From sequence record MW879340.1: 64,000 nt of DNA; one strand, given 5' to 3'. Shown piece by piece: positions 1 to 64,000 of this stretch; positions within the stretch are counted from its first letter, which is position 1; the number at the start of each line of letters is the position of its first letter. The notes below the pieces were generated by a model. That model had not been told where the DNA came from and made no database searches. It was given only the letters and a program-made list of their open reading frames with translations. Made by a program: the position numbers and the translations under genes.

Positions 1-30
1 AATATCTCACCGCCATCAAATAAAGAACAA

Positions 31-240
31 ATGGGTTTCATGTATGCCATTGATGGTTTCACGTCGGACGGTGACGCTATTCTTAGTTACCACAATGTCG
101 ATGGCGATTACATCGAACATCGTTGTGTAGAGGCGCGTAATATCGAGTCAACCATTGAGATGCTGAAGTTCGGTATTGACGCTCACGGCAGAATCATTTT
201 CAATCACGGTTGGGCGCGGCGTCTATTCGAACGAGAGTAA
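31..240 (+). CDS. hypothetical protein (69 aa)
   Basis: ORF co-oriented with the downstream gene run; no recognised motif. Confidence 0.55.
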   Translation: MGFMYAIDGFTSDGDAILSYHNVDGDYIEHRCVEARNIESTIEMLKFGIDAHGRIIFNHGWARRLFERE

Positions 241-298
241 AACCGAACATCTTTGCACCATTATTTGAGCTTTAACTATAACCAAAAAGGGAACTGTA

Positions 299-568
299 AT
301 GTCTGTTAGTAAGCGTAAAGTGGGAAGTCGTTTCTTGAAGCTGGTAGCCCTGGCCTTCGTTGTTTATGTCATCGGTATGTTCTTCTTCCTTAACGGAATA
401 GACTCACCGAGCAAGCTGGATGGGTTCCAGAAAACCAGCGTTGATAACACCCCCATCTTTAACCTTACCGAACCGCACACGCAGTGCCAATACGTGTACG
501 ACTCAGTAAACAAAACCGTGAAGCAGGCCAAAGGGTCTGAACACTGTGAATTACCATCATTCAATTAA
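299..568 (+). CDS. small membrane protein
   Basis: Basic N-terminus then hydrophobic segment LVALAFVVYVIGMFFFL; AAGGGA RBS. Confidence 0.7.
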   Translation: MSVSKRKVGSRFLKLVALAFVVYVIGMFFFLNGIDSPSKLDGFQKTSVDNTPIFNLTEPHTQCQYVYDSVNKTVKQAKGSEHCELPSFN

Positions 569-590
569 CTTAACTCGTAGGGAACAAAAA

Positions 591-1064
591 ATGAAAAAGA
601 TCATGACGGCTGAAGAATGGGTAGTCTGGTTAGAAAAACAGATGGTGGAAAACACCGAATGTGGGATGGAGTGGACGCCAGGTCATTTGGTTGCCAACAT
701 CTTTGATATCACCACGTACGACGATGCCGCGGACCGTGTGTTCGCTGAGCACATCGTTGAAGTACTTACAGCGATTGCGACAAGAACCACGTTTGAGTAC
801 CAGGCGCAATCCACTGAACATTATTATCGTTTCTTGACGGTAATCAATTTCAAGAACATCTACCCGATGCTGGAGTGGGGTACATCTATTCGTGGCTGTT
901 GGTTTAACTTAGGGTTTGGTAAGAAGTTTGACCCTGTTGATTATCTGACTCGTTTCCAGGATCAAGTATACCCGGTCATTGAATCTCAGGAAGAGATGGC
1001 TGAGTTTGTCAAAGCACTTCGCACGTACCTCGACACCCACCCAGAAACAGAAGACAAGGAATAA
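591..1064 (+). CDS. hypothetical protein
   Basis: ATG 591 after AGGGA RBS (track ORF starts 546); no recognised family. Confidence 0.8.
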   Translation: MKKIMTAEEWVVWLEKQMVENTECGMEWTPGHLVANIFDITTYDDAADRVFAEHIVEVLTAIATRTTFEYQAQSTEHYYRFLTVINFKNIYPMLEWGTSIRGCWFNLGFGKKFDPVDYLTRFQDQVYPVIESQEEMAEFVKALRTYLDTHPETEDKE

Positions 1065-1069
1065 CCCGT

Positions 1070-1678
1070 ATGAAAACTATTGCTGACCTGTCTATCAAAC
1101 AACTGAACTCCCTTGCCCATATTGCGATGCTCCGTTTGGACCGTCGCGTGGTGTTTATGGCCGACTCACCAAAAGAAGTCTTTAAAGAAGCGCTTAAAGA
1201 CACGTTATCAGCGTATGAAATGCGTGTACTATTGAAGCTGTTGCCTAACCTCAACATTGGTCAAGTGCCGCTTATCAATGAGCGTGATGAACCGGGTGTT
1301 GCGTTAGTGAAAGCGACCTGGATCGGTATCAATACGTTCGGTCTGGATCGTTTCTTTGCCGGTAGTACACCTAACGGCTACGGTAAGTATAAAAATGAAT
1401 ACATTATCGATTCGCTGGTCCCGATTAATCTGGAAGGGAATTTCAACCATCGTGGCGTGGAAGCTAAGCTGGCCGTAGATTTATACGTCGGTCTGCTGGA
1501 ACGTTTCTATTCACTGGAGTTTCGTGCAACACGTCCGTGCAACGATAACATCTTAAGCAGCACCCGATCTAACATCGGTAACTATTGGGATAACATTGCT
1601 GTTAGGCGTCATCTCGGTAAAGACGTGTCCAAATGGGCCGCGCACGTTGAAAAGCATACAGGTGGTAAACGTGGCTAA
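1070..1678 (+). CDS. hypothetical protein
   Basis: 202-aa ORF, AAGGA RBS, tight packing. Confidence 0.8.
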   Translation: MKTIADLSIKQLNSLAHIAMLRLDRRVVFMADSPKEVFKEALKDTLSAYEMRVLLKLLPNLNIGQVPLINERDEPGVALVKATWIGINTFGLDRFFAGSTPNGYGKYKNEYIIDSLVPINLEGNFNHRGVEAKLAVDLYVGLLERFYSLEFRATRPCNDNILSSTRSNIGNYWDNIAVRRHLGKDVSKWAAHVEKHTGGKRG

Positions 1679-2036
1679 ACCAAAGATGCGCGGTAAGTCA
1701 ATCGATGTGGAAGTCAGTGGTGTAATTTATACATTCAACCCCATTGATGGCACCTTCGCTGATATCGAACCTAACAAGCTGATCATCATTGCGTTGGATC
1801 TGAAACGCAATTGTTTCACAGACATCTGGGTGTGTGATGCTGAAACAGATTACGAGCTTCAGGGTCACATGGAAGCTATCCTGGTCAGCGATCGGCATAA
1901 GTGGTTCGATAAGAGTCATGCGATGACCCGCTTAACAGCATGCGATGCTAATTCGTACTCCTTCACAGGACCGAATAAGAAAACCATTAACATGGTACGT
2001 ATGGGCGATAAATTCTACGCTACCAAATTAAACTGA
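1671..2036 (+). CDS. hypothetical protein
   Basis: GTG 1671 with AGGTGG RBS, overlaps previous stop (track ORF starts 1596). Confidence 0.7.
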   Translation: MAKPKMRGKSIDVEVSGVIYTFNPIDGTFADIEPNKLIIIALDLKRNCFTDIWVCDAETDYELQGHMEAILVSDRHKWFDKSHAMTRLTACDANSYSFTGPNKKTINMVRMGDKFYATKLN

Positions 2037-2043
2037 GGCTATT

Positions 2044-4586
<2,543 letters not shown>

Positions 4587-4622
4587 CGTAACGCAGGACA
4601 AGGATGTCCTTGAGGAACAACG

Positions 4623-5078
4623 ATGACCCGTTTAGGTGAAGAAATAAAACGTCTCAAAGAAAGCCGCACTGCACGGTTAGTTGAGGCCGGCAAAGAACTG
4701 ACCGCTGTCGTGCGCGTGATTGCCGATGAACTTTGTGATTTGTTTGAACGTGCGTTAGACACGGACAAGATCAATGATGAATCCGACTTGGCTAAAGTAA
4801 CCGCGCTTAAGCAACCGATACTGTTATGCACTATCGGTCATGACGGGGCAATGTTACGCGTTGACCTTGACCGCTACAATAACGGTCAGTTTAAGCAGTT
4901 TAACGATATACAGCGCGGCATGGTCCTTGATATCGCGACTGCACTGATACAGGAAAAATACCCTGAGTACAAGGTATCGCGTAATGGAGGTGATATTTGT
5001 ATCGCCGAACCACCGCCACCACCAATGTCATTTATCCAGTGGGTTCGCTCTCTGTTTAAACCGCGGGAGTTAATCTGA
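4623..5078 (+). CDS. hypothetical protein
   Basis: 151-aa ORF, GAGGA RBS. Confidence 0.75.
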   Translation: MTRLGEEIKRLKESRTARLVEAGKELTAVVRVIADELCDLFERALDTDKINDESDLAKVTALKQPILLCTIGHDGAMLRVDLDRYNNGQFKQFNDIQRGMVLDIATALIQEKYPEYKVSRNGGDICIAEPPPPPMSFIQWVRSLFKPRELI

Positions 5079-5428
5079 TGCCGTTCATTGTGTACAAAGC
5101 AAAGAAGGTCAAACTCACGCCCGCCGCGTTCCAACAAGTCATCCGTATTTTCCGTAAAAAGAAACGTAATCTGGATAACATATGCGTCAAAGAAGTGTAT
5201 GTGCTGGATACCGATGACCATGGTGAATTCCTGACCGCTAAAGGTACATTGATTGTACTGGTAAACGTCAACGGCAAGCCAACGCAGTTTACTCACCTGT
5301 GGGGAGGCGACATCCGCGACATGCTGGATGCCTTCCATCCTGAACTTGAAGAAACCGATCATCGTGTGCGCCTGGATCACGAATGCCACATTGATGACTT
5401 CCGTGGTGTGACTTACACCCGCTATTAA
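5078..5428 (+). CDS. hypothetical protein
   Basis: TGATG stop/start coupling with upstream gene. Confidence 0.75.
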   Translation: MPFIVYKAKKVKLTPAAFQQVIRIFRKKKRNLDNICVKEVYVLDTDDHGEFLTAKGTLIVLVNVNGKPTQFTHLWGGDIRDMLDAFHPELEETDHRVRLDHECHIDDFRGVTYTRY

Positions 5429-5437
5429 GGAACCTGT

Positions 5438-6127
5438 ATGAAAGATGCACACAAGAATTTCATCGGTGGTTTGATTAAGACCACCTACCCAGTTGTCAGC
5501 GAAGACTCCACAGAGCTGTTGCTTGGCTGGCACTACGAAGCACCCGACCGTCATGTATTGCCTGATACCGGACCTGTCGAGCACGACCGTGCATTGGTGA
5601 ACGGTGAGCTGATGTATACGTTCACCGAAGGTAAGTGGGAATTCGACTTACTCTACACCAATCGCTTCCATAAATTCGAAGGTATGCAGTACGTCACCAA
5701 GACGGGTCCGACTACACCGGCTGTTGAAGGTTTGGACTTCTCCTCCAAGCCGCGTAACGAATGGACCATGGGTAATTGGATTGCTCATGTAGGTGGCAGT
5801 ATTCGTTCTGACCACTTCGTCACGTTCGGTAGTGTGATGGCTGTTGACATGATGGTGCAACAGATTCTTAAAAATGTCCTGGGTGTAAAGAAAGAAGGCA
5901 TCAGTCTTTCTTTGCGTGGCGGTACGGAAATGCAGCGTTTGATGCTTGCCACTGCGATCACTGGCGCAATCGAACCCATCACGGTTAACCCTGGCTACAA
6001 TCTGAAGAAGTTCATTGAAGCACAGGGTGAGAACATTCTCACGTTTGAGCAGTCAGTTGTGATCATGGACGCGATCGAAAACAGCGGCGGCGTTAATATC
6101 GAAATTGCAGCAGATAAGGCAGAATAA
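5438..6127 (+). CDS. hypothetical protein
   Basis: 229-aa ORF, AAGGA RBS. Confidence 0.8.
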   Translation: MKDAHKNFIGGLIKTTYPVVSEDSTELLLGWHYEAPDRHVLPDTGPVEHDRALVNGELMYTFTEGKWEFDLLYTNRFHKFEGMQYVTKTGPTTPAVEGLDFSSKPRNEWTMGNWIAHVGGSIRSDHFVTFGSVMAVDMMVQQILKNVLGVKKEGISLSLRGGTEMQRLMLATAITGAIEPITVNPGYNLKKFIEAQGENILTFEQSVVIMDAIENSGGVNIEIAADKAE

Positions 6128-6129
6128 CA

Positions 6130-8430
6130 ATGACACAGGAATTACGTAGTTACGAACGTTTGTCGCCGGAACTGTCACTGCTGGATCAACGCATCAGCGT
6201 AGATACCACCAACGATGGGCTGATCACTGACTACCTGGTCACCGGTGCACGTGGCTGGGATTGGCTGTGCCAGCTTTACCCCGGTGCGATGCTCCTTGAT
6301 CAGGAGAACATGGTTAACCATCGTTTAGCCGCGGATGATCTGATTGAATACCCGTCCATCATCCAGGTGTTCTCCACCACGGAAGGCGATAAGGCCAATT
6401 ATTACTTCCTCACCATTGAACTGGGTGAAGATGCAGACGCTATTGTTGCCGGTATCGAAAAACGCCTCAAAGCACCAAACGTCATCATCGACGAGTTCCC
6501 GTTTTACTTCAAACACACCTTGAAGCTTGATATCCCGGCTACGTGTGAAAACCCTGAAGCTTATCTGCGTGAGGTTGTTGAAACCTTCTGTATGGCCAGC
6601 AATATGGATAAGGCACGTGTTGGTGTGAGCCTTAACATCGTAACGGATGAAGTCCGTGCGAAGCTGATAGAAGACGTTAAGGACATCAATATCCTTGGCG
6701 GGTATCCGATCATCCATCGTGACACAAATCTGGATGTGAAAGCGCAATATCCTGAAACGTACACACTGGCCAACACAACAGCCGAACGTCTTGTTATTGA
6801 GGTTGAGACCGATTGCGAGAATCCGGAAGAAACCATTTCACGTGCAATCGATTTGTTCTGTGAAAAACACCCATCAATGTCCGCGCTGATTCCTGGTCAT
6901 AAAGAACAGTGGATCAAACGCATCATGGATTGTCGTTTCTTCGAAGATCTCAAAGTCGACGGCGGTACGTTAGACTATCCTGTTGATGAGCTGCTGGCAA
7001 TGGATCCTCCAAAGCGCGGTTGCCTTAAAAACTTCCTGGTCTGTGACGACCCGGCTTATTTAAATAACGGAGAGAAAGAAGTGGCTGATCTTAACAAAGC
7101 ACCGAAAGTTGAACTCAGTGAAAGCATCGCATGCCCTAAAGTAAAATACGAAGGCATTCGTGACACTGACGTTGTTGCGGTTGACATGGTGGCTGAATAC
7201 ACCCCGTTCATCCGTAAGTGGGCCGAAGACCGTAACATCATCGGTGGTGGTTCTACCACGCTGGACCAGTTTATCAAAGGTCTGACCGAAGCTGGCGAGC
7301 TCTGGACTCACATTGGTAAAGGTCAGCGTGAACTCATTCAGGACGACCTGGGTGATGTGTATGTGTGCCTGGTCAATGCCGCGGGTAACTTCGACATCAA
7401 ACTCGAAGAGCACATCCGTCCACTGACACCGTACAACATCCACAGCGGTCGTCAGCTGTATCAGCGTCGCGGCCTGAAGCGTTACAGCCTGCAAGTGCTG
7501 TACGGGTTGGCTGCGGTGTCTCAGTCTATTGAGAACGTGCTGGAAGCCGACAACGAACGTGATGTCGAGTTCTTCAAGACCGACTTCTGCGAGGCGTGTG
7601 CCGATGTGGTGTATGCACTGGAAACCATTGCCCTGGAACACGGTTGGTCATTGTCTGACTGCGTGATTGCGGCGTACGAAGATATTCGTGATAGAAAGGG
7701 ATTGATGGTCAACGGTACGTTTATCAAAGAGAAAGACTTCACCGGTGAAATGGTAAAAGCCGCTCTGGACGACGAACGTGTCAAAGACGAAACCAAGGTC
7801 TATCTGCGTGAATGGCTGCTGAAACAAGCTGGGCCGATTGGCGGTGCTTTAGCAACAGAGTCAACCGGTGACGAACCTGTGCCGGAGTTCTGGAAAGCAT
7901 GGAACGACGCCACCGGCAATGTTCGCAACGAAGCACCGTACGAATTGACTGAACAAGCCATTGCATTATCTAATAAACGCACCGGCGATCAGTTTACTAC
8001 TGTACTGGGTCTGTTCGGTAAACCAAACCACAACGGCGATGTATTCGTTATCACGCATGAGATGTTGAAAAGCAGCTTGGATACGCTGAAGGGTCGTTTG
8101 ATCGGTGAGTTTGGTAATCCAGTCGTAGACGGTAATGATCACGTCCAGATCATGCAGCGTCTAAACCTCACTCTGGTTGACAACGCGGTCGGCACTCTGG
8201 TCGACTACGCTATCAATGATCTGGGTGATGATAGTGTCGGGTCGGTCTTCGAAGTGGTTGGTTTGATCGAGCCTTCAAAACAGCTGAAGTCGCGCGTGTA
8301 TGCCGGTGAAGGCGGTCACTTCGGTATTCGCGCGATCACAAGTGTGGGAACTGACAACATGCAGTATAAGCATGTGGCTGCGCTTCTTGCTTTCGACCTC
8401 CACGTTAAAAATCCGCGGGAGATGAAATGA
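6130..8430 (+). CDS. multidomain protein: MazG-like nucleotide pyrophosphohydrolase domain plus C-terminal prohead-protease-like domain
   Basis: KWAEDRNII..QFIKGLTEAGEL..DDLGDVYVCLVN and AYEDIRDRKGLMVNGTFIKEKD are typical of phage MazG-like proteins; C-terminal NHNG..GEFGNP..FGIRAIT..AFDL follows the prohead protease motif order. Confidence 0.8.
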   Translation: MTQELRSYERLSPELSLLDQRISVDTTNDGLITDYLVTGARGWDWLCQLYPGAMLLDQENMVNHRLAADDLIEYPSIIQVFSTTEGDKANYYFLTIELGEDADAIVAGIEKRLKAPNVIIDEFPFYFKHTLKLDIPATCENPEAYLREVVETFCMASNMDKARVGVSLNIVTDEVRAKLIEDVKDINILGGYPIIHRDTNLDVKAQYPETYTLANTTAERLVIEVETDCENPEETISRAIDLFCEKHPSMSALIPGHKEQWIKRIMDCRFFEDLKVDGGTLDYPVDELLAMDPPKRGCLKNFLVCDDPAYLNNGEKEVADLNKAPKVELSESIACPKVKYEGIRDTDVVAVDMVAEYTPFIRKWAEDRNIIGGGSTTLDQFIKGLTEAGELWTHIGKGQRELIQDDLGDVYVCLVNAAGNFDIKLEEHIRPLTPYNIHSGRQLYQRRGLKRYSLQVLYGLAAVSQSIENVLEADNERDVEFFKTDFCEACADVVYALETIALEHGWSLSDCVIAAYEDIRDRKGLMVNGTFIKEKDFTGEMVKAALDDERVKDETKVYLREWLLKQAGPIGGALATESTGDEPVPEFWKAWNDATGNVRNEAPYELTEQAIALSNKRTGDQFTTVLGLFGKPNHNGDVFVITHEMLKSSLDTLKGRLIGEFGNPVVDGNDHVQIMQRLNLTLVDNAVGTLVDYAINDLGDDSVGSVFEVVGLIEPSKQLKSRVYAGEGGHFGIRAITSVGTDNMQYKHVAALLAFDLHVKNPREMK

Positions 8431-8801
8431 AAGTCACCGGCATCACCAAGCTCGAAGTTGCGTATCGTTTCAATACTGAAATGATGCACAAGTACTACGA
8501 GTTGTTTAAACAGGCGAAAGAAGCGCGTAAGAAACTGCGCGTGTACGCTGACCCAATTGCGCGTGAGCGTTTACAGCAGAATCACTTCCCGGTATTTACC
8601 GACGGTGAGTTTGCTGAGCTCGATATCAACGCATACCCTAATGATGAAATGCACGCAGCCAACATTGGTCGCGGTATGTCAAACGGGTTCGTGTTGATCA
8701 TTGACTGGAATGGTCGTTACACCGACATTCTCAGTGCCTCACTGGCTGCAAGTGGTACAACCGGTTACATCGTTAAAAACCTGGTTGAAACACAGCGTTA
8801 A
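8427..8801 (+). CDS. hypothetical protein
   Basis: ATGA overlap with upstream gene. Confidence 0.75.
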   Translation: MKVTGITKLEVAYRFNTEMMHKYYELFKQAKEARKKLRVYADPIARERLQQNHFPVFTDGEFAELDINAYPNDEMHAANIGRGMSNGFVLIIDWNGRYTDILSASLAASGTTGYIVKNLVETQR

Positions 8802-8806
8802 AATGC

Positions 8807-8828
8807 AAGGGAGGGGAAACCCTCCCTT
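8807..8828 (+). terminator. hairpin terminator
   Basis: AAGGGAGGG-GAAA-CCCTCCCTT directly after stop codon. Confidence 0.7.
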
Positions 8829-8856
8829 TATACCCTTAACCCGTTGGAACTCTATC

Positions 8857-9126
8857 ATGCTGAGTAAACTATACCTGCGCGTTTACTGGTCGCTGCATTT
8901 CTATATGCGTTCACACCCACTGGTTACGCCAGGGGTATTATGGTGTGCATTGATCATGTTTGTGCTTTGGACGTATAACGTAGTGCATTTCGTTTCAGGT
9001 CTATATCACAAGCGTGATGAACCAACTGTAATTGGTCAGCGTGTTGTAAAAGAATTCTTCTATCTGCCAGATAGCAAGGGCATTGTGAATCTGGTAGCAG
9101 ATATCAATAAAAAGGACAGTAAATGA
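8857..9126 (+). CDS. membrane protein
   Basis: ATG 8857 (track ORF starts 8701); TM segment GVLWCALIMFVLWTY. Confidence 0.65.
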   Translation: MLSKLYLRVYWSLHFYMRSHPLVTPGVLWCALIMFVLWTYNVVHFVSGLYHKRDEPTVIGQRVVKEFFYLPDSKGIVNLVADINKKDSK

Positions 9127-9323
9127 AACCGTTGATGGTAATGCTGTTGATCTTCTTTGTTACCGGCTGTGAAAAGGATGATGAGTATCGCCGTCTGGAA
9201 AGCGGTTATCGCCTCGAGATGCTGAGCTGCTGGAAAGCCAACGTCGGTAACGAAGGCATGTGCAACGAGAAGTACAACGACCAGGTTAAGAAACTCAAGG
9301 AGCGCTTAAATGCAGAAGCTTGA
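9123..9323 (+). CDS. small lipoprotein
   Basis: Signal peptide MKPLMVMLLIFF plus lipobox VTGC; AAGGA RBS. Confidence 0.7.
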   Translation: MKPLMVMLLIFFVTGCEKDDEYRRLESGYRLEMLSCWKANVGNEGMCNEKYNDQVKKLKERLNAEA

Positions 9324-9768
9324 CAAGATAGCCCAGTTGACTGATGCACAATTGGTCTACGGGGTATTGAAGTATCTGGGTTATGACATCTTTGACTGCG
9401 GTGATCATGACGAAACCAGTCCTCACTGTTGGCCAGGTAATGGTAAAGTCACTGAACTTGCTGCGACCAAAAACATTGTGACTATTGGTCTGATGGGTGA
9501 GATTCACTTAGAAGGCTATGGTATCAGTCAGCAAATCCACTGCAACGGTGTCGTGGGTGGTCATCTGAATCAGCTGGTCAATCGTGATGCCGTCAGTAAT
9601 ATCACGACGGACTCCAACGGACAATACGTGGTGAGTGTCATCATGGGGATGGATCCGGAAGCAACCTGTTATGTTCATGGCGGTGATCTGTATAAAGCAA
9701 TCTGTTACGGATTCATCATGCGTCATTGTGACGGAACCTTAGACGTTCCGGACGTGCTGGTAAAATAA
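9310..9768 (+). CDS. hypothetical protein, possible DUF2591/phage ABA-sandwich family
   Basis: N-terminal LTDAQL and C-terminal GGDLYKAICYGFIMRHCDGTLDVPDVL resemble that family's termini; family call tentative. Confidence 0.5.
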   Translation: MQKLDKIAQLTDAQLVYGVLKYLGYDIFDCGDHDETSPHCWPGNGKVTELAATKNIVTIGLMGEIHLEGYGISQQIHCNGVVGGHLNQLVNRDAVSNITTDSNGQYVVSVIMGMDPEATCYVHGGDLYKAICYGFIMRHCDGTLDVPDVLVK

Positions 9769-9771
9769 TAA

Positions 9772-10356
9772 ATGAAAAGAACGAAAAACATTCGCCATGA
9801 GCGTTTCCGTAAGGTACATCGCTTTGGCTCTTTATCTATGGCGTTAATGGTTGCAACCGGTGCTTTTGCCATGACAGGTTGTGACGAAGTGGCTGACCAG
9901 CAAGTTGCAATGTATCGCAACTCCGACGACTGCGTAAAAGCAAACCCGTCTGAAACGGAGCAGTGTAATAAGGCCTGGCAGCGCGCATTGCAGGAAAGCG
10001 ACAAGACGGGTCCGAAGTACAACAATCAGCAAGACTGTACGGACGAGTTCGGGACCAATCAGTGTTACCAACACAGCAGCAGCGGCGGTGGTTTTGTTTA
10101 CATGCCGTATCCGGGTGGTTTCATGTACGGTGGTCACGGCAACTACAGTCAGCCTCTGTATTCATCCAGTCGTTCGTCCAGCCCGATGTATCGCAGCTTC
10201 TCTGATGCGTCCGGTCGTAATTACGGCAGCAACATCTCTGGTCGCAACATCATGACTACCCGTACGGCTATCTCACCAAAACCTGCAACAACCTCAACCG
10301 TAACCCGTGGTGGGTTTGGACGCTCTGTCTCATCCCACGCTAGCTTTGGAGGCTAG
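9772..10356 (+). CDS. ygiB: YgiB/DUF1190-family lipoprotein
   Basis: MKRTKNIRHERFRK, lipobox MTGC, Y.N.DDC...NP...C, KY..QQDC..EFG..QC, PKPATTSTVTRGGFG match enterobacterial YgiB. Confidence 0.92.
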   Translation: MKRTKNIRHERFRKVHRFGSLSMALMVATGAFAMTGCDEVADQQVAMYRNSDDCVKANPSETEQCNKAWQRALQESDKTGPKYNNQQDCTDEFGTNQCYQHSSSGGGFVYMPYPGGFMYGGHGNYSQPLYSSSRSSSPMYRSFSDASGRNYGSNISGRNIMTTRTAISPKPATTSTVTRGGFGRSVSSHASFGG

Positions 10357-10357
10357 A

Positions 10358-10783
10358 ATGAAATCGATCTCTGAATTAGTGGCAGAACTCAATAAGAAAG
10401 ACGACGCCATTAATTGTACGGCGGCTGATCTTAAGAACAAACTCATTACTGACATGAAGTCTGACGTCATTGCAATCGTTGATGAGATCATCAACGGTAA
10501 GCTACTGCCGAACGACTTTGGCGAGTATCGTCGTAAAGGGACGAAGGCGCGCGTAACGGTCAAAGGATTGTGTGTTGAAACCGACTACAACACCTACTAT
10601 GAACGGTACGTCCGCATACTGGGTCAGGACACGGGTGTTTATGAGCACTTCAGGGATCTGTCGGCAATCGGTCGGGTAGTTGCAAAAGAAGTCACCAACG
10701 AAGGCAGTCACTTCTGTGGGTTTGAAGGTAAGCAGTGCATCATGACATCTACCTTCTTCGTGTTCCTGGTTAACGACCGTTAA
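10358..10783 (+). CDS. hypothetical protein
   Basis: ATG 10358 with GGAGG RBS (track ORF starts 10307). Confidence 0.75.
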   Translation: MKSISELVAELNKKDDAINCTAADLKNKLITDMKSDVIAIVDEIINGKLLPNDFGEYRRKGTKARVTVKGLCVETDYNTYYERYVRILGQDTGVYEHFRDLSAIGRVVAKEVTNEGSHFCGFEGKQCIMTSTFFVFLVNDR

Positions 10784-10791
10784 GGATCTTT

Positions 10792-11139
10792 ATGTCAACA
10801 CGTAACGATCTCAAATTCGGGGCTGCTATTATCGGGGCCTGGATTCTGTACATCCTGTTCTATGGCTGGTATCGTCGTTGGTTTGCAATAAACCGTACGG
10901 TACTGCATAACGGGGATCAGTTGGTTGAATACCGTAAAACGTTATACAACAAACATCTGATCAAAGCAGTGAATCAGTTGTGGGCGAAGTCAGATATTCC
11001 CTTTCCCATGACGATCGAAGAACGTATGTGTTGGTGGCGACCTGTTGAAGAATACAAGTTCTTTAACCGTGAACTCACCTACACGTTCGACAAAGAGTGG
11101 AACATCGTTTCCAACAAAACCAAAAACTACGTTTATTAA
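10792..11139 (+). CDS. membrane-anchored hypothetical protein
   Basis: N-terminal TM FGAAIIGAWILYILFYGWY followed by RRW. Confidence 0.75.
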   Translation: MSTRNDLKFGAAIIGAWILYILFYGWYRRWFAINRTVLHNGDQLVEYRKTLYNKHLIKAVNQLWAKSDIPFPMTIEERMCWWRPVEEYKFFNRELTYTFDKEWNIVSNKTKNYVY

Positions 11140-11179
11140 TCTAACCTCAACGTGGGCAATTGAGCTCCAGGAGATAAAG

Positions 11180-11854
11180 ATGAGTATTGAAGTATTAAAC
11201 CGTGCATTCGCACTGTGCATTAACAACGAAGAAGAAGAGATGCGTTTGGTTATTCGCGTGAGTGAAAACAACATGCGTGAACTGACCCGTTTCATTCGTT
11301 TCGACGCCTTAGGCTTTAAGAACATGAAAGGCGATGACATCTTCTTTACCAACGCACACAAAGTTTCGTCTAATGACGGTGTGGTGGAATCACCGCAAGG
11401 TAAAGTGTTCTTTACCATCGAAGACGGGACTGTGGTGTTCCGTCCGCTGAATGGTTCACTGGGTCAGTTCGTGTTCAAAGCCACGCTGGATGAATTAGCG
11501 ACAACGTTAATTCGTGAATCTAACCTGAGACGCTGGGATGATTACTGCCTGGGCGAACTGGGTTACAACGGACACGTGGTGCACTTCTACAGCCATCTGC
11601 TGTTTGACGACATGGTTACAATCACTGACCGTGAATCGTTCTACATCGAACTGACCCGTAAAGATGGGTATTGGGATCTTGGTAGCCAGTTCATTACCAA
11701 TGACATGTGGATGCGCTTGGCTGAAATCCATCGCACGAACACTGATTTCCTGCCGCCGCATGATGTTCCATTGCGTGCCCAGGTGATGAAGATCATGAAT
11801 TTCCATGACTTCAATTCCGTGCGGGATATCAAAAACTTTTTCAATATCCTGTAA
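11180..11854 (+). CDS. hypothetical protein
   Basis: ATG 11180 with AGGAG RBS (track ORF starts 11045). Confidence 0.75.
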   Translation: MSIEVLNRAFALCINNEEEEMRLVIRVSENNMRELTRFIRFDALGFKNMKGDDIFFTNAHKVSSNDGVVESPQGKVFFTIEDGTVVFRPLNGSLGQFVFKATLDELATTLIRESNLRRWDDYCLGELGYNGHVVHFYSHLLFDDMVTITDRESFYIELTRKDGYWDLGSQFITNDMWMRLAEIHRTNTDFLPPHDVPLRAQVMKIMNFHDFNSVRDIKNFFNIL

Positions 11855-11864
11855 GGGTTCGGCC

Positions 11865-12161
11865 ATGATTATTGCGATATTATTATGGATCGTCATCATT
11901 GTCTTTGGCCTGGTTTTGATTCTGTTATTTTCGAATGGTGCCTTTACCGGTGCCGGTGCGACGGCAATGCTGGCATGCGCGGCCGTTATTGCGTTGTGTG
12001 TTAACGGGCTGGATCGTAACGAGGCATCACAGGTGTGCGATGCTATTAATAACCTGGGTGGACAGGCATCTTTTGTCTCAGGTAAATGTCTTATCAAGAA
12101 CGACGGCGGAGTTCCCATCGATAGGGAAAGTGACCGTTATGTTTATTTCACTCAACAGTAA
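11865..12161 (+). CDS. membrane protein
   Basis: Two hydrophobic segments; ATG 11865 with AAGGG RBS. Confidence 0.7.
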   Translation: MIIAILLWIVIIVFGLVLILLFSNGAFTGAGATAMLACAAVIALCVNGLDRNEASQVCDAINNLGGQASFVSGKCLIKNDGGVPIDRESDRYVYFTQQ

Positions 12162-12174
12162 CTCGGGACTTTAA

Positions 12175-12483
12175 ATGGAACGTACTCAATTCGACTCACT
12201 ACGTGCAATCGCGTTAGAAACTATGCCTGGCGAACTCATTCGTCATTCATCCTGGCCTGAAGGCAAGACCTTTGCTTGCTCAACGGAGTTTCTGCATGCG
12301 TTCGGTAATTACCCTTTCGCTAACCGTGGGGTAATGAATCTGAACAACATGCCTAAAATTGGCAAAGGCGGTACCTGGGAACACGCGGGTAAATATCCAG
12401 TGCGTCCAAACACCGTTAGCCGCGCACCTCGCCTTGGTGGCGTGCCGCATCACGTTCCTGTAATAAAGAATAAAGCCGCGTAA
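12175..12483 (+). CDS. hypothetical protein
   Basis: 102-aa ORF ending at a bidirectional hairpin. Confidence 0.65.
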   Translation: MERTQFDSLRAIALETMPGELIRHSSWPEGKTFACSTEFLHAFGNYPFANRGVMNLNNMPKIGKGGTWEHAGKYPVRPNTVSRAPRLGGVPHHVPVIKNKAA

Positions 12484-12493
12484 GCGACATAAA

Positions 12494-12525
12494 GCTAGGT
12501 AAGCCCCGCAAAGGGCTTACCTAGC
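12494..12525. terminator. bidirectional hairpin terminator
   Basis: GCTAGGTAAGCCC-CGCAAA-GGGCTTACCTAGC, 13-bp perfect stem between convergent genes. Confidence 0.85.
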
Positions 12526-12527
12526 AC

Positions 12528-12941
12528 TTATGCCGGTTCTTCATCGAGTACTGCGGGTAACACGTAGTCTGCCGGCAACTCAGCATGACTGTCTAACGAC
12601 GGACGACCAAAGATCTTTACGAACCAGTACATCACACGCCAGTATTCGGGGCCTAACCCGCAACGCTGGATATTCAGTTTGAACAGTTCATCAGCTGCTG
12701 CCTTCGTACCTATCCCACGGACTGCAAGCAAGTACATGTAATCATGCACAATGCACGCAGGGAAGTAACGATAGTACGGTGGAAACAGTGACCACAGAAA
12801 CCGAGGGATAGTGCCGCCATCAGTGATCAGCCCTTTAGGAACGATTACTTCTGGAGTCACATAATCTTCGGTGAGCATAAAACGATCCTTGCGGTTTAAA
12901 TACAAGCAAGGAACATCTGGTAAAACAACGCCATCGGACAT
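12528..12941 (-). CDS. DUF1353-family protein
   Basis: IVPKGLITDGGTIPRFLWSLFPP..ACIVHDYMY..ADELF motifs. Confidence 0.85.
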   Translation of the reverse strand: MSDGVVLPDVPCLYLNRKDRFMLTEDYVTPEVIVPKGLITDGGTIPRFLWSLFPPYYRYFPACIVHDYMYLLAVRGIGTKAAADELFKLNIQRCGLGPEYWRVMYWFVKIFGRPSLDSHAELPADYVLPAVLDEEPA

Positions 12942-12992
12942 TTACCACCCCTTATACAACATCGCTATCATACCATTTTCAGGAGACCTGCA

Positions 12993-13415
12993 ATGTCTAG
13001 AGCAAACATCGTAATGGAGCGTATCTTGAATTCCCTGGATAACGATCCAAAGTACCACAGCAGTTTGTTATGTCGTACTATTGGTACCTCATCTTTTGGA
13101 CCTGTACAGATCGCCATGTTCATCATGCCGGTTGCTGACAATGACTTAACCGCTGAAATGACTGAACGCCGTATCCTGGCAGAAATGCAGGAAGAGAACA
13201 TTTACGTGGCGTTCCACAAAACACGTCGTCAGGAAGGTGAACGTTTGATCACCGTGACGAAACCCCTTGAACCTAAGAACATCAACTTCACCTACGGCAA
13301 CCTGAAAGGGTTTACCAAGATGTGGTTAATTGATGCAACTGATGCCGCCCGAGCCGTACGTGAAGCGAAAGAAAAAGCAGAGGGTCAACAACACCGTACC
13401 GTTGGCCGTTATTAA
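12993..13415 (+). CDS. hypothetical protein
   Basis: 140-aa ORF, AGGAG RBS. Confidence 0.75.
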   Translation: MSRANIVMERILNSLDNDPKYHSSLLCRTIGTSSFGPVQIAMFIMPVADNDLTAEMTERRILAEMQEENIYVAFHKTRRQEGERLITVTKPLEPKNINFTYGNLKGFTKMWLIDATDAARAVREAKEKAEGQQHRTVGRY

Positions 13416-13423
13416 GGAGGACT

Positions 13424-13579
13424 ATGTTCTTCGTCATCTCACTATTTGCTGTTTGCATTGGGTATGTCGCCTTCAAGTTAAGTGCGACATTCCGCCACCG
13501 AACCCTTTGGTTCTTTATCTTATCTGGCTTATTAGCCTTTGTCGCAGGGCTTTTGTTTAAGGCCCTCTTTCTTGTATAA
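13424..13579 (+). CDS. 51-aa two-TM membrane protein (not in ORF track)
   Basis: AAGGAGG RBS; MFFVISLFAVCIGYVAFKLSATFRHRTLWFFILSGLLAFVAGLLFKALFLV; fills the gap between neighbours. Confidence 0.75.
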   Translation: MFFVISLFAVCIGYVAFKLSATFRHRTLWFFILSGLLAFVAGLLFKALFLV

Positions 13580-13590
13580 AAGGAACACAC

Positions 13591-14178
13591 ATGTCTAGTC
13601 CAAATAACTTACGTGAACACATGCGCCCAGCTATGGGTGCCGCTATCCTTCGTCTGATTGGTGGTGAAGAATTCACACTGTGTTCACCAAACACCGACCA
13701 TTGCACCTTACTTGAAACCCCGCCAGCTGACATGCATGGTTTTGGTCCAGCGGTAATCCACGTCGCGGTTGACAACTACCCGTTCTCTGTGTATGCGCAG
13801 TACATCGATGAGCGCTGTCGTGAACTGTTTGGGTTTGGGTTGGTGCGTGAAGGTATTACGGTGTCGTTGAAACGTCGTAAAAACCCAAGCGATTCATCCA
13901 CCCATTATGGCTATGCGTACGGCAAGGATAGCCAAGGTCGTATGATGATTCGTGGCGATTACGGTAATGAGCTGAATATTGCTTACATGAAGATGCTGGA
14001 AGAACCGATGAAGGTTCTTGACACCGTGCCTTACTCCCAGCAAACGCTTCAGCCGTACGTCTATAACAACACTGCGTTCATTTATCTGTCCGACCTTGAG
14101 GCGTTAGCCAAGTGGTGTGGTGACACTGTTGTAATAGAAGACGGTATGGCTTCTATCAAATCGGAGTGTCCGTTATGA
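13591..14178 (+). CDS. hypothetical protein
   Basis: 195-aa ORF, AAGGA RBS. Confidence 0.75.
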   Translation: MSSPNNLREHMRPAMGAAILRLIGGEEFTLCSPNTDHCTLLETPPADMHGFGPAVIHVAVDNYPFSVYAQYIDERCRELFGFGLVREGITVSLKRRKNPSDSSTHYGYAYGKDSQGRMMIRGDYGNELNIAYMKMLEEPMKVLDTVPYSQQTLQPYVYNNTAFIYLSDLEALAKWCGDTVVIEDGMASIKSECPL

Positions 14179-14558
14179 TTGTTGGTATTGCGGCGTTTAT
14201 TGCAGGCGTTATCTGTATCATCTACTCCATCTTCCAGTTTGTCAAGGCCAGACGACTGGTGTACCTCAACATGCTCAGCGCGGAATATAACCTGTGGGGC
14301 ATCTTGGGGTTATTTGGTGTCACCGTCTTCATGGTCATTGCCGCAATGGCATTCCGTGCGGTATATCTGAATAACACGCACATCAGTGAACGCATTGCTG
14401 AAATCGAGCAGTGTAACAAGATGGAGCGCGTGTGGCCAGGCCGCATGTTGTTTACCGACCATTGTTACTTTGAGATGGGTAACGGCATCTACATGATGCA
14501 TGCTGGTGATGCTACAAAGCTGTACACTAAAGAAGAAGTACTTGCACGTAAACCTTAA
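14175..14558 (+). CDS. membrane protein
   Basis: ATGA overlap; two TM segments then a Cys-containing soluble part. Confidence 0.75.
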   Translation: MIVGIAAFIAGVICIIYSIFQFVKARRLVYLNMLSAEYNLWGILGLFGVTVFMVIAAMAFRAVYLNNTHISERIAEIEQCNKMERVWPGRMLFTDHCYFEMGNGIYMMHAGDATKLYTKEEVLARKP

Positions 14559-14575
14559 CCTGTAGGAGTTTTACC

Positions 14576-14779
14576 ATGGATCAATTAGCTGGCTGTGTCT
14601 TTGCCATCTTCCTGTCTATCTTTCTGGTAGGGTTGTCTTCCTACTACGTCAGACTTAATAAGACCGCCGGTGAAGGCGGATGGTACGCTATGTGGTGGTG
14701 GGTGGGTGCGCTTGGCACTGTTGCTGTCGTGGCAGCTATCATCACAACCGGTACGGTAATACAACGTATCTATTTTTAA
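14576..14779 (+). CDS. small two-TM membrane protein
   Basis: AGGAG RBS; two hydrophobic segments. Confidence 0.75.
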   Translation: MDQLAGCVFAIFLSIFLVGLSSYYVRLNKTAGEGGWYAMWWWVGALGTVAVVAAIITTGTVIQRIYF

Positions 14780-14781
14780 GT

Positions 14782-14801
14782 CTACATTACTGTAGTGTAA
14801 T
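14782..14801 (+). promoter_or_regulatory. phage early-type promoter motif
   Basis: CTACATTACTGTAGTGTAAT, identical to 35282..35301; resembles the phiKZ early TATATTAC core. Confidence 0.7.
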
Positions 14802-14861
14802 CCCAAACATAACCCTTACTTGTTATGCTACACCACACCCCAATTAATACAGGAACTCGTA

Positions 14862-16217
14862 ATGACTATCAAAACTATGGCTGAACTGAACAAAGCTGAA
14901 CCACACCTGCGCGACCTGGAAATCACCGTTGACGGACTCAACGTGGTTGATATCCAATTTGCCGGTCCAGGTGTTTGGGTTCCTCGCTTTACCGTACAGA
15001 TTTCCGGTGACCAAGGTATCAATGAAGTTACCAAAGGCCGTATGGTGTATCTGTCCGCTGCTGAGTACCTGCGTTCTGCACTGCTGAATAACGGTACTGG
15101 CGATGGCACCAAACCACATGCCTTTGTCCCACACGCCAACATCAGCCGTGAAGACGAACCAGGTGACCAGGACGCCGCAGTAGCGGTCGCTAACCGCGCC
15201 ATTACACGTCTGCTGGATGTGTACAACGGTACCGACCCGGAAAACGACGGTAAGCCTGTTGAAGATGATTTCTTCGAATGGTACGGCAAATCACTGCATA
15301 TCGTCGTACGCACGGTGGACTTCGACCTGACTGAAAAACGCATCCTCAGCGGTGAAGCGTTTGAACATCTGCAAGCGATTATCGGCACACCGGCTAGCCC
15401 GTCACCAGCACTGACTAGTCTACTGACCGGTACGGTGCCACACCGCTCCAACTTTAACATCGAACTCACACCGACCGATGCAACAAAAGAGTTCGACGGT
15501 GTTATGCACGTAAGCCTGACCCACAAGGCCACCGAAGGTTCTGCAACGGTGCTTTACTGGGTGCCTATCAGTAAAGCCGACCAGTTCACATCACTGGCTA
15601 ACGTTATTAACGGCGTGCAACTTCTGCCTGTTGCTAACGGCAACGGTTACGTAGAGTATTTGGTGCGTGACCTGAACCCAACCGCGCTGGAAGTCATTCC
15701 GCTGGATATTCGCAACACCACGGTCGTGGAGAATGGCGGTGTATCACTGGATGTCGAAGAAGGCCTGACGGTATCTAACGTTACCAAGTCCTTCGATGGC
15801 GTGCTGCATGCTAGCGTTGTACTGGAAGGTAACTTAACCGCACCGAATCAGGTGTTCTGGATTCCGGCTGACCGCATCGATGAGTTCCCTTCTCTGGAAG
15901 CGATTCGCAGCGGTACCGTGTTAACCTGTATTGCAAATGGTAATGACTGGATTGAATACCTGGTACAGATTCCAAGTATTGAAACCGCCGTACCGGAAAT
16001 CAAACCTGATGTGCGTAACCTCACGACGCTGATTGACGGTATTCCTCACAAACGTTTCGAGCGTCATGATAACGACACAACGAACGTGTTTTGGGTGCCT
16101 GAAACAATGGAACTGGTGATTGACCAAACGCATGACGTACCAGATGACCTGGTAATGACCATCATTGCGGACAATGGCGATAACCACGTTGAATGGCTTG
16201 TCATCAGTCGTAAATAA
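14862..16217 (+). CDS. hypothetical protein with three C-terminal tandem repeats
   Basis: ATG 14862 with AGGA RBS; DG..H...V(L/F)(Y/F)W(V/I)P...NG....VE(Y/W)LV unit occurs three times. Confidence 0.85.
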   Translation: MTIKTMAELNKAEPHLRDLEITVDGLNVVDIQFAGPGVWVPRFTVQISGDQGINEVTKGRMVYLSAAEYLRSALLNNGTGDGTKPHAFVPHANISREDEPGDQDAAVAVANRAITRLLDVYNGTDPENDGKPVEDDFFEWYGKSLHIVVRTVDFDLTEKRILSGEAFEHLQAIIGTPASPSPALTSLLTGTVPHRSNFNIELTPTDATKEFDGVMHVSLTHKATEGSATVLYWVPISKADQFTSLANVINGVQLLPVANGNGYVEYLVRDLNPTALEVIPLDIRNTTVVENGGVSLDVEEGLTVSNVTKSFDGVLHASVVLEGNLTAPNQVFWIPADRIDEFPSLEAIRSGTVLTCIANGNDWIEYLVQIPSIETAVPEIKPDVRNLTTLIDGIPHKRFERHDNDTTNVFWVPETMELVIDQTHDVPDDLVMTIIADNGDNHVEWLVISRK

Positions 16218-16238
16218 GTAACGCTACACCGTCATAAT

Positions 16239-16262
16239 AGCCAGGGGTGTTGACCCCTGGCT
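16239..16262 (+). terminator. intrinsic terminator
   Basis: AGCCAGGGG-TGTTGA-CCCCTGGCT plus T-rich tail. Confidence 0.8.
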
Positions 16263-16296
16263 TTTTCTTTTATCCATAACCCGTTGGAGTGCGACT

Positions 16297-16974
16297 ATGC
16301 TTAACTTAGAACAGCTGTTAGCTGAAGACCGTATCAAATTCGAACAGAAACTCATTCCGCTGCACGACAAACCAGCTGAGCAATACAGCCAGGGCGTGTC
16401 GCTATTTACGCAATTGGTATCCGATGTGCTTGATGCTGCATTATCCATTAAACAGCAGAACGCGTACCCACATGAACGTGTAGATGCATTCATGTATCTG
16501 CTGGTCAATTACAAGATCGCACCTGGCGTTGGTTTGCACGTATTACGTTCGACCGTTAAATCCGCTGACCGTTACGCTAACCGTCAGGCTCTGGTTGACT
16601 ACCTTAAAGGCTGCCCGCGCGCTGGTCTCACATCGGTAGCTAACGCTATTGATGAAGTGGCCGGCGAATCACTCTGTGCTTCTAAGTCGTTGATGTCGGC
16701 TGAAGAAGCAAACGACCCGCAGCACCAACTTAAAGAAATCAACCTAAGAGGTTTCTTTGCCAAAGTGGATCAGCTGCAAGCGTACTGTGAAGAGTACGAA
16801 GAATGGATGGCTAATATGCGCCGCCTCGCCCCTACCGCCAATCCTAAGAATCATCCGACTACCGGGCAGTTACGTGAACGCGATGCTATCCGTGTCAAGA
16901 TTAATGAGCTCGCTACGCCAGAGGTCATTGCTCATCTTGTTCGTATTGCGCGCGCAGAGCGAGATTCACAATGA
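16297..16974 (+). CDS. hypothetical protein
   Basis: 225-aa ORF, GGAG RBS. Confidence 0.8.
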   Translation: MLNLEQLLAEDRIKFEQKLIPLHDKPAEQYSQGVSLFTQLVSDVLDAALSIKQQNAYPHERVDAFMYLLVNYKIAPGVGLHVLRSTVKSADRYANRQALVDYLKGCPRAGLTSVANAIDEVAGESLCASKSLMSAEEANDPQHQLKEINLRGFFAKVDQLQAYCEEYEEWMANMRRLAPTANPKNHPTTGQLRERDAIRVKINELATPEVIAHLVRIARAERDSQ

Positions 16975-17297
16975 GCAGTATTAATCTTGACTCGCCCGGC
17001 AATGTGAAGCTGCGTGAAGTCCTGCAAGACCTGGCGTTAGTACGTAGCCTGGCACAAAGTAATAACCGCCCTGTCAATACAGCTATCCGTAATCGCTGTA
17101 AGGAGATCATCAAAGATCCTAACATGGACAAGATGATCAAAGACGTGGCGTTACACATCAGTCGTAAGACTTTGTGCAGTCATACGCTCACTGTAGCGAT
17201 CTCGTCGTATAACGAAATGGCTAACGGTGAAGTGGAAATGATTCGGGATGGCGAAGTTGTGTCCGTCAACCCGGGTAACCAAAACCCAATCGGGTAA
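16971..17297 (+). CDS. hypothetical protein
   Basis: ATGA overlap with upstream gene. Confidence 0.75.
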   Translation: MSSINLDSPGNVKLREVLQDLALVRSLAQSNNRPVNTAIRNRCKEIIKDPNMDKMIKDVALHISRKTLCSHTLTVAISSYNEMANGEVEMIRDGEVVSVNPGNQNPIG

Positions 17298-17345
17298 TCT
17301 GTAGTATCATCCAATTACGGGCAATGTGACCCCTAAGGAAATGAA

Positions 17346-18074
17346 ATGAAAATCGATTATGCATTTGACTTTACGTTGGCCAAAAATACTGTTCCTGCGA
17401 CTGAGAAACATAAGTCCCATCATGTGCTCGAACGGGCGAGTTTGGAAATCAATGATTATCTGTTCGAGGTCACATTAGACCAAGAGATGGTGTCAAAGAT
17501 TAATGCATCTGATTTTGATGATTTAAAGTATCGTTATCATTACCGTCTTTGTCGTGGTGCTGACTTGGTTGCATCAGGCAAGGTACGTTCTTGCCAAAAC
17601 ATGCCGACCACAAACGGCCGTCGTATCTTTTCATTAGACCACGTCGGTGGTTTAATTAATGAAATCATGCACGAGGCCATCGGTAGTATGATACTGAGTG
17701 ATGTCGCTGCTTACACACCTGAACTTGAACAACTTAAGTTCTTTGAACAGGTCAGCGCTGCAACGAGTTTTACTGCCGGCGTAAACAACTCTGGTGCCAT
17801 CGGTACTCCGCGATTTGTTATGGCGGTCTCAACCGACATCCCGCACCTACGTGGCGGTCGTCGTTTTAGCATATCACGCGACGGCGGTATCCAACGTATT
17901 ACGGGTGTGACAACCACCTGGGTTTATAACCTGGGCGACCAGACCGCGCCAGGTGATGAACCACGTTTGTTGTTCAGAGATCGCGTTGAAGGTGAGAACT
18001 TTACGTTCACACCGATGACCGACAAAGAAGCGTTGGTCAAAATCAAAGCCTATGCAAAGGCATTGAGCGCATAA
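17346..18074 (+). CDS. hypothetical protein
   Basis: 242-aa ORF, AAGGA RBS, followed by a terminator. Confidence 0.8.
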   Translation: MKIDYAFDFTLAKNTVPATEKHKSHHVLERASLEINDYLFEVTLDQEMVSKINASDFDDLKYRYHYRLCRGADLVASGKVRSCQNMPTTNGRRIFSLDHVGGLINEIMHEAIGSMILSDVAAYTPELEQLKFFEQVSAATSFTAGVNNSGAIGTPRFVMAVSTDIPHLRGGRRFSISRDGGIQRITGVTTTWVYNLGDQTAPGDEPRLLFRDRVEGENFTFTPMTDKEALVKIKAYAKALSA

Positions 18075-18087
18075 CCACCTATTAACC

Positions 18088-18116
18088 AGAGGGGATTCGT
18101 CCCCTCTTTTTTTTTT
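18088..18116 (+). terminator. intrinsic terminator
   Basis: AGAGGGGA-TTCG-TCCCCTCT plus poly-T. Confidence 0.9.
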
Positions 18117-18132
18117 GATTAAGGACTTCATT

Positions 18133-18459
18133 ATGTCACAGGCATTAAACCAAGAGTTGTTCACCCAGGTCTTTATTAACGGCGCTCGTTTCGATCCAAT
18201 CAGCGTTGGGATCAGTGACCAGACCGTTGTGGAAGGTCAGCCCGGTGCACTCGACTTCCCTAAGGCCGTTGACCTGCTGAAAGAAGCGTACAACCATCGT
18301 CACAACCCAGAGCGTGACAAGATCATTATCCTGGGCATGCTGGACACCATCAAAGCAGAACTGCCAACAGCCAACCTGCATTACAGCCGCAGTATCTCGC
18401 TGGGTGATGTAACTCTCCAGTACACCGTTGCTGTCCGCCCTGCTAAATCAGCAGAATAA
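18133..18459 (+). CDS. hypothetical protein
   Basis: ATG 18133 with AAGGA RBS. Confidence 0.75.
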   Translation: MSQALNQELFTQVFINGARFDPISVGISDQTVVEGQPGALDFPKAVDLLKEAYNHRHNPERDKIIILGMLDTIKAELPTANLHYSRSISLGDVTLQYTVAVRPAKSAE

Positions 18460-18495
18460 TTGTATACGACTAACCAGTAAAAGAAAGGATGTACG

Positions 18496-18681
18496 ATGAG
18501 TGGTAAAGACCTGAGCAGCTACCTGCAAGAACCTGCCAAGCCAGCCAGCGATGACCTGGATATGGGTGCGTTAGCCAGCATGGATTTCAGCGCGGTAGAA
18601 GAACGCGTTGAACAAATGCAGGAAGGCGGTGGTGAAGTGGTTGAAGCAGACAATGACTGCGTCGACGGTTGTAAGATCTAA
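18496..18681 (+). CDS. 61-aa acidic protein ending in CVDGCKI, resembling the RNR alpha C-terminal redox tail
   Basis: AAGGA RBS, own terminator; C-terminus DNDCVDGCKI vs E. coli NrdA DDGCESGACKI. Confidence 0.75.
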   Translation: MSGKDLSSYLQEPAKPASDDLDMGALASMDFSAVEERVEQMQEGGGEVVEADNDCVDGCKI

Positions 18682-18687
18682 ACATAC

Positions 18688-18718
18688 GGGTCGGGCTTCG
18701 GTCCGGCCCTTATGCCGG
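18688..18718 (+). terminator. hairpin + TTATGCCG terminator-like element
   Basis: GGGTCGGGC-TTCG-GTCCGGCCC then TTATGCCGG. Confidence 0.75.
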
Positions 18719-18757
18719 CTGATGATATGTGTTGACTAATAAACACAAGGAGGAAAT

Positions 18758-19483
18758 ATGAACGGTGTAAAGGTGTCGGAGTTGGAGCCCGCTACCGCAC
18801 TCAGTGAAACGGATCTACTCTACATTATCCGTAAGAGTGTAGAAGGCGGAATGGAATCAAAGAGAGCGTCGCTTGGTGACTTGCTTAGCATGCTTGGGTC
18901 GGCTGGCTCAAAGGGTCTGGAACGAATTCAGCTTGGTAACAAAACCCAGCAAGAGTTCAATGATTTGTTCAATGCGCAGTTGATCGCTGAGAAGCCAGAA
19001 CACCCAACCTGTACAATGATGATGGTGCTTGAAAGTCTGGAGAACGGTGCCCAGGGGTCTATGGGGTCGATCACGGTTTTTCCAACATCAGAAGGCAAGT
19101 ACGTACTGGGATCGGGATTGAATGCGCTGGGTGACGGTAACTTAGGCATTGCCTTATTGTTTATCCCTAACGATCTGACCGACGGCGTATCCATGCTTTG
19201 TTGGTTCTCCCCCTTCTCAATGAACACTGGCGGCACGTCAGGTAAAGATGGTAATAGTGTTACGTTGAAAGGCAGCTTTGATAATTTCAACGATTTACCT
19301 TTACCGGGCGATAACCAGATAGGCGACTGCTGGTTCGTCAAAACAACGCTCTATTGTTGGGATGGCGGTAACTGGATTAACCTAGGCGATTTTGGTGGGC
19401 CTCAAGGTGAGAAAGGTGTTGATGCTGTCGGTATTGCCGATATCACTATCACCACCACACCGTACCTGATCCCTGATCCTTAA
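18758..19483 (+). CDS. putative tail-fibre-associated protein with collagen-like motif
   Basis: N-terminal VKVSELEPATALSETDLL as seen in fibre proteins; WDGGNWINLGDFGGPQGEKG module; AGGAGG RBS. Confidence 0.7.
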   Translation: MNGVKVSELEPATALSETDLLYIIRKSVEGGMESKRASLGDLLSMLGSAGSKGLERIQLGNKTQQEFNDLFNAQLIAEKPEHPTCTMMMVLESLENGAQGSMGSITVFPTSEGKYVLGSGLNALGDGNLGIALLFIPNDLTDGVSMLCWFSPFSMNTGGTSGKDGNSVTLKGSFDNFNDLPLPGDNQIGDCWFVKTTLYCWDGGNWINLGDFGGPQGEKGVDAVGIADITITTTPYLIPDP

Positions 19484-19495
19484 TCGAGGTTACCC

Positions 19496-20254
19496 ATGAC
19501 TGGCGGAACGATAGTAACGTTTAAATTCACGCTGTCCGACGGGACGGTTGTTGAAAAAGAACTTAAAGTAAAAGATGGCAACAACGCATACGAGATGTGG
19601 TTGATCGCCGGGCACTCTGGAACGTTGGACGACTATATTGCTTTTAATAAGGGCGAGAAGGGCGAACAAGGTGAACAGGGGTTGGAAGGGCCGATGGGTC
19701 CTATGTTGGAATTCGTCGGCGTATTCGACACCGTTGAAGAGTTACCTGTTGATGTCAATGTGAACAGCATCGCAACAGTAGGGACTTTCTTCTATTTCTT
19801 CAACGGTAGTGAATGGATTTCGTTGGGTAGCTTTGCGGGTCCACAGGGTGAGAAAGGTGATCCAGGTACGGCAAACTTTGCTATTAAGAGTGGTAACTTC
19901 TCCAGTAACTACTCGAATAACTTAGCGGCCGCTAACGCCCACGGCACTATCGGGGGTAAAGAGTACTGGAAATACACGATAAACTTGGACAAGGCGACGT
20001 ACAACAAGTATCCGGTTTGTAATGTGCTTTTGCAAGAATTGCCTTGTGATGCTAGCGGTGTTCCAGTGCCGTACACGTTGCATTATTTCTTCAACTCGTC
20101 CGGTGCCAATAAACCACCTAACATTGTGTTGATGCTGATTCTGCATGAGCCGGCAACTCAACTGCTGAGCAACACCACAGGACAGTATGGTCCTCTGGGG
20201 TTAGTCGACGACGTACAGTACGAACCGCATTATTCGGTGTCTTACTGGTATTGA
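19496..20254 (+). CDS. collagen-like (Gly-X-Y) fibre protein
   Basis: KGEKGEQGEQGLEGPMGP and FNGSEWISLGSFAGPQGEKGDPG. Confidence 0.75.
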   Translation: MTGGTIVTFKFTLSDGTVVEKELKVKDGNNAYEMWLIAGHSGTLDDYIAFNKGEKGEQGEQGLEGPMGPMLEFVGVFDTVEELPVDVNVNSIATVGTFFYFFNGSEWISLGSFAGPQGEKGDPGTANFAIKSGNFSSNYSNNLAAANAHGTIGGKEYWKYTINLDKATYNKYPVCNVLLQELPCDASGVPVPYTLHYFFNSSGANKPPNIVLMLILHEPATQLLSNTTGQYGPLGLVDDVQYEPHYSVSYWY

Positions 20255-20262
20255 CATAATAC

Positions 20263-20293
20263 AAAGCCAGGCTCGTCCTGGCTTTTATGCCGG
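20263..20293 (+). terminator. hairpin + TTATGCCG terminator-like element
   Basis: AAAGCCAGG-CTCGT-CCTGGCTTT then TATGCCGG. Confidence 0.75.
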
Positions 20294-20340
20294 ACAAGGA
20301 ATGATATGAATTCACTTTAGATATACTTAGGGGCCCTGTT

Positions 20341-21288
20341 ATGCTTGAGCTAATGTTAGCAGGAAATAATAAGCCAATTGTTCCTGAATCGGGACCTGGC
20401 AATAAACAGTTACTAGCGGGCAACCGAACCGATGGCTGGTTTGGTATTATACCTGCGGCCGAAATGCCGTCTCCATTTACTATTGCAACAACATCAGGAT
20501 TATCCGTAACGCTTCCACAAATCAACAACAATCCGCTGACATGGTTAAAAGCAGTACTGGACGGTAAGTACATCTTTTTCTCATCCACTCCGTTTAACAA
20601 CACGACCTTAACCGCGCTTTACAACGCTGGGGTCGTGTACGGCACAGATGACAATGGGTTACGAACCCCAACGGGTTCATCGCCGACCAATCAGCTTAAG
20701 TTGATTGTGTTTAAAGACTCGGCAAATAAAACGTGGTGTTTTAAAATCAGGCTGATCAACACCATCAACCCTAACACCATGACGTCAACGGACACCCCAG
20801 CGTCCACCAGTGTATATGCCGGGGAAATGTACAAGTTGTTCTCCCACATCATGGCTAGCGGTAACGTGCCGCAAGACGGGGTGAAGTGGGATAAGTTTGT
20901 AGCAGGTCGTGAATTCTACAATGACCGCTACCACAGTAATTCGGTGCAGGCGGGTAGTGTGTTCCAGGGCGCGCCAACGTACACCCTTGGTCAGTATGGC
21001 TGGTACGGTGTCGGTGTGTCGGTTAGTTGGATGCCGGTGCTGGAACTTATTAACCCAGACGTTGAGTTGGTTCCGCCAATTGAAGTCACTGGCGCCGCAC
21101 CGAAGATGATGCCGGCTAACGTAAACGCCACATCTAACATTGATGCACTCTCATCGTCGGAGCTGACAATGATATCGAGCACCTTAACACCACCGCTTGA
21201 ATCAGCCCCTGCCTCACCAGAGCCATTATCTGCTGGCGCTGTTAACACAGTCAATGCCCAGTGGCTCCCGCCGCACATGACCAATTAA
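20341..21288 (+). CDS. putative virion/tail protein, cassette 1 gene A
   Basis: MLELMLAG tag; SGPGNKQLLAG..GWFG and WMPVLEL motifs shared with 9 paralogs. Confidence 0.8.
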   Translation: MLELMLAGNNKPIVPESGPGNKQLLAGNRTDGWFGIIPAAEMPSPFTIATTSGLSVTLPQINNNPLTWLKAVLDGKYIFFSSTPFNNTTLTALYNAGVVYGTDDNGLRTPTGSSPTNQLKLIVFKDSANKTWCFKIRLINTINPNTMTSTDTPASTSVYAGEMYKLFSHIMASGNVPQDGVKWDKFVAGREFYNDRYHSNSVQAGSVFQGAPTYTLGQYGWYGVGVSVSWMPVLELINPDVELVPPIEVTGAAPKMMPANVNATSNIDALSSSELTMISSTLTPPLESAPASPEPLSAGAVNTVNAQWLPPHMTN

Positions 21289-21300
21289 TAAGGTACCAGC

Positions 21301-22143
21301 ATGCACATTCATTTAAAATGGGTTAATGCCAACACCCAGCAAACTGTCACGAACATTTATCGTGGCACGACGACGCTTGATCGCAATAACCTAGGAACAC
21401 CGTTGGTGGTATTATCCGCAGGCGAGACCGAGTACTACGACCGCACCGTAGAAGCAGGTACGACCTATTACTACGTCATCGAATACGTTTCTGCCACCAC
21501 ACGAGTCAAATCACGTGTGTACAGCTTCCTGGCTGACTATGTCCGTGGCGCCGGTGGCAACGTAGTGTTGTTCGGTAATGATGATTTCGGTTTCATGGGG
21601 TACGGTACATTCCCATCATACACCGAGATTTTAACTAAGATTGGTGTGGGCCGTGAAACCGCCAGCCCGACAACAGACGCTGCGGTGAATGGTTGTAAAT
21701 TCAGTGTCGCCGGTAAAGTCTATTACTCTGTTTTCTTATCTGGCAGTGCCCTTGATTTTACAACGACACTGGCTTTCCTTAAGCGCACCGATAAACTCCC
21801 AATCACCATTGAGGGTATAAACTATCTGGCTTACCCGCTGGACATGCTGGGTGATGGTTTTGTATGGGACGGAACTTACTCAAGTACGGCACCGGTAGGT
21901 AAACGGGATATGTTCGAATACCTGGTGATTCCGCAATTACCGTCTGTCACGATAGATGGTTCGTGGAAAGGCGATGTGTTGGGTCGTGTCAGCACTCAAG
22001 GGACCAATAGCCCAATGTCAAAAGCGGTTGCGGGTATGGCACGCATTCCATATTGGAACATGACCAACAACACCATAGCCTACGCGGCATCAGCGGTGTC
22101 CTCCCAACTGTTGCACATCGTCTTAGAACTAGTAGAGGCTTAA
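21301..22143 (+). CDS. putative virion/tail protein, cassette 1 gene B (FN3-like N-terminus)
   Basis: IHLKWVN..NIYRG..YYD..GTTYYYVI pattern; ends IVLELVEA. Confidence 0.8.
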   Translation: MHIHLKWVNANTQQTVTNIYRGTTTLDRNNLGTPLVVLSAGETEYYDRTVEAGTTYYYVIEYVSATTRVKSRVYSFLADYVRGAGGNVVLFGNDDFGFMGYGTFPSYTEILTKIGVGRETASPTTDAAVNGCKFSVAGKVYYSVFLSGSALDFTTTLAFLKRTDKLPITIEGINYLAYPLDMLGDGFVWDGTYSSTAPVGKRDMFEYLVIPQLPSVTIDGSWKGDVLGRVSTQGTNSPMSKAVAGMARIPYWNMTNNTIAYAASAVSSQLLHIVLELVEA

Positions 22144-22144
22144 T

Positions 22145-23071
22145 ATGAGCATTACCCTAAATTGGAACAACCGGGGTCAGACCGTCACGGCGGTGAAGAT
22201 TTACCGCGGCACAAGCAGAATGGTGGCGTCAACGTTACTCACCACTATCAACAGTGCTGCGATAACGTATACCGACGACACCGCAGCGAATGACACGCTG
22301 TACTACTACAAAGTGGCGTTGGTAATCAATGGTGAAGAAGTCTCTGGTTCACTTCGCCCAATGGTTGCCTTCACAAACCTTGGTCCGGGCCCGACAACCT
22401 TAATTTCCGGCACCGCTGAATTCGGTTATTTCGGTAAGATGACGCCGCTTGAGTTTTTTACCGGTTCTGGATTACGGTCGGCAGTGGGTACTGCACCCCA
22501 GTACTGGACGAGTTACACCACCGAGATAACATGGTGGCGTAAATACGCGTACTTCGGTAAAATCCTTTACGTGCCGGATCTGCCTATTTACACAACTGCG
22601 TCCGCTAACAACTCTGCGATCAGTGCACTGTACACAGCTGGGATGTTGTATGGACATGGTAAGACAGATAAGAATTCGATCATTACCGTGGCAGCGACTG
22701 TTCAGAACAAAAAGGTCGTCAAGGACAGCTACGAGTTTTTGATTAAGGCCCCGTCTGCTAATATTTATACTGATCCGACGACATCGTTCATGAATCTTAC
22801 GCCTTCTTTGGATTATTACCAGAGTGAAGGGTTTCTTCTTTCGGCTCCGGCATCAACGTATTCGTATTCATCCATTGCATCCGGATTGGCGTTCCCGCGT
22901 GTAACACCGGCCGATACATACGGTGCTACCCTGGGTGGTATGGTTACGCAACACATGGTAACCGCTTCCACGTTTAACGTCCATTATAACTACACGGCCA
23001 GCCGTGCTAACTTGAACTGGACCGCCACCAACACGATTTACTACTTGCCAATTCTGCAATTGGTTCCATAA
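22145..23071 (+). CDS. putative virion/tail protein, cassette 1 gene C (FN3-like N-terminus)
   Basis: ITLNWNN..KIYRG..YTDDTAANDTLYYY; GPGPTTL..GYFG; ends LPILQLVP. Confidence 0.8.
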   Translation: MSITLNWNNRGQTVTAVKIYRGTSRMVASTLLTTINSAAITYTDDTAANDTLYYYKVALVINGEEVSGSLRPMVAFTNLGPGPTTLISGTAEFGYFGKMTPLEFFTGSGLRSAVGTAPQYWTSYTTEITWWRKYAYFGKILYVPDLPIYTTASANNSAISALYTAGMLYGHGKTDKNSIITVAATVQNKKVVKDSYEFLIKAPSANIYTDPTTSFMNLTPSLDYYQSEGFLLSAPASTYSYSSIASGLAFPRVTPADTYGATLGGMVTQHMVTASTFNVHYNYTASRANLNWTATNTIYYLPILQLVP

Positions 23072-23076
23072 CCACC

Positions 23077-23106
23077 AAGCGGGGCTTCGGTCCCGCTTTT
23101 ATGCCG
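23077..23106 (+). terminator. hairpin + TTATGCCG terminator-like element
   Basis: AAGCGGGGC-TTCG-GTCCCGCTT then TTATGCCG. Confidence 0.8.
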
Positions 23107-23148
23107 ATTGATGTTATGTATCCTGTATTTTAATAAGGTTAAGATACC

Positions 23149-24132
23149 ATGCTAGAGATCATCATATTTGGGGGTGCGGGTAACGGAAACTACCTCCCCA
23201 ACTCAGGACCTGGCAATAAGAAAGTACTAAAAGGAAGTAAGCAAAATGGATGGTTCGGGATGATTGATCCCTCGTATATGCCTACCATTCAAGAGGTCGG
23301 GAAGCAAGCCGGCATGATCACCCTGCCTGACTATACAGGGGCTAACCCAGCCAGACCTGCCTGGATGAAAGCCGTGATCGATGACAAGGTTATCTTCCTG
23401 CCTAACGGACCGTGGACTGGTGACATCAGTTATTGGGACTGCTACCGAGCGGGTGTAGTGTTTGGCGTTGACGGTATCAGTCCTGATAATACGAGTAGAC
23501 CTTCTGCGGCACTCAGCAGTTATAACCAGCTCAAGTACGTGGATTGGATTGACCCAACCGGTAAGGCCTGGTTGTTCAAGGTGCGGTTCATTAAGGGGAA
23601 CGCCCCCATCGTTGTAGCGAGTACTGGCGCAGTAAACTCAGACACGTCATCCAACAGTGAAGCGTATCAGCTGTTCTGGCGGACACGTGCGACATCGACC
23701 GCCAGTGAAGCAGAGCGTTGGGATTCGTTGGTATCGGGCGTGGATTATTACCAGTTCCGCTATTTCGACCAGACGTATATCCCTTCTGGTGATAACCGCA
23801 GCATTGGCGGTACGACAGCATTACCGGACGTTGGTCAGTGGTGGGGTGGTGGTTCGACGAACAAGTTCCCGTGGTGTCCGGTACTGGAAGTGGTGTCTCC
23901 GGACGATACTTTCATTTACCCTATCGGTGTCACTTTTGTCACACGGCAATCCACACCGTTAGCGCCAGTGATATCCAGTGATACTCGACTGATGGTTGCG
24001 GGTGATGTTGATCTGCAAAACCAGCGCACGATTCCACTGGCAGCGCTTGTCTCTTCTGATGCCTTTACGGTTGCCAATGCCGTGAGTTTCACTAACATGG
24101 CAGTCGCGCCGATTAACCCAATTATGAGTTGA
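23149..24132 (+). CDS. putative virion/tail protein, cassette 2 gene A
   Basis: MLEIIIFGG tag; NSGPGNKK..GWFG; WCPVLEV; paralog of 20341. Confidence 0.8.
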   Translation: MLEIIIFGGAGNGNYLPNSGPGNKKVLKGSKQNGWFGMIDPSYMPTIQEVGKQAGMITLPDYTGANPARPAWMKAVIDDKVIFLPNGPWTGDISYWDCYRAGVVFGVDGISPDNTSRPSAALSSYNQLKYVDWIDPTGKAWLFKVRFIKGNAPIVVASTGAVNSDTSSNSEAYQLFWRTRATSTASEAERWDSLVSGVDYYQFRYFDQTYIPSGDNRSIGGTTALPDVGQWWGGGSTNKFPWCPVLEVVSPDDTFIYPIGVTFVTRQSTPLAPVISSDTRLMVAGDVDLQNQRTIPLAALVSSDAFTVANAVSFTNMAVAPINPIMS

Positions 24133-24142
24133 GGTAGATAAC

Positions 24143-24976
24143 GTGTATATCGACTTAAAGTGGACCAATGCTAACTCCGGTATGATGAAGACCAATATCT
24201 ACCGTAGCACCACGCCTTTAGACAAAGCCAACCTTGGTACACCGGTTGTCGTGTTAACGAACAACGAAACCACCTGGCGTGATCTGTCCGTGTCTCCTGC
24301 TGTGACGTATTATTACGTCATTGAGTTTGAAGCCAACGACGTTAAAGTTTCTACTCGTGTCTTCACAATGACTGCCAGTTACACACGTGGTCATGGTAAT
24401 GCGACGGTAGTCCTGGGTGATCAAGAATACGGGCTGATGGATCAGGTGGCTGTAGGTCGTATGGTCTCCGTACTGACCTCTGCCGGTTTCTCACAATCAG
24501 GCATGACCGACACCACGTTCGGACCAGGTACTAAGTTCAGTTACAAGAACAAAGTGTATTACGTGATCATGATGCAGGCTAACCTTGTTGGTTCCACCAT
24601 GGCGGCACTGACTCCGTTGTTTAATAACAATGACGGTGTTCCGGTAACGATCGAGGGATTCAACTACCTGTTGCGTCTGGCGAAGGTACTGGGACCAAGC
24701 TGGGATGGGTCTACGAAAGTAACTACCACCACGGACCTGGATGAATTCTACATCAAGTTCGTGCTCCCACAGTTCAGCTTCTTGGCTAACTGGCCGGGCG
24801 AGTCATTGGGTAAGCTTAACAACCTGGCGGCGACTAACATTATCGTTGGACGGGATGTTGTGGCGGGCACTGTTGCTACTCGAGTGGGTCGTAACGCCGC
24901 AGTTACCTGGTCAGCGACCACCACATCGTTAACATCGTCAACGTACGTTCCTTTCATCTTAGAACTGGTGGAGTAA
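24143..24976 (+). CDS. putative virion/tail protein, cassette 2 gene B
   Basis: IDLKWTN..NIYRS..NLGTPVVVL; ends FILELVE; paralog of 21301; GTG start. Confidence 0.8.
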   Translation: MYIDLKWTNANSGMMKTNIYRSTTPLDKANLGTPVVVLTNNETTWRDLSVSPAVTYYYVIEFEANDVKVSTRVFTMTASYTRGHGNATVVLGDQEYGLMDQVAVGRMVSVLTSAGFSQSGMTDTTFGPGTKFSYKNKVYYVIMMQANLVGSTMAALTPLFNNNDGVPVTIEGFNYLLRLAKVLGPSWDGSTKVTTTTDLDEFYIKFVLPQFSFLANWPGESLGKLNNLAATNIIVGRDVVAGTVATRVGRNAAVTWSATTTSLTSSTYVPFILELVE

Positions 24977-24977
24977 C

Positions 24978-25940
24978 ATGGCAATCACATTAAACTGGGC
25001 GAATAAAAACGCCAACGTCACGAACTTTAAAGTGTACCGTGGAACGACCAAGTCTAACCTGGTGTTATTGACCACGTTGTCGAGCTCAGCGACGTCCTAC
25101 ACCGATAATACGGCACAGAACAATACTTTGTACTATTATCAGGTTAACGTCGTTCTAGGAGCGTCTGATGAGGTTCCCGGGGCTATCACGCCACACACCG
25201 CGTTTACCGATACCGGTCCTGGTCCACAGACCTTATTAGCGGGAACGATGGAGTGGGGGTACTTCGGTCAGCTAACCCCGGCCGAGTTCATTCCGGATGC
25301 ACAGTACAAGGCATTGTCAACCACAGGCACGGCATACGGAACAGCGATCACGCTCTGGTGTAAGTTTGCTTATAAAGGCAAGATCCTGTTTGTGGCAGAT
25401 AACCCCTGCCGTAACCAGACCATTGCCCCGTATACCTTTGCGAAGTCGTTGTATAACGAAGGTGTGTATTTAGGTACGGGCGACAGTAGCCTACCACACA
25501 GCTTACTCGGCGTAGGTGCTGCTGCGGTACCTCAGACCAAACGCACTACCGCGGGATCGTATGAATTCATTGTTCGTGCCATGAAAGCTAACGAGACCAC
25601 TCTACCATCAGCGAACGGGCTGTACAACAGTGCCACACCACCTAACCAACGTGAGTCTGTGTTTTCTGAAGCGACGTTGATTGCCTCCGGCAGTAGTGCC
25701 TGGGCGTCTACCGCGGCTTACGTGGCGCAAGGTCTCATGCCAACGAAGTTAGTTGGATCGGGTGCGTTGTTAGGTGTGTATCAGAACAGCTGGCACATCA
25801 CACAGCACTTTACGTCCGCATCGAACTACGCGCTGATGATGGTCAACAACGGGACAGCCACAACCAGCGTGACCGGCATGGCATACGGCACATCTATTGC
25901 GTGTGTGTTCTTACCGGTGCTGGAGTTGGTTACTCCGTAA
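24978..25940 (+). CDS. putative virion/tail protein, cassette 2 gene C
   Basis: ITLNWAN..KVYRGT..YTDNTAQNNTLYYY; GPGPQTL..GYFG; LPVLELV. Confidence 0.8.
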   Translation: MAITLNWANKNANVTNFKVYRGTTKSNLVLLTTLSSSATSYTDNTAQNNTLYYYQVNVVLGASDEVPGAITPHTAFTDTGPGPQTLLAGTMEWGYFGQLTPAEFIPDAQYKALSTTGTAYGTAITLWCKFAYKGKILFVADNPCRNQTIAPYTFAKSLYNEGVYLGTGDSSLPHSLLGVGAAAVPQTKRTTAGSYEFIVRAMKANETTLPSANGLYNSATPPNQRESVFSEATLIASGSSAWASTAAYVAQGLMPTKLVGSGALLGVYQNSWHITQHFTSASNYALMMVNNGTATTSVTGMAYGTSIACVFLPVLELVTP

Positions 25941-25987
25941 TATGTAAAATCGTACATATGTGGTAGGTATATATAACCACACTTACT

Positions 25988-26008
25988 GGCTAGGGTTCAT
26001 CCCTGGCC
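25988..26008 (+). terminator. hairpin terminator-like element
   Basis: GGCTAGGG-TTCAT-CCCTGGCC followed by TTTATTCTG. Confidence 0.6.
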
Positions 26009-26030
26009 TTTATTCTGATTTGGCGGGCAT

Positions 26031-26537
26031 ATGTTTGAATCAATGATCTTAGGGAATACAAGACCAAAGGCTGTGTCTGGCCAGTCGGTTCGATTGTGTG
26101 GATTAAGCGCGCAAAATATAAACGTAATTGGGGTGTACGAACTTGAGCTTTACAACAAAGCGGGGGTTAACCTGTGTAGGGTCGCAGGCGCAACACCCGC
26201 AACATCGTACAGTCCGGCCACCACCAACTCGCCGTCGGTTAACTTGGTGAACTATCCACCATCTAACACCATTGATGGTAACACCACCGATTGGCACAGC
26301 ACGTGTTACATTGCCTGTGCTACCGATGGATCGGCTTGGTTACAGTACGACTTCCCAGTCCCGATCACGATTGACCACTGGTACTTCTTACCAGAAGGTC
26401 AATACATCCCGGCCGGTGCAGGTTTAAAGCTACAGATCTACATCGATGGTGTGTGGTGTGATATACGAGGTACCATGACCCCTACCCAGTGGTCATTTAG
26501 CAAATGGCACGTCTTTACGAACTTGTCCATCGTTTAA
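26031..26537 (+). CDS. discoidin/F5-8 type C-like carbohydrate-binding protein
   Basis: NTIDGNTTDWHS..AWLQYDFPVPITIDHW..LKLQIY..GVW pattern; MFESMILG tag. Confidence 0.65.
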   Translation: MFESMILGNTRPKAVSGQSVRLCGLSAQNINVIGVYELELYNKAGVNLCRVAGATPATSYSPATTNSPSVNLVNYPPSNTIDGNTTDWHSTCYIACATDGSAWLQYDFPVPITIDHWYFLPEGQYIPAGAGLKLQIYIDGVWCDIRGTMTPTQWSFSKWHVFTNLSIV

Positions 26538-26550
26538 TAAAAGGAAACCC

Positions 26551-26871
26551 ATGCTATCAGACATTACGGTCGGTCACATTTACAGCTCACAATCTGGTGT
26601 GCCGTTTATTGTGATCGCTAAAGCTGCTCACGGGCAAGACTGTTCATTGAGCATGATTGTCTATCAGAACCTCGAGCCGACGAAGGACTACCCGACCGGA
26701 AAGATCTGGGTGGAGCCTGAGTCGTTGTTCTTGACACAATTTAAAGAATTCGAATCAGGAGTTTATCATGACTACAACAATGCACGATCATCTACTGAAG
26801 CGGGGGTACGATCTGACCCGCTATCCTACTTCCTGGGTCACCGACACGACGCTGACTGTTCCACTGTTTGA
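26551..26871 (+). CDS. DUF1653-like protein
   Basis: Y...SG..F.VIA.A.H..D....IVYQNL...G.IWV.P...F pattern. Confidence 0.65.
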   Translation: MLSDITVGHIYSSQSGVPFIVIAKAAHGQDCSLSMIVYQNLEPTKDYPTGKIWVEPESLFLTQFKEFESGVYHDYNNARSSTEAGVRSDPLSYFLGHRHDADCSTV

Positions 26872-27296
26872 CTTTGCGGGTAAGCTGAAAGGGTATCAGA
26901 CGTATACCCCGAACGCACCGAAGAAAACGAAGAACCCGAAAGAAGCTAAATACTTCACCCGCATGATGGGTCACGGTCAGCTGGTCTGGGGTACAGAGCT
27001 GGAGTTGGAAATTAACAACCAACAGTCCGTGGGCAACCGTATTCTTAACTGAATCGGTCTTTAAAGCCTGTGCGTTACATCGGGCTGGTTTCAACGCGTG
27101 GTCTGTGTTAGGCAGTGACGTATCAACACAGCTCAAGCAGCAGTTACTTTTATTACCTCATCATTTTGTCTGTGCAGGGGACGATGATAAAGCAGGATTA
27201 AAGTTCTCACGCACGTTCCGTGATGGGTTTGTTTCCAGGGATCTAGATGAACTATCATCTGATGAAGTACGTGCACTAGCTGCACCATTCTTATAA
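26768..27296 (+). pseudogene. small Toprim primase-like gene split by a +1 frameshift
   Basis: Frame 1: HLLKRGY..PLFDFAGKLKGYQTY.P..K..NPKEAKYFT..LVWGTE; next frame, open from about 26967: TVFLTESVFKACALHRAGFNAWSVLG..CAGDDDKAG (Toprim E and DxD motifs). Confidence 0.8.
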
Positions 27297-27311
27297 TTAA
27301 AGGAACCTATC

Positions 27312-27911
27312 ATGATCGAGTCAATGTTGTTAGGCGGGAAGTCTAGCGTGCCCGCAGGCCAAGTGATGTATACGGCCGCTAACACATTCAGCTTCGTTGT
27401 GCCTGCTGGGGTTAACGAGATATCAGCATATGCACGAGGGTCTGGTGGCGGTGGCGGATACGGTAACACGTCGTACCGTGGTCTGGCCGGCGGGCCTGGC
27501 GGGATTGGTGGTAGCTCCTACGCAAACAAGATCCCGGTCACCCCAGGTGAAACGTTGACCGTGAGAATCGGCGCAGGTGGTGGAACACCAGGACCTGGTG
27601 CAGTGACACAGTTATTGCGTGACGATGTTGTTTTACTAACCGCGACAGCCGGTGCAGCAGGCTACAACTCCAGCGGAACGGGTAGCAGTGAGAACAACCC
27701 GGGCTCGCCTGGACCGGCAGCAGGGGCTATTCCTGGTGCCACTGGATTGGGTACGGGAAATGCCTTACCGGGCAGTGGTGGTAACGGTGGTAAAGGTTAC
27801 GGGTTCAGTGGTGGTTACACCGCATCAAAAGGTATCAACGGTTGCATGCGTATTATCTGGGGTAGCAATCGTGCTTTCCCTAGCACAAACGTGGCTGACG
27901 TCGTAGCGTAA
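27312..27911 (+). CDS. glycine-rich tail adhesin-like protein
   Basis: FSFVVPAGVNEISAYARGSGGGGG..IPVTPGETLTVRIGAGG..GINGCMRIIWG; MIESMLLGG tag. Confidence 0.75.
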   Translation: MIESMLLGGKSSVPAGQVMYTAANTFSFVVPAGVNEISAYARGSGGGGGYGNTSYRGLAGGPGGIGGSSYANKIPVTPGETLTVRIGAGGGTPGPGAVTQLLRDDVVLLTATAGAAGYNSSGTGSSENNPGSPGPAAGAIPGATGLGTGNALPGSGGNGGKGYGFSGGYTASKGINGCMRIIWGSNRAFPSTNVADVVA

Positions 27912-27915
27912 ATAG

Positions 27916-27945
27916 AGGAGGGGGTTTCCCCTCCTTTTATGCTGA
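27916..27945 (+). terminator. hairpin + TTATGCTG terminator-like element
   Basis: AGGAGGGG-GTTT-CCCCTCCT then TTTATGCTGA. Confidence 0.75.
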
Positions 27946-28004
27946 TTAGTTATTGTTGACAAATTAGCACAATAAAATGAACATAACTAATTGAGAGAAT
28001 AAAA

Positions 28005-29330
28005 ATGAGCTCAGGAAAAGCGGTAGTAGAAGACTTCCGTCAGTTAGCACGGGTGGTACGTATCGATGACGTCATTCAGCACCCAAATGCTGACCGTATG
28101 TCTTTAGCCATCATTGGTGGCTGGCAGGTATGCATCAAGTTAGAAGAATTCAAGAAAGGTGATCTGGCGTTGTACTGCGAGATTGACTCTCTGGTGCCAA
28201 CCAGTGTACCAGAGTTTGCCTTCCTGGAAGAACGCAAAGACGGTTTGAAGTCATTCGGCGAACAGACGTACTCGCGCATCAAAACCATCAAGTTGCGTAA
28301 AGAGCTGTCGCAGGGCCTACTGGTCCCAATCCCTCGTCAGCTTGAAACGCCGGTTGAAGAAGGTGATGACCTGACTCAGGCACTGGGTGTGTTGAAGTAT
28401 GAGAAGTCTGCTTCAAAAAACCTGACTTCGGTCGAACCAACTTACAGCCTGTATCATCGTCTGGCGTTGCGTATTCGTGGGCCAGAGGTTGAGCCGCTGC
28501 CGTTCCCAGCATTCTTGCGCAAGTCCGAAGAGAACCGCGTACAGAACTCCTCATCGCAATACCGTCGTGCGGTAGAAGAAGGTGAAGAATTCGAAGTCAC
28601 CGTGAAACTCGATGGTGAATCAATGACCTTGTATTCCGTCATTGATGGCACTGCGGTCCGCACAGGGGTATGTTCACGTAACTGTGAAATCCGTCAGGAC
28701 GATGTGGTATTCACGCCGGTTCAGATGCTGCGTCGCTGGATTGGTGGTCTGATGCTGCGTAACCGGCGTGCATTCAGCTGGCGTCGTATCACATGGCCTA
28801 AAGAAGCAACAACCCCACTGGCCTGGTTACGTGAGTTCCGTGAAAACAATACGCGCTATGACATCCTCAATGTGGGGTTGCCTAGCGTTGAACGTGTTAT
28901 TTCTGCGCTGGATGATCCTTTCTTCAACTACGCTTGCAAGAGCAACGCATTGATGCAACTCGCGTCGGTATCACTGGAAGACCGTTGTGCGTACACCGTG
29001 CAGGGTGAACTGTTCGGTCCTGGTATCCAGGGTAACTATGAAGGCGTGCAAGAAACTTCCTTCAACGTCTACCGTGTCTACGTTGATGGCCGTGATGCGT
29101 TACTGCCTGATGAAGCGCGAGCATTGTGTAAACGCATGGGCCTGAAGTACGTACCGGTTCTTGAAGAACGTACCAAACTGCCAGCTGATATCAAAGAAGC
29201 GCTGGCGAAAGCAGACGGTAAGCGTTACTACTCCGGCAAGCCAAACCGTGAAGGCGTGGTCTACAAATCGTTAGCACGTGACTTCTCGTTTAAAGTTATC
29301 AGCAACAAGTATTTGCTCAGCGAAGACTAA
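28005..29330 (+). CDS. ATP-dependent RNA ligase, DRB0094/Rnl5 family
   Basis: N-terminal HPNADR..GGWQV..Y.EIDS..IKTIKLRKELSQGL; motif I KLDGES; SRN; QGEL.GPGIQGN; REGVV; FKVIS. Confidence 0.9.
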   Translation: MSSGKAVVEDFRQLARVVRIDDVIQHPNADRMSLAIIGGWQVCIKLEEFKKGDLALYCEIDSLVPTSVPEFAFLEERKDGLKSFGEQTYSRIKTIKLRKELSQGLLVPIPRQLETPVEEGDDLTQALGVLKYEKSASKNLTSVEPTYSLYHRLALRIRGPEVEPLPFPAFLRKSEENRVQNSSSQYRRAVEEGEEFEVTVKLDGESMTLYSVIDGTAVRTGVCSRNCEIRQDDVVFTPVQMLRRWIGGLMLRNRRAFSWRRITWPKEATTPLAWLREFRENNTRYDILNVGLPSVERVISALDDPFFNYACKSNALMQLASVSLEDRCAYTVQGELFGPGIQGNYEGVQETSFNVYRVYVDGRDALLPDEARALCKRMGLKYVPVLEERTKLPADIKEALAKADGKRYYSGKPNREGVVYKSLARDFSFKVISNKYLLSED

Positions 29331-29339
29331 GGTTAAATC

Positions 29340-30578
29340 ATGTCTAACATTATTGAATTAGATGGCGTAAACGTCCCCGTTAAAATGTGGACTAAGTTTG
29401 TTCCTGTGGAGGAACGGGCGACGATACAGTTGCACAACATCACAACGCTGCCGTTCATCTTTAAGCATCTTGCCGTAATGCCTGATGTTCATTGGGGGAT
29501 GGGCGCAACGGTTGGGTCGGTTATTGCGACTAAGGGTGCTATCATACCGGCTGCGGTTGGTGTCGATATCGGCTGTGGCATGATTGCTCAACGTACTTCG
29601 TTGACCGCGGCTGACCTGCCTGACAACCTTGGTCCGTTACGTAGCCTCATTGAAGCTAACGTCCCACATGGTCGTACCGATAACGGCGGCGATAATGATC
29701 GTGGTGCGTGGGGTGGTGAATACGCCATGCAGTTAGATCCGGCGCACAAAGATGAGCTGCTGAAGTTGCAGTCTCGTTTAGCCGATATTGTCGGCAAGCA
29801 CCCTAAACTCACTAAAGCTTCAAAACGCTTTACTCGCCACGCAGGTACACTCGGCAGCGGTAACCATTTCGTTGAAATCTGTCTGGACGAAGAAGACCAC
29901 GTATGGGTAATGTTGCATTCTGGTTCACGCGGCATCGGTAACACCATCGGCAAGTACTTCATTGAAAAAGCCAAAGAAGAGATGGCGAAATTCTTCATCC
30001 ATTTGGTTGACCAAGATTTGGCGTACTTACCGGAAGGGTCGTTGTATTACAATGACTATCTTGAAGCGGTCACCTGGGCACAAGACTTCGCGGCGGTTAA
30101 CCGTGCCATCATGCTTAACGCCACGTTAAAGGCGTTGCACAGCACGGTAGGAAAACCTTTCACGGAAAATACCGTTGCGGTTAACTGTCATCACAATTAC
30201 GTCTCAATGGAAAACCATTTTGATACTAACGTGCTGATAACCCGTAAAGGCGCTGTGCGGGCCCGTGTGGGTGACCTGGCAATCATCCCAGGTAGCATGG
30301 GTGCGAAGTCCTTTATTGTTGAAGGGCTTGGTAACCAGGAGAGTTTCTGTTCTTGTTCACATGGGGCTGGTCGTCTGATGTCTCGCAGTGAGGCCAAAAA
30401 CACCTTCAGCATTGAAGACCATGTGCGTGATACCGCAGGTGTCGAATGTCGTAAAGACCGTGATGTTATTGATGAAACGCCGAAAGCGTATAAATCAATC
30501 GATGACGTTATGCGTTCTCAAAACGATCTGGTTAAAATCAAGTACGTGCTTAAACAAGTACTGTGCGTGAAAGGATAA
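29340..30578 (+). CDS. rtcB: RtcB RNA ligase (2',3'-cyclic phosphate/5'-OH)
   Basis: MPDVHWG, DIGCGM, GTLGSGNHF, LHSGSRG, HHNY, RKGA, PGSMG, HGAGR, DETPKAYK. Confidence 0.96.
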   Translation: MSNIIELDGVNVPVKMWTKFVPVEERATIQLHNITTLPFIFKHLAVMPDVHWGMGATVGSVIATKGAIIPAAVGVDIGCGMIAQRTSLTAADLPDNLGPLRSLIEANVPHGRTDNGGDNDRGAWGGEYAMQLDPAHKDELLKLQSRLADIVGKHPKLTKASKRFTRHAGTLGSGNHFVEICLDEEDHVWVMLHSGSRGIGNTIGKYFIEKAKEEMAKFFIHLVDQDLAYLPEGSLYYNDYLEAVTWAQDFAAVNRAIMLNATLKALHSTVGKPFTENTVAVNCHHNYVSMENHFDTNVLITRKGAVRARVGDLAIIPGSMGAKSFIVEGLGNQESFCSCSHGAGRLMSRSEAKNTFSIEDHVRDTAGVECRKDRDVIDETPKAYKSIDDVMRSQNDLVKIKYVLKQVLCVKG

Positions 30579-30581
30579 TCC

Positions 30582-31172
30582 ATGTCAGCTAAATTATTCT
30601 GGCGTTACGCCACCATGAACGCGGGTAAGTCGGCTGAGCTGATCATTGCAGCGCATAATTACGTAGAACGTAAGATGCAACGTATTGTTATCAAGCCAGC
30701 CATAGACACCCGTGATGAACTGGGGAAGGTCAGTAGTCGTATTGGTCTGGCGACTGACGCTATCCTGGTAAATCCAGAAGACGATCTGTTTGAAGTGATC
30801 TGTGTGGCATTGCGCGATCAACCAAAGGCGATGTGTGTCTTTGTAGACGAAGCGCAGTTCTTGTCAGCTAAGCAGGTAGGTCAGTTAGCCAAGGTGGTGG
30901 ACATTATTCACCTGCCGGTTATTGCTTACGGGTTACGTAGTGATTTCCAGGGTAATCTCTTTCCTGGTTCAGCTGCACTGTTTGCTGCTGCTAACGAGAT
31001 GACAGAGATTCGTACAGTTTGTCATTGCGGTCGTCGCGCCACTCACGTGCTGCGTTACAATGCGGATGGCGATGTTGTTAAGGAAGGCCCTCAGGTAGAG
31101 ATTGGTGGAAACGATCGCTACGAAGCGGTGTGTCGTAAGCACCATGCAGGACCGATGGGTTATTATGATTAA
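30582..31172 (+). CDS. tdk: thymidine kinase
   Basis: TMNAGKS, KVSSRIG, VDEAQF, YGLRSDF, C.CGR.A, QVEIGGNDRY..VCRKH. Confidence 0.96.
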   Translation: MSAKLFWRYATMNAGKSAELIIAAHNYVERKMQRIVIKPAIDTRDELGKVSSRIGLATDAILVNPEDDLFEVICVALRDQPKAMCVFVDEAQFLSAKQVGQLAKVVDIIHLPVIAYGLRSDFQGNLFPGSAALFAAANEMTEIRTVCHCGRRATHVLRYNADGDVVKEGPQVEIGGNDRYEAVCRKHHAGPMGYYD

Positions 31173-31174
31173 GC

Positions 31175-31214
31175 CGGCATAAGAGCCAGGGCTTCGGCCC
31201 TGGCCTTTATGACG
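31175..31214. terminator. bidirectional hairpin terminator flanked by CGGCATAA and TTATGACG
   Basis: GCCAGGG-CTTCGG-CCCTGGC between convergent genes. Confidence 0.85.
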
Positions 31215-31853
31215 TTAAGTCTTTGGTACGAAGAAACGTATCTTACCTATCTTGCCATTGAAGGCGCGGGAGCTGAATGTGTCGGTAAACGAACCAATCG
31301 CCAACACAACGTTTGAGTTGTTAAATGTTACGTTCGTTGCGTTTGATTGTAGCTGGTCGTTGAAATACAGCTCAAGCGTTGTTCCGGTACGTTTTAATCG
31401 TAACGTGGTCAATTGGTCAACGGTTAATGCGTTAGCCGTTTTAAGCGCATTCCAGACTCCATTTGAACCAACCCAATAGAATTCAATTTTACCTTGGGTG
31501 CTGGGCTGAAACCCGAAATACCACCCGCCTGTACCGCTACCGTTGAATGCCCGTGACATAACAATCCCGCCGTTATTCACAGCAGCCGGTATAACGTCGA
31601 TGGACAGTTCCCAGTTGGTCAGGCTAAAGTTTATCAGGTTATAGATAGTGCCGGATTGATACATGCCGCCGCCGGCATTACCTCTGAAGCAATTACCCAA
31701 TGTAGCATCGTTGGTAATAACACCAGTACCTCCGACATTAAAAACGGTTTTCGATACGACTTCCGTTGTTTTAGTACCAGGACCTTCACGCCAATCGATG
31801 AGAAACAAATCATCTGTTTTTGCGACGGCATCTCTCATCAGCATTTCCAACAT
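31215..31853 (-). CDS. LamG/concanavalin-A-like lectin domain protein
   Basis: GGWYFG..IEF..TLRLKR.GTTLELYFNDQL..LAIG..FNGKIGKIRF; MLEMLMR tag. Confidence 0.75.
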   Translation of the reverse strand: MLEMLMRDAVAKTDDLFLIDWREGPGTKTTEVVSKTVFNVGGTGVITNDATLGNCFRGNAGGGMYQSGTIYNLINFSLTNWELSIDVIPAAVNNGGIVMSRAFNGSGTGGWYFGFQPSTQGKIEFYWVGSNGVWNALKTANALTVDQLTTLRLKRTGTTLELYFNDQLQSNATNVTFNNSNVVLAIGSFTDTFSSRAFNGKIGKIRFFVPKT

Positions 31854-31890
31854 GTTATTATCCTCAAAGTAACTCTATACAATTTCACGC

Positions 31891-31909
31891 CTACATTATC
31901 TTAGTGTAG
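31891..31909 (+). promoter_or_regulatory. phage early-type promoter motif
   Basis: ATTTCAC-GC-CTACATTATCTTAGTGTAG. Confidence 0.6.
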
Positions 31910-31935
31910 TAAAACTTAACTCGTAAGGATTAACT

Positions 31936-32475
31936 ATGTTCAACTATGTATCGCAAGACCAGTTTAACGTTCTCAAGCGTCGTTGGGAGATCGAACTGGC
32001 TGAAGGCTGTCCAAGTATCGACCCGCGTCTTGTTGAGTCGCTGAAAGCGTTCAATGCACTGCCTGGTGTCGTTAGCATCTGGTCGTGCTCTGGTCACACC
32101 AAGGCAGAACAGGAAGCAGATAATGAGAAGTTCGAAGAGCGTCAAGACCGTAACATCATCTTCGCTATTCGTCCTGGTTCTGAAAACCTGTTCGCAGCCT
32201 TTGCAGCCTGGTCTGAGGTTCAGGAACACAGTGAGTGGTCGTTGACCCGTCCGGTCATGTCCACATTCAATCTGGTCTGGTGCTTCAAAGAACACCCCGA
32301 TGGCACAATCACGATAGACGATATCGGTGGATTGTATTCGGCGTGGAAACTCAACATGAGTTATTACGAACACGAAGACCTGCCGTTCTACATGTCTCAG
32401 CAGTGGGACTACCTCATTAATTTCTTAGGTGACTATCACCAGGGAGTAACCAATGCCCGTTCTCAGCATGTTTAA
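31936..32475 (+). CDS. hypothetical protein with TYW3-like N-terminal motif
   Basis: SIDPRLVESLKAFNALPGVVSIWSCSGH; AAGGA RBS. Confidence 0.7.
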   Translation: MFNYVSQDQFNVLKRRWEIELAEGCPSIDPRLVESLKAFNALPGVVSIWSCSGHTKAEQEADNEKFEERQDRNIIFAIRPGSENLFAAFAAWSEVQEHSEWSLTRPVMSTFNLVWCFKEHPDGTITIDDIGGLYSAWKLNMSYYEHEDLPFYMSQQWDYLINFLGDYHQGVTNARSQHV

Positions 32476-33088
32476 TACATTCATCAAATACGAAGTGCCG
32501 GAAGATAAAGGTAATCACGTCAAGCTGGACTCAAACACCTGGCACGGCATCACCATTGATACCTGGCGTATGGATGCAGAGAAGCCGTACAATCAGTTGG
32601 TTGGTTACTTCATTGCAGAAGACGGGCGTGAGATTCTGCTGGGTCGTCGTGATGTGGAAGCTACCGACTTAGGGTCACTGGATTTCCATAACCAACGTAG
32701 CAAGTATTTCTCTGACCTGATTCACTGGTCGTTCCACGGCTTTGCCGATAACCTGCATTACGAAATCAGTATCTCTGACCTGATGGAGGGTCGTGCGGTT
32801 ATTCAGCCTTTCCCACCGGCTAATGGTCACAACCACGAAACCATCTATCTGGAAGACAGCATTGAGTTAGGTGGTCGCACAATGCACTGGAAAGTAACCT
32901 CAGAGAAGCTGACTAACGGCCCGTTCAAACAGACCATCGACTTCTTTGTTAAGAACTACGCCAACATCGGCCGCCACTTCATTATCGATGTGGAAGCCGC
33001 AAACCCATTCGTGAAGATCTCCAATCACTACGAACGGCATAAAGACCTGATTGCCGAAACCCTTGGCCTCGACCTGAGTAAAAAATAA
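32453..33088 (+). CDS. hypothetical protein
   Basis: AGGGAG RBS, overlaps upstream gene. Confidence 0.75.
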   Translation: MPVLSMFNTFIKYEVPEDKGNHVKLDSNTWHGITIDTWRMDAEKPYNQLVGYFIAEDGREILLGRRDVEATDLGSLDFHNQRSKYFSDLIHWSFHGFADNLHYEISISDLMEGRAVIQPFPPANGHNHETIYLEDSIELGGRTMHWKVTSEKLTNGPFKQTIDFFVKNYANIGRHFIIDVEAANPFVKISNHYERHKDLIAETLGLDLSKK

Positions 33089-33714
33089 TGGGACAGATAA
33101 ACAAGACGCGGTATGGTATTTTCACGGTGACGTTGAAAACCATTGCGGCAGAGTCAGATTCGTATACGGTGGAGATATCGTACCGTTCTAACGATGAGCC
33201 GATTCTGGCATGGGCTCGTGTATTCCGTACCGATAAGGTCAGTTACGACCGCGGTATTGCAGTAACGCTGGCTGACTACATCATCGCGATAAAGACTGGT
33301 GTTGTTCCGGACCATGGTTATACACCAGCCAGCTTTAAAGACATGCGGACGTGGGTGCGTGAGCTCAGTAAGGATACTGACTTCTGCATCGCGTTCAATT
33401 CGTCACCGGTGATTACACAAGCGGTATTCCATCACGACCAAGAATACGAGGTCAAAGGGAAAACGCTCGTTCGTAATCGCGTGACCGAATACTGCATCGC
33501 TACATCGCTGATTGGGCCGGACAACCACATTAATGCGATTTATCGCGTGACGTTTGCTGGCGCACACACCGATGAAACCGAGCGTAACGGTTATCGTGCG
33601 GTGGGGGTTAATCGTAACGTTACCTTTACGGTAACTAATGAAGAAAACATCTTTAACATCAACGACTTCGTTAATTCATACGAAGACAAAATCGCGGGAG
33701 CATTAGGATTATGA
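33088..33714 (+). CDS. hypothetical protein
   Basis: TAATG coupling. Confidence 0.75.
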   Translation: MGQINKTRYGIFTVTLKTIAAESDSYTVEISYRSNDEPILAWARVFRTDKVSYDRGIAVTLADYIIAIKTGVVPDHGYTPASFKDMRTWVRELSKDTDFCIAFNSSPVITQAVFHHDQEYEVKGKTLVRNRVTEYCIATSLIGPDNHINAIYRVTFAGAHTDETERNGYRAVGVNRNVTFTVTNEENIFNINDFVNSYEDKIAGALGL

Positions 33715-34220
33715 TTAAGGCAACTTTGCAAGATTTCATCAACTGCTGGAAAATGTTCAACGGGCACGGCATGATGTCCGAACAAGATGCAGCTGGTCAA
33801 ATCAACCGTGGCGACTGTGGCTTGGCGGCTATTGCTGTGTCGTACGTGCTGCGTCACAAGTACGGCGTGGAAGCAGAGATTCATCAGAATGCGAATCACT
33901 GCTGGCTGGTTATCCAGGGTTCAGGTGAATTTGACACCCTGCATCCGGACGGTTATAAAGTGCCTGTTAAAGAGGTCTGGGATCGTCAAGGCGGTAGCGA
34001 AGAGCGTACGTTACACTTTGGTGAGGCGTGTGCCGAATGGATGCCATGTGATGCACACGGCGGTTATTTGGCTAAAGCGTTCTTCGACCGTCACTCACTG
34101 CCGATGCCGGTGGAGATGCAACATCTGATCACCAATGCGGCGGAGTACGAGTGTCCGGAACAAGTCCCTGTGTTGCAGGGCTATTACGAACGTACCCTGC
34201 GCGTACCGTTCCCTGTGTAA
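33711..34220 (+). CDS. putative papain/transglutaminase-like Cys-His-Asp protein
   Basis: GDC36GLAA, NH63CWL, FD75TL in catalytic-triad order. Confidence 0.6.
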   Translation: MIKATLQDFINCWKMFNGHGMMSEQDAAGQINRGDCGLAAIAVSYVLRHKYGVEAEIHQNANHCWLVIQGSGEFDTLHPDGYKVPVKEVWDRQGGSEERTLHFGEACAEWMPCDAHGGYLAKAFFDRHSLPMPVEMQHLITNAAEYECPEQVPVLQGYYERTLRVPFPV

Positions 34221-34295
34221 CAACGTACATAAGTCCCCTTTTATATGTACACCCCTGTGTCGCAGCAGGGGTTTCTTTGGGGAGGCAAATATGTC

Positions 34296-34667
34296 ATGGG
34301 TCCGTTGAATTATGTCGTCTCGTTTTATGTGGTGTGCGATGAAGAGCCTAAACCGAAACTGGTTGGGGTCTGCAACTATGACGCATACGTTAACAAGCCT
34401 CACCTGATGAGTGTTCACTCGGAAGTGGTTGAAGCGGTTAATCGTGATGCGGGTATGTTCAACATTGTGCAAGCCACCCATGACGAAGAACGTTTTGCGT
34501 GTGAATTCTTTTATGTGGCCATGGACCCGAAACAGTTGGCTGCTGAGGCCGACCCTGCGGACAGTCTATTGAGCGTTTTATTAAAAGCATCCAACGGTTT
34601 TATCAACCGGAGCATGCGCAGTATCCATCATGCAGTGTATCCGCTGTCGAAACCTGTGGGGTGTTAA
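34296..34667 (+). CDS. hypothetical protein
   Basis: GGAGG RBS; start at 34296 or 34245 uncertain. Confidence 0.65.
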   Translation: MGPLNYVVSFYVVCDEEPKPKLVGVCNYDAYVNKPHLMSVHSEVVEAVNRDAGMFNIVQATHDEERFACEFFYVAMDPKQLAAEADPADSLLSVLLKASNGFINRSMRSIHHAVYPLSKPVGC

Positions 34668-35279
34668 ATGTACGGACATGCATTCTATTTTGATCAGCCG
34701 GTTAAACGCATCTGGTATTCCTGGAGCGTTCTGCGGGGTGATGACTACTGGCGTGAATCCATTGCTGAAGTATTCTACGATCCAGCACGTGTGCCGAATG
34801 AGCTGTATCGTTTGTTCCGTGGCGAACATCGCTTTGAACCTTCTGTTGTGGTCAATTCCGAAACCATCATTGGTGCGCACCTGGAAGGCGACCAATGGGT
34901 GGATGCCGCGGTGATCGGTGAAATACGTCAGTTGACCCAGCAAGGGTTCAGCCGTGACCGTATTCGTGAGATCGTCATTAACGTGGATGATGCGGTTCGA
35001 CGTATCCGTTGTTTGCGCTCAGCGCTGACGGTGAACGCCGGGCTGTATTACGATCGCAATGAAAGCATCATCAGCGATGAAGAATGGGATCTGATGGCGC
35101 TGAAGCTGGTTGAAATGCAGCAGCGTTATTTCTACGTGTTACCTTTTGTAGATTTCTTTGACAGCGCCTTTGATGGATTCGATGGATCTACCGGATTCCA
35201 TCTGCCGTATCGGGTCGAGCCGTTCTTGACCCACATGAGTCGTGCTGTTGAGTTCTTTGAGAAACACAGAAAAGTTTAA
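34668..35279 (+). CDS. protein with C-terminal ligase domain Ia-like module
   Basis: LYYDRNESIISDEEWDLMALKLVEMQ matches the spacing of LigA YHVMDAPEIPDAEYD; ends with FDGSTGFHLP. Confidence 0.7.
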   Translation: MYGHAFYFDQPVKRIWYSWSVLRGDDYWRESIAEVFYDPARVPNELYRLFRGEHRFEPSVVVNSETIIGAHLEGDQWVDAAVIGEIRQLTQQGFSRDRIREIVINVDDAVRRIRCLRSALTVNAGLYYDRNESIISDEEWDLMALKLVEMQQRYFYVLPFVDFFDSAFDGFDGSTGFHLPYRVEPFLTHMSRAVEFFEKHRKV

Positions 35280-35281
35280 GC

Positions 35282-35301
35282 CTACATTACTGTAGTGTAA
35301 T
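35282..35301 (+). promoter_or_regulatory. phage early-type promoter motif
   Basis: CTACATTACTGTAGTGTAAT, identical to 14782..14801. Confidence 0.7.
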
Positions 35302-35338
35302 AGCTACAGTAAACTAACCCAACTCGTAAGGATTTGTT

Positions 35339-37075
35339 ATGACCGATACCACTGTATTCGACCCTACCGACAAAAAGCTGGAAATCAGAACTGGTGAGAA
35401 CCAGGTGTCTTTGCACTTCGGTGAATACCTGGTGGCACATTGTGCGACCCAGGGCTGTGACCAATGGTCCGACACGAAGATCCTGGCGTACTTCTACCTG
35501 GAAGCGCTGTATCGTCGTGGTTGTGTCATGAACCACATGTTCAGCGAAAGTATCTTCACGCTGATTCTGAACACGCTGCATGCTTCTGGTCATGACGACT
35601 TTGTATCGGCCGACTGGGCTGATGTGAAGTATGAAACATCTTCAGCTACTGCAACCAGTGTAGCAGTGTATGTCACCGTCACCACCACTGATGGCTTTGA
35701 CATCACGCTGAACTACATGACACCTGGTCTGGCCTGGCAGCAGCTGGTTGTTACCCATGCGGAAGAAGTTCCGACCATGGACGAGTTGTATGATCGTCTG
35801 AAAGGTAAAGGTAACGAAGAGTGGACCAGCCTCGGTACGTTGATTCACGACGGCATCGTCTACAACTACGATGCAGCGGCCACGGCGCTCTTCACCATGA
35901 AGAACCGTCTGGAGATCATCATCGAAGGTGGTGACTTGATCTATTCCGATGCGGAAGCACAAGGTCACGGCCTGATTGAAGTGCTGATGGATCTGTACCG
36001 TAAGCTGCAACTGCGTATGAACTACGGTGAGATTGACATGCTCTCTGCTGAACACATCCAGCTGGTTCAGTCTAACCTGGGTAAACTGCTGACCGATGTA
36101 TTTGCCATGGGCGAATACCTGGAGCTGGCAGACAATACATCACACACCATCCGTGGTTCAGTGAGCGAAGACATTCTCTGTACCATCAGTCACACGTACA
36201 TTGCCGAAGCGGGTAAGATCCGTGCTGACTTCCGTTTCTTGACCATGGCGCAGAACTGGTCGGTTGAACGCAGTGAAGCATTCGATGTTGATGGCATGCC
36301 GGTTTACGTGGATGCGGTGTATAACCAACATGCGGCGCAGATCCGTGCTGGCCTGGGCCTGGACGTTGTTGATCAGCCTGCTCAAACGCTGGCAGACATT
36401 CCGTTTGAAAATCGTGAAGTGGGCAACGACTTTGTTCAACCGCAATACGCCGAACCGGTCTTTACACCTGTCTCCAATGAAGAGCTGATGATGGAAGATC
36501 CGGACAACGCAGTAGCCGGTGATCCACTGGTCGTGACTGCGGTGGCTGCTGTAGGTCCACATGGCGGTATCGGCATGGGCAGTGATCTGCTGTGGCGTAT
36601 TAAAGAAGACCTGCAATTCTTCAAACAGGTAACGACGAACCACGTGGTCATCATGGGTCGTAAGACTTTTGAATCCATCGGTAAGCCATTACCAAATCGC
36701 CAGAACATTGTTATCACCCGTGATCCGGAATACGTACTGAACCTGTACACTCCGGAAAACGATCAGCAGTACGATAACCTGCATTGCGCAACCAGCATCG
36801 AAGAAGCGGTACTGTTGGGTGGTCGTTTGGCTGCACAGGTGTACGGTAACAACGAGCTGATGGTAATCGGCGGTGGCGAGATCTACAAAGAGTTCCTGCC
36901 GATGACGTCTAAGGTGTTCTTGACTTACGTTAAGGGCGATGACAGCCATGCTGATGTGTACTTCCCGATCACTTCGGAAGACATCGGCATGTACTGGACT
37001 CCTCAGATTCTGGCAGAAGGTCTGGAAGAAGACGGCGTGCAGTACGATCGCTTTGTCCTGACCCGTAAACAATAA
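35339..37075 (+). CDS. folA: dihydrofolate reductase fused to a ~395-aa unknown acidic N-terminal region
   Basis: AVAAVGPHGGIG..LLWRIKEDLQFFK..VIMGRKTFESIGKPLPNRQNIVITR..VIGGGEIY..ADVYFP. Confidence 0.92.
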   Translation: MTDTTVFDPTDKKLEIRTGENQVSLHFGEYLVAHCATQGCDQWSDTKILAYFYLEALYRRGCVMNHMFSESIFTLILNTLHASGHDDFVSADWADVKYETSSATATSVAVYVTVTTTDGFDITLNYMTPGLAWQQLVVTHAEEVPTMDELYDRLKGKGNEEWTSLGTLIHDGIVYNYDAAATALFTMKNRLEIIIEGGDLIYSDAEAQGHGLIEVLMDLYRKLQLRMNYGEIDMLSAEHIQLVQSNLGKLLTDVFAMGEYLELADNTSHTIRGSVSEDILCTISHTYIAEAGKIRADFRFLTMAQNWSVERSEAFDVDGMPVYVDAVYNQHAAQIRAGLGLDVVDQPAQTLADIPFENREVGNDFVQPQYAEPVFTPVSNEELMMEDPDNAVAGDPLVVTAVAAVGPHGGIGMGSDLLWRIKEDLQFFKQVTTNHVVIMGRKTFESIGKPLPNRQNIVITRDPEYVLNLYTPENDQQYDNLHCATSIEEAVLLGGRLAAQVYGNNELMVIGGGEIYKEFLPMTSKVFLTYVKGDDSHADVYFPITSEDIGMYWTPQILAEGLEEDGVQYDRFVLTRKQ

Positions 37076-37087
37076 TTGCATCACAAC

Positions 37088-37112
37088 GGGGGTGATTCAG
37101 ACGTTCACCCCC
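37088..37112 (+). terminator. GC-rich hairpin (terminator or processing site)
   Basis: GGGGGTGA-9nt-TCACCCCC with no U tract. Confidence 0.45.
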
Positions 37113-37127
37113 TAACCGAGGTATCAA

Positions 37128-37745
37128 ATGACTAAACCCGTAGGAACACCCGCTAAAGTAAAAACCGCCGTAGGTAACCCCTTCGACATTCAGGCAAAGA
37201 GCAAAGGTATTATGCTGCTCAGCAACAACACCGTCTGGATGACCGGTAACTACGTGCTGGAAAACTTTATGCACGATGAGGCGAAACGTAACGCGATTAA
37301 AGCAGCGTACGATGCAGCCCCTCGTATCACCCTGGAGGCCGCAACCACAATTGATGGTAAGGCTGACACCACAAAATCCGCACCGATTATGTTGGTGCAA
37401 CACAAGACCGGTGCGTGGGACACCCGTAAGATGGGTCGTTTGGCTATTCTGGATCGTGATAGCCTGATTGTGATCCACACCCACTACCATACGTCGAGTA
37501 AAGTGAGTTTCTCACAAACGGCGCTCATCAAAGCTCTGACCGATTACTGTCAGCTGGCCGCATTGCAGAATCGCCGCAAAGATCCAATCATCATCCCAAT
37601 GCCGGGTCTGGACTGTGTAGGTGTTCTGCAACCAACTGGCGCTGGGTCGTACACCATCAACGAGGATCACGTTAAAGCAGTGACACGCATCATTGCTGAA
37701 ACGATGTTCCCTGAAGCGGACGTGACCTTAGTCACTCCGGCATAA
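37128..37745 (+). CDS. hypothetical protein, probable degenerate macrodomain
   Basis: VGNPFD..IMLLSN.TV..G; LIVIHTH; IIIPMPGLDCVG follow macrodomain motif order with the key motifs eroded. Confidence 0.6.
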   Translation: MTKPVGTPAKVKTAVGNPFDIQAKSKGIMLLSNNTVWMTGNYVLENFMHDEAKRNAIKAAYDAAPRITLEAATTIDGKADTTKSAPIMLVQHKTGAWDTRKMGRLAILDRDSLIVIHTHYHTSSKVSFSQTALIKALTDYCQLAALQNRRKDPIIIPMPGLDCVGVLQPTGAGSYTINEDHVKAVTRIIAETMFPEADVTLVTPA

Positions 37746-37758
37746 TCAAGAGGCTGGT

Positions 37759-38157
37759 ATGTTGAATCGCGTTAAACACATTAATAAACCGTCTGGCGGA
37801 CGTGAAGCGCGCATCATTCCAGCCTGGGATAAACTTGCTAAGTGTCTGGTGACGTTAAGCGAGTCTAACGCTATCCCAGATAAGCACGATCGTTATCTGT
37901 TGGATGAAGGGATTCGTACGCGGATCCCCAGTTCAGCAGGTCGTGCGGTGAAAGCCATTGAGACTTTTATGCTTGATTGGCTGAACCAAGCTGTGCACCG
38001 TGAAACATTAACGGAACGCATCAGCAATAACCCGTCGTTAAGCAACGTGCGTTTACTGATCGGTAAGCCAGATAAGAATGGGAACGTAAACCTGTCCTTG
38101 TCTACACCGAAAGGTTTTATCGTCGTTGCAATCTGTAAAGATCGGTTCGAAGCCTGA
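37759..38157 (+). CDS. hypothetical protein
   Basis: GAGG RBS; 132 aa. Confidence 0.7.
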   Translation: MLNRVKHINKPSGGREARIIPAWDKLAKCLVTLSESNAIPDKHDRYLLDEGIRTRIPSSAGRAVKAIETFMLDWLNQAVHRETLTERISNNPSLSNVRLLIGKPDKNGNVNLSLSTPKGFIVVAICKDRFEA

Positions 38158-38225
38158 TCTATGTATATGGCATTAAGTAGTTGTCATATGCAATAACATC
38201 AACCATCCTCAAAGGGGAACTTAGT

Positions 38226-38522
38226 ATGACTATAAAGAAAACTATTACTGCCGAAGCAGTAGAACAAAGCATTCTCGATCGTGAAGGCGTGCGTGTTGTA
38301 TTACGCGTAGGCTCGAAAAAGAAAGTTGCCGTTGCTGGCGCTAACTACGGCGAGACGTTCAAAAACCGCTGTGCCAAAACTAATACCTTGGCTACGTTGC
38401 GTAAACGCATCGCCCAGGTTATTGGCTCTGACATTGAGGTTGACATTATCGACGGCTCCGGCACGTCAGTGAATGGTAATACCAAACTTGGTAACCTTCG
38501 TGAAATGTATCTGCCCGCGTAA
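38226..38522 (+). CDS. hypothetical protein
   Basis: ATG 38226 with AAGGGG RBS (track ORF starts 38181). Confidence 0.75.
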   Translation: MTIKKTITAEAVEQSILDREGVRVVLRVGSKKKVAVAGANYGETFKNRCAKTNTLATLRKRIAQVIGSDIEVDIIDGSGTSVNGNTKLGNLREMYLPA

Positions 38523-38541
38523 AAAAGCATAAAGACATACA

Positions 38542-38600
38542 CAGCATAAAAAGTACACCTCTCCGCCGCAAGGCAGGGAGGTGTACTTTACTTTATGTCA
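38542..38600. terminator. bidirectional hairpin terminator flanked by CAGCATAA and TTATGTCA
   Basis: AAAGTACACCTC...GAGGTGTACTTT stem between convergent genes. Confidence 0.8.
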
Positions 38601-38609
38601 TCTTTTTTT

Positions 38610-39488
38610 TTAACTGAAATCTAACTCATAGATAATGTTACCAGCGATTGTACCGCTGGTTGCCATCGCAGCTGCTGTGGTGTATACAGACCACTGCAAG
38701 CCAATGACGTTAGATGCATCCTGCCACCCTGTGAAGATACGGCCCGACCCGGAGTAGATGTTGTTCTCATCCCCCAGGCGATACCCATCTTTAAACCAAC
38801 GGTTAGCATTGGTGGTGTTATCCCAGTTAAGTGCCGTTGAGAACTGAGCGCACAGTTCACTCTTCAGCTTATCGGCCATACCGGTAATCGTCTGAACACC
38901 GCTCAGGTCGGTCGATGGGGATGACGTAGGTAAACGCACCTTAAACCCATAATCCCCTTTATCAATTGACATGATCGGTGACGCAGTATTACCAAACGCC
39001 TTGACCAGTTTATAGTTGATCATGTTCACTACAGAATACGTGCCGATGACCGCATTCGGAATGAAAATGATCTTACCATTAACCACCCACTTACGGTACT
39101 TGGTTGGCGTGTCCGCAGCGACACGTGTAAACCCACCGGTCGAAGCCACCTCATCAAATGTTGGCAGTAACGCCATATCGGTAGTGACTTCACCAAAGTA
39201 ACCGTATTCCCAGTCCCCAATGATGATGTTCTTAGGGCCCGGCCCCGTATCAGGGAAGTAGCCAATGGGCGTGCGCTTACTCAACGTCTCAGCACCGTCC
39301 TTCACCGACGCAATGGAATACCAATAGACCACGTTGGTGACGGTCGGTGTATTGTCTTCATACGTCAGTGCATTACCGGCTGTAGTACCAACCAATTCAA
39401 GTGTACCGGTCTTTGTTGCTGATCGGTAGATCTTGATTGAGTCAAGCGGTACTGTACCCCTGTTCGTCCAGGAAAGTTTAACACCCAT
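38610..39488 (-). CDS. putative virion/tail protein, cassette 3 gene C
   Basis: VKLSWTN..KIYRS..TYEDNT; DTGPGPKN..WEYGYFG. Confidence 0.8.
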   Translation of the reverse strand: MGVKLSWTNRGTVPLDSIKIYRSATKTGTLELVGTTAGNALTYEDNTPTVTNVVYWYSIASVKDGAETLSKRTPIGYFPDTGPGPKNIIIGDWEYGYFGEVTTDMALLPTFDEVASTGGFTRVAADTPTKYRKWVVNGKIIFIPNAVIGTYSVVNMINYKLVKAFGNTASPIMSIDKGDYGFKVRLPTSSPSTDLSGVQTITGMADKLKSELCAQFSTALNWDNTTNANRWFKDGYRLGDENNIYSGSGRIFTGWQDASNVIGLQWSVYTTAAAMATSGTIAGNIIYELDFS

Positions 39489-39500
39489 ACAAACCTCCCA

Positions 39501-40406
39501 TTAGAATAACAGTTCCAGCACCAGAACCGGACGCGCTGACGCACCCACGGTGTAGTTCAGGGTGTTAGTTGACAATGACGCGTACACATACTGCGCGCCA
39601 GAAGCACCTAACGTTGTCGACCAATGCACGTTAACGTTTGTGCCCGGTGCAAGGTCGCCTAAACGATACTTAGCATATGACGTCACACCCGCAACCGGCA
39701 CGGGTAATTGCCCCGCCGTGTTACCGAACAATGAAAACATCATTCCAAGTTCTGTGGTATAGATACCGTCGTAGTTGGCGAGAGCCGGGGTTGACACTCC
39801 TGTTAGGTTAGCATGCGGGCATCGAATAACATACTCGTACCCGTTCTTAAACCCGGTGATGCCTTTGTTGGGGTAGTCGCCATCGACAACAATGAGCTTA
39901 TTGGTGACCAGCGATGCAGGTGTTATAGTCGAAGCCGAGTAAGTGTTATCCGGAATGAACACAATACGTCCTGCAATGACGCATTTGTGATAGGTCGCAA
40001 TAGTAGGCGCGTTGGTAGGCGGCAACACGTTGGCCGCGCCAACCGCGGTAAGCAGTAGCTGGAAAATCTCATTACCTACAAGTAACTCACTGGACGAGAC
40101 TTCACCAAAGTAGCCAAACGCCCAGTCGCCGCGTAGCAATACACTTGGACCTGGCCCTGTGTCGGGATAGTACCCGATCGGAATCTGATCCCCGTACGTC
40201 ACACTGCCATCCGCTTTCTTCGACCCTACCACGATGTAATACAACGTGTTGTTGACGCCGGTCGGGTACGTGTAAGACGTCACATCAGACGCTACTTCAA
40301 CTTTATCAGTTGGTAACGCCGACAGATTCACCGGGGAACCTACGTTACGGTACAGCACGTACCCGGTGGAGTTAGGGACTGCCGCCCAATTTACAGCGAT
40401 GCCCAT
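39501..40406 (-). CDS. putative virion/tail protein, cassette 3 gene C'
   Basis: IAVNWA..LYRN..NNTLYY; DTGPGPSVL..WAFGYFG; RPVLVLELL. Confidence 0.8.
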   Translation of the reverse strand: MGIAVNWAAVPNSTGYVLYRNVGSPVNLSALPTDKVEVASDVTSYTYPTGVNNTLYYIVVGSKKADGSVTYGDQIPIGYYPDTGPGPSVLLRGDWAFGYFGEVSSSELLVGNEIFQLLLTAVGAANVLPPTNAPTIATYHKCVIAGRIVFIPDNTYSASTITPASLVTNKLIVVDGDYPNKGITGFKNGYEYVIRCPHANLTGVSTPALANYDGIYTTELGMMFSLFGNTAGQLPVPVAGVTSYAKYRLGDLAPGTNVNVHWSTTLGASGAQYVYASLSTNTLNYTVGASARPVLVLELLF

Positions 40407-40407
40407 A

Positions 40408-41307
40408 TTACGCCTCCACTAATTCTAACACCGGCCACCAACTGAAGGTGGTGGTTGTCGATGCCAATCCTTGGAACCCAGCCGAGGAAAGCTTGGTGCG
40501 TTCATTCGTAGTGATGCCGGCAAAATAACGGACAAATGCCATATCACCCTCAAGCCCTTTTTCCTGACACAGAATGTAATAACCTGTGGAGTACAAGTTT
40601 GTCACGGCAACTTGCAACCAGTTAGGCATGCGCTGCGTTAACGGCGTTGGTGCGCACATTGGATACACGAAGTCGTTGAATTCGCAGGTTTGTGTGTACG
40701 CAGTTGTGTCAAACGTTCCGAGTGCTTTGGCCGGCAGCGGCACGGCGCTGTCTGATTCGTTCCAGCCGCGCATTAAACGCACTTTCCAGTTATAGCCGGC
40801 AATCTGTACAACGGTCCCGTCAATCAACCCCTTCAGCTGTAAGGCGTTGTAGCCGGTGCTGTTACCCAACGCATGTTCAGGCACCATATACACTTTGCCG
40901 CGACGCGCGTACTTGTACCAGCTGGTATTGGCATAAACGTTAGCAACCGCTGACCCGACCAGGGTGTTCAGGTTAGCCGCAGTAATAAAGGAGTCAACGG
41001 ACAGGATGTCGTACAACCCTAATTCACGGTCACCGTAAATGAAGACGTTGGAACCTGGACCACGGGTTTCGGCTGCCTGAATAGGTTGGTCGCGAGAGAT
41101 AATGGTTTCGGAACCGTTGGTTGTTTTAAAGACGTAATGGTAAGTATTACCCTGGACAGCTGTCAAATCGACGTAGCTGGTTTCTTGTGCGGTAAGGACC
41201 ACCAGAGGGGCTGGTAAGTTTGCACGGTCTATCTTCGTATCGCTACGGTAGATCGTGGTGGTGACAGGTTGAGTGTTTTTATTCACCCAACTAAGTTTAA
41301 TCGACAT
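40408..41307 (-). CDS. putative virion/tail protein, cassette 3 gene B
   Basis: IKLSWVNKN..TIYRS..NLPAPLVVL..ETSYVD; WWPVLELVEA. Confidence 0.8.
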   Translation of the reverse strand: MSIKLSWVNKNTQPVTTTIYRSDTKIDRANLPAPLVVLTAQETSYVDLTAVQGNTYHYVFKTTNGSETIISRDQPIQAAETRGPGSNVFIYGDRELGLYDILSVDSFITAANLNTLVGSAVANVYANTSWYKYARRGKVYMVPEHALGNSTGYNALQLKGLIDGTVVQIAGYNWKVRLMRGWNESDSAVPLPAKALGTFDTTAYTQTCEFNDFVYPMCAPTPLTQRMPNWLQVAVTNLYSTGYYILCQEKGLEGDMAFVRYFAGITTNERTKLSSAGFQGLASTTTTFSWWPVLELVEA

Positions 41308-41316
41308 GGACTACCC

Positions 41317-42447
41317 CTATTGGTCAACGAGTTTAATTCCTGTTAATGGTGCTGGCGTGTAGGTCGCTGTTACGCCGAACGCGCCGATCAACGGAACAGT
41401 GCGTGCGGTGGCGACTGGAGGTTTACCCAGCAAACTTACTTTTAGTGCATTCGGTACGGTTGGGGAACCGGCCGTTGACACTGTAATGGCGCGCGGCACC
41501 GCAGACAACAGACCCACCTTAATATCAGCCGGTCTACTCAACAGCACAGCGTAACCTTTGGACAATAACGACCCGTCTGTCATGGACCCACGAACAGAAC
41601 GCACGGTAATCAAACCACCTGCGGTTTCACCTTTCTCAACGTAGAGGTCGAGTACCTTAGGAGGAGGGTTATCCGCAGTAAACCCGGTGAGATCCAACAG
41701 ATGGTCAGCAGGGTTGAGGTACCTCAGCACCGGCCACCAACGGAAACCAGACGACCGTACTGTCTTGCCGGTTGTGCCGAACGACATCAAACCTTTACTG
41801 GTACCCGGTACCCCATTCACCATCCCCGTACCAGCTGCACCGGATGATGTTTTCATAATGGCATTAGAGCCGGTCTCAAGACTGGTGGTCGGGAGCTCAT
41901 CCCATTTCCCGGTACCAAAGCGGAAACCTACCTGATACACATTGGAAAGCAACTCGGCGAATTCACCCTTACCTGACGCCCCTGCAACGGTCCCGTCGGA
42001 AACAGGATCACTGTCATAGGCAGCGGACAGTCTTGGCCAGAAACCAGCCGTCTTACCTTCCAGTGTTTTGGAGATGGTAAACCGTTGGTTGATTGGTGTA
42101 GCCGGGGGTGCTGGGAACGTGCCGTCGTCATCTGTCCCGTAGACAATCCCCAGCTGATACAGATCCTGCCAGGAATATTGTTGGTTTGGACCGGTGATAG
42201 GACGAGTCGGAATGTAGACGATCTCACCCTTGTAGTAGAATTTACACCACAACATCGAAACGTCATTGTTCGGGTCAAGCGCGGGCATGCCTAACAAGTT
42301 GAAGAGTTCAGTTGATGTAAACAGTTGCGATTGCGTTAACGTACCAAAATAGCCGGCTTGTTCATTCCCACCGGCTAACGACTTAGGGCCAGGTCCAGAG
42401 TTAGGGTAAAATGGTTTACCCCCTCCAGCGACAAGCATTTCTAACAT
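41317..42447 (-). CDS. putative virion/tail protein, cassette 3 gene A
   Basis: MLEMLVAGG tag; NSGPGPKSLAGG..AGYFG; WWPVLRY. Confidence 0.8.
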   Translation of the reverse strand: MLEMLVAGGGKPFYPNSGPGPKSLAGGNEQAGYFGTLTQSQLFTSTELFNLLGMPALDPNNDVSMLWCKFYYKGEIVYIPTRPITGPNQQYSWQDLYQLGIVYGTDDDGTFPAPPATPINQRFTISKTLEGKTAGFWPRLSAAYDSDPVSDGTVAGASGKGEFAELLSNVYQVGFRFGTGKWDELPTTSLETGSNAIMKTSSGAAGTGMVNGVPGTSKGLMSFGTTGKTVRSSGFRWWPVLRYLNPADHLLDLTGFTADNPPPKVLDLYVEKGETAGGLITVRSVRGSMTDGSLLSKGYAVLLSRPADIKVGLLSAVPRAITVSTAGSPTVPNALKVSLLGKPPVATARTVPLIGAFGVTATYTPAPLTGIKLVDQ

Positions 42448-42486
42448 AAAGCCCTCACTTAAAGAAAGACGTCCTTGTCATCACGA

Positions 42487-44640
42487 TTACCAGTTCATGG
42501 CTTTAGTACGAGGGGCTGTAATGACACCAGGCTCTTCGTTCACAAACACACCAACTTCTTCCATGTGATCGAGTAATTCTTCGTTACCCGCAGACAGCAT
42601 CCCATGAGCAATCAGTAAGCGGTCTGACGGACGAGGATCATCTTCACCGTAACCAAACGCTTCGGTACCAATCCCTTCCATATCCGGCACGTCTACCGTT
42701 GAACCCACACGGTCATAGCCCATCAACTGATCGACCTGGTCACGAGACCAGTTCATGATGTCCTCTGAACGCGTAGAGATATTCGGCTCTGCACCGGTGT
42801 CCAGCACGAAGTTATTCACGTACACCGTCGTATCTTGACCGATACGGTGCATACGCGCCATCGCTTGCTTGTACTGGTGGAAGCGGAAAGGCTTGTTCAG
42901 CATCATCCCGTTGTTGGCTTCAGTCAGTGGGACGGCTTCAGCTAACGACAGGAAGGTGGCGATGCATGGGTTAATGTCAGCATTTGCACGGAAGTCTTTA
43001 ACGATGTTTACGAGGTTGTTACTCGTGTCGCCGTAAACCACCACAGGCATATAACCCAGGCCGGTCACAAACTTACGGGTCTCTTCCAGCACGGGGATAA
43101 AGTCAGTGAAGATCAACGTCTTCTTCTCTGCGTTATCAATGTACTGTTGGAACGGAATGTACGGCACCATGTCAATGTGGCACTGTGTACGTTCTTTACC
43201 CAGGATGCGGCCAAGACACTCGCCCTTGATCTTCAGGTCCACGTACTTGATAACCGAGCGGGCATCTTTAAACGGTGCACGTAGGCTCTCCGGCAACGAC
43301 GGAATGATCACCTTCAGTTCGTATTCATTACAGAACTTCGACTCATCGGACATGGTCTTCGGATCAAAGCCGTACTTCTGGAACATGGCAACGTTTTGCT
43401 GATACTGCTTGAACGCTGCATGGTCATTCGGTGTACGCAATACCTTCTTGTGACACATCATGGCATCATCGTAGATACGCTGATACGTCGGGCGGTTCTT
43501 GGTGTAGTACTCGAAACGTTCTTTGATGAAGTTCACCATCAGCGTACGAATCGAATCCAACGTGTAACGACTGGCATTTGGGATTTTCACCTTGACCGTG
43601 GCTTCGACCGGCTTGTCCGACATGAAGCTGGACTTTGGTACCAGGAAGCTGACGATACCCAAACGGTTTGCCAGGATGTCGTTAGCTTTACCGCCAACCT
43701 TGCCCCAGATCTTACGCATCGCTTCTTCGGCTTCTGGCGTAAAGTTATCAATGAGGCAGCGGAATAAAGGAATGGCTTCTGAACCCATCGCGGTCAGTGC
43801 AGTGCCGGACAACCAGATAGCATCCTGAGTCTTCGACACTTTACACAGCTCAATGAACTGCGCGGTACGAATGGACTCTTTAGACTTCATGTTCAGGTTG
43901 TGGGATTCGTCCAGGAGGATACCGACGTTAGAGAGGTTCAGTGACTTCGCCATGTCGACAGCTTGATCCAGGCGCTCGTAGTGGAAGATCATCCACTTCG
44001 TACCTTTCGGACAGGTCGTATTGGTATCAGCTACCCAGACCTTTTGATTACCGGACACTAACGTCTTAAGGGTTTTCTCCCAGACGTCGTAGATGGCTTT
44101 CTTTGGCGAGACCACGAACACGTAATCAACATCACGGGCCAACATTGCGGCAATGCCGCCCAGTGTCTTACCAGACCCGGGATCACCTGCAAATAACGCG
44201 CCTTTCAGATTGTAACGTGGTTTGGTGTAGTTGTAGTACTGGAGGAACTTCACCTGGTGGTCTTTCAATTTATACACAATCGGACTGGTCTTGCGGATAT
44301 CAAGAATATCATCCCAAGGTTGATCCAGATCGCGCATCCAGGTGTTTTCTTTGATCAGCTCAACGATGCGAGCCAGAACACGACGACTACAGTAACGTGT
44401 CTTGTCTTCGATCATCTTCTCAAACATGTACACGATCTCTAACGCAAAGAAGCTGTGGAACGAGAACTCGCTCGGCTTCACGTTTTTGAACATGTGTTTG
44501 GCGATCTTAGAGGTACCCCAGAGTTTGTCGATATCGTACTGAATAAATCGTGACGGAGTGCCAGTCACCGTGATGAGACCGTTTTGTTCTCGAACACTGA
44601 TGATGCCTAGCATTCCTTTTACGCGGTCAAAAATGGCCAT
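42487..44640 (-). CDS. SF2 (SNF2/DEAD-like) helicase
   Basis: Walker A GDPGSGKT, Walker B LLDESH, LSGT, motif VI QAMARMHRIGQ; ATG 44640 with AAGGGA RBS. Confidence 0.9.
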   Translation of the reverse strand: MAIFDRVKGMLGIISVREQNGLITVTGTPSRFIQYDIDKLWGTSKIAKHMFKNVKPSEFSFHSFFALEIVYMFEKMIEDKTRYCSRRVLARIVELIKENTWMRDLDQPWDDILDIRKTSPIVYKLKDHQVKFLQYYNYTKPRYNLKGALFAGDPGSGKTLGGIAAMLARDVDYVFVVSPKKAIYDVWEKTLKTLVSGNQKVWVADTNTTCPKGTKWMIFHYERLDQAVDMAKSLNLSNVGILLDESHNLNMKSKESIRTAQFIELCKVSKTQDAIWLSGTALTAMGSEAIPLFRCLIDNFTPEAEEAMRKIWGKVGGKANDILANRLGIVSFLVPKSSFMSDKPVEATVKVKIPNASRYTLDSIRTLMVNFIKERFEYYTKNRPTYQRIYDDAMMCHKKVLRTPNDHAAFKQYQQNVAMFQKYGFDPKTMSDESKFCNEYELKVIIPSLPESLRAPFKDARSVIKYVDLKIKGECLGRILGKERTQCHIDMVPYIPFQQYIDNAEKKTLIFTDFIPVLEETRKFVTGLGYMPVVVYGDTSNNLVNIVKDFRANADINPCIATFLSLAEAVPLTEANNGMMLNKPFRFHQYKQAMARMHRIGQDTTVYVNNFVLDTGAEPNISTRSEDIMNWSRDQVDQLMGYDRVGSTVDVPDMEGIGTEAFGYGEDDPRPSDRLLIAHGMLSAGNEELLDHMEEVGVFVNEEPGVITAPRTKAMNW

Positions 44641-44687
44641 GGTGCTTCCCTTTGGTTTCAATTGAGTAACATACAATTTTCCAAAAC

Positions 44688-44715
44688 ATTTCAGGTCTAT
44701 ATTACGGTAGTGAGT
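44688..44715 (+). promoter_or_regulatory. phage early-type promoter motif
   Basis: ATTTCAG-GT-CTATATTACGGTAGTGAGT, contains TATATTAC. Confidence 0.7.
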
Positions 44716-44761
44716 TTTCGATCGAAAACAAATGTAATACTTAACTTGTCGGGGTTATTAA

Positions 44762-44845
44762 ATGAGCAACTCATTAATTAACTTAATCATTTTTATGGTC
44801 TGCATCGTCGGACTCACATTGATGTTTGTGCTCAATGTAAAATGA
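44762..44845 (+). CDS. 27-aa hydrophobic peptide (not in ORF track)
   Basis: MSNSLINLIIFMVCIVGLTLMFVLNVK; GGGG RBS; first ORF after the promoter motif. Confidence 0.45.
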   Translation: MSNSLINLIIFMVCIVGLTLMFVLNVK

Positions 44846-44931
44846 TCATATGACTGTTATGCGCAGTCAAGCAAACATCCTCAGGGGTTTGGATGTTAAC
44901 AACCAAATTATAAAGTAAGGGTTTATCCAAA

Positions 44932-45489
44932 ATGATTGAATCGATTATTCGCACAGCTGTACAACGTGCTTCACAGGAATCCAATGCTGAAGCCTATCTC
45001 GTTCGTTTGCGTCAATACATCGAATCTGATATCCGCCATCAGATCAAACTACACGGCGGCCGTCAAAGCTTTGACGTTAATACTCGTTTCCATTTAGGTT
45101 ACAGTGACGCGGATGGTTTCTATCAAGAGATCACCACGAATGTAGTCTGCGCCGGGAACGGAAAAGAAATGGTCGAACACGTCCGTTTCCCAGTTTCACC
45201 AAACTCGTTGCTTGGCTCCTTGCGCGGTGTCTTCCACCATGCAGCGATAAAAGCCAAACAAGCCAGCGACACCTATTTCACTGGCGGTCAAGTCCTGACT
45301 ACCCAGACTGCACTCCAGAACGAACTTCAACCATTCTTTGCCAACCACAAAGCTATCGTCGTGCTGAACCATGCGCGCACAGGTAACTATGCGGTTGACG
45401 TCGAACTGATTCAGAGTTCAATGAAAAACCTGGGTGCTATGATGCAGGCCCTGGAGCACAACTTACCGGATGATCTGGTAACCGCATAA
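44932..45489 (+). CDS. hypothetical protein
   Basis: 185-aa ORF, AAGGG RBS, terminator follows. Confidence 0.8.
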   Translation: MIESIIRTAVQRASQESNAEAYLVRLRQYIESDIRHQIKLHGGRQSFDVNTRFHLGYSDADGFYQEITTNVVCAGNGKEMVEHVRFPVSPNSLLGSLRGVFHHAAIKAKQASDTYFTGGQVLTTQTALQNELQPFFANHKAIVVLNHARTGNYAVDVELIQSSMKNLGAMMQALEHNLPDDLVTA

Positions 45490-45495
45490 CAATCC

Positions 45496-45528
45496 AGAAG
45501 GGGGCTTCGGCCTCCTTCTTTTTTTTTT
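45496..45528 (+). terminator. intrinsic terminator
   Basis: AGAAGGGGGC-TTCG-GCCTCCTTCT plus poly-T. Confidence 0.9.
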
Positions 45529-45543
45529 GCCGAGGACTATAAG

Positions 45544-46023
45544 TTGGACTATTTAGTGTATCTGAAGTACCTGGGTGCCTTTTTCATCATGGCGGGTGTT
45601 GTCATCGCCATCCTGACTGTTGTGTCACTAATGAATCCCAGATCCCCACTACCGAGTCCGATCCCCGATGAACTGAAGGATCATGTTCGTCTCTTATTAG
45701 AAGAGATTCGTTTTGAACTCACCATACCGTATCCGACATACAACTACCAGCTGATGAAGTCGATCCCGATGAAACATCGGATGCGGTTCATGGCCAAGCA
45801 TTTACGTAAATATATCGAACGTCATGTATTAGATTACACCACCAAGTGTTCTTATGTAAGTCGTTCCATTTGGTTACGTAAGTCGCGTGTCACCGTTGAG
45901 ATTCACGACGATCAACTTGCCATTACTGTATATGGTATTAGTAACGTCATCATTCACTCCTTGCACTTTATGCCGTCGGAATACGCGCACGCAACGGAGT
46001 ACTTCAAGAACAAAATGTGTTAA
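45544..46023 (+). CDS. membrane-anchored hypothetical protein
   Basis: TTG start with GAGGA RBS; N-terminal TM segment. Confidence 0.7.
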   Translation: MDYLVYLKYLGAFFIMAGVVIAILTVVSLMNPRSPLPSPIPDELKDHVRLLLEEIRFELTIPYPTYNYQLMKSIPMKHRMRFMAKHLRKYIERHVLDYTTKCSYVSRSIWLRKSRVTVEIHDDQLAITVYGISNVIIHSLHFMPSEYAHATEYFKNKMC

Positions 46024-46034
46024 GAGGAATAAGC

Positions 46035-47228
46035 ATGTCTGGTAAGAAAAACAACGCTACTAAACTGGCCCGTCGTGAAGCTGAGAAAGCGAATCCACTG
46101 CACTGGGAACTTGAGTGGATCAACAAGATCACGCCAGCGATTCAAGAGTTCGCTAACCAATCCGTACGTCTGCGCTTTAAGCGTGACGTCGTTGCAGAAG
46201 ACCGTGCTAACTGGACTTGGGGTTCAGACGTTGACATTGAGAACGAACTGCGTCGCGTGGTTGTGACCGAATGGTTTGTTCCGATCGTTAATGGTAAGCC
46301 GGTGGTCTACCTGGAAGACGGTTCTCTGAACCCGAACATGGTTGCCCACAAATTCATCCTGCGCTACGACCACCTGCGTGCTGCCGCACAGATGGCCAGC
46401 CAGAAAGGCACCGCACCGAACATCGGCCGTTACTACCTGCCGGAAGTGACTGTGGTTCCTGGAGCTAAAGGTTGGGAAGCCAACTTTGAAGTGAACGAAC
46501 TGCGTGCCAAAGAGATCGTGCGTAAAGCGCTGGATCGTCTGGACGATTACAAGCTGGATCTGGTTAAAGAGTTCGGTGAAGAAAGCGACGCTGGTAAATA
46601 CATCGGCCTGACTCTGGTGTATAACGACGAAGACAACCTGCTGCAACTGGTCACCCATTCCAAAGAAGCGCTGGATGTGATCGAACGTAAAGACGGTGAG
46701 ATGAACTACATCGACCTGCCTGAAATCGAGATCGATGATCTGGCTATCGACGGTTGGGATGCGAACAAGCTGAACATTCGTTCTGCTGTTGCGCGTGTTG
46801 CCGCTGAACACCGCATGTGGGATCGTGTCGTTAAGCCGTCTCAGGCGGCCTATAAGCGCTTCTCCGGCGACATCGCGGATTACATCATGTCACTGGTGGA
46901 AGAAGTGTACAACCGCGCTCACGCGGCTAAACCGGCAGATGCAACACTGTTCTTCGAACAGGATGTAACCACTGGCTTCCTGAAGGCGTCTTACGTTGAC
47001 CCTAAAGCAACGGTCGCGTCTGTGGAGCCACAGGAAGGCGCTGATACTCTGGTAGCTACTCCGGTAGTTCATGAGATCGAACTGGCTCGTGAAGATGCAG
47101 CAGCAATCTTAATAGTTGCAGGTCGCATTGAGCCGGACATGTGGTTCCATGTGGACTACGATGTTAAGTCTCGCTTCAACGCCAAATACGGCAACGGTAA
47201 AGTTACTATCCTCGAAGCAGTAATCTAA
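46035..47228 (+). CDS. hypothetical protein (~397 aa)
   Basis: ATG 46035 with GAGGA RBS; rich in CGT/CTG/AAA/GAA codons by eye. Confidence 0.85.
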   Translation: MSGKKNNATKLARREAEKANPLHWELEWINKITPAIQEFANQSVRLRFKRDVVAEDRANWTWGSDVDIENELRRVVVTEWFVPIVNGKPVVYLEDGSLNPNMVAHKFILRYDHLRAAAQMASQKGTAPNIGRYYLPEVTVVPGAKGWEANFEVNELRAKEIVRKALDRLDDYKLDLVKEFGEESDAGKYIGLTLVYNDEDNLLQLVTHSKEALDVIERKDGEMNYIDLPEIEIDDLAIDGWDANKLNIRSAVARVAAEHRMWDRVVKPSQAAYKRFSGDIADYIMSLVEEVYNRAHAAKPADATLFFEQDVTTGFLKASYVDPKATVASVEPQEGADTLVATPVVHEIELAREDAAAILIVAGRIEPDMWFHVDYDVKSRFNAKYGNGKVTILEAVI

Positions 47229-47238
47229 CCAGCATATT

Positions 47239-47283
47239 AGCCAGGTCTTCTCCTTTGCGGGAGAAGATCCTGGTTTTATGCCG
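47239..47283 (+). terminator. hairpin + TTATGCCG terminator-like element
   Basis: AGCCAGGTCTTCTCC-loop-GGAGAAGATCCTGGTT then TTATGCCG. Confidence 0.8.
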
Positions 47284-47322
47284 ATTTGTTGTTTATTTTT
47301 TGTTTCTTTTGAGTTGCAGATT

Positions 47323-47350
47323 ATTTCAGACCTATATTAAAAAGGTGAAT
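47323..47350 (+). promoter_or_regulatory. phage early-type promoter motif
   Basis: ATTTCAG-AC-CTATATTAAAAAGGTGAAT. Confidence 0.65.
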
Positions 47351-47396
47351 AAGAGCAATGAACTTTACTTTTAACTATCTATTCAAGGTGCATTCC

Positions 47397-47525
47397 ATGA
47401 AGACTTCTGAAGTTATCGTAGTCGCAGCGGTCGCTGTTATCTTAATCAAACTGGATGCATACCACAACCCGTTTGGCCGCACTGCAAAGATTCTGAAGAA
47501 ACTGTCATTCAAGAAAAACAAATAA
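47397..47525 (+). CDS. 42-aa membrane peptide (not in ORF track)
   Basis: AAGGT RBS; MKTSEVIVVAAVAVILIKLDAYHNPFGRTAKILKKLSFKKNK. Confidence 0.6.
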   Translation: MKTSEVIVVAAVAVILIKLDAYHNPFGRTAKILKKLSFKKNK

Positions 47526-47561
47526 ATCCAACTAACCCATTTTAATAAAGAGGAACAACCC

Positions 47562-47753
47562 ATGAACAATTCATCTTCCGCAGCAGCAGTAGTATACGGC
47601 ATCTTCTGTGCAGGTCTGGTAGCCGCAACGGTTGCCCTTGAAGTTAAAGCACACAAAATCCGTAAAGACCGTATTGCCCGTATTGCAAAGCAACTGGATG
47701 ATCAGCGTTTCGCTGAAGCCAAAGTACTGCACAACGTTGAAGTAGTTGCATAA
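47562..47753 (+). CDS. small membrane-anchored protein
   Basis: GAGGA RBS; AAAVVYGIFCAGLVAATVAL then a basic tail. Confidence 0.7.
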   Translation: MNNSSSAAAVVYGIFCAGLVAATVALEVKAHKIRKDRIARIAKQLDDQRFAEAKVLHNVEVVA

Positions 47754-47790
47754 CCTGTATTAACTAAACCTTAACCGTTGGAGTATTACC

Positions 47791-47919
47791 ATGAAAGACA
47801 TCATCATTAAAGTTGCTGTATCTGTAGTTGTATCCGTAGCCGTAACCAAAGCTCTGAATGCTTACAACAAGAAAGTCAACAACGGCGTAACCAGTCGTTA
47901 CACTTTCATCAAACTGTAA
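47791..47919 (+). CDS. 42-aa membrane peptide (not in ORF track)
   Basis: GGAG RBS; MKDIIIKVAVSVVVSVAVTKALNAYNKKVNNGVTSRYTFIKL. Confidence 0.65.
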   Translation: MKDIIIKVAVSVVVSVAVTKALNAYNKKVNNGVTSRYTFIKL

Positions 47920-47928
47920 GAGGTGCGT

Positions 47929-48138
47929 ATGGAAGCTACAATCAACATCGATGTATTCGAAAAGATCGGTAAGATCTTTGAAGTCATTGACCGGGTCTGT
48001 AAACCAAAGAAAGTTTACGAGTATCCGAAAAAGTATCATCTCATCAGACAAGTTGAAGTGGACGGCGAAACCTGCAATCTCATCTTCGACTTTGATCGTC
48101 ATCTTGAATACGTAGTACACCCAAAACCAAAACACTAA
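47929..48138 (+). CDS. hypothetical protein
   Basis: GAGGT RBS; ATG 47929. Confidence 0.65.
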   Translation: MEATINIDVFEKIGKIFEVIDRVCKPKKVYEYPKKYHLIRQVEVDGETCNLIFDFDRHLEYVVHPKPKH

Positions 48139-48203
48139 GCAGAGCGTTCATGTGAACCTCTGCATCCTAACTAAAATTAATCACTTGCAAATGAGGTATT
48201 ATC

Positions 48204-48644
48204 ATGAACATCGACAAAAACAAACTGGCTTTCATCATGTCAGAAGAATTCGTTTCTATGGTGCGTGAAGATCTGAACACCATGGGCGTTAAAGGCGTGT
48301 GCCGTATGGCCGAACGTCGCTATCAGTACCGTAATCCAAAAATGGACGGTATTGAAATCACTGTAGAAGATATCAAACGCGCTGTTGGTATGAGCTACGG
48401 TATTGTAACACATAAAGATCGTCTGGTCAACATCTATACATGGATTGTAAGCAACGTACGTAACTTCTTTGGTGGCGTGAAAGCGACTAAAGAAGCCGTA
48501 GCGGATGCATGGGTATCTTACCGCAAATATGTGTCTGACAATGGTTTGGAACGTCTCTGGGCTGGCGCGGGCATCACTGACCGCAACAGTATTGTTGAAC
48601 GTGAGTTCCGTATCATATGTTCAAACGTCGCCGAAAAGATCTGA
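48204..48644 (+). CDS. hypothetical protein
   Basis: GAGGT RBS; 146 aa. Confidence 0.75.
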   Translation: MNIDKNKLAFIMSEEFVSMVREDLNTMGVKGVCRMAERRYQYRNPKMDGIEITVEDIKRAVGMSYGIVTHKDRLVNIYTWIVSNVRNFFGGVKATKEAVADAWVSYRKYVSDNGLERLWAGAGITDRNSIVEREFRIICSNVAEKI

Positions 48645-48654
48645 GGGAAATACA

Positions 48655-49152
48655 ATGTTTGACTTGGATATGTTTGACTTAATTAAGTGGTTTGCCTGGA
48701 TGGCAGTCATTACCTTCTTGATAATGGTGCTTCGTGCTATCTTCCACAAACCAGCCAGCGTTCCGAACAAGCGCTGGCTTTTTCTAACGACGCCGGAACT
48801 AATCGAGTGTGCCTTTACGACAAAGCGGATGTATGGCATCGCTGAGAAAACGGCAAAGTTGCACCTCGACAAATACGGCGCCGAAGGATGGATTAACTTG
48901 TACACCGATCTGTTTAAGGCGTATGAAAGCGACCCGACAACAGATGGCTACCGGATCAAAGGTGACATCACCGATCTGGGCGACCAAAAGGTGCGTCTGG
49001 TATTTGAATTGGACCGTAGCGGCGAAACCACCCATTACCTGTATGAGGTATCGTACCTCCATCTGGCTCGGGTCACTGACGTGTTGTCACCAGCACTGTT
49101 AGCTCGTCTCGATTGGCATAAGAAAACATTAAACCGTATCAGCGAGGGGTAA
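48655..49152 (+). CDS. membrane-anchored hypothetical protein
   Basis: ATG 48655 with GAGGG RBS; TM WFAWMAVITFLIMVL. Confidence 0.75.
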   Translation: MFDLDMFDLIKWFAWMAVITFLIMVLRAIFHKPASVPNKRWLFLTTPELIECAFTTKRMYGIAEKTAKLHLDKYGAEGWINLYTDLFKAYESDPTTDGYRIKGDITDLGDQKVRLVFELDRSGETTHYLYEVSYLHLARVTDVLSPALLARLDWHKKTLNRISEG

Positions 49153-49170
49153 CACCCTCGCCTTATGCCG
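49142..49170 (+). terminator. hairpin + TTATGCCG terminator-like element
   Basis: GCGAGGG-GTAACA-CCCTCGC then C-TTATGCCG. Confidence 0.7.
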
Positions 49171-49200
49171 ATCTAATTAACAATGCAGTCTAGCACATGC

Positions 49201-49218
49201 CTACATTACTAATGTGTC
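49201..49218 (+). promoter_or_regulatory. phage early-type promoter motif
   Basis: CTACATTACTAATGTGTC inside an inverted repeat. Confidence 0.55.
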
Positions 49219-49251
49219 TAGGCTGCTTTATCACTTTAAGAGGAACTTACC

Positions 49252-49956
49252 ATGGGCTGCCCTATGAACGATATCCGCGACTTCAAACAAGCACGTAAAG
49301 AATCTAACCTGGATAACGTAGGTCAGATTCGTCGTGAGGCTCCTGTTGCATCGCTGCATCATGCTCGTGCTGAAGAAGCCGACATTGAAGTTACTATCGA
49401 AACCGAATCTGAAACCTTAACCTGTGAGATGAACACCATGCAAACTGCAAACGAATCCAACAACGTTGAACAACTCCGCAAACCTCTGAGCGATCTGGCA
49501 GAAGGCATCAAAGAAGCACTGAACACTAAACCTGAACATGTAGAGGAAAGCACCATGGAAAACATCAACGTTGAAGAACAAGTAGAAACCGTATCTATCA
49601 CCGACGCAACCACTCGTTACAACACACTGCGTCGTAACGCTATCGTAGGTAACATCGTCGGTAACATCGGCGGTGCAATCGGCATGGTTGCCGGTGCGGC
49701 ATTAAATGGTCGTGAAGTTAAACGTGCTGCCTGTGTGGGCGGTGTTCTGGGTGCCGTAAGCATCGGTTGGATGCTGACCAGCAAACGTCAGAAAGCAATT
49801 GCCAAGGCACAGGCAGATTACTTTGACGAAGATCTCTACCAGGTTGCTGCTGAGAACAAACCGTCTACCATCGCTGCGGGCTTCGCAGGCGCACTGGCAT
49901 TCGGTGCAGTGCTCGGTGCAGTATTCATTCGTAAAGTTGCCACCTCCGAAGAATAA
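49252..49956 (+). CDS. glycine-zipper membrane protein with acidic N-terminus
   Basis: GNIVGNIGGAIGMVAG, VGGVLGAVSIG, AGFAGALAFGAVLG segments; GAGGA RBS. Confidence 0.8.
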   Translation: MGCPMNDIRDFKQARKESNLDNVGQIRREAPVASLHHARAEEADIEVTIETESETLTCEMNTMQTANESNNVEQLRKPLSDLAEGIKEALNTKPEHVEESTMENINVEEQVETVSITDATTRYNTLRRNAIVGNIVGNIGGAIGMVAGAALNGREVKRAACVGGVLGAVSIGWMLTSKRQKAIAKAQADYFDEDLYQVAAENKPSTIAAGFAGALAFGAVLGAVFIRKVATSEE

Positions 49957-49966
49957 GGAAACTGTC

Positions 49967-50326
49967 ATGAGCCAGATTGAAAAAGTAGCTATCCCGTTCG
50001 ACGCCCGTAAAAACGTAGCAGTTACTCGTCTGGCTCGTGGTGCTGGATTCGTAGCTGCGGTTGGACTGGGATTAGCGTTATTCAAAATCCCTAAAGAAAA
50101 GATCCTGGTCGCGACCTCTCTGTTAGGTGGGGTCGAGATCGCTTCTGCTGGGCTGTCGGCATGTAGCGACAACGAAGTGAAAGAAGAAATGGGTAAAGAG
50201 AACTTCGGTGGTAACCAAGAGAAGCTGGAAGCAGCCAGCTACGGGTTAGGTATCGGGTTCGCTGCGGTGGCACTGAGTGTCGCCTTTATTAAACTGACTG
50301 CGAAGAAGGAAGAGAGCGATGGATAA
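49967..50326 (+). CDS. small multi-TM membrane protein
   Basis: ATG 49967 with AAGGA RBS; three Gly/Ala-rich hydrophobic segments. Confidence 0.75.
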   Translation: MSQIEKVAIPFDARKNVAVTRLARGAGFVAAVGLGLALFKIPKEKILVATSLLGGVEIASAGLSACSDNEVKEEMGKENFGGNQEKLEAASYGLGIGFAAVALSVAFIKLTAKKEESDG

Positions 50327-50507
50327 ACAAACTGACCGTGTGGACTGCCCTGTGAGCAAAACTCGCTGGGGCTTCCCGATCGTCGCACTCACTGTGGGCT
50401 CTGTGTTAGCTGGCAGTGATAACCGCGGCGTGAAAGCCATGGGCGCTGGCATTGCAGTAGCTGCCGCACTCAGCTTATTAAACAAACTTGCAGCAATGGT
50501 GGACTGA
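50319..50507 (+). CDS. small membrane protein
   Basis: Two hydrophobic Gly/Ala segments; overlaps upstream stop. Confidence 0.65.
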   Translation: MDKQTDRVDCPVSKTRWGFPIVALTVGSVLAGSDNRGVKAMGAGIAVAAALSLLNKLAAMVD

Positions 50508-50509
50508 TC

Positions 50510-50956
50510 ATGCGTTTAAGTACCAAAGAAGCTATCAAAGAAGTTCTGACCCGTGATGCTATTTTCGAATGGCTTGAGACAGAACAGAACGACGTAGACT
50601 GGGCGGTGGAACACCTGATCCGCGACATCCTCAACGGTGACGACGAAACCAAAGAAGATTTCTACCAGTACGTTCGTAATCTCTTCATCAGCACGATGGT
50701 CGTTGGTGTGCCAGTTGAACGTTTGCCGTTTGCTGGCCTGTCCACACTGCGCGTAACCGTGCAAGAGCTGGAACAACACTATCCGATGGATCCGGACGAG
50801 TTCGCGTATGTTGAATCTCAACTGACTGACAGCGAGCCAGCCCAGCCGACCTTCACTTACAAAGCAGAAGGTAAGAAAGCGGTAGTCGTTGGCTTACTGG
50901 CCGGCATCGCATTGGGTGTCGGTATCGTGGCGCTCATTCGAGCTGCCCGTAAATAG
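50510..50956 (+). CDS. tail-anchored membrane protein
   Basis: Acidic body; C-terminal TM AVVVGLLAGIALGVGIVALI then RAARK. Confidence 0.75.
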   Translation: MRLSTKEAIKEVLTRDAIFEWLETEQNDVDWAVEHLIRDILNGDDETKEDFYQYVRNLFISTMVVGVPVERLPFAGLSTLRVTVQELEQHYPMDPDEFAYVESQLTDSEPAQPTFTYKAEGKKAVVVGLLAGIALGVGIVALIRAARK

Positions 50957-50961
50957 TGTGT

Positions 50962-50992
50962 AGAAGGAGGGATTTCGATCCCTTCTTTTTTT
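50962..50992 (+). terminator. intrinsic terminator
   Basis: AGAAGG..GGGAT-TTCG-ATCCCTTCT plus poly-T. Confidence 0.8.
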
Positions 50993-51013
50993 GTTAAAAC
51001 CACGGAGGTGTTC

Positions 51014-51478
51014 ATGCACGATCTAATTGTGGTGCTCTGCGCCATCGTAGGTTTCATTGCACTTATCTGGGTTACGAGTGTTGCATTTGATAACGTCGAA
51101 GAACGCGCCAACGAGAAACGTTTTAGAATCTTAAATGAGTTTCTTGAAAAAGGCGAACACACGCTTGACTACACAACCATCGCATTAATTACCGCCGAGC
51201 TTCGCTATCGCATGTCCATGACAGGTGAATACGAGGTGACCGTAGAGCATCGGGCGCTGTTAAGCGCAATTGCGCGTAACGTGTACATTCTGGTGAAAGC
51301 CGGGGTGCGCGATCAAATGCAATTGCTGTCCGTTGTCTGCGAACAACTCAATCGTCGGGGTCACCACAAAGCTCGGATGAATATCACCACCAACAACCGC
51401 GTTGAGTTGATTATCCAATTTGGTACTGAGGAACGTCTGACCTACATCAAGCTGCACTCTGTCAATACCCTCTTCTGA
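51014..51478 (+). CDS. membrane-anchored hypothetical protein
   Basis: GGAGGT RBS; N-terminal TM. Confidence 0.75.
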   Translation: MHDLIVVLCAIVGFIALIWVTSVAFDNVEERANEKRFRILNEFLEKGEHTLDYTTIALITAELRYRMSMTGEYEVTVEHRALLSAIARNVYILVKAGVRDQMQLLSVVCEQLNRRGHHKARMNITTNNRVELIIQFGTEERLTYIKLHSVNTLF

Positions 51479-51479
51479 T

Positions 51480-51520
51480 CGGCATAAAGGCAGGGGTTTG
51501 ACCCCTGCCTGTTTTATGAC
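51480..51520. terminator. bidirectional hairpin terminator
   Basis: CGGCATAA-AGGCAGGGG-TTTGA-CCCCTGCCT between convergent genes. Confidence 0.85.
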
Positions 51521-52134
51521 TGCCCAGTTAAACGCTTTTCATAGTCTTTAATGATCAAGCGCAACCGTTCGTTCTCTGCGGTCAACGCGATGTTCTGCGC
51601 ATGCTCAGTGATACGGTTCTTGATTGCGGCTAAGCGGTTCTCTTCATTCAGGCGATGCTGTTGCACGGTGACCGACCCGGAGGACGGTGCGACCGATACG
51701 TTGACTGTAGGCCTTACGCCTATTAAGTCAGAACAGTCGTCTTGAATGGTGTCGAGTAACTGCTGGATACCGCTGACTAACGTCGTCGGTACCGCACCTA
51801 ATGATGCCGAGATCACCACGTAGTCATAACTGACCGCGGTGTCGTCCGGCATCTTAACGATGTACGTGCTGGGGACATAGACCGTAGGCTGACCAGGTGC
51901 CGTGAGGGAGATGACCTTTGCCAATGCCTGTACGTCAGCATCGTACGCTGTCTTGTCCAACCCGACGGGTGTATAGATCAGCTCTACCGGATCAACTTTC
52001 TCTTTCTGGTTCAGGATGTCCGAAAACGTACGAACCGCTTCCACCGTATAGATGGTGTTGGCTGTCAGTTTAAACGGATCACCTAACGTCCATAGCCCAC
52101 GCAGCGACATCGGTGGTACAATGTTCGTTGCCAT
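51514..52134 (-). CDS. phiKZ-like conserved protein, probable virion protein
   Basis: Position in the core block next to RNase H; GAGG RBS; product inferred from synteny. Confidence 0.7.
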   Translation of the reverse strand: MATNIVPPMSLRGLWTLGDPFKLTANTIYTVEAVRTFSDILNQKEKVDPVELIYTPVGLDKTAYDADVQALAKVISLTAPGQPTVYVPSTYIVKMPDDTAVSYDYVVISASLGAVPTTLVSGIQQLLDTIQDDCSDLIGVRPTVNVSVAPSSGSVTVQQHRLNEENRLAAIKNRITEHAQNIALTAENERLRLIIKDYEKRLTGQS

Positions 52135-52144
52135 TTACGACCTC

Positions 52145-53464
52145 TTATGCGAACAGCGATTCAGTGTAAGGCTTCGCAACCATCAGGAACTTAATACCGT
52201 CCACGGTTTTGGTTGCACAGATTACACCGTCACGCACCACACGGTTCACACCCGCTGGCAGTTCAGAGAACTCTTCCATGGTTTCCGCGGCGATGATCAT
52301 CTCCTGCATTGCAAAGATGAACGCCTGTGTACCTTTGGAGATACTGTCGAACTCCACGTCACGGGATGGAATCAGCGCGTAGTCTGGATACAGCTCAAGC
52401 AGCTTCAGCTGACCAGAACGGTTGGTTGGTTTGGCGACCGCATGCAGCTTGATAGAACGGGTAAGGTTCGGGAAGGTTTGCAGCGATGCCTTGATGTGGT
52501 CTTCGGAATACCACTTGAGCACCTTGATCGGCAGATCGAGATAGGTCTCGTAATCGATGACCGGACTGTGAACGCCAGCTTGCACCGTTTTGTTGGGAAT
52601 GCTATAGGACATCCAATCAGGCGCAAACGTGTACTCGATTGGGTTGAACAGATCCGGGATAACCAGGGCCCATTCTTCTTCATCGTATTCGGAGTTCTCA
52701 AGAATGTCTTTCTTGATTGCCTCGTATGCGGCGTCATCATTGCGGCCGTTCTTACCCCAACCGACCACCTGCCAGTACGCATCCTGCCAAAGTTTGGTAT
52801 TGGCTTTGTCGTAAACCTTGAAGGAGTACGTTTGGATAAAGGTCTGCGGGTGTTCCCCGATAATCTCATCCAGCGCTGTGGTGATCATCCCTTTAGTAAA
52901 GGCATCGATCGTGGCTTTCTGCGTTTGAAAGTCCTCGTGCAGTTTGTCCAGGTCCGCGGTCGGCACACAGTGCAGCGGGATCAGTTCAAAGCGAGGATAC
53001 TGCATCTGGAAAGACTGATCGGTAAACCAGATCTTCACAGTGTTATCGCCAGCCTGGTCGCCAGCAATTGAACCAGAGATCCACTCAGGCGCCCAATGCA
53101 CGCCATCCGTCACCATATTACCAATGGAAAGGTTACTCCATGAGTTTCCAAATTCGCTGGTAATCTGCTGCAACGTGATGACTTTGTCGTTGGTGATCTG
53201 TCCATTAATGATCCGCAGCATTGTCCAGTAATGCAACTGGAGAATCGGGATCTTGTAGACGTCGGTCAAAACAAAAGGCTTACCTGCATCGTTCTCCGAG
53301 GTAAAGGCCAGAAAGACCGCGCCGGGTTGACTGTCGTTGGAATAGGTTCCGATGCTCCGGGAAGACGTCACGGAGATCTGTGATAACTCACCGATGTCAT
53401 TCGTAATCGACGGGCTGTTATTGATCAGGGCATTGCATTGAGCAAACCCGAGTATCGTTTTCAT
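52145..53464 (-). CDS. phiKZ-like conserved virion structural protein
   Basis: 439-aa ORF, AAGGG RBS; synteny with the phiKZ-type RNase H/UvsX block. Confidence 0.7.
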   Translation of the reverse strand: MKTILGFAQCNALINNSPSITNDIGELSQISVTSSRSIGTYSNDSQPGAVFLAFTSENDAGKPFVLTDVYKIPILQLHYWTMLRIINGQITNDKVITLQQITSEFGNSWSNLSIGNMVTDGVHWAPEWISGSIAGDQAGDNTVKIWFTDQSFQMQYPRFELIPLHCVPTADLDKLHEDFQTQKATIDAFTKGMITTALDEIIGEHPQTFIQTYSFKVYDKANTKLWQDAYWQVVGWGKNGRNDDAAYEAIKKDILENSEYDEEEWALVIPDLFNPIEYTFAPDWMSYSIPNKTVQAGVHSPVIDYETYLDLPIKVLKWYSEDHIKASLQTFPNLTRSIKLHAVAKPTNRSGQLKLLELYPDYALIPSRDVEFDSISKGTQAFIFAMQEMIIAAETMEEFSELPAGVNRVVRDGVICATKTVDGIKFLMVAKPYTESLFA

Positions 53465-53602
53465 AGTTCACCCTTTACAATTGGGAGTGGATAAAAGACA
53501 TAACATTCAGCAACGGTACGTGAGTCGGGGGTTAACAGCATGTTACTGTTACGTATCTTTTTTATGTGCCTCCCCTTTATTCGGAAACAATCGAATAACT
53601 TC

Positions 53603-53956
53603 ATGTCCGACGGCGCCACGCGTTACAGCACGACACGCAAGAGCAAGGGCCTGTACTATGCCTTGATCGCGTTTATATTCCTTTTGTCCGGGGTCGTCTA
53701 TTACGGATACCGGGAATACGAAAGCCTGAGCACACAAAATAAGCAGTTTGTGAGCGAACTGAGTACTCTCCGCACCATGACGAGTATTTATCCGAACATG
53801 ACTGATATGCTGAACCAGAACAAGCTTCTGTTACAGCAGAATAAAATATTAGGCGACGAATTGTTGCAATTGCGTAAAGAAAATGCGCGTTTGAATGAAG
53901 AACTAATGGGACAATGTAAAAAGCCGGTGAAGTCACCCCTACGGAAGCATTCGTAG
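53603..53956 (+). CDS. membrane-anchored coiled-coil protein
   Basis: TM LYYALIAFIFLLSGVVYYGY then Leu/Gln heptads; start uncertain (53540 or 53603). Confidence 0.65.
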   Translation: MSDGATRYSTTRKSKGLYYALIAFIFLLSGVVYYGYREYESLSTQNKQFVSELSTLRTMTSIYPNMTDMLNQNKLLLQQNKILGDELLQLRKENARLNEELMGQCKKPVKSPLRKHS

Positions 53957-54025
53957 GGGTTTTGGTATTTCTTTACCTAATCGGTCTATTATAAGAGAGT
54001 ATTCGATTAAATTGAGGAGTCAGCG

Positions 54026-55540
54026 ATGGAATCAACATCATTGCCGAAGGTTTCCATGATCCTGTACACGGATGGTGGCTTTCGGCAGAATGTGGGCGGA
54101 TGGGGTGTGCATGGATACACTCACCTCGTCGACGATACCGACGATAAGAAAAAGAAGAAGAAACCGGCGGTAGGTGTTCCGACCACAACCGGATACATCA
54201 TCAAAGACGATCCGAAACTGAATCAACGTGAAGTTGTGCGTCCGGTTCACGTTTTCGAATCGTTTGGCGGGTTGTTACCGGAAACCACCAACAACATCGC
54301 TGAAATCACAGCTGCTGTAAACGGTATGGATCTGGCCATTAACCAAGGTGCTGAGAAACTGTTGGTGTTTACCGACAGTGAATATGTCGTAAAAGGCATT
54401 ACCCAGTACCTGCACAAATGGAAGCAGAATGGCTGGAAGAAATCCACCGGTGACGAAATTGCCAACAAACCACTCTGGCAGGCCGTCGACGTTAAGTTGG
54501 GCGAACTGAAAGAGAAGAACATCCACTATACGTTCCAGTGGGTGAAGGGCCACGACGGACATCGTGGTAATGTCATGGCGGACTACATGGCAACGCGTGG
54601 TGTCATGCTTGGTAAACAAGGTGATGCCGAGCCACGTCATAACGTCCAGGACTTCAGCGAGTATGAGAAGTACAAAGCAGAGCGTCACCGTTTTGTGTCT
54701 CATTCCCGTTGGTACTTCAACCTCGGCGACGAGAACATGCTGAAGGCTAACCCTCATGGTTATTATGAGTATAGCTTTGGGCATCCGTCAAAAGAAGACA
54801 CTGACCAAGTCTATCTGGGTAAAGCGTTAGCTGATACTGCGTTTAGCGTGGTATGGCTGCAACAACCTGAAACCTGTTTGGACCTGGTCTATTCAAAGAC
54901 CAAGCAGATTGCCACGAACGTGTATGGCAATGTGTTCATTGGTCGCCTGGACAACATCTACAGCCCGTTCACTCATAAAGAGATCATGGACCACGCTGGC
55001 GATCTGTTGTTCCGTGCGAACAAGAATGATAACGACATCACCAACTGTACTGGCGCATTAATCGTGCGTGAGTGTAACCCACCGGCAATCTCCTATCGTG
55101 CAGTCAATAACCTGGTATTCTTGAACCAGTGCCTGACCGAGTTCCACACGGGTGAGCTGGATCCGTTGCGTAAGGTGTATGACGTTACTGACTTGATCTA
55201 CGATTCAGAGACAACGAAGAAGGGTGACGTGAAGATGTCCTTGAAAAAGGAAATCAAGCAAAACACGAAAGCCATCAAGTTGCCTGTGTCTTGTGAAGTC
55301 CTCGGTAAGCCAATCGTTGTCGACGTCACGTGCACGCTGGGGTTAGATATCCCAAGTCGTAACACGTTGAACGGCATCGTGGATGAGCATCCGAAGATTC
55401 ACATCATGGTAGTTAAGGAATCCGATGTAGCATTCCGTTATCTGACTATCATGTCGTGTGACGCCGGGTACTGCATCATGGCCAATGTGTACGCCAACCT
55501 ACGCATACTGTCTAAAGCGGAATTGGACAAGTGTGCCTAA
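54026..55540 (+). CDS. rnhA: ribonuclease HI with long C-terminal extension (phiKZ-type)
   Basis: YTDGG, TNNIAEITA, FTDSEYV..WK.NGWK, WVKGH.GH.GN.MAD. Confidence 0.92.
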   Translation: MESTSLPKVSMILYTDGGFRQNVGGWGVHGYTHLVDDTDDKKKKKKPAVGVPTTTGYIIKDDPKLNQREVVRPVHVFESFGGLLPETTNNIAEITAAVNGMDLAINQGAEKLLVFTDSEYVVKGITQYLHKWKQNGWKKSTGDEIANKPLWQAVDVKLGELKEKNIHYTFQWVKGHDGHRGNVMADYMATRGVMLGKQGDAEPRHNVQDFSEYEKYKAERHRFVSHSRWYFNLGDENMLKANPHGYYEYSFGHPSKEDTDQVYLGKALADTAFSVVWLQQPETCLDLVYSKTKQIATNVYGNVFIGRLDNIYSPFTHKEIMDHAGDLLFRANKNDNDITNCTGALIVRECNPPAISYRAVNNLVFLNQCLTEFHTGELDPLRKVYDVTDLIYDSETTKKGDVKMSLKKEIKQNTKAIKLPVSCEVLGKPIVVDVTCTLGLDIPSRNTLNGIVDEHPKIHIMVVKESDVAFRYLTIMSCDAGYCIMANVYANLRILSKAELDKCA

Positions 55541-55902
55541 GGAGTTCCGTTGTGAGTATAACGTCAACATTACCCATGCGTGCTGATGTTGACATCGGGG
55601 CGTTGTTTGATCAAGACCGTATCGTGGATGCGCCGATAAGACGTCGGATGTTACTCACGTACATTTGCAAACGACGCCACCCTGATGCAACTGCTGATGA
55701 GCTCAATCGAACTTATCACATCACGCGGAGTGCGAAGGACGTTGCTCGTTACCTCCTCTATTTACAGGTGATGGAAGAGAATCTACGTGCAACCTTTCGC
55801 GGGGTGGACTTTGGTTGTCCGCTCGACATCATTGCTCACGTCCCGTATTGGATTAAGTATGGGTCCGTGGTTGAGATGTATCACGACATAAAAGCACTCT
55901 AA
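55531..55902 (+). CDS. hypothetical protein
   Basis: 123-aa ORF overlapping the RNase H stop; exact start uncertain. Confidence 0.6.
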   Translation: MCLRSSVVSITSTLPMRADVDIGALFDQDRIVDAPIRRRMLLTYICKRRHPDATADELNRTYHITRSAKDVARYLLYLQVMEENLRATFRGVDFGCPLDIIAHVPYWIKYGSVVEMYHDIKAL

Positions 55903-55903
55903 T

Positions 55904-55956
55904 CGGCATAAGAGGCGCTTCTCCCCGAAGGGAGAAGCCCTCTATGCTTTATGCCC
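55904..55956. terminator. bidirectional hairpin terminator flanked by CGGCATAA and TTATGCCC
   Basis: AGAGG.GCTTCTCCC-CGAA-GGGAGAAGCCCTCT. Confidence 0.85.
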
Positions 55957-55961
55957 TTTTT

Positions 55962-56744
55962 TTATTTTTTGCTGTTCAGCTTATCCGCGGTGTTGTTCAG
56001 TGCAGCGCCGGTAGCGATGAACAGGGTCACAGTGACACTGTAGACGTCTACAATGCGTGCCATCTGTAACAGGAGCTCACCTATGGCTTTAACCTGTTGC
56101 GCGCTCAGTTCGAGCTCTCCGGCCGCTGCTGCGGTATGGATGTTGCCAGCCAGCTCTGCAATGCGATCCACGTTCAAGCGAACGTCTTTCGGGTTACGAC
56201 GAACCAGGTTCTGCACCAGTGAGTTAAAGTCAACGTATGCGGCCTGATATTGTGTCATACTTTCGAAACGCGTAGAGAACACTGCTTCCGTGGTATCGCG
56301 GCCGTTAAACGACTTCTGCAATTCCAGCTCCAGTTTGTTCTTGACCTGGGTCAGCGCAGAAGTTGGATAAATAGATATGCCGTCACCGTTGTTGACATCC
56401 AGCAGACTTTTCAATACAGAAGGAAGAGCCTGTTCAGCGGCGAGCAGAAAACGCATTCCCTGGTCAAGGGTAGGCTGCAATTCTTTGTACGACTTGTTGA
56501 GACGCTGTGGTTGGAAGATCAACGTGTCCATCACGTCGGTATAGTTCAAACGACCGACCACTTTCTTCGCTGCGTTGACGTCAGCCAGGATCAGTGGTTT
56601 GTCTAATCCCAGGAGTTTACCCTGGAAGTAATTCTTGATACCTTCGAACAGTTTGCCGATGGAAGTGACCGGATTAAAGTCTTCGTTACCGATGCCCTCG
56701 TTGAGGTCCTTTACGGCATTTTCAAAATCGTTAATGGTATACAT
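55962..56744 (-). CDS. phiKZ-like probable head protein
   Basis: ATG 56744 with GGGAG RBS; helical sequence; N-terminal GNE matching the (S/A/G)-x-E processing motif. Confidence 0.65.
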   Translation of the reverse strand: MYTINDFENAVKDLNEGIGNEDFNPVTSIGKLFEGIKNYFQGKLLGLDKPLILADVNAAKKVVGRLNYTDVMDTLIFQPQRLNKSYKELQPTLDQGMRFLLAAEQALPSVLKSLLDVNNGDGISIYPTSALTQVKNKLELELQKSFNGRDTTEAVFSTRFESMTQYQAAYVDFNSLVQNLVRRNPKDVRLNVDRIAELAGNIHTAAAAGELELSAQQVKAIGELLLQMARIVDVYSVTVTLFIATGAALNNTADKLNSKK

Positions 56745-56827
56745 ATTTGCTCCCGAGGGTTCATTAGTTTTATTCAACATATTATCACTTCTTATGAAGT
56801 CATTTTCTTTTATCAAGGATCAAAACC

Positions 56828-58216
56828 ATGAGCTTATCTTTTGGTGAAGTTATTGAAAAATCCAAGCCGATACGACCGCTGTTGAATATCGGCGCTGGGT
56901 TTGACATCCCGACAGGATCATACCGTTTGGGTAAGCATGGCGAATCCATTCTGAATGGAGGCCTCGCCCCCTACACGGCTATCGTTGGGAAAGGCAACAC
57001 CTTTAAAACGGCTATCATGATGTTTATGATGGGTCGTGTATTAGAACGTTACAACAACAGTAACGCGCTGCACTACGATACCGAATGTACGTTTGGTACT
57101 GACCGTATTCTCAGCCTGATGTCTCACCTGGAACCAGGTACTGCACAGAGCTGGATCGACGACGGTCGTATTTACCTGACCGATGACTCCATCGCGAAAG
57201 GTAACGAATGGTTTAAGAAGACCGTTCAGGACTATGCTGGCTTAAAACAAAAAGATCGCAAGTCCATGGGCACCTTACCGTTTGTTGACAGCAACGGCAA
57301 CCTGATCCCGTATCTATACCCAACGGTCAACGGTGCTGACTCTATTTCCGAGATGAAGTTCAATGATCTCGAAAAGAACTACGCGAAGATGGAAATCGGT
57401 CAAGGCGAAATGCAAACCGAAGCCATGCGCGTATCGAACGCCAAGCGTATGCTGATCGAAAAGACGCAGGGTTACGCCAACGGCGGCGGTCTTTATGTCA
57501 TCATGTCTGCTCACCTCGGTAAAGAGCTGAACATGGACGGCAAGCCGCAAGAGAAGAAAACCACCTTCATGAAGCAGGGTGACAAAATCTCTAAAGTGCC
57601 GAGCCAAATCCTGTCGCTCCCGAACAACGCCTGGGAGATCTCCACCGGTACCGTACTGATTAACCGTGACACCAAAGAATGGATGTACCCGAAACCGGGT
57701 GACGTCGAGACTGCGGGTAACCCTGACTTACTGACGCTGATTGCTAAGAACCTGCGCGGTAAGAACGGTCCGTCCGGTGTACCGTGGGAATTTGTGATGT
57801 CTCAGTCTGAAGGCCTGCTGCCGTCACTGACTGAATTCAACCACATCAAAAACTGCAACCGCTACGGCCTGGGCGGTAACGATCGTAATTATTATGTTGA
57901 GTTGCTGCCAGACGTTAAGCTGATGCGTACGACTGTGCGTGGCAAAATCGACGAAACACCAGAACTGCGCCGTGCATTAGAGATCACCATGGAAATGTGT
58001 CAGATGCGCTATCTGTGGCATACCCGTGATCCGAAGTACAACATGACCCCACTCGAACTGCGTGAAGGTCTTGAGAAGAAAGGGTATAAGTGGGATCAAC
58101 TCCTCAACACCCGCGGCTTCTGGACGTACGAGGAAGATAACCATCCTCTGCCGTTCTTGAGCACCATGGACTTACTCCGCATGTATCATGATGAGTATCG
58201 TCCGTTCTGGATGTAA
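56828..58216 (+). CDS. uvsX: UvsX/RecA-like recombinase (phiKZ-type)
   Basis: IVGKGNTFKT P-loop, YDTE, ADSIS..F, C-terminal LS..DLL.MY; adjacent to RNase H and the RNAP fragment as in phiKZ. Confidence 0.85.
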   Translation: MSLSFGEVIEKSKPIRPLLNIGAGFDIPTGSYRLGKHGESILNGGLAPYTAIVGKGNTFKTAIMMFMMGRVLERYNNSNALHYDTECTFGTDRILSLMSHLEPGTAQSWIDDGRIYLTDDSIAKGNEWFKKTVQDYAGLKQKDRKSMGTLPFVDSNGNLIPYLYPTVNGADSISEMKFNDLEKNYAKMEIGQGEMQTEAMRVSNAKRMLIEKTQGYANGGGLYVIMSAHLGKELNMDGKPQEKKTTFMKQGDKISKVPSQILSLPNNAWEISTGTVLINRDTKEWMYPKPGDVETAGNPDLLTLIAKNLRGKNGPSGVPWEFVMSQSEGLLPSLTEFNHIKNCNRYGLGGNDRNYYVELLPDVKLMRTTVRGKIDETPELRRALEITMEMCQMRYLWHTRDPKYNMTPLELREGLEKKGYKWDQLLNTRGFWTYEEDNHPLPFLSTMDLLRMYHDEYRPFWM

Positions 58217-58236
58217 CTTTGTCCGTGCGCTAAATC

Positions 58237-58271
58237 GGAGGCGGGGTTTCCTGCCTCCACCTATTACGCCG
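58237..58271 (+). terminator. hairpin + TTACGCCG terminator-like element
   Basis: GGAGGCGGG-GTTT-CCTGCCTCC then TTACGCCG. Confidence 0.65.
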
Positions 58272-58306
58272 GTTGGGAATAAGCGAGTTAGTTGGGAAAG
58301 GCTACT

Positions 58307-58723
58307 ATGTTAAATAAAGAAGTACGTATAGTCGTTGCCGGCGATAAAGGGTTCCACAACAAGGATCGTTTAAAGCTGGCACTTGATCGTCTCATCGCTG
58401 ATATCTTCTTAGTCAATGAAGGTGTGACCGATGAGGATGAGTTGTTAACGAAGGATCACATTCTGCTGATCACCAACGGCGAAGTTAAAACGTTGGCTGC
58501 GGAAGTGAAGGAGTACTCTGCTGAAAACCAGATCGATCTGCAAGAGATTGCGGTTGAATGGGACCGGGGTAAGAAAGCGTTCTTTGACAACTGCGGTGTA
58601 TTGGGGATGCGCTCTACCCATGCGATCATCTTCACCGGCCACAGTGACGAAGGAATGAAGACGCTGGTCAAAGACTGCCTGTCCGCAGGTAGCAGGGTGC
58701 GGGTATTTACCACCGCCGTCTAA
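58307..58723 (+). CDS. divergent SLOG-fold (YspA-like) protein
   Basis: VRIVVAGDKGF..LKLALD..LITNGE..EWD..HAIIF..GMKTLV parallels the SLOG domain of the next gene. Confidence 0.6.
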   Translation: MLNKEVRIVVAGDKGFHNKDRLKLALDRLIADIFLVNEGVTDEDELLTKDHILLITNGEVKTLAAEVKEYSAENQIDLQEIAVEWDRGKKAFFDNCGVLGMRSTHAIIFTGHSDEGMKTLVKDCLSAGSRVRVFTTAV

Positions 58724-58732
58724 GGATCTATT

Positions 58733-60022
58733 ATGATCGTATCGGAATCGCACATCGGCATTCTGGATGTTAAAGTCAGCCACGTCATCTGTACTGTCAA
58801 CACTGAAGGACATATGGGACGGGGAGTTGCACTTTATCTACGGAAGTGTATTCCTGGACTCTACGACGCATATCGTGAGCAGTGCAAACAAAAACAATTA
58901 CTGGTCAACACGCTGTGGGTTTACGAGAACAACGAACCGAGAATTCTTTGCTTCCCAACGAAAGACAAGACTTGGGAAGACAGCAGGCTGGAGTGGATTG
59001 AAACCAACCTGCGTACGCTGCGTGATACTTATCGGGAACGGGGCATCACGAGTGTTGCAATGCCACCGCTGGGCTGTGGCAACGGTGGTCTTAAGTGGGA
59101 GGACGTTCGTCCTCTCATTTATGCCATTTTGGGTGATTGTGATCTACAAGTGTACATCTGCCTTGGAGCCAAATTACCTAACCCGGATGACGACGTAACT
59201 AAACACATCAACATCTGGACGAAGTCGCGTCATTCATTAGGACGTGGTTTAAGCAACTTATCGAAGTACGGTTTCTTGCATGAAGATCACGGTTGGTTTG
59301 AATGCCTGGAAGGGTACTGGTATTGGTTGGCGACTGGTTGTAAACACGAACAGTTCAAAACCATGAACGGATGGGACGCCAAATCGATTGGATCGAAAAT
59401 GGATCGGGTGGAGATGCCTGACTTCCAGGAGCGGTTCAAAGAAGGGATGCGATTGCGTTTGGAACAAAACGAAATACTGCGTCTTGAATTGATCAACTCC
59501 ACATTACCGTTCGAACATTATTACGTCTACGGTAATCAGAATGGCAAGGTAGTGGATGTCAAAGCCCGCCATCAGTGGCAGCTCGACTTCTATGACGAAT
59601 ACCGTAAGGCTGAGAGGGCAAAATTGGAGCGTGATACCTTGAACGTATTAATTGCCGGTGGCCGGACGTTTAACAACTACCGTGTCTTTGATGCGGTGGT
59701 AAAAGAACAGCTGGCTCACTTTGAAACCCCGTTTGATGGGGATTATGATATCAACATCATTACCGGGTTGGCGCTCAGCGGCCCTGACGACATGGCGATT
59801 GAGTACTCCCGTAAGAACGGCTGTCAGCTGACTGGCTGGCCTGCACTGTGGGACAAGTACCAGAAACGGGCCGGGATGATTCGTAATCACCACATGTCCA
59901 AGCAGAATCTACACTACGCCATCATCTTCTGGGACGGTGAATCCCGCGGGACCAAGAACATGATCGACCTTCTCGTCAAGAATGATATAGCCCATTTTAT
60001 CTATATCTACCCCAAGGAGTAA
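58733..60022 (+). CDS. Macro (DarG-like) + NADAR-like + SLOG (YspA-like) fusion protein
   Basis: aa 1-143: TVNTEGHMGRGVA, FPTK, PPLGCGNGGLKW; aa ~158-295: LSNL..F.HE..LEGYWY..AK.IG..EQN..L..L; aa 303-429: IAGGR.F, ITG..GPD, W..Y.KRAGMIRN..M, FWDGESRGT..MI. Confidence 0.85.
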   Translation: MIVSESHIGILDVKVSHVICTVNTEGHMGRGVALYLRKCIPGLYDAYREQCKQKQLLVNTLWVYENNEPRILCFPTKDKTWEDSRLEWIETNLRTLRDTYRERGITSVAMPPLGCGNGGLKWEDVRPLIYAILGDCDLQVYICLGAKLPNPDDDVTKHINIWTKSRHSLGRGLSNLSKYGFLHEDHGWFECLEGYWYWLATGCKHEQFKTMNGWDAKSIGSKMDRVEMPDFQERFKEGMRLRLEQNEILRLELINSTLPFEHYYVYGNQNGKVVDVKARHQWQLDFYDEYRKAERAKLERDTLNVLIAGGRTFNNYRVFDAVVKEQLAHFETPFDGDYDINIITGLALSGPDDMAIEYSRKNGCQLTGWPALWDKYQKRAGMIRNHHMSKQNLHYAIIFWDGESRGTKNMIDLLVKNDIAHFIYIYPKE

Positions 60023-60028
60023 GTCGAC

Positions 60029-60697
60029 ATGAACGCAGCACGTCAAGCGGTCGAGCAGTACATTTCAACAGCCATGGCACAAGTGCTGTCGGGTAACAAG
60101 AACCCAGAGATCTACAAAGACTTCTTTGCTCGTCTTGACGACGATCAGTTTGAAGCTTTGCTGGAACGTATGGAAAAGGATGGTGAGTCTTTCCCGTTTT
60201 ACCATCCTAACTTCACCGGTAAGAACATTGACCTGGAGCAGCTGATTGAATTGATCACCAAAGAAGGTGGTGCGTTCATGGAGCAGATCCACATGGTCGA
60301 CTTCGAAACCGGGCAGAAGTTCTTGACACCTATCAAGTATCCGATCCTGCGCCTCCCACTGCGTATTCAGCAGCAGAAGTTGCAGAAGAAAATGTCGGTG
60401 CCGAAAGATAACAAACACGTGGATGACTTAACCGGTCAGCCTACTACGGAATCTAAAGGTTCTGCGATCTCGTATCCTGAGATTCAGATTCTCTATGCGA
60501 TGGGTCTGAACAAAACCATGCAGGAGCTCCTGAAGGTCCGTGGTGGCGATGAGAAAGCCTACCGCGAATATAACAACGAAATCATTGCTACGGGCGGTGT
60601 GAACGTTGGCGCCATCGCCAGTCAGAAAACCAAAGTGAAATCCACGAAGACCGTGGGGTCCATCCTGACCGCGATGATGCTGACCAACAACCTGTAA
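60029..60697 (+). CDS. virion RNA polymerase beta subunit, C-terminal fragment (phiKZ gp149-like)
   Basis: KKMSV..VDDLTGQP..SKGSAISYPEIQILYAMG..ELLKVRGGD corresponds to the C-terminal conserved region of RNAP beta. Confidence 0.88.
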   Translation: MNAARQAVEQYISTAMAQVLSGNKNPEIYKDFFARLDDDQFEALLERMEKDGESFPFYHPNFTGKNIDLEQLIELITKEGGAFMEQIHMVDFETGQKFLTPIKYPILRLPLRIQQQKLQKKMSVPKDNKHVDDLTGQPTTESKGSAISYPEIQILYAMGLNKTMQELLKVRGGDEKAYREYNNEIIATGGVNVGAIASQKTKVKSTKTVGSILTAMMLTNNL

Positions 60698-60707
60698 TGG
60701 AGTTGGT

Positions 60708-61307
60708 ATGTCAAGCAATAAATTAACGGCGTTCGTAGATTCGATTGCCAAGATTGCCAAGGCTGGCGAAATCCCTGTGCTGGAGATGGATGCTGCCGCA
60801 CAGGAAGTCACTGAAGAGTTCTTCCGTATCTGGTTGGTGTCACGTATCCGCCACAACAAAGCGCTGGCACGCGACATTAAAGAAGACAAAGTGTACACGG
60901 TAGTGGCTGGGTATGCGGTACGTTTGAACTCTGAGTTCTTCTATCCACGTATGTGGAGTGAGGCCGGAATCAAAGACATCATCACACAGCCTATCGAGTC
61001 TGACCAGGATCTGTTGGAGTTTGTATACCGTGGCGGTGCAACGTTGTATGCACGCATCTTCGGTAAGTCGAACGATAACAACAACCCGTCGTTTGACATG
61101 ATGACTAAGCACATCTGTGACAGCCTGTGCATCATGTCTAACAACTCCGACAAGAACCTGGTATCGGAAACACACCGTAGCGTCTTCCCGGTTTACCAGA
61201 CCACGCTTCAGCTGTTTACTGCGAACCCGTGGTTGGTGTTTATTTACTATCTGTGCCGCATCGACATCTATGAGATGATTACGGCAACTAAAGGGAGCAG
61301 CAAGTGA
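60708..61307 (+). CDS. phiKZ-like conserved hypothetical protein
   Basis: GGAG RBS; operonic with the RNAP fragment. Confidence 0.75.
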   Translation: MSSNKLTAFVDSIAKIAKAGEIPVLEMDAAAQEVTEEFFRIWLVSRIRHNKALARDIKEDKVYTVVAGYAVRLNSEFFYPRMWSEAGIKDIITQPIESDQDLLEFVYRGGATLYARIFGKSNDNNNPSFDMMTKHICDSLCIMSNNSDKNLVSETHRSVFPVYQTTLQLFTANPWLVFIYYLCRIDIYEMITATKGSSK

Positions 61308-62029
61308 GCGACAACATTACCTGTCTCGTTCCCCTTGATGCGTTAATGGATACTCGTCTGGCGACCCTGCGTCGCCTGAACGAAGAACAGTCCGTGGCGA
61401 TTCAAGGGTCCTGGTATCACAACCGCACCGTTGATACCTTTGACCGTAACGGGTCGAAGATTAATCAGCGTGCATTTGAAGCCCTGTACGAAGCCCGTGA
61501 TGAAGAGACGTTGAAAAACGCCTTTATGACCCAGCTGCCGAAATACCTGATGACGTTGATTGCGCGTCTGACAACCCAGCAGGGTATGCCGTTGCTGTCT
61601 CAGCAGTTCAAGATCGACATAAATCTCTACCCCTACCAACTCAGCGAGGAGGTAAGGGCTTCGATTGTTATGGCAATTGAGACGTACACGAATAATGCAG
61701 CGGAAGTTAACCTGGTCGACTTTGCACCGGAAGAACTGACTGTACAGCTGATAAAGAGCAAGTACCAAATTCTCTTTATGTACGACTTCAACGAATGGCT
61801 GATGAAGCACACGGAAGAGTTCAAGCAAACCACCATGCCAGAAGTGCGCGTGGTTGCTCCTCGCCTGTACCTGAAAGAAACCCCCACGGCTTTGTTAGCG
61901 AAGGTGGAATCTGAAGAGTACGGCTGGGAGCAGATGAGCCTGATGTTTGTTGGGCTGGTCGGGGTGGTATTTATGGACGTCAATCTGTTCTCCATAGTGA
62001 CCGATAACGAACCCGACCTTGATCCGTAG
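61304..62029 (+). CDS. phiKZ-like conserved hypothetical protein
   Basis: GTGA overlap; N-terminal LVPLDALMDTRL. Confidence 0.75.
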   Translation: MSDNITCLVPLDALMDTRLATLRRLNEEQSVAIQGSWYHNRTVDTFDRNGSKINQRAFEALYEARDEETLKNAFMTQLPKYLMTLIARLTTQQGMPLLSQQFKIDINLYPYQLSEEVRASIVMAIETYTNNAAEVNLVDFAPEELTVQLIKSKYQILFMYDFNEWLMKHTEEFKQTTMPEVRVVAPRLYLKETPTALLAKVESEEYGWEQMSLMFVGLVGVVFMDVNLFSIVTDNEPDLDP

Positions 62030-62479
62030 TTACTTGTCTTTCTTCATGATGTCATCGTACTCGATGTACTCGACACCAATGTGGGCTTCCTGAGAACTGA
62101 TGTTGTCTGTTGGCAGCAATCCTAATTGTGGTGCCGGTGCAGCGGGGTGTTCCGCTGTGCCCGCGCCTGTGCCGTCCGCCAACATCATTCCGCCTTTGTC
62201 CATGACCTGGTTCAGCAGGCCACCGATAGTACGTTGGAATTCGCCTTCGTTCTCAGCTGTCTGTTTGTCCAGCTCAAGACGACGTTGTTTCTGGATAGAG
62301 TTATCGACCCCGTCCATTGCGGAGAGTGCCACACGCAACATCTTCGGATCTTTATGCCTAACTTGTTCGCCAGGGTTTTCGGGAGGAGCGTCCATTACTC
62401 CCGTGATGATGTCCATGCGATAGCGCTGCATTTTTGTCAGCAACACCTCATCGCTATCAAGAGCAATGTTGTCACTCAT
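62030..62479 (-). CDS. hypothetical protein
   Basis: GGAGG RBS; abuts the stop of the convergent gene. Confidence 0.75.
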   Translation of the reverse strand: MSDNIALDSDEVLLTKMQRYRMDIITGVMDAPPENPGEQVRHKDPKMLRVALSAMDGVDNSIQKQRRLELDKQTAENEGEFQRTIGGLLNQVMDKGGMMLADGTGAGTAEHPAAPAPQLGLLPTDNISSQEAHIGVEYIEYDDIMKKDK

Positions 62480-62493
62480 ACTTCCTCCAAGAA

Positions 62494-62521
62494 ATTTCAG
62501 GACTATATTACTAAGGTGAAT
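62494..62521 (+). promoter_or_regulatory. phage early-type promoter motif
   Basis: ATTTCAG-GA-CTATATTACTAAGGTGAAT, contains TATATTAC. Confidence 0.7.
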
Positions 62522-62545
62522 GTGGAACTGAATTAAGGACTATCC

Positions 62546-63070
62546 ATGCGGTTCTTAAAACGCTTTTTCTTAACCCGTCTGTTAACTTCGTTAGAAGTGG
62601 CTCGACGTGATAACTATAAAACGGAAGATGGCCTACGTGCATTGACCGCGCTGCGGAAGGTTATCAACAGCGACAATCCCATAGAATACTTTAGCGTACG
62701 CAAGATGTTGGATGTGCGTATGCGAGTACAGACCCACTGTGCAACGAATTTGTTGATCACCTTAACCGAGATCAATGAAGCCTTGTCCGATGAGTCTACG
62801 TCTCTACCTGAACCCCGAATCATCTACCGGCTCTTGCAAGAGAACCGCGACATGACACTGTATGATTGGTTAGTGGATGAAGACAACAACGTCCTCGACA
62901 TTCCCGAGTTCTATGTTGCCTTTACACATCAGCTGAACGTGCTGTGTGATTTGGTCTTTCAGGTGGACGACATCGATCGTGACTACATCCTGCGCAAACT
63001 GACCCCGTTGTATACGGAGCTGTTGGTCGTGTTTGCAGCAACACTGGATTGTGGTTTGCGGAGTATCTGA
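62546..63070 (+). CDS. hypothetical protein
   Basis: AAGGA RBS; 174 aa. Confidence 0.75.
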   Translation: MRFLKRFFLTRLLTSLEVARRDNYKTEDGLRALTALRKVINSDNPIEYFSVRKMLDVRMRVQTHCATNLLITLTEINEALSDESTSLPEPRIIYRLLQENRDMTLYDWLVDEDNNVLDIPEFYVAFTHQLNVLCDLVFQVDDIDRDYILRKLTPLYTELLVVFAATLDCGLRSI

Positions 63071-63084
63071 AGGAGTATAACCCG

Positions 63085-63576
63085 TTGGAAAAGAAGAAAC
63101 CAAAAGAGAAGATGGAAGAGCTCCTTACTGACCCTAGTAAGAAAAGCTATTCCACCTCGCACTACCTCTTGCGGCTTTGGCGTGAGTTCTTAGCAGCGGA
63201 AAACGTGACACCTTCAAAGTGGACGCGCTTAGTAGCGAGTCATGTTTCCAAGCTACGTCAAGTCAAAAGCATGAGTGCTCAGGATATCGGCACCGCCCGC
63301 GGTAACCTGGTCAAAGTGTTTATTGAAAAACCTACCATGTCTTTCCAAGCTCTGATACGGGGGATGGAGTTCTTAGAATTCAGATCCGTTCGTATTCAGA
63401 TCACCGGCACGCGACCGGATGGTACCGAAGTAACCAACGCAACTACCATCCCGTTGGTGAAACGTCGCATGTTCGGTGAACCGCAGTCTCAACCAGAGGA
63501 GCAAACGACGTCGGGCCCTTCTGATGATGACATTGGTGACATGGAAACCGAAGAAGATGTAGAAGAAGTAAAATGA
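63085..63576 (+). CDS. hypothetical protein with acidic C-terminus
   Basis: TTG 63085 with AAGGAG RBS (alternatives 63049 or 63112). Confidence 0.7.
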   Translation: MEKKKPKEKMEELLTDPSKKSYSTSHYLLRLWREFLAAENVTPSKWTRLVASHVSKLRQVKSMSAQDIGTARGNLVKVFIEKPTMSFQALIRGMEFLEFRSVRIQITGTRPDGTEVTNATTIPLVKRRMFGEPQSQPEEQTTSGPSDDDIGDMETEEDVEEVK

Positions 63577-63583
63577 TATAGCC

Positions 63584-63622
63584 GGTGGGGAGACGTCCCC
63601 ACCACTATCTTCTTTTTTTTTT
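63584..63622 (+). terminator. intrinsic terminator
   Basis: GGTGGGGA-GACG-TCCCCACC then a T run. Confidence 0.75.
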
Positions 63623-63639
63623 GGTTTCGTGGAGGCCGT

Positions 63640-64000
63640 ATGGCTGTTGATATTAACAACTCGATTGGTCCGGCTCTCAAGCAGGCCGGTTCAGTTACGA
63701 CCGGTGCGGTGTCTAAAGCCACGTCGATGTTTACGGGTGGATTGAAAGAGAACTTAGCACTCGTTGACTCCACGGCTAAAAGCGGCATTGAAGCACTCAA
63801 CGCCTTTAAGGATGATCAGATTGGGCAAGTCAGCTCGTTCATCAAAAAGATCTCCAGTGGCGCATTATCAGTCAGTGAACTCAGTAAGTACATTGACATC
63901 CGTAACGGCTTTAAGATCGACTACGCAGGGTTAAGCAAACAGCTAGGTAATGCGGCGGGCTTCCCGATCGAATCCATCATGAACATAACGGAGGACATCA
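63640..64000 (+). CDS. partial CDS running off the window, probable virion protein
   Basis: GGAGG RBS; MAVDINNSIGPALKQ... open for 120 codons to the window end. Confidence 0.75.
   Translation, partial: MAVDINNSIGPALKQAGSVTTGAVSKATSMFTGGLKENLALVDSTAKSGIEALNAFKDDQIGQVSSFIKKISSGALSVSELSKYIDIRNGFKIDYAGLSKQLGNAAGFPIESIMNITEDI

Follow-up and report, generated by a model that had tools for sequence, protein, structure and literature searches.

A predicted nucleotide pyrophosphohydrolase of Erwinia jumbo phages carries a C-terminal prohead-protease paralogue lacking the catalytic serine and histidine

All-alpha NTP pyrophosphohydrolases bind metal through an E-x-x-E motif that is followed, about 12-28 residues further on, by E/D-x-x-D. 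MazG (1VMG, 2YXH and 3CRA), HisE and the dimeric dUTPases (5MYD, 1W2Y and 2YAY) have in common a helical-bundle core with the E-x-x-E ... D/E-x-x-D signature, and the same core and signature are found in the protein described here. The minimal MazG unit comprises about 85 residues, and in phages a MazG-like protein may stand alone, as does gp102 of Ea35-70, which occupies the same syntenic position as the gene analysed in this work.

The prohead proteases of families S80 (PF20034; phiKZ gp175 and SPN3US gp245) and S77 (T4 gp21) are stand-alone enzymes characterised by the motifs P-N-x-N-G, G-E, F-x-x-R and F/W-D, the last of which includes the catalytic Asp, and by an auto-cleaved C-terminal tail that is thought to target them to the prohead. 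Diverged paralogues of these proteases were described in jumbo phages in 2017, namely SPN3US gp117, 201phi2-1 gp206 and PhiPA3 gp143 (Ali et al., PMC5694885). They are second copies of 136-161 aa, lacking both the C-terminal tail and an aligned His, and are encoded away from the real protease (PMC5694885). The domain reported here resembles them in being a tail-less and His-less copy of the protease, but it is built into an enzyme of 766 aa as its C-terminal portion, while the earlier paralogues stand alone. No description of a prohead-protease paralogue fused to a MazG-like enzyme was found in the literature; the fusion of a pseudo-protease to a pyrophosphatase is real and apparently undescribed so far.

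The fusion gene and its locus

The analysed window, a stretch of 64,000 nucleotides from record MW879340.1, originates from the Erwinia jumbo phage pEa_SNUABM_48 / pEa_SNUABM_37. The first-pass annotation of this DNA had proposed that a single 766-aa open reading frame joins a duplicated N-terminal unit, a MazG-like core and a dead protease-like domain. The frame coincides exactly with the coding sequence pEaSNUABM48_00081 (Table 1), whose product is 100% identical in pEa_SNUABM_48 and pEa_SNUABM_37. Its ATG lies 2 nt behind the stop codon of the upstream gene, and its 3' end, with the stop codon, runs 4 nt into the start of the downstream gene. The synteny of the locus holds across MazG-like forms with and without the protease-like domain. 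The neighbours are small co-directional genes adjoining an NAD-dependent DNA ligase, and the block of head genes containing the real protease is located far away. Scans for promoters and terminators flanking the gene gave results below chance expectation, and no RNA run containing the gene was found.

Table 1. Coordinates of the fusion gene, its parts and its immediate neighbours in the window
Feature	Residues	Position	Strand	Remarks
Upstream gene, phrog_11500	229 aa	5438..6127	+	Synteny with MazG-like gene in all lineages examined
pEaSNUABM48_00081, whole multidomain gene	766 aa	6130..8430	+	ATG start; annotated "hypothetical"
N-terminal alpha/beta domain	1-115	6130..6474	+	About 44% identity among orthologues
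Repeat unit 1, core	130-157	6517..6600	+	Strand, C-E-N-P, helix
Repeat unit 2, core	220-247	6787..6870	+	Diverged copy of unit 1
Linker	291-349	7000..7176	+	Low confidence, pLDDT < 50
All-alpha NTP pyrophosphohydrolase core, MazG-like / dimeric-dUTPase-like	350-560	7177..7809	+	PHROG and structural matches
Acidic metal-ligand motifs	E387-A-G-E390, D405-D406-L-G-D409	7288..7356	+	Invariant in 18/18 family members
Linker	561-616	7810..7977	+	Conserved F-W..W..A.G motif; helix packing onto C-terminal domain
C-terminal non-catalytic prohead-protease (Peptidase S80 / T4 gp21) fold	617-763	7978..8418	+	Fold and sequence homology
Catalytic-His position (gp245 H77)	Asn663	8116..8118	+	GEFGNP here, GEEDHP in gp245
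Catalytic-Ser position (gp245 S153)	Gly732	8323..8325	+	FGIRA here, FSLRA in gp245
Catalytic-Asp position (gp245 D178)	Asp756	8395..8397	+	Retained; position nearly invariant in family
Downstream gene, phrog_12807	124 aa	8427..8801	+	Synteny with MazG-like gene, C-terminal domain present or absent

Searches of Pfam, PHROG and the ESM Atlas with the N-terminal 340 residues were uninformative, the ESM Atlas scores (about 0.70) lying below the level of shuffled proteins, and the alpha/beta domain at the very N-terminus has no match in Pfam, PHROG or PDB. The duplication that had been noticed behind this domain is real but short: the two halves align in BLASTP with an E-value of 2e-4 over 24 aa, and a profile of unit 1 aligned to unit 2 by hhalign gives a probability of 91.5% (E 8e-7, 28 columns). 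The orthologues contain one or two copies of the repeat. A copy matching unit 2 is present only in P0006, the second copy in P0014 being a different one, of the unit-1 type. The linker between the repeats and the enzyme core is probably flexible, judging from the model.

The pyrophosphohydrolase core

The core is the best-conserved part of the protein, with a mean identity of 76% to the orthologues, and it is 37% identical to the stand-alone 215-aa MazG-like protein of Ea35-70. PHROG MazG-like families match residues 341-553 with E-values of 5e-36, 4e-29 and 1e-18, and structural matches cover residues 350-539; the MazG-like stretch assigned at first sight to positions 7198-7737 (residues 357-536) falls within both. 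The dimeric dUTPases 5MYD, 1W2Y and 2YAY are matched with Z-scores of 10.4, 10.1 and 9.4 over 144-154 residues, although a Z of about 10 is within the background range quoted by the search tool for helical folds, and the same high background applies to the MazG and HisE entries, which score between 7.1 and 8.9, the highest value belonging to MazG 1VMG. According to these matches the core, with its approximately 190 residues and a large helical insertion, spans the full length of a dimeric dUTPase and resembles these enzymes more fully than it does minimal MazG.

Conventional sequence searches are less revealing. The Pfam MazG match to residues 386-426 is weak, scoring 12.6-14.2 bits where the cut-off is 22, so that the protein, which also differs from MazG, HisE and the dimeric dUTPases in having extra N- and C-terminal domains, falls below the threshold of that family. 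The core has no match in NCBIfam, and neither phmmer of the full protein nor a profile of the family alignment found a solved MazG or dUTPase among the PDB sequences. The acidic metal ligands of MazG, on whose presence the original assignment depended, are all in place, E387, E390, D405, D406 and D409 being invariant in the 18-sequence alignment. The product of gene 00081 is a predicted phage nucleotide pyrophosphohydrolase that belongs to the all-alpha (MazG / dimeric-dUTPase) superfamily and has its metal-binding acidic residues intact. Its core has probably kept the ability to split a (d)NTP between the alpha and beta phosphates, and dUTP or another dNTP would be the likeliest substrate.

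The C-terminal protease-like domain

The relationship of the C-terminal domain to prohead proteases, which the first-pass annotation had recognised from short motifs, is supported by both fold and sequence homology. An AlphaFold model of the domain, built from 20 diverse sequences, has a pLDDT of 91.7. In a search of 48,161 chains its single outstanding match was T4 gp21 (5JBL_A; Z 10.4, rmsd 2.8 A, 127 of 165 residues), the next-best structure being the VZV protease (Z 4.9) at the head of the weaker matches, which are led by herpesvirus proteases. The full-length model recovers 5JBL as well (Z 9.2), and the possibility that the domain does not match the prohead-protease fold was checked and is not borne out by these models. 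The 5JBL, dUTPase and MazG structures came only from the Foldseek-independent VIA search: Foldseek did not recover 5JBL from PDB with the domain model and returned nothing significant or meaningful from PDB and AFDB Swiss-Prot with the full model, and a profile of the domain alignment found nothing relevant among PDB sequences.

At the sequence level, Pfam Peptidase_S80 (PF20034) is matched by 14 of the 18 family members, most of them above the gathering score (best E 1.3e-9; 28.7 bits for the SA002 member, with a cut-off of 23.4), the window protein itself having no Pfam S80 match. The family HMM matches the SPN3US protease gp245 (E 4.5e-17) and, with an E-value of 4e-16, the phage's own protease, an intact S80 enzyme encoded outside the window by gene 00176 (Pfam S80 E 5.7e-78). 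Direct comparison of the domain with the latter by BLASTP gives an E-value of 5e-5. In the course of evolution, and within a conserved three-gene cassette, the enzyme has acquired an N-terminal region and, at its C-terminus, a paralogue of the S80 prohead protease that the phage itself encodes.

Catalytic residues were assigned by alignment to gp245, in which they are H77, S153 and D178 (PMC5694885). The domain keeps P-N-x-N-G, G-E, the Arg following the former Ser, and the Asp, but unlike the S80 and S77 proteases it has neither the Ser nucleophile nor the His base. The motifs GEFGNP and FGIRA start at 8104 and 8320, as originally read. The proposed replacement of His by Asn in the former is borne out by alignment to both gp245 and the gene 00176 protease. 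The proposed replacement of serines by Gly and Ala in the latter holds for Gly732 only, since the Ala behind it has no counterpart among the catalytic residues and is also present in active gp245. Among 36 aligned relatives the Ser position is occupied by Gly or Ala in every case, and the His position by N, S, T, Q, F, Y, C, K or A, with His solely in Moabite gp135; the E, R and D positions are nearly invariant. These substitutions suggest that the domain is incapable of peptide cleavage.

It might be supposed that the domain remains a protease whose catalytic set is unconventional, such as the retained Asp together with the conserved Glu, since hardly any variation is seen near the former active site in Asp756, Glu660 of the G-E motif and Arg734. 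This is extremely improbable: no other conserved Ser, Cys or Thr can be made out that would replace the nucleophile missing from all members, and a complete S80 protease is already present in the genome.

The domain also differs from the prohead proteases in its surroundings, being placed behind an enzyme and encoded outside the head-gene block, and in its end, the protein stopping 10 residues past Asp756, while true proteases run about 75-85 residues further. These features bear on the proposal that it serves as a capsid-packaging tag, the dead domain joining the prohead core or the true protease during assembly, in the manner of its active paralogue, so that the pyrophosphatase would be packaged, ejected with the DNA and able to act on host nucleotides early in infection. 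The enzyme of which the domain is a paralogue resides in the prohead, the domain is joined to differing cargo (MazG-like proteins and DUF1653), and the heads of such jumbo phages contain many enzymes and ejection proteins (PMC5694885, PMC7411985). However, it lacks the tail of about 75 residues that was inferred to target gp245 into the prohead (Ali et al., PMC5694885), its gene lies beside the DNA ligase and distant from the head genes, and no virion proteome containing the pEaSNUABM48_00081 protein or a relative was found, all of which makes packaging an unlikely role.

Distribution and possible role of the pseudo-protease module

The protease-like domain is modular and apparently still under selection. 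It stands alone in proteins of 145-170 aa, is joined to MazG-like cores in other lineages and is also found fused to DUF1653; in one genome, an HNH endonuclease has inserted between the domain and the MazG gene. Over their whole length, Moabite gp135, Eowyn gp303 and an ORF of KpHz_2 align to the domain, and no MazG-HMM match was found near the stand-alone paralogues in Eowyn, Moabite, KpHz_2 and P0036. The "capsid maturation protease" label attached to related stand-alone proteins such as Moabite gp135 is probably wrong. SPN3US gp117 was not recovered by the family HMM and therefore represents a more distant branch; one Ser of gp117 was aligned with the catalytic Ser (PMC5694885), in contrast to the Gly of the family described here. 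Only two proteins were recovered when the word-indexed database was searched with a profile. P0033 and P0035, which came from the exhaustive search, proved to be spurious matches to cadherin-like repeat proteins and were discarded.

Orthologues P0017 and P0018 are missing the protease-like domain, which indicates that the enzyme can work without it. Where present, the domain shows 40% identity among orthologues, compared with 76% for the core, and so evolves about twice as fast. The domain could be a decaying relic, a functionless fragment of a duplicated protease gene that became attached by chance; the loss of the catalytic residues, the freely variable His position and the absence of the domain from some orthologues would fit, and the gp117 paralogue has been discussed as the possible outcome of a damaging event in a protease gene (Ali et al., PMC5694885). 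This explanation appears quite improbable nevertheless, as the frame has stayed open in 14 orthologues that share just 30-51% identity, there is little or no variation at the E, R, D, G and F positions, the AlphaFold prediction from 20 diverse sequences is very confident, the domain has survived as an ORF of its own where an endonuclease has split the gene, and it recurs across several architectures.

The retention of residues around the former groove, despite the loss of nucleophile and base, together with the faster evolution of the accessory domain relative to the core, would be compatible with a role in counter-defence. Prohead proteases, T4 gp21 among them, have recently been reported to set off CBASS when they cleave a loop of the CD-NTase (PMC12991175), and since protease activity is reported to have this effect, an inactive look-alike becomes a timely candidate for a part in regulation or counter-defence. 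The dead protease could act as a decoy that binds host baits without cutting them, for example the CD-NTase activation loops of CBASS, or that sequesters the true protease until it is inside the prohead, while the pyrophosphatase would remove substrate or signal nucleotides and so destroy those needed for immune signalling. Both this decoy and the two-pronged counter-defence that it would form are very improbable. The argument is purely inferential, neither sequence nor context tying the gene to a defence system; the NTPs cleaved by MazG-type enzymes are linear, and the family has no established activity on cyclic oligonucleotides; and relaxed constraint predicts faster evolution equally well.

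The most likely role of the C-terminal domain, considering its conserved non-catalytic residues and its promiscuous fusions, is in binding or assembly, and the binding, scaffold or packaging module imagined by the first-pass annotation was a reasonable idea in this respect. The protein as a whole is best explained as a pyrophosphohydrolase with an intact core to which a dead S80 paralogue has been added as a non-catalytic binding or assembly module, an interpretation considered probable, if by no means certain. The C-terminal domain would then act as a protein- or peptide-binding or self-association module, and may position, assemble or regulate the pyrophosphatase.

One branch of the prohead-protease paralogues has uniformly lost its nucleophile, yet is predicted to be well folded and is conserved, and it behaves as a mobile module that occurs alone, with DUF1653 or with MazG-like enzymes. 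In a clade of phages with genomes of about 290 kb this pseudo-protease has been welded to a highly conserved nucleotide pyrophosphatase. Should the decoy proposal be true, it would provide the first function for the prohead-protease paralogues of jumbo phages. The fusion offers the first clue tying jumbo-phage pseudo-proteases to nucleotide metabolism, and represents a defined construct with which their binding to protease substrates, to the protease or to the prohead may be probed.

Organisation of the gene 00081 protein

The 766-aa reading frame recognised in the first-pass annotation is present as gene pEaSNUABM48_00081 of the Erwinia jumbo phage pEa_SNUABM_48. It belongs to a run of tightly packed genes with the same orientation, and an NAD-dependent DNA ligase gene lies 1.5 kb upstream of it; "hypothetical protein" is the label on every CDS seen in this record. 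The 2.3-kb gene stretch is 100% identical in pEa_SNUABM_48 and pEa_SNUABM_37, two Erwinia amylovora phages with circular records of about 294 kb each. The metagenomic contig L013 has, at the matching relative position, a homologue of the DUF1190-family protein encoded nearby.

Locations of the genes, protein segments and related loci discussed (window coordinate = record coordinate - 62,000)
Feature	Location	Strand	Description
NAD-dependent DNA ligase	window:2631-4586		full-length, LigA-type; PHROG E 5e-183; record label hypothetical
phrog_11500	window:5438-6127		upstream flanking gene, 229 aa; function unassigned in PHROG
pEaSNUABM48_00081	window:6130-8430	+	ORF, 766 aa; record label "hypothetical protein"
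Strand-C-E-N-P-helix unit 1	aa 130-157		gene 00081 protein
Strand-C-E-N-P-helix unit 2	aa 220-247		gene 00081 protein
phrog_12807	window:8427-8801		downstream flanking gene, 124 aa; function unassigned in PHROG
DUF1190-family protein	window:9772-10356		glycine- and serine-rich tail; Pfam E 3e-40
Gene 00176	record 147,724-148,506 (L010:21724-22506), outside window		complete S80 protease, 260 aa; Pfam Peptidase_S80 E 5.7e-78
SPN3US gp235	L007:972-1913		313 aa; hypothetical
Ea35-70 gene 090	L003:161-757		198 aa; hypothetical
Moabite gp135	L005:4001-4441		146 aa; Serratia phage
P0034	L011:407-1543		378 aa; single sequence on 2.5-kb contig
Split orthologue	L013:5001-8303		metagenomic jumbo-phage contig

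The N-terminal region comprises a predicted alpha/beta domain (aa 1-115) and two strand-C-E-N-P-helix units, whose homology (BLASTP E 2e-4; hhalign probability 91.5%, E 8e-7) bears out the duplication noticed at first reading. Family, PDB and Atlas searches of this region gave no explanatory match.

PHROG families of MazG-like pyrophosphatases cover aa 341-553 (E 5e-36, 4e-29 and 1e-18), and the Pfam MazG model, which matches weakly (12.6-14.2 bits, cut-off 22), aligns exactly to aa 386-426, containing the acidic motifs. PDB sequence searches with the protein gave no match. The mean pLDDT of the full-length AlphaFold model is 70, the core reaching about 80-90. In a structural search independent of Foldseek, aa 350-539 matched dimeric dUTPases best (5MYD, Z 10.4 over 144 residues; 1W2Y, 10.1; 2YAY, 9.4), followed by MazG 1VMG (8.9) and then further MazG and HisE entries; since the background of this tool is high for helical folds, it is the coherent hit list and not Z alone that argues for the assignment. 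None of the 18 aligned family members departs from E387, E390, D405, D406 or D409, a pattern consistent with the E-x-x-E ... D/E-x-x-D metal-ligand signature of the all-alpha NTP pyrophosphohydrolase superfamily. The MazG-like core proposed earlier is present, with its acidic residues in place, and we infer that it is an active (d)NTP pyrophosphatase. The stand-alone MazG-like protein of phage Ea35-70 (215 aa) is 37% identical to it. SPN3US gp235 is also hit by the MazG-core HMM (E 5e-18) and has the acidic motifs intact, but its N-terminal extension is of another kind and it lacks a protease-like domain.

A prohead-protease fold with lost catalytic residues

The C-terminal domain (aa 600-766), modelled alone with 20 diverse homologues, gave a confident AlphaFold structure (pLDDT 91.7, pTM 0.86). 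Among 48,161 PDB representatives its single outstanding match was the T4 gp21 prohead protease (5JBL; Z 10.4, rmsd 2.8 A over 127/165 residues), also recovered with the full-length model (Z 9.2); the next-ranked, weaker matches were the herpesvirus proteases of VZV (4.9), HCMV (3.6) and KSHV (2.7). A Foldseek search missed 5JBL. At the sequence level, Pfam Peptidase_S80 is matched by 14 of the 18 family members (best 1.3e-9), the orthologue in phage SA002 scoring 28.7 bits, above the gathering score, and the domain-family HMM identifies SPN3US gp245, an experimentally validated protease, as a homologue (E 4.5e-17). These results vindicate the prohead-protease-like domain of the first-pass annotation.

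The catalytic triad of gp245 consists of H77, S153 and D178 (Ali et al. 2017, PMC5694885). In concordant HMM and BLASTP alignments these residues face Asn663 (G-E-F-G-N-P), Gly732 (F-G-I-R-A) and Asp756 (A-F-D-L), respectively. The His-to-Asn replacement therefore stands as first proposed; as to the serines reported lost in FGIRA, Gly732 does occupy the catalytic position, but the following Ala does not. The Ser position holds Gly or Ala in 36/36 aligned relatives and the His position N, S, T, Q, F, Y, C, K or A, with His in Moabite gp135 alone, while the Glu of G-E, the Arg and the Asp hardly vary; in the alignment's two true proteases the triad reads H, S and D. The domain has lost Ser and His and retains Asp and the neighbouring motifs.

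The phage encodes a separate protease, gene 00176, with His, Ser and Asp intact, annotated only as a hypothetical protein and located within a block of large virion and RNA-polymerase-sized genes. It is related to the C-terminal domain of gene 00081 (BLASTP E 5e-5, 26% identity over 160 residues), and a six-frame census covering the entire genome turned up no further S80-like domain and a single MazG-like core. Packaging of the gene 00081 protein into the head, a role open to a prohead-protease relative, is made less likely by the lack of a C-terminal tail on this domain and by the non-structural gene neighbourhood.

Modular distribution and evolution of the locus

When 1.84 billion representatives were searched exhaustively with HMMER, only 22 clusters were retrieved at E of 0.001 or better, two of them spurious (repeat proteins). 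The protease-like domain is distributed modularly: in full-length orthologues, with MazG but without the N-terminal region (proteins P0022 and P0034), with DUF1653 (P0023), with a C-terminal extension (P0021), and as stand-alone proteins of 145-170 aa. Among jumbo phages in GenBank, Eowyn, KpHz_2/KpGz_1 and the Moabite group have stand-alone copies. Moabite gp135, with relatives in BUCT660 and Yaphecito, is annotated as "capsid maturation protease" from an HHpred match of 81% to 5JBL; Gly occupies its Ser position, although the His is kept, and this label is probably wrong. BUCT660 and Yaphecito have a separate full-length S80 protease; Moabite was not among the matches listed.

The first-described diverged prohead-protease paralogues were SPN3US gp117 and its relatives (136-161 aa; Ali et al. 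2017, PMC5694885); gp117 is too distant to be matched by the C-terminal domain HMM. In the distant fusion P0034 both domains may be catalytically dead, because the MazG acidic positions E..E and D-D..D are replaced by S..K and K-E..G. Ea35-70 gene 090, 5 kb upstream of the stand-alone MazG-like gene, matches the pseudo-protease HMM weakly (E 2.8e-4), carries an F-G-V-R + Y-D motif, and may be a further diverged paralogue.

Both flanking genes adjoin the MazG-like gene in Ea35-70, L015 and L013, and SA002 shares the upstream one. The gene between them encodes MazG alone in Ea35-70 and the N-terminal region plus MazG in L015; with such constant flanks, the extra domains were therefore gained in place. 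The conserved three-gene cassette may be a functional unit. In contigs L013 and L014 the orthologue is split by a ~0.8-kb insert, whose reading frame resembles an HNH homing endonuclease, into a 540-aa N-terminal-MazG protein and a 281-aa protein comprising a duplicated MazG tail, a linker and the protease-like domain (PF20034). The core is the best-conserved part of the protein (mean identity to orthologues 76%, against 40% for the C-terminal domain, 44% for the N-terminal domain and 26% for the repeat); judged by these identities, the accessory parts are faster-evolving.

The structural interpretation of the first-pass annotation, a MazG-like core joined to a catalytically dead prohead-protease domain, is correct, and no literature on such a fusion was found; the protein is a novel architecture joining two known families. 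The dead domain might also, though with low probability, be a decoy in protease-sensing immunity, a reading prompted only by the CBASS activation by prohead proteases reported in 2026 (PMC12991175); simple oligomerisation through it is possible. The reading we favour is that this domain would act as a binding or assembly module, in a protein whose pyrophosphatase core would act on (d)NTPs.

What the first reader, a model, noticed from the sequence alone, without database searches (positions are those of the whole stretch)
18496..18681. Free-standing ribonucleotide-reductase C-terminal redox arm?
Seen: a 61-aa acidic, probably disordered protein with its own RBS and terminator, ending ...EADNDCVDGCKI-stop. 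Established: class Ia/II RNR alpha subunits end in a flexible acidic tail with a Cys pair (E. coli NrdA ...DDGCESGACKI, C754/C759) that carries electrons from thioredoxin or glutaredoxin to the active site. Inference: a split RNR whose swinging arm is a separate gene acting in trans, or a decoy or redox shuttle for host Trx/Grx. No nrdA is present in this window.
Basis: partly seen in the sequence, partly recalled or inferred. Interest (0 to 1): 0.75.

Follow-up and report, generated by a model that had tools for sequence, protein, structure and literature searches.

The report
Phage copy of host RNR tail
A jumbo phage that has no ribonucleotide reductase of its own encodes a small, floppy, acidic protein whose end copies the cysteine-bearing tail of its host's reductase, so it probably taps the host's supply line for DNA building blocks.

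Summary
The ORF is real: 18496-18681 (+), 61 aa, 15 acidic and 4 basic residues, own RBS, followed by a strong hairpin that lacks a T-run. The window is Erwinia phage pEa_SNUABM_48, a 294-kb chimallin-encoding jumbo phage.

The protein belongs to a family of at least 40 distinct sequences, found in 74 jumbo-phage records from Enterobacterales. All 40 end in Cys-x(2-4)-Cys-x-[I/L]-stop. Three end in exactly the last eight residues of E. coli and Erwinia NrdA (CESGACKI), and 12 more match 7 of 8.

The whole phage genome has no RNR. That rules out the reading of a split phage NrdA.

In close relatives the module is fused to the upstream gene (18133-18459). In other phages it is fused to a different domain. 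Neither domain has conserved cysteines.

Best reading: a mimic of the host NrdA redox tail that host thioredoxin or glutaredoxin can reduce and that exchanges with host NrdA. Whether it helps or blocks the enzyme is not settled. A related phage, PCH45, carries both this module and an orphan host-like NrdB but no NrdA, which leans towards helping.

A likeness of the N-terminus to the NrdB tail is only suggestive (p about 0.01-0.05). I found no description of this in the literature searched.

The parts
18088..18107 (+). Terminator-like hairpin followed by a T-run. It closes the preceding gene and marks the start of a two-gene unit.
18133..18459 (+). Partner gene pEaSNUABM48_00102 (108 aa, 'domain A'). 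It is predicted with confidence as a small alpha/beta domain of unknown function without conserved Cys. In close relatives it is fused in one polypeptide with the tail module. Here the two genes are in the same reading frame, separated by two in-frame stops and a short spacer.
18484..18489 (+). Ribosome-binding site AAAGGA, 6 nt before the ATG.
18496..18681 (+). The finding: a 61-aa acidic, largely disordered protein (pEaSNUABM48_00103). The end coordinate includes the stop codon.
18505..18525 (+). N-terminal motif K-D-L-S-S-Y-L (residues 4-10). The family form is [KR]D[LV][ST]x[YF][LF], present in 17 of 40 members. It resembles the SSYL (Tyr356) stretch of the NrdB tail, but the likeness is suggestive only.
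18550..18573 (+). Acidic-hydrophobic motif DDLDMGAL (residues 19-26). The family form is [DE][DE][FLM]D[ILM]x[AG]L. Compare the DDLS[ND]FQL end of NrdB (weak likeness).
18583..18621 (+). Conserved DF..AV..RVE.MQ segment (residues 30-42), whose C-terminal part (residues 34-43) is the one longer predicted helix.
18625..18645 (+). Near-invariant GGGEVVE hinge (residues 44-50). GG[GAM]E is present in 37 of 40 members.
18658..18678 (+). Cys-pair tail C-V-D-G-C-K-I (residues 55-61), one residue shorter than the C-E-S-G-A-C-K-I end of host NrdA.
18683..18714 (+). Stem-loop after the stop codon (UUCG tetraloop, -21 kcal/mol) with no T-run.

Best explanation
The protein is a phage-made mimic of the flexible C-terminal redox tail of the host's class Ia ribonucleotide reductase alpha subunit (NrdA).

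Shown:
- It is a real, conserved, acidic and largely disordered module of about 45-60 aa.
- Its last residues copy the NrdA terminus, with a Cys pair followed by two residues and then the stop.
- It occurs free-standing or fused to unrelated small domains that lack conserved Cys.
- This phage has no RNR and no recognisable thioredoxin or glutaredoxin.

Inferred:
- Because it carries the same terminal motif, the tail is reduced by the host's thioredoxin 1 or glutaredoxin 1.
- It can exchange thiol and disulfide with the active-site Cys pair of host NrdA. It would then work as an extra arm acting in trans in the relay Trx/Grx -> tail -> NrdA active site.
- The upstream acidic-hydrophobic motifs and the short helix would dock it on its target.
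- The net effect is most likely to sustain or speed host dNDP synthesis for a 294-kb phage that depends on host NrdA.

How sure: I put about 0.7 on the target (the host RNR/Trx/Grx relay) and about 0.4-0.45 on the direction (support rather than block).
For: - E. coli NrdA ends ...DDGCESGACKI. So do Erwinia pyrifoliae, Erwinia tracheiphila and 107 of 120 Enterobacterales NrdA clusters; 10 more end CEGGACKI.
- In the phage family of 40 sequences, the last 8 residues match NrdA at 8 of 8 in 3 members, at 7 of 8 in 12 and at 6 of 8 in 9. Both Cys are invariant, the last residue is I in 38 and L in 2, and the penultimate residue is K in 28.
- I searched a family HMM against 1577 phage ORFs plus about 100 NrdA and 2 NrdB. 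After the gene itself, the top 40 rows listed were all NrdA C-termini, aligned end to end (12.4 bits).
- Both Cys are kept although their spacing varies from 2 to 4. This points to disulfide chemistry rather than mere docking.
- The genome has no RNR. tblastn and phmmer with E. coli NrdA and NrdB find nothing with E < 0.06. Pfam finds no RNR family in any of the 94 ORFs of 300 aa or more.
- The phage has thymidylate synthase, DHFR and thymidine kinase, so it needs host RNR.
- No CGPC- or CPYC-type motif occurs in any ORF, and only 4 small ORFs have any CxxC.
- The fusion partners (domains A and B) have no conserved Cys, so the arm has no cognate site in cis.
- Serratia phage PCH45 carries the module plus an orphan NrdB 80% identical to E. 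coli NrdB, and no NrdA. That phage therefore invests in running host NrdA.
- All 74 phage records with the module are jumbo phages of 210-307 kb, and all but one name an Enterobacterales host whose NrdA has this tail. The exception is labelled Stenotrophomonas, and its copy is 97.8% identical to that of Klebsiella phage Miami.
- Established knowledge: Trx or Grx reduce the C-terminal Cys pair, which then reduces the active site (abstracts of PMC5704485 and PMC4078304).
Against: - The match to NrdA covers only 8-11 residues. Pfam, NCBIfam, BLASTP and HMMER against the PDB never return NrdA as a hit.
- The window's own tail is one residue shorter (Cx3C), and ungapped it matches only 3 of 8.
- Tail variants do not follow the host finely. 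Erwinia phages carry CEGGGCKI, CEGGACKI or CVDGCKI, while Erwinia NrdA has CESGACKI.
- No binding, reduction or structural evidence exists, and the tools could not model a complex.
- In phage phiR1-37 the homolog g117 has very low transcript levels: 3.9, 1.5 and 1.2 against hundreds to thousands for its neighbours.
- The gene sits between genes of unknown function and tail-fibre-like genes, not among the nucleotide-metabolism genes.
- A tail that docks on NrdA could equally block the enzyme.
Confidence: 0.45

Rival explanations
1. Competitive decoy or inhibitor. The free tail, helped by NrdB-tail-like docking motifs, occupies thioredoxin or glutaredoxin, or the NrdA active-site channel and beta-tail groove. 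It thereby slows host RNR, much as yeast Sml1 interferes with regeneration of R1 by its own C-terminus.
For: - It rests on the same tail identity as the best explanation.
- The N-terminal SSYL...DDL....L arrangement resembles the NrdB tail SSYL-x10-DDLS[ND]FQL.
- The best local alignment of the N-terminal 32 aa against the whole of E. coli NrdB falls in that tail, with shuffle p of 0.015-0.024.
- Sml1 is a precedent; the reference to Zhang et al. 2007 was seen in PMC4078304.
Against: - The phage lacks RNR and needs host dNDP synthesis for a 294-kb genome.
- PCH45 carries the module together with an intact-looking host-like NrdB, which makes shutting down NrdA hard to explain.
- The NrdB-tail likeness is weak. 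hhalign gives P = 0.045, the likeness is not significant for several homologs, and the motif is absent from 23 of 40 members.
- A thiol/disulfide decoy with no electron sink does not drain reductant.
Confidence: 0.25
2. A handle that recruits host thioredoxin or glutaredoxin to the partner domains (domain A, domain B or others) for a purpose unrelated to RNR. This would be comparable to T7 DNA polymerase using host thioredoxin.
For: - The module is fused to at least two unrelated domains and to a collagen-like protein.
- Fused and split forms occur among close relatives (69-77% identity in domain A), so the partner and the tail work together.
Against: - In PCH45 the tail stands alone where a relative has domain B plus the tail. 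In Miami, phiR1-37 and the phage of P0008 it is also free-standing. The tail is therefore the constant part and the partners are optional.
- The partner domains have no function assigned by Pfam, by PDB sequence search or (domain A) by fold search.
Confidence: 0.12
3. An acidic peptide with another role, whose Cys-pair ending resembles NrdA by convergence. Examples are a head or scaffold propeptide cut at the conserved G-G-E site by the phiKZ-type prohead protease, or a metal-binding tail.
For: - The protein is strongly acidic and disordered, like phage internal peptides.
- GGGE is near-invariant. That this fits the S/A/G-x-E cleavage rule of the phiKZ protease is my own recollection, not a tool result.
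- The gene lies next to tail-fibre-like genes.
Against: - This does not explain why the last eight residues equal the host NrdA terminus in several members, nor why the match ends at the stop codon in both.
- No virion proteome data were found.
Confidence: 0.12
4. A ribosomally made peptide precursor: a leader ending in a Gly-Gly-type site, followed by a Cys-containing core.
For: - The sequence has a GGG followed by a 15-16-residue core with one Ser and two Cys.
- Some members have long N-terminal domains, as some precursor families do.
Against: - No modifying enzyme or peptidase-transporter family appeared in the Pfam scan of all ORFs of 300 aa or more.
- The genomic contexts differ between phages.
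- The NrdA identity is left unexplained.
Confidence: 0.03
5. A functionless remnant of a decayed phage nrdA gene.
For: Only the tail resembles NrdA, as a 3' remnant might.
Against: - Nothing upstream resembles NrdA.
- The module is conserved, with invariant Cys and Gly, across 74 phage records and 28 clusters at 50% identity.
- It has its own RBS and has been fused to other domains.
Confidence: 0.03

Closest known systems
C-terminal redox tail of class Ia RNR alpha (E. coli NrdA, Cys754/Cys759)
   Same: It is acidic and flexible. It has a Cys pair followed by two residues and the stop. Some family members carry the identical terminal octapeptide.
   Different: It is not attached to an RNR catalytic body. 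A phage without RNR encodes it. The 35-50 residues before the tail are unrelated to NrdA. The window copy has Cx3C instead of Cx4C.
Yeast Sml1 (a small disordered protein that interferes with regeneration of R1 by its own C-terminus)
   Same: It is a small disordered protein that would act on the tail-dependent regeneration step of RNR.
   Different: No sequence relation was found. Sml1 does not copy the Cys tail, and it is a cellular regulator, not a viral protein. What I say about Sml1 is from my own knowledge plus the reference seen.
Peptides copying the C-terminus of the RNR small subunit, which compete with it for the large subunit
   Same: The principle is the same: a copied RNR subunit tail acting in trans. 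The N-terminal SSYL/DDL motifs faintly resemble the NrdB tail.
   Different: Those peptides are laboratory tools. Here the clear mimicry concerns the alpha tail, and the beta-tail likeness is not significant for most members.
Orphan host-like NrdB genes in phages (PCH45, Ea35-70 group, phiEcoM-GJ1 group)
   Same: A phage supplies one part that must work with host NrdA. PCH45 has both the orphan NrdB and the tail module.
   Different: Those are complete beta subunits with clear homology. This is a short linear motif on a disordered peptide.
PHROG family phrog_10239 (unknown function)
   Same: Residues 17-61 match the whole 47-position profile, end to end (E = 6e-4).
   Different: The family carries no annotation, so the match adds no function.

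Membership tests
Class Ia RNR alpha subunit (NrdA) | Catalytic ten-stranded barrel (Pfam Ribonuc_red_lgC), N-terminal domain and ATP-cone | tested here: not met
   No Pfam or NCBIfam hit for the 61-aa protein or its family. BLASTP against E. coli NrdA finds nothing meaningful.
Class Ia RNR alpha subunit (NrdA) | Flexible acidic C-terminal tail ending in a Cys pair plus two residues | tested here: met
   Identity is 8/8 in 3 members and 7/8 in 12. The window copy has one residue fewer between the Cys.
Class Ia RNR alpha subunit (NrdA) | Tail reduced by thioredoxin or glutaredoxin and able to reduce the active-site disulfide | not testable with these tools
   No complex modelling or biochemistry was available.
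   The whole 294,405-bp genome has no NrdA or NrdB by tblastn or phmmer. No RNR Pfam family occurs in the 94 ORFs of 300 aa or more.
NrdB C-terminal tail mimic | Tyr356-type motif followed by the acidic-hydrophobic alpha-binding end | tested here: inconclusive
   SSYL-x8-DDLDMGAL in the window protein against SSYL-x10-DDLS[ND]FQL in NrdB. hhalign gives P = 0.045. Shuffle tests give p of 0.015-0.5 depending on the homolog. The motif is present in 17 of 40 members.
Thioredoxin-fold oxidoreductases | Trx fold with a CxxC active site | tested here: not met
   The protein is predicted disordered and has no Pfam hit.
Ribosomal peptide precursors (double-glycine leader type) | Neighbouring modifying enzyme and peptidase-transporter genes | tested here: not met
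   None among the Pfam hits of the genome's large ORFs. Neighbours vary between phages.
phrog_10239 | Match to the family profile | tested here: met
   E = 6e-4, 21.3 bits, residues 17-61 to profile positions 3-47 of 47. The match is weak but runs end to end.

The most novel reading that the evidence does not exclude
Jumbo phages of Enterobacterales carry a portable, disordered 'spare arm' that combines copies of both RNR subunit tails: a beta-tail-like docking motif and the alpha-tail Cys pair. With it the phage plugs into host NrdA and rewires host deoxynucleotide synthesis without encoding any reductase. This would be the first natural case of a viral short-motif mimic of an enzyme's swinging redox arm.
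Probability: 0.3. Interest if true: 0.85.

Novelty: new variant of a known kind. Interest (0 to 1): 0.7.

Why it matters
RNR sets the supply of DNA precursors, and its alpha tail is the only route for electrons from thioredoxin or glutaredoxin to the active site. A conserved phage family that copies exactly this tail, in phages that lack RNR, would be a new way for a virus to control host nucleotide metabolism. Together with the orphan NrdB genes of related phages, it suggests that nucleus-forming jumbo phages run the host alpha subunit with phage-made accessories. It would also be a natural example of an enzyme's swinging arm working as a separate, portable module. That bears on the old question of whether RNR tails act in trans. 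Finally, it gives a first functional lead for an unannotated small-protein family (phrog_10239) found in at least 74 sequenced phages.

Tried and rejected
1. Split phage RNR: rejected, because the genome has no RNR.

2. General homology searches of the 61-aa protein and its family (Pfam, NCBIfam, PDB by HMMER, BLASTP against NrdA and NrdB): no named hit. The chance hits near E = 1-2 (a poly(A) polymerase, a flagellar switch protein, PaaZ) were ignored.

3. NrdB-tail mimicry of the N-terminus: kept only as a lead.

4. A second NrdB-tail-like C-terminus elsewhere in the genome: none.

5. A phage thioredoxin or glutaredoxin: no CGPC- or CPYC-type motif, and only 4 small ORFs with any CxxC. This was a motif scan, not a profile scan of the small ORFs.

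6. Function of partner domains A and B: no Pfam or PDB sequence hit. Domain A folds with confidence (pLDDT above 90) but has no informative PDB neighbour (best E = 0.017, TM 0.2-0.3). It matches only uncharacterised jumbo-phage proteins in BFVD.

7. Conserved neighbourhood: not conserved beyond close relatives.

8. IMG/VR scan: only 5 loci, all of them the cultured phages.

9. Fine matching of tail variant to host: not seen.

10. Literature on a phage RNR-tail mimic: nothing found.

11. Peptide-precursor and decayed-gene readings: rejected (see the rival explanations).

I left those two sequences out altogether and used an alignment of permitted proteins only.

Full report
**Where the window comes from**

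Bases 17000-20500 are 100% identical to Erwinia phages pEa_SNUABM_48 (MW879340.1, 294,405 bp) and pEa_SNUABM_37. A window coordinate equals the record coordinate minus 62,000. Every CDS in the record is annotated 'hypothetical protein'. Pfam finds a phiKZ-type major capsid protein (E = 1.8e-215), chimallin (4.6e-35), a divergent family B DNA polymerase, multisubunit RNA polymerase pieces and phiKZ internal head proteins. The phage is therefore a nucleus-forming, phiKZ-like jumbo phage.

**The observation**

- The ORF at 18496-18681 (+) exists as described. It has 61 aa and ends ...EADNDCVDGCKI. It is annotated as pEaSNUABM48_00103.
- It has 15 acidic and 4 basic residues.
- An AAAGGA lies 6 nt before the ATG.
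- After the stop comes a stem-loop with a UUCG loop (-21 kcal/mol) but no T-run.
- AlphaFold2 with 25 homologs gives pLDDT 50-70 throughout and pTM 0.21. It predicts two short helices (residues 23-27 and 34-43) and a coil over the last 18 residues.

**The family**

- The word-indexed protein search found 7 close relatives of 59-62 aa. The N-terminus MSGKDLS, the GGGEVV motif, both Cys and the final Ile are invariant among them.
- A profile search of 1.84 billion representatives found 28 clusters.
- tblastn found the module in 74 phage records. All are 210-307 kb. The hosts are Erwinia, Dickeya, Klebsiella, Raoultella, Serratia (PCH45), Yersinia (phiR1-37 g117) and Salmonella. One record is labelled Stenotrophomonas but is 97.8% identical to Klebsiella phage Miami in this gene.
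- In 40 distinct sequences both Cys are always present. They are followed by exactly two residues and the stop.
- The Cys spacing is 4 in 33 sequences, 3 in 5 and 2 in 2. The last residue is I in 38 and L in 2. The penultimate residue is K in 28. GG[GAM]E is present in 37.
- The module also matches phrog_10239, which has no known function, end to end (E = 6e-4).

**Comparison with NrdA**

I fetched E. coli K-12 nrdAB by an accession shown in papers.

- NrdA ends ...DDGCESGACKI, with Cys at 754 and 759 of 761 residues.
- Of 120 Enterobacterales NrdA clusters, 107 end CESGACKI and 10 end CEGGACKI. Erwinia pyrifoliae and E. tracheiphila are among those ending CESGACKI.
- The phage family ends CESGACKI in 3 members, CEGGACKI in 5, CEGGGCKI in 6 and CDGGGCKI in 5.
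- Against the last eight residues of NrdA, identity is 8/8 in 3 members, 7/8 in 12 and 6/8 in 9.
- I ran a family HMM against 1577 ORFs of this phage plus about 100 NrdA and 2 NrdB. It returns the gene itself, and the next 40 hits listed are all NrdA C-termini. These align from model positions 50/51-61 to NrdA residues 750/751-761, end to end on both sides (12.4 bits).
- The window protein's own C-terminus ranks first of 1577 ORFs against the last 12 residues of Erwinia NrdA (z = 6.8).

Two cautions apply.

- The loose Cys-pair pattern alone is found in 8 of 5031 frames of this genome. The single sequence is therefore weak evidence, and the family is what carries the argument.
- No general search (Pfam, NCBIfam, BLASTP, HMMER against the PDB) returns NrdA.

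This is a shared short motif of 8-11 residues. It is not membership of the NrdA family, and I cannot tell capture from convergence.

**No phage RNR**

- tblastn and phmmer with E. coli NrdA and NrdB against the whole genome give nothing with E < 0.06.
- Pfam scans of all 94 ORFs of 300 aa or more show thymidylate synthase, DHFR, DNA ligase, RtcB, RNase H and others, but no RNR family. The nine families not printed all have E > 1.5e-10.
- Thymidine kinase lies at 30582-31172, and a DHFR-containing protein at 35339-37075.

The reading of a tail-less phage NrdA complemented in trans is therefore refuted for this phage. Limits: ORFs under 300 aa were tested only against class Ia sequences.

**Partners**

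- The upstream gene (18133-18459, 108 aa) and the finding lie between a terminator-like hairpin with a T-run (18088-18107) and the hairpin after the finding.
- The two genes are in the same frame. Two in-frame stops and a short spacer with the RBS separate them.
- In relatives with 69-75% identity in this domain (P0162, P0019), and in more distant ones (P0010, P0012, P0013), the two are one polypeptide. This is a recent fission or fusion and links the two genes functionally.
- Other phages fuse the same tail to an unrelated domain of about 180 aa (P0015, P0016, P0018, P0026, P0025, and Salmonella phage SPLA10) or to a collagen-like protein (P0035).
- In PCH45 the 49-aa tail stands alone at the position where a relative has domain B plus the tail.
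- The tail is also free-standing in Miami, in phiR1-37 and in the phage of P0008.
- The tail module is therefore the constant unit, and the N-terminal domains are optional.
- Neither domain has conserved Cys, so the arm has no redox partner in cis.
- Domain A is predicted with confidence (pLDDT 91-98 over residues 1-100) as a small alpha/beta domain. The attached tail is of low confidence.
- The domain A model has no informative PDB neighbour. It matches only uncharacterised proteins of other jumbo phages.
- No Trx- or Grx-like motif was found in any ORF of the phage.

**The NrdB tail lead**

- E. coli NrdB ends ...[24 protein letters not shown], where the Tyr is Tyr356.
- The Erwinia tails end ...NADDLSDFQL and ...ANDFDDFQL.
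- The window protein has SSYL at residues 7-10 and, 8 residues later, DDLDMGAL.
- Its best local alignment to the whole of NrdB falls on residues 352-371, with shuffle p of 0.015-0.024. hhalign gives P = 0.045.
- Several homologs are not significant, and the N-terminal motif is present in only 17 of 40 members.

I keep this as a suggestive lead, no more.

**Orphan NrdB in related phages**

- I read the whole PCH45 genome. It has an NrdB 80% identical to E. coli NrdB with an intact-looking tail, and no NrdA.
- Host-like NrdB genes (73-76% identity to the PCH45 NrdB) also occur in Ea35-70, RAY, Simmy50, Special G, AH04, AH06, pEt-SU, OBP, Kc263 and Survivor, and in the 52-kb phiEcoM-GJ1 group.
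- None of these appear among the best phage NrdA matches.
- The Ea35-70 nrdB has no nrdA beside it.

Phages of this group thus supply parts that can only work with host NrdA. PCH45 has both the orphan NrdB and the tail module, which makes a helper role for the module more likely than a blocking role.

**Expression hint**

In phiR1-37 RNA-seq (PMC4848604, Table S2), g117 has mean values of 3.91, 1.51 and 1.16 (early, middle, late). Its neighbours have hundreds to tens of thousands. Expression is very low and skewed to early times. This counts somewhat against an abundant shuttle, at least in that phage.

**Mechanism**

- Shown: the motif identity, the invariance of both Cys, the disorder, the portability of the module, the absence of phage RNR, and the absence of recognisable Trx/Grx motifs in the phage.
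- Established: Trx or Grx reduce the C-terminal Cys pair of RNR alpha, which then reduces the active-site disulfide (PMC5704485 and PMC4078304, seen).
- Inferred: the phage tail is accepted by the same host reductants and by the host NrdA active site, so it takes part in that relay in trans.

A thiol/disulfide peptide without an electron sink cannot drain reductant, so a mediator role is the simplest consequence. Blocking would require tight docking. I put about 0.7 on the host RNR relay being the target, and 0.4-0.45 on support rather than inhibition.

**Novelty**

Four literature searches found no description of a phage protein copying an RNR tail. Viral mimicry of short host motifs, and RNR tails acting in trans, are both known ideas. 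I therefore file this as a new variant of a known kind.

- While thinking, and before fetching the sequences, I recalled from memory the terminal octapeptide of E. coli NrdA, part of the NrdB C-terminus, and a short small-subunit peptide inhibitor. Every sequence used or quoted here comes from tool outputs.
- The cleavage rule of the phiKZ protease and the properties of Sml1 are from my own knowledge.
I dropped those sequences and did not resend them.
- The E. pyrifoliae assembly I read carries one frameshift in nrdB. I read the frames as they stand and repaired nothing.

Noticed in passing
L018:27784-28890 (Serratia phage PCH45, record 124783-125889); also hits H84-H141: Orphan host-like NrdB genes (73-80% identical to enterobacterial NrdB, tail intact) occur in PCH45, the Ea35-70/RAY group, OBP, pEt-SU, Kc263 and the 52-kb phiEcoM-GJ1 group. 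PCH45 has no nrdA (tested on the whole genome). None of the others appear among the best phage NrdA matches.
   Followed up: partly
window 18758-25940: A run of seven consecutive genes (241-327 aa). The first two have collagen-like G-x-x repeats and match tail-fibre PHROGs, and the third matches a virion structural protein family. In a distant relative (L010) only one such gene stands between the small gene and the thymidine kinase region.
   Followed up: partly
window 28005-31172: An RNA-repair-like trio lies directly before thymidine kinase (30582-31172). It consists of an RNA ligase with a PHA02142 OB-fold (28005-29330) and RtcB (29340-30578).
   Followed up: no
window 35339-37075: A 578-aa protein in which only residues 399-545 match DHFR. 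The roughly 390 N-terminal residues have no Pfam match. A 540-aa counterpart exists in the relative L010.
   Followed up: no
L014:6338-7469 (Erwinia pyrifoliae assembly GCA_041015235.1): nrdB is interrupted by one frameshift in this assembly and was not called as a gene. This may be an assembly error or a pseudogene. It was read as it stands and not repaired.
   Followed up: no
L010:2358-3344 and L028:1526-2809: Proteins with a Pfam AcrVA2-like domain lie a few kb upstream of the tail module in two metagenomic relatives.
   Followed up: no
hit H187 (OR529409.1, 'Stenotrophomonas phage BUCTxx100'): Its copy of the small gene is 97.8% identical to that of Klebsiella phage Miami. All other carriers infect Enterobacterales, so the host label looks doubtful.
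   Followed up: no
L027:1459-1614 (Yersinia phage phiR1-37 g117): This family member lacks the GGG hinge but keeps ...EVVEASDECDGGGCKI. It is annotated with its own RBS and rho-independent terminator. Its transcript level in published RNA-seq is very low.
   Followed up: partly
window 18133-18459 (domain A): The domain A fold recurs in uncharacterised proteins of about 100 aa in other jumbo phages (Mortimer, Special G, FBKp24, GAP32, PhiEaH1, Eowyn), apparently without the tail.
   Followed up: no

What the first reader, a model, noticed from the sequence alone, without database searches (positions are those of the whole stretch)
26031..27911. Shared N-terminal tag on six putative virion proteins with unrelated passenger domains: a plug-in adhesin system?
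Seen: MLELMLAGN (20341), MLEIIIFGG (23149), MFESMILGN (26031, discoidin-like), MIESMLLGG (27312, Gly-rich), MLEMLMRDA (31853 minus, LamG-like) and MLEMLVAGG (42447 minus). The consensus M-(L/I/F)-E-four mostly hydrophobic residues-small/G-G is followed by a short linker and then cassette core domains or three unrelated adhesin-type folds. B and C cassette proteins lack it. Inference: an ~8-residue docking or export peptide lets the phage attach interchangeable sugar- or protein-binding heads to one virion socket. I do not know this as a described system.
Basis: partly seen in the sequence, partly recalled or inferred. Interest (0 to 1): 0.75.

Follow-up and report, generated by a model that had tools for sequence, protein, structure and literature searches.

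The report
Shared N-terminal tag on phage adhesins
A giant Erwinia phage puts the same 8-residue peptide at the very start of at least 14 small sugar-binding-type proteins with unrelated folds, most likely as a docking label that fastens interchangeable adhesin heads onto its tail-fibre apparatus; the principle is known from small phages but has not been described for this phage family.

Summary
The window is Erwinia phage pEa_SNUABM_48, a 294-kb phiKZ-related jumbo phage.

- **Statistics.** The motif occurs 7 times in six frames of the window against 0.45 expected, always at the first Met of a long ORF.
- **Census.** The whole genome holds 14 confident carriers: 4 fibre-core paralogues, 4 Gly-rich adhesin folds, 4 ConA/LamG-like, 1 discoidin and 1 Kelch.
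- **Selection.** Codons differ between carriers, so selection acts on the peptide. In orthologues the first 10 residues are 95% identical against 55% overall.
- **Structure.** AlphaFold2 leaves the tag as a free coil.
- **Position.** The tag sits at the junction where paralogues carry an FN3-like N-domain and SPN3US orthologues carry a DUF7941 N-domain.
- **Other lineages.** They use different shared tags. Seven clustered Kelch/LamG proteins of phage CBB begin MLPF…, and two of them are virion components by mass spectrometry.

The best reading is an N-terminal docking peptide for virion attachment. Virion attachment is inferred and the acceptor is unidentified. The principle is already known from K1-5/SP6 and KP32-type conserved peptides, so this is a new variant of a known kind.

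The parts
20341..21288 (+). A1: tag (MLELMLAGN) + 'P..SGPG..G.FG' linker + fibre-core domain, 315 aa
   Evidence: (phrog_3589/1062/16120 'virion structural protein')
21301..23071 (+). B1 (21301-22143) and C1 (22145-23071): tag-less paralogues with an FN3-like N-domain (~65 aa) followed by the same linker and core
23149..24132 (+). A2: tag (MLEIIIFGG) + linker + fibre-core domain, 327 aa
24143..25940 (+). B2 (24143-24976) and C2 (24978-25940): tag-less paralogues with an FN3-like N-domain
26031..26537 (+). D: tag (MFESMILGN) + discoidin-like (F5/8 type C) domain, 168 aa
   Evidence: E 7.6e-6, just below the gathering score. In the metagenomic orthologue P0061 the reading frame opens with MLEMFMSGNK four codons upstream of the called start, so that is its likely true start.
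27312..27911 (+). E: tag (MIESMLLGG) + TNF-like/polyglycine adhesin domain (Gly_rich_2), 199 aa
   Evidence: AF2: residues 1-10 are coil with pLDDT 55 and the domain starts at residue 16. Foldseek: Pam3 fibre 7yfw (E 4.6e-4), Bxb1 tail tip.
31215..31853 (-). F: tag (MLEMLMRDA, no GG) + Laminin_G_3/ConA-like domain, 212 aa
   Evidence: Orthologues P0083-P0085 and P0089 (35-48% identity) all start MLE + hydrophobic residues.
38610..41307 (-). C3 (38610-39488), B3' (39501-40406), B3 (40408-41307): tag-less paralogues with an FN3-like N-domain
41317..42447 (-). A3: tag (MLEMLVAGG) + linker + fibre-core domain + disordered C-terminal third, 376 aa
   Evidence: In 14 orthologues the first 10 residues are 95% identical against 55% overall. 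AF2: residues 1-8 pLDDT below 50, core 11-252 confident. The core fold is shared with 'virion structural proteins' of many chimalliviruses.
44932..45489 (+). Doubtful seventh match (MIESIIRTAV), 185 aa, phrog_11162. Probably not a member.
   Evidence: It does have the GATCATATG promoter-like motif 88 nt upstream.
18758..20254 (+). Two fibre-like genes just upstream of cassette 1: 18758-19483 (PHROG tail-fibre hits) and 19496-20254 (collagen-like Gly-X-Y, tail-fibre PHROGs). Candidate scaffold, untested.

Best explanation
The peptide M-[L/I/F]-E-x-hydrophobic-hydrophobic-x-G(-G) is an N-terminal attachment label.

pEa_SNUABM_48 places it in front of at least 14 small, beta-rich, lectin- or adhesin-type proteins. 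These are fibre-core paralogues, gp38/Pam3-gp24-like polyglycine adhesins, ConA/LamG domains, a discoidin domain and a Kelch propeller. The label is a free, unstructured extension ahead of a short linker.

It most likely inserts into a pocket or strand-pairs with an acceptor in the peripheral baseplate/fibre network. That would load a repertoire of binding heads onto the virion.

It is a minimal alternative to two globular N-terminal attachment domains used at the same junction by relatives: the FN3-like domain of the B/C paralogues and the DUF7941 N-domain of the SPN3US-type orthologues.

Shown here:
- the tag exists and is enriched at N-termini;
- it is selected at the peptide level;
- it is the best-conserved block of its proteins;
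- it is predicted not to pack on its own domain;
- it substitutes positionally for globular N-domains;
- other phage lineages use other shared tags on homologous passengers.

Inferred:
- virion incorporation in this phage;
- docking as the mechanism;
- the identity and number of acceptors.
For: - **Enrichment.** 7 observed against 0.45 expected, all at ORF starts. 13/398 N-termini against 4/2668 internal Met.
- **Peptide-level selection.** Codons are varied and ribosome-binding sites are normal.
- **Fourteen carriers with five passenger types**.
- **Conservation.** A3 orthologues keep the first 10 residues at 95% identity against 55% overall. F orthologues keep it. So does the D orthologue P0061, read from the ATG four codons upstream of its called start.
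- **Distant phages carry the tag.** PhiEaH1; RSL2, in an in-frame ATG just upstream of the annotated start; PCH45 and CR3; EspYZU08; Deimos-Minion; metagenomic contigs.
- **Structure.** AF2 gives coil and low pLDDT for the tag next to confident domains.
- **Alternative N-modules.** The tag, the FN3-like domain and the DUF7941 domain sit at one junction ahead of the same linker and core.
- **Passenger E** has the fold of fibre proteins solved in situ. Pam3 gp24 attaches by its N-terminal part (PMC9942802).
- **Homologue P0031** lies between a 565-aa protein and a DUF4376 gene, downstream of the tape-measure gene (PF06791) of a phage contig.
- **Other lineages have their own shared tags.** CBB has seven clustered Kelch/LamG proteins starting MLPF…. 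The CBB paper names CBB_551 and CBB_552 as MS-verified virion proteins (PMC5259590). By gene order I equate these with two of the seven, which is my inference. Locus L069 has M(S)LILVPPY on two neighbouring genes.
- **Precedent.** Conserved docking peptides of 7-29 aa are described (PMC6872550).
- **Shared upstream motif.** A TATGT-type promoter-like motif lies upstream of tag genes, of the fibre-like gene at record 80758 and of a DUF7941 gene.
Against: - There is no direct evidence that any tagged protein of this phage is in the virion. All CDS are annotated 'hypothetical'.
- The homologue of the tagged Gly-rich protein in Ea35-70/RAY/Deimos-Minion is annotated only 'hypothetical', and gp134-gp136 do not occur in the text of the RAY/Deimos-Minion lysate MS paper.
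- Tagged genes are scattered among metabolic genes such as ligases, thymidine kinase, DHFR and a helicase, not in one structural module.
- No acceptor was identified.
- DUF7941, the most attractive acceptor, is reported as chimallivirus-specific. Tagged homologues nevertheless exist in Vequintavirinae.
- The DUF7941 linkers of this phage contain no tag-like motif.
- phiKZ, the only relative with a full structural atlas, shows no MLE tags in the 95 kb I read, and its gp131-135 are not detectably related to A/B/C.
Confidence: 0.55

Rival explanations
1. Assembly or sorting label. The tag is recognised transiently by a phage chaperone or an assembly-site factor that folds or delivers beta-rich fibre parts. 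It is not the final junction, and it may be trimmed.
For: - The tag is unstructured in both models.
- Homologue P0031 is followed by a DUF4376 gene in a phage tail-gene neighbourhood. That this family acts as a tail-fibre assembly factor is my own recollection, not tested here.
- PHROG 'tail fiber assembly' families match the Gly-rich domain.
Against: - No chaperone gene consistently neighbours the tagged genes.
- The tag replaces globular domains that are structural parts in relatives.
- The Goslar preprint predicts that DUF7941 modules join head to tail (AlphaFold), and purified gp22 forms filaments in negative stain.
Confidence: 0.15
2. Oligomerisation motif. Tags of several chains pair with each other into a small N-terminal bundle or sheet, for example among A, B and C in a cassette or among three identical heads. 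There would be no separate socket.
For: - Many fibre heads are trimers.
- Each A gene is followed by two or three B/C-type genes in this phage, and by a B and a C gene in PhiEaH1 and RSL2.
- phiKZ fibres are hetero-hexamers held by N-terminal parts (PMC13250141).
Against: - B and C lack the tag, so it cannot pair with them symmetrically.
- Solitary tagged genes of five different folds share the same tag, which fits a common partner better than self-association.
Confidence: 0.1
3. Non-virion role. The tag targets these lectin-like proteins to the envelope or outside the infected cell, for example for surface masking or superinfection exclusion.
For: - The genes sit among early/metabolic-type genes.
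- In Vequintavirinae the homologues also lie outside the structural module.
Against: - By inspection the tag has an acidic residue at position 3, no basic n-region, and only 3-5 hydrophobic residues before Gly-Gly. It does not look like a Sec, Tat or lipoprotein signal. No predictor was run.
- The analogous CBB proteins are virion components by MS.
- A TATGT motif upstream resembles what I recall as the phiKZ late-promoter type (from memory, unverified).
Confidence: 0.06
4. Expression element. The first codons are kept because they tune translation initiation or N-terminal stability. They would not serve binding.
For: The position is fixed at the initiator Met. Several carriers share a promoter-like motif.
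Against: - Synonymous codons vary freely.
- Conservation runs to residues 8-10, including Gly-Gly.
- A GTG start is used in one relative.
- The carriers are restricted to adhesin-type folds.
Confidence: 0.04

Closest known systems
K1-5 / K1E / SP6 adapter system (hepta- and undecapeptide on the two tailspikes)
   Same: A very short N-terminal peptide, shared within a phage group, fastens receptor-binding proteins with unrelated heads to a common acceptor (PMC6872550).
   Different: It involves two large trimeric tailspikes on a podovirus, and the acceptor is a known adapter with a T4gp10-like domain. Here there are at least 14 small lectin-type proteins on a jumbo myovirus, and the acceptor is unknown. 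The peptides are described as different for each phage group; I did not compare their sequences with this tag.
'Conserved peptide' + T4gp10-like branching domain of KP32, KP34, Menlow and PhiK64-1/RaK2 Klebsiella phages
   Same: The N-terminal peptides are lineage-specific, 7-29 aa long and different in each phage group. They sit on secondary RBPs. The interaction has been validated experimentally for KP32/K11/KP34 (PMC13352976 abstract; PMC6872550).
   Different: The passengers are depolymerases. The branching domain was not sought or found here. The number of tagged proteins per genome is much smaller.
DUF7941 (PF25613) filament module of Chimalliviridae (Goslar preprint 10.64898/2026.04.21.720040)
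   Same: Same phage family. An N-terminal module carries carbohydrate-binding passengers into a baseplate-anchored filament cloud. SPN3US orthologues of the A proteins carry the DUF7941 N-domain exactly where pEa48 has the tag.
   Different: DUF7941 is a ~150-aa globular domain plus a linker and C-domain. The tagged proteins give no PF25613 hit. Whether the tag docks onto DUF7941 proteins is untested.
T-even gp38 / Pam3 gp24 polyglycine adhesins
   Same: Passenger E and its three Gly_rich_2 paralogues have this fold, and attachment is through the N-terminal part.
   Different: Those proteins use a helical N-terminal attachment domain. Here only about 15 unstructured residues precede the fold.
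Phage CBB cluster of Kelch/LamG proteins (RefSeq FDG95_gp425-431; CBB_548-554 by my gene-order count)
   Same: Seven small Kelch/LamG/unknown proteins share their own 12-residue N-terminal tag (MLPF…YGN). The paper names CBB_551 and CBB_552 as virion proteins by MS.
   Different: The tag sequence is different, the phage is Rak2-like, and the genes are clustered rather than scattered. The shared tag is not mentioned in the passages of the CBB paper I read. The match between RefSeq tags and CBB numbers is my inference.

Membership tests
Short conserved N-terminal docking peptides of phage receptor-binding proteins (K1-5/SP6, KP32-type) | A short N-terminal peptide is shared by RBPs of one phage or lineage whose remaining sequence is unrelated. 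| tested here: met
   14 carriers with five passenger types. M1 and E3 are invariant in the 18-sequence N-terminal alignment.
Short conserved N-terminal docking peptides of phage receptor-binding proteins (K1-5/SP6, KP32-type) | The peptide differs between phage lineages while the passengers are exchanged. | tested here: met
   Homologous passengers carry MLPF… in CBB, M(S)LILVPPY in L069, and other peptides in Gly_rich_2 homologues.
Short conserved N-terminal docking peptides of phage receptor-binding proteins (K1-5/SP6, KP32-type) | An acceptor protein (an adapter, or an RBP with a T4gp10-like branching domain) is encoded by the same phage. | not tested
   I made no proteome-wide search for T4gp10-like domains. 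Candidate acceptors (DUF7941 paralogues, the gp139-like protein, B/C N-domains, the fibre-like gene at 18758) were identified only by context.
Short conserved N-terminal docking peptides of phage receptor-binding proteins (K1-5/SP6, KP32-type) | Physical binding of the peptide to the acceptor, and presence of the carrier in the virion. | not testable with these tools
   Support is indirect only: MS-verified CBB analogues and fold matches to fibres solved in situ.
DUF7941 (PF25613) module proteins | A significant PF25613 match. | tested here: not met
   A1, A2, A3 and the other carriers give no PF25613 hit. pEa48 genes 9, 10 and 12, and the SPN3US A-type protein, do.
gp38 / Pam3 gp24-type polyglycine adhesins | A TNF-like/beta domain plus a polyglycine-rich lattice domain. 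| tested here: met
   Gly_rich_2 scores above the gathering score for E and two paralogues. Foldseek to 7yfw gives E 4.6e-4 and probability 1.0, though with a modest TM-score of 0.42.
gp38 / Pam3 gp24-type polyglycine adhesins | A helical N-terminal attachment domain. | tested here: not met
   Only 15 residues of coil precede the first strand.
phiKZ gp131 paralogue family | Sequence similarity to phiKZ gp131/133/134/135. | tested here: not met
   phmmer of A1, B1, C1, A3, B3 and C3 against phiKZ gp126-143 gives no hit at E <= 0.01. The A core is nevertheless a chimallivirus-wide 'virion structural protein' fold.
Sec/Tat/lipoprotein signal peptides | A basic n-region, a hydrophobic core of 7-15 residues, and a cleavage site or lipobox. 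| tested here: inconclusive
   By inspection these features are absent (Glu at position 3; 3-5 hydrophobic residues, then Gly-Gly). No signal-peptide predictor was available.

The most novel reading that the evidence does not exclude
Jumbo phages of several lineages may use a general address-label system that has gone unrecognised. Each lineage would own a private 8-12-residue N-terminal tag: MLE…GG in many chimalliviruses and some Vequintavirinae, MLPF…YGN in CBB, M(S)LILVPPY in another lineage. The tag would load a large, freely exchangeable repertoire of small lectin heads onto a filament or whisker scaffold, such as the DUF7941 cloud or the CBB tail hairs. The MLE tag itself would be a stripped-down substitute for the DUF7941 N-domain.
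Probability: 0.35. Interest if true: 0.75.

Novelty: new variant of a known kind. Interest (0 to 1): 0.6.

Why it matters
If the tag is a docking label, it identifies the host-recognition repertoire of a poorly annotated jumbo phage from sequence alone. That is 14 candidate adhesins in a record where every gene is 'hypothetical'.

It would also explain why small Kelch, LamG, discoidin and polyglycine genes are scattered through chimallivirus genomes. It links them to the recently proposed fibre cloud of this family, and it gives structural biologists a defined 8-residue ligand with which to look for the acceptor in baseplate maps.

There is a practical annotation point as well. In several records the called start skips or overruns the tag: PhiEaH1 gp085, RSL2 ORF185, pEa48 genes 166 and 177, and metagenomic P0061. 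Tag-aware start calling would correct these.

Tried and rejected
- **IMG/VR pattern scan.** A degenerate DNA pattern for M-L/F-E-x-M-L/F-x-G-G gave 54 hits. Nearly all were chance, being internal or out of frame. Only L019 and L022 looked real. The tag is too short for collection-wide pattern mining.
- **Alternative start codons.** A GTG/TTG scan of the phage found no further convincing carriers.
- **PDB sequence searches.** A3 and E gave nothing useful. Foldseek of the A3 core against the PDB gave no significant match.
- **Tag-like motif in DUF7941 linkers.** A regex search in this phage and in Goslar gp22/23 found none, apart from one chance match in the gp139-like protein.
- **phiKZ.** No MLE tags in record positions 105-200 kb, and no similarity between gp131-135 and A/B/C. 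I dropped the label 'gp131 family'.
- **tblastn with the Gly-rich protein.** The low-complexity filter blunted it.
- **First structure job.** I removed those rows and did not send them anywhere else.
- **Rejected on inspection.**
  - Prohead-protease propeptide: as I recall the chimallivirus cleavage motif, it needs a small residue two positions before the Glu, whereas here that position is the initiator Met.
  - Type IV prepilin-like leader: the hydrophobic stretch is far too short.
  - A DNA-level repeat: the codons differ.
Full report
**Identity of the window.** The window is record positions 62001-126000 of Erwinia phage pEa_SNUABM_48 (MW879340.1; 294,405 bp; host Erwinia amylovora). It is 100% identical over the 12 kb tested. 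Every CDS in the record is annotated 'hypothetical protein'. I read the rest of the record as separate loci and never joined them.

The phage is phiKZ-related. It encodes homologues of the phiKZ major capsid protein, portal, prohead protease and gp139. It also encodes three full-length DUF7941 (PF25613) proteins.

**The observation.**
- A regex for the tag matches seven times in all six frames of the 64-kb window. Each match is the first Met of an ORF of at least 168 aa. Shuffled sequence gives a mean of 0.45 and a maximum of 3.
- In the whole record, 13 of 398 long-ORF N-termini match against 4 of 2668 internal Met positions (p = 3.6e-9).
- The codons for Leu2, Glu3 and the hydrophobic residues differ from gene to gene, and each gene has an ordinary ribosome-binding site. 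The conservation therefore lies in the peptide and not in the DNA.
- The seventh window match (44932) is probably not a member. It matches only phrog_11162, and by eye its sequence looks unlike the lectin-type passengers.

Eight more carriers lie outside the window or the finding. The 14 confident carriers are:
- four fibre-core paralogues (A1, A2, A3 and record 289413);
- four Gly_rich_2 proteins (window 27312; record 126723, 128713, 253118);
- four ConA/LamG-like proteins (window 31853; record 175985, both Laminin_G_3; record 236131, phrog_6011 'virion structural protein'; record 244981). The last two have no Pfam hit, and I class them as ConA-like from their sequence alone;
- one discoidin-like protein (window 26031);
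- one Kelch propeller (record 148585).

None has an enzymatic or DNA-metabolism domain. For two of them, the record's annotated start lies a few codons inside the tag.

**Conservation elsewhere.**
- Fourteen metagenomic orthologues of A3 (43-68% identical) keep the first ten residues at 95% identity against 55% for the whole protein. This is the best-conserved block in the protein.
- Orthologues of F at 35-48% identity all begin MLE plus hydrophobic residues.
- The closest orthologue of D has MLEMFMSGNK in frame four codons upstream of the called start, which I take as its true start.
- The tag heads A-type proteins in PhiEaH1, and in RSL2 when read from an ATG upstream of the annotated start. 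It does so in a 227-kb IMG/VR contig as well, once with a GTG start.
- It also heads Gly-rich proteins in Deimos-Minion, in a metagenomic relative and in the Vequintavirinae phage EspYZU08. It heads phrog_6011 homologues in PCH45 and, as MNEMLMLG, in CR3.

**Where the tag sits.**
- The B and C proteins of each cassette consist of a ~65-residue FN3-like N-domain, then a 'P..GPGP…G.FG' linker and the core. The A proteins have the same linker and core, with the tag in place of the N-domain.
- In SPN3US the corresponding cassette is A-B-C too. There the A-type proteins (470 and 498 aa) carry the N-terminal globular half of DUF7941 (profile positions 1-153), directly followed by the same linker and core. 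Two metagenomic proteins are built the same way.
- The tag, the FN3-like domain and the DUF7941 N-domain are therefore alternative N-terminal modules at one junction.
- The Goslar preprint predicts (AlphaFold) that DUF7941 proteins join head to tail. It shows that purified gp22 forms filaments, and it proposes baseplate-anchored filaments. Some members carry predicted carbohydrate-binding passengers.
- The phiKZ atlas shows fibres anchored by N-terminal domains.

**Structure.**
- AlphaFold2 of E, with 36 sequences, gives a confident beta domain from residue 16. Residues 1-10 are coil with mean pLDDT 55.
- AlphaFold2 of A3, whose alignment contains 15 sequences with a nearly invariant tag, still leaves residues 1-8 below pLDDT 50. 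They sit next to a confident core spanning residues 11-252.
- The tag is thus not predicted to be part of either fold.
- The E model matches the Pam3 fibre gp24 (E 4.6e-4), Bxb1 tail-tip chains and the ALK/LTK TNF-like/glycine-rich domain. Pam3 gp24 is described as resembling the S16 gp38 adhesin, and it attaches to the baseplate wedge by its N-terminal part.
- The A3 core has no PDB match. It is shared with 'virion structural proteins' across chimalliviruses.

**Other lineages, other tags.**
- Homologues of the Gly-rich passenger carry various other short hydrophobic N-termini. One of them lies between a 565-aa protein and a DUF4376 gene, downstream of the tape-measure gene of a phage contig.
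- A homologue of D starts MSLILVPPY and its neighbour starts MLILVPPY.
- In the 'hairy' Rak2-like jumbo phage CBB, seven adjacent small Kelch, LamG and unassigned proteins all begin MLPF, followed by a Y-G/A-N motif at positions 10-12.
- The CBB paper reports CBB_551 and CBB_552 in the mature virion by mass spectrometry. It suspects that genes absent from the hairless relative GAP32 encode the tail whiskers, but could not pinpoint them. Equating these numbers with RefSeq gp428 and gp427 is my inference from gene order. The passages I read do not mention the shared N-terminus.

**Interpretation.** The most economical reading is an N-terminal docking peptide that fastens exchangeable adhesin heads to the fibre/baseplate periphery. 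The principle is established for K1-5/SP6 (7- and 11-residue peptides) and for KP32, KP34, Menlow and PhiK64-1 phages. There the peptide is lineage-specific and can be as short as seven residues. For KP32/K11/KP34 it has been validated experimentally (abstract).

What is new here is the phage family, the tag itself, the number and fold diversity of carriers, and the positional equivalence to DUF7941 and FN3-like N-domains.

**What remains inferred or open.**
- Virion incorporation in this phage is inferred, and so are the binding mechanism and the acceptor.
- DUF7941 proteins are an attractive acceptor. Their reported restriction to chimalliviruses does not fit the tagged homologues in Vequintavirinae, and their linkers hold no tag-like motif.
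- The tagged genes are scattered among ligase, RtcB, DHFR and helicase genes.
- Several carriers are preceded by a rare promoter-like motif. GATC[TA]TAT[GA] occurs only seven times in 294 kb, and four of those lie 31-38 nt upstream of tag genes. A related TATGT motif stands upstream of the fibre-like gene at record 80758 and of a DUF7941 gene. It resembles what I recall as the phiKZ late-promoter type, which I did not verify.

**Rivals.** In falling order of weight:
- a transient chaperone or sorting label;
- an oligomerisation motif;
- a non-virion targeting signal;
- an expression element.

Noticed in passing
window 26551-27296 (between the two tagged genes of the finding): This looks like a split DNA-primase-like gene. 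Two short ORFs match different stretches of one 435-position primase PHROG (phrog_849), and each also matches a whole small PHROG of its own (phrog_14043, phrog_17952). At least one interruption separates the two pieces, and the N- and C-terminal thirds of the long profile are not seen. A third ORF (phrog_9138, unknown function) overlaps the first piece. Because each piece has its own family in other phages, this may be a recurrent split arrangement rather than fresh decay.
   Followed up: partly
record MW879340.1 positions 106844, 148547, 176021, 236100, 248628, 289446 (the first equals window 44844): GATC[TA]TAT[GA] occurs only 7 times on both strands of the 294-kb genome. Four copies lie 31-38 nt upstream of solitary tag genes. 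One lies 88 nt upstream of the doubtful 44932 gene. One lies 32 nt upstream of a 108-aa ORF starting MKETLMV. This looks like a dedicated promoter class.
   Followed up: partly
window 18700-18757, 23090-23148; record ~253120-253210: A G+C-rich hairpin is followed by 'TTATGCCG…GATG.TATGT' upstream of the fibre-like gene 18758, of A2 and of a Gly-rich tag gene. This looks like a terminator-promoter unit reused between late-type genes.
   Followed up: no
window 42487-44640 (-): An SNF2/DEAD-type helicase (phrog_62, E 5e-108) lies next to cassette 3. It is the same class of protein (SWI/SNF-family SF2 helicase) as RAY gp131, which was reported to be virion-associated. Homology to RAY gp131 was not tested.
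   Followed up: no
window 2631-4586, 28005-31172, 35339-37075: A nucleic-acid repair and nucleotide-metabolism set is interleaved with the fibre cassettes: an NAD-dependent DNA ligase, an RNA ligase with a PHA02142 OB domain, RtcB, a thymidine-kinase-like gene, and a 578-aa protein with a C-terminal DHFR domain. A metagenomic relative keeps the order Gly-rich adhesins, TK, AAA, DHFR, helicase.
   Followed up: partly
L008 (PhiEaH1 gp085), L009 (RSL2 ORF185), record 128698/148597 (pEa48 genes 166 and 177), L068 (P0061): Annotated or called start codons skip or overrun the tag. Reading from the tag's ATG gives a normal Shine-Dalgarno spacing in pEa48, RSL2 and L019.
   Followed up: yes
L009 (RSL2) 11887-13062: Two adjacent small RSL2 proteins (ORF181, ORF180) share another N-terminal motif (…LLLKKK…) followed by similar beta-rich sequence. 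This may be a second tag class in the same phage.
   Followed up: no
L011 (Cronobacter phage EspYZU08) 6001-6738: An unannotated 245-aa ORF encodes a tagged (MLEILTIGA) Gly-rich adhesin-like protein in a Vequintavirinae genome, beside features annotated as ligase. The record is sparsely annotated here.
   Followed up: partly
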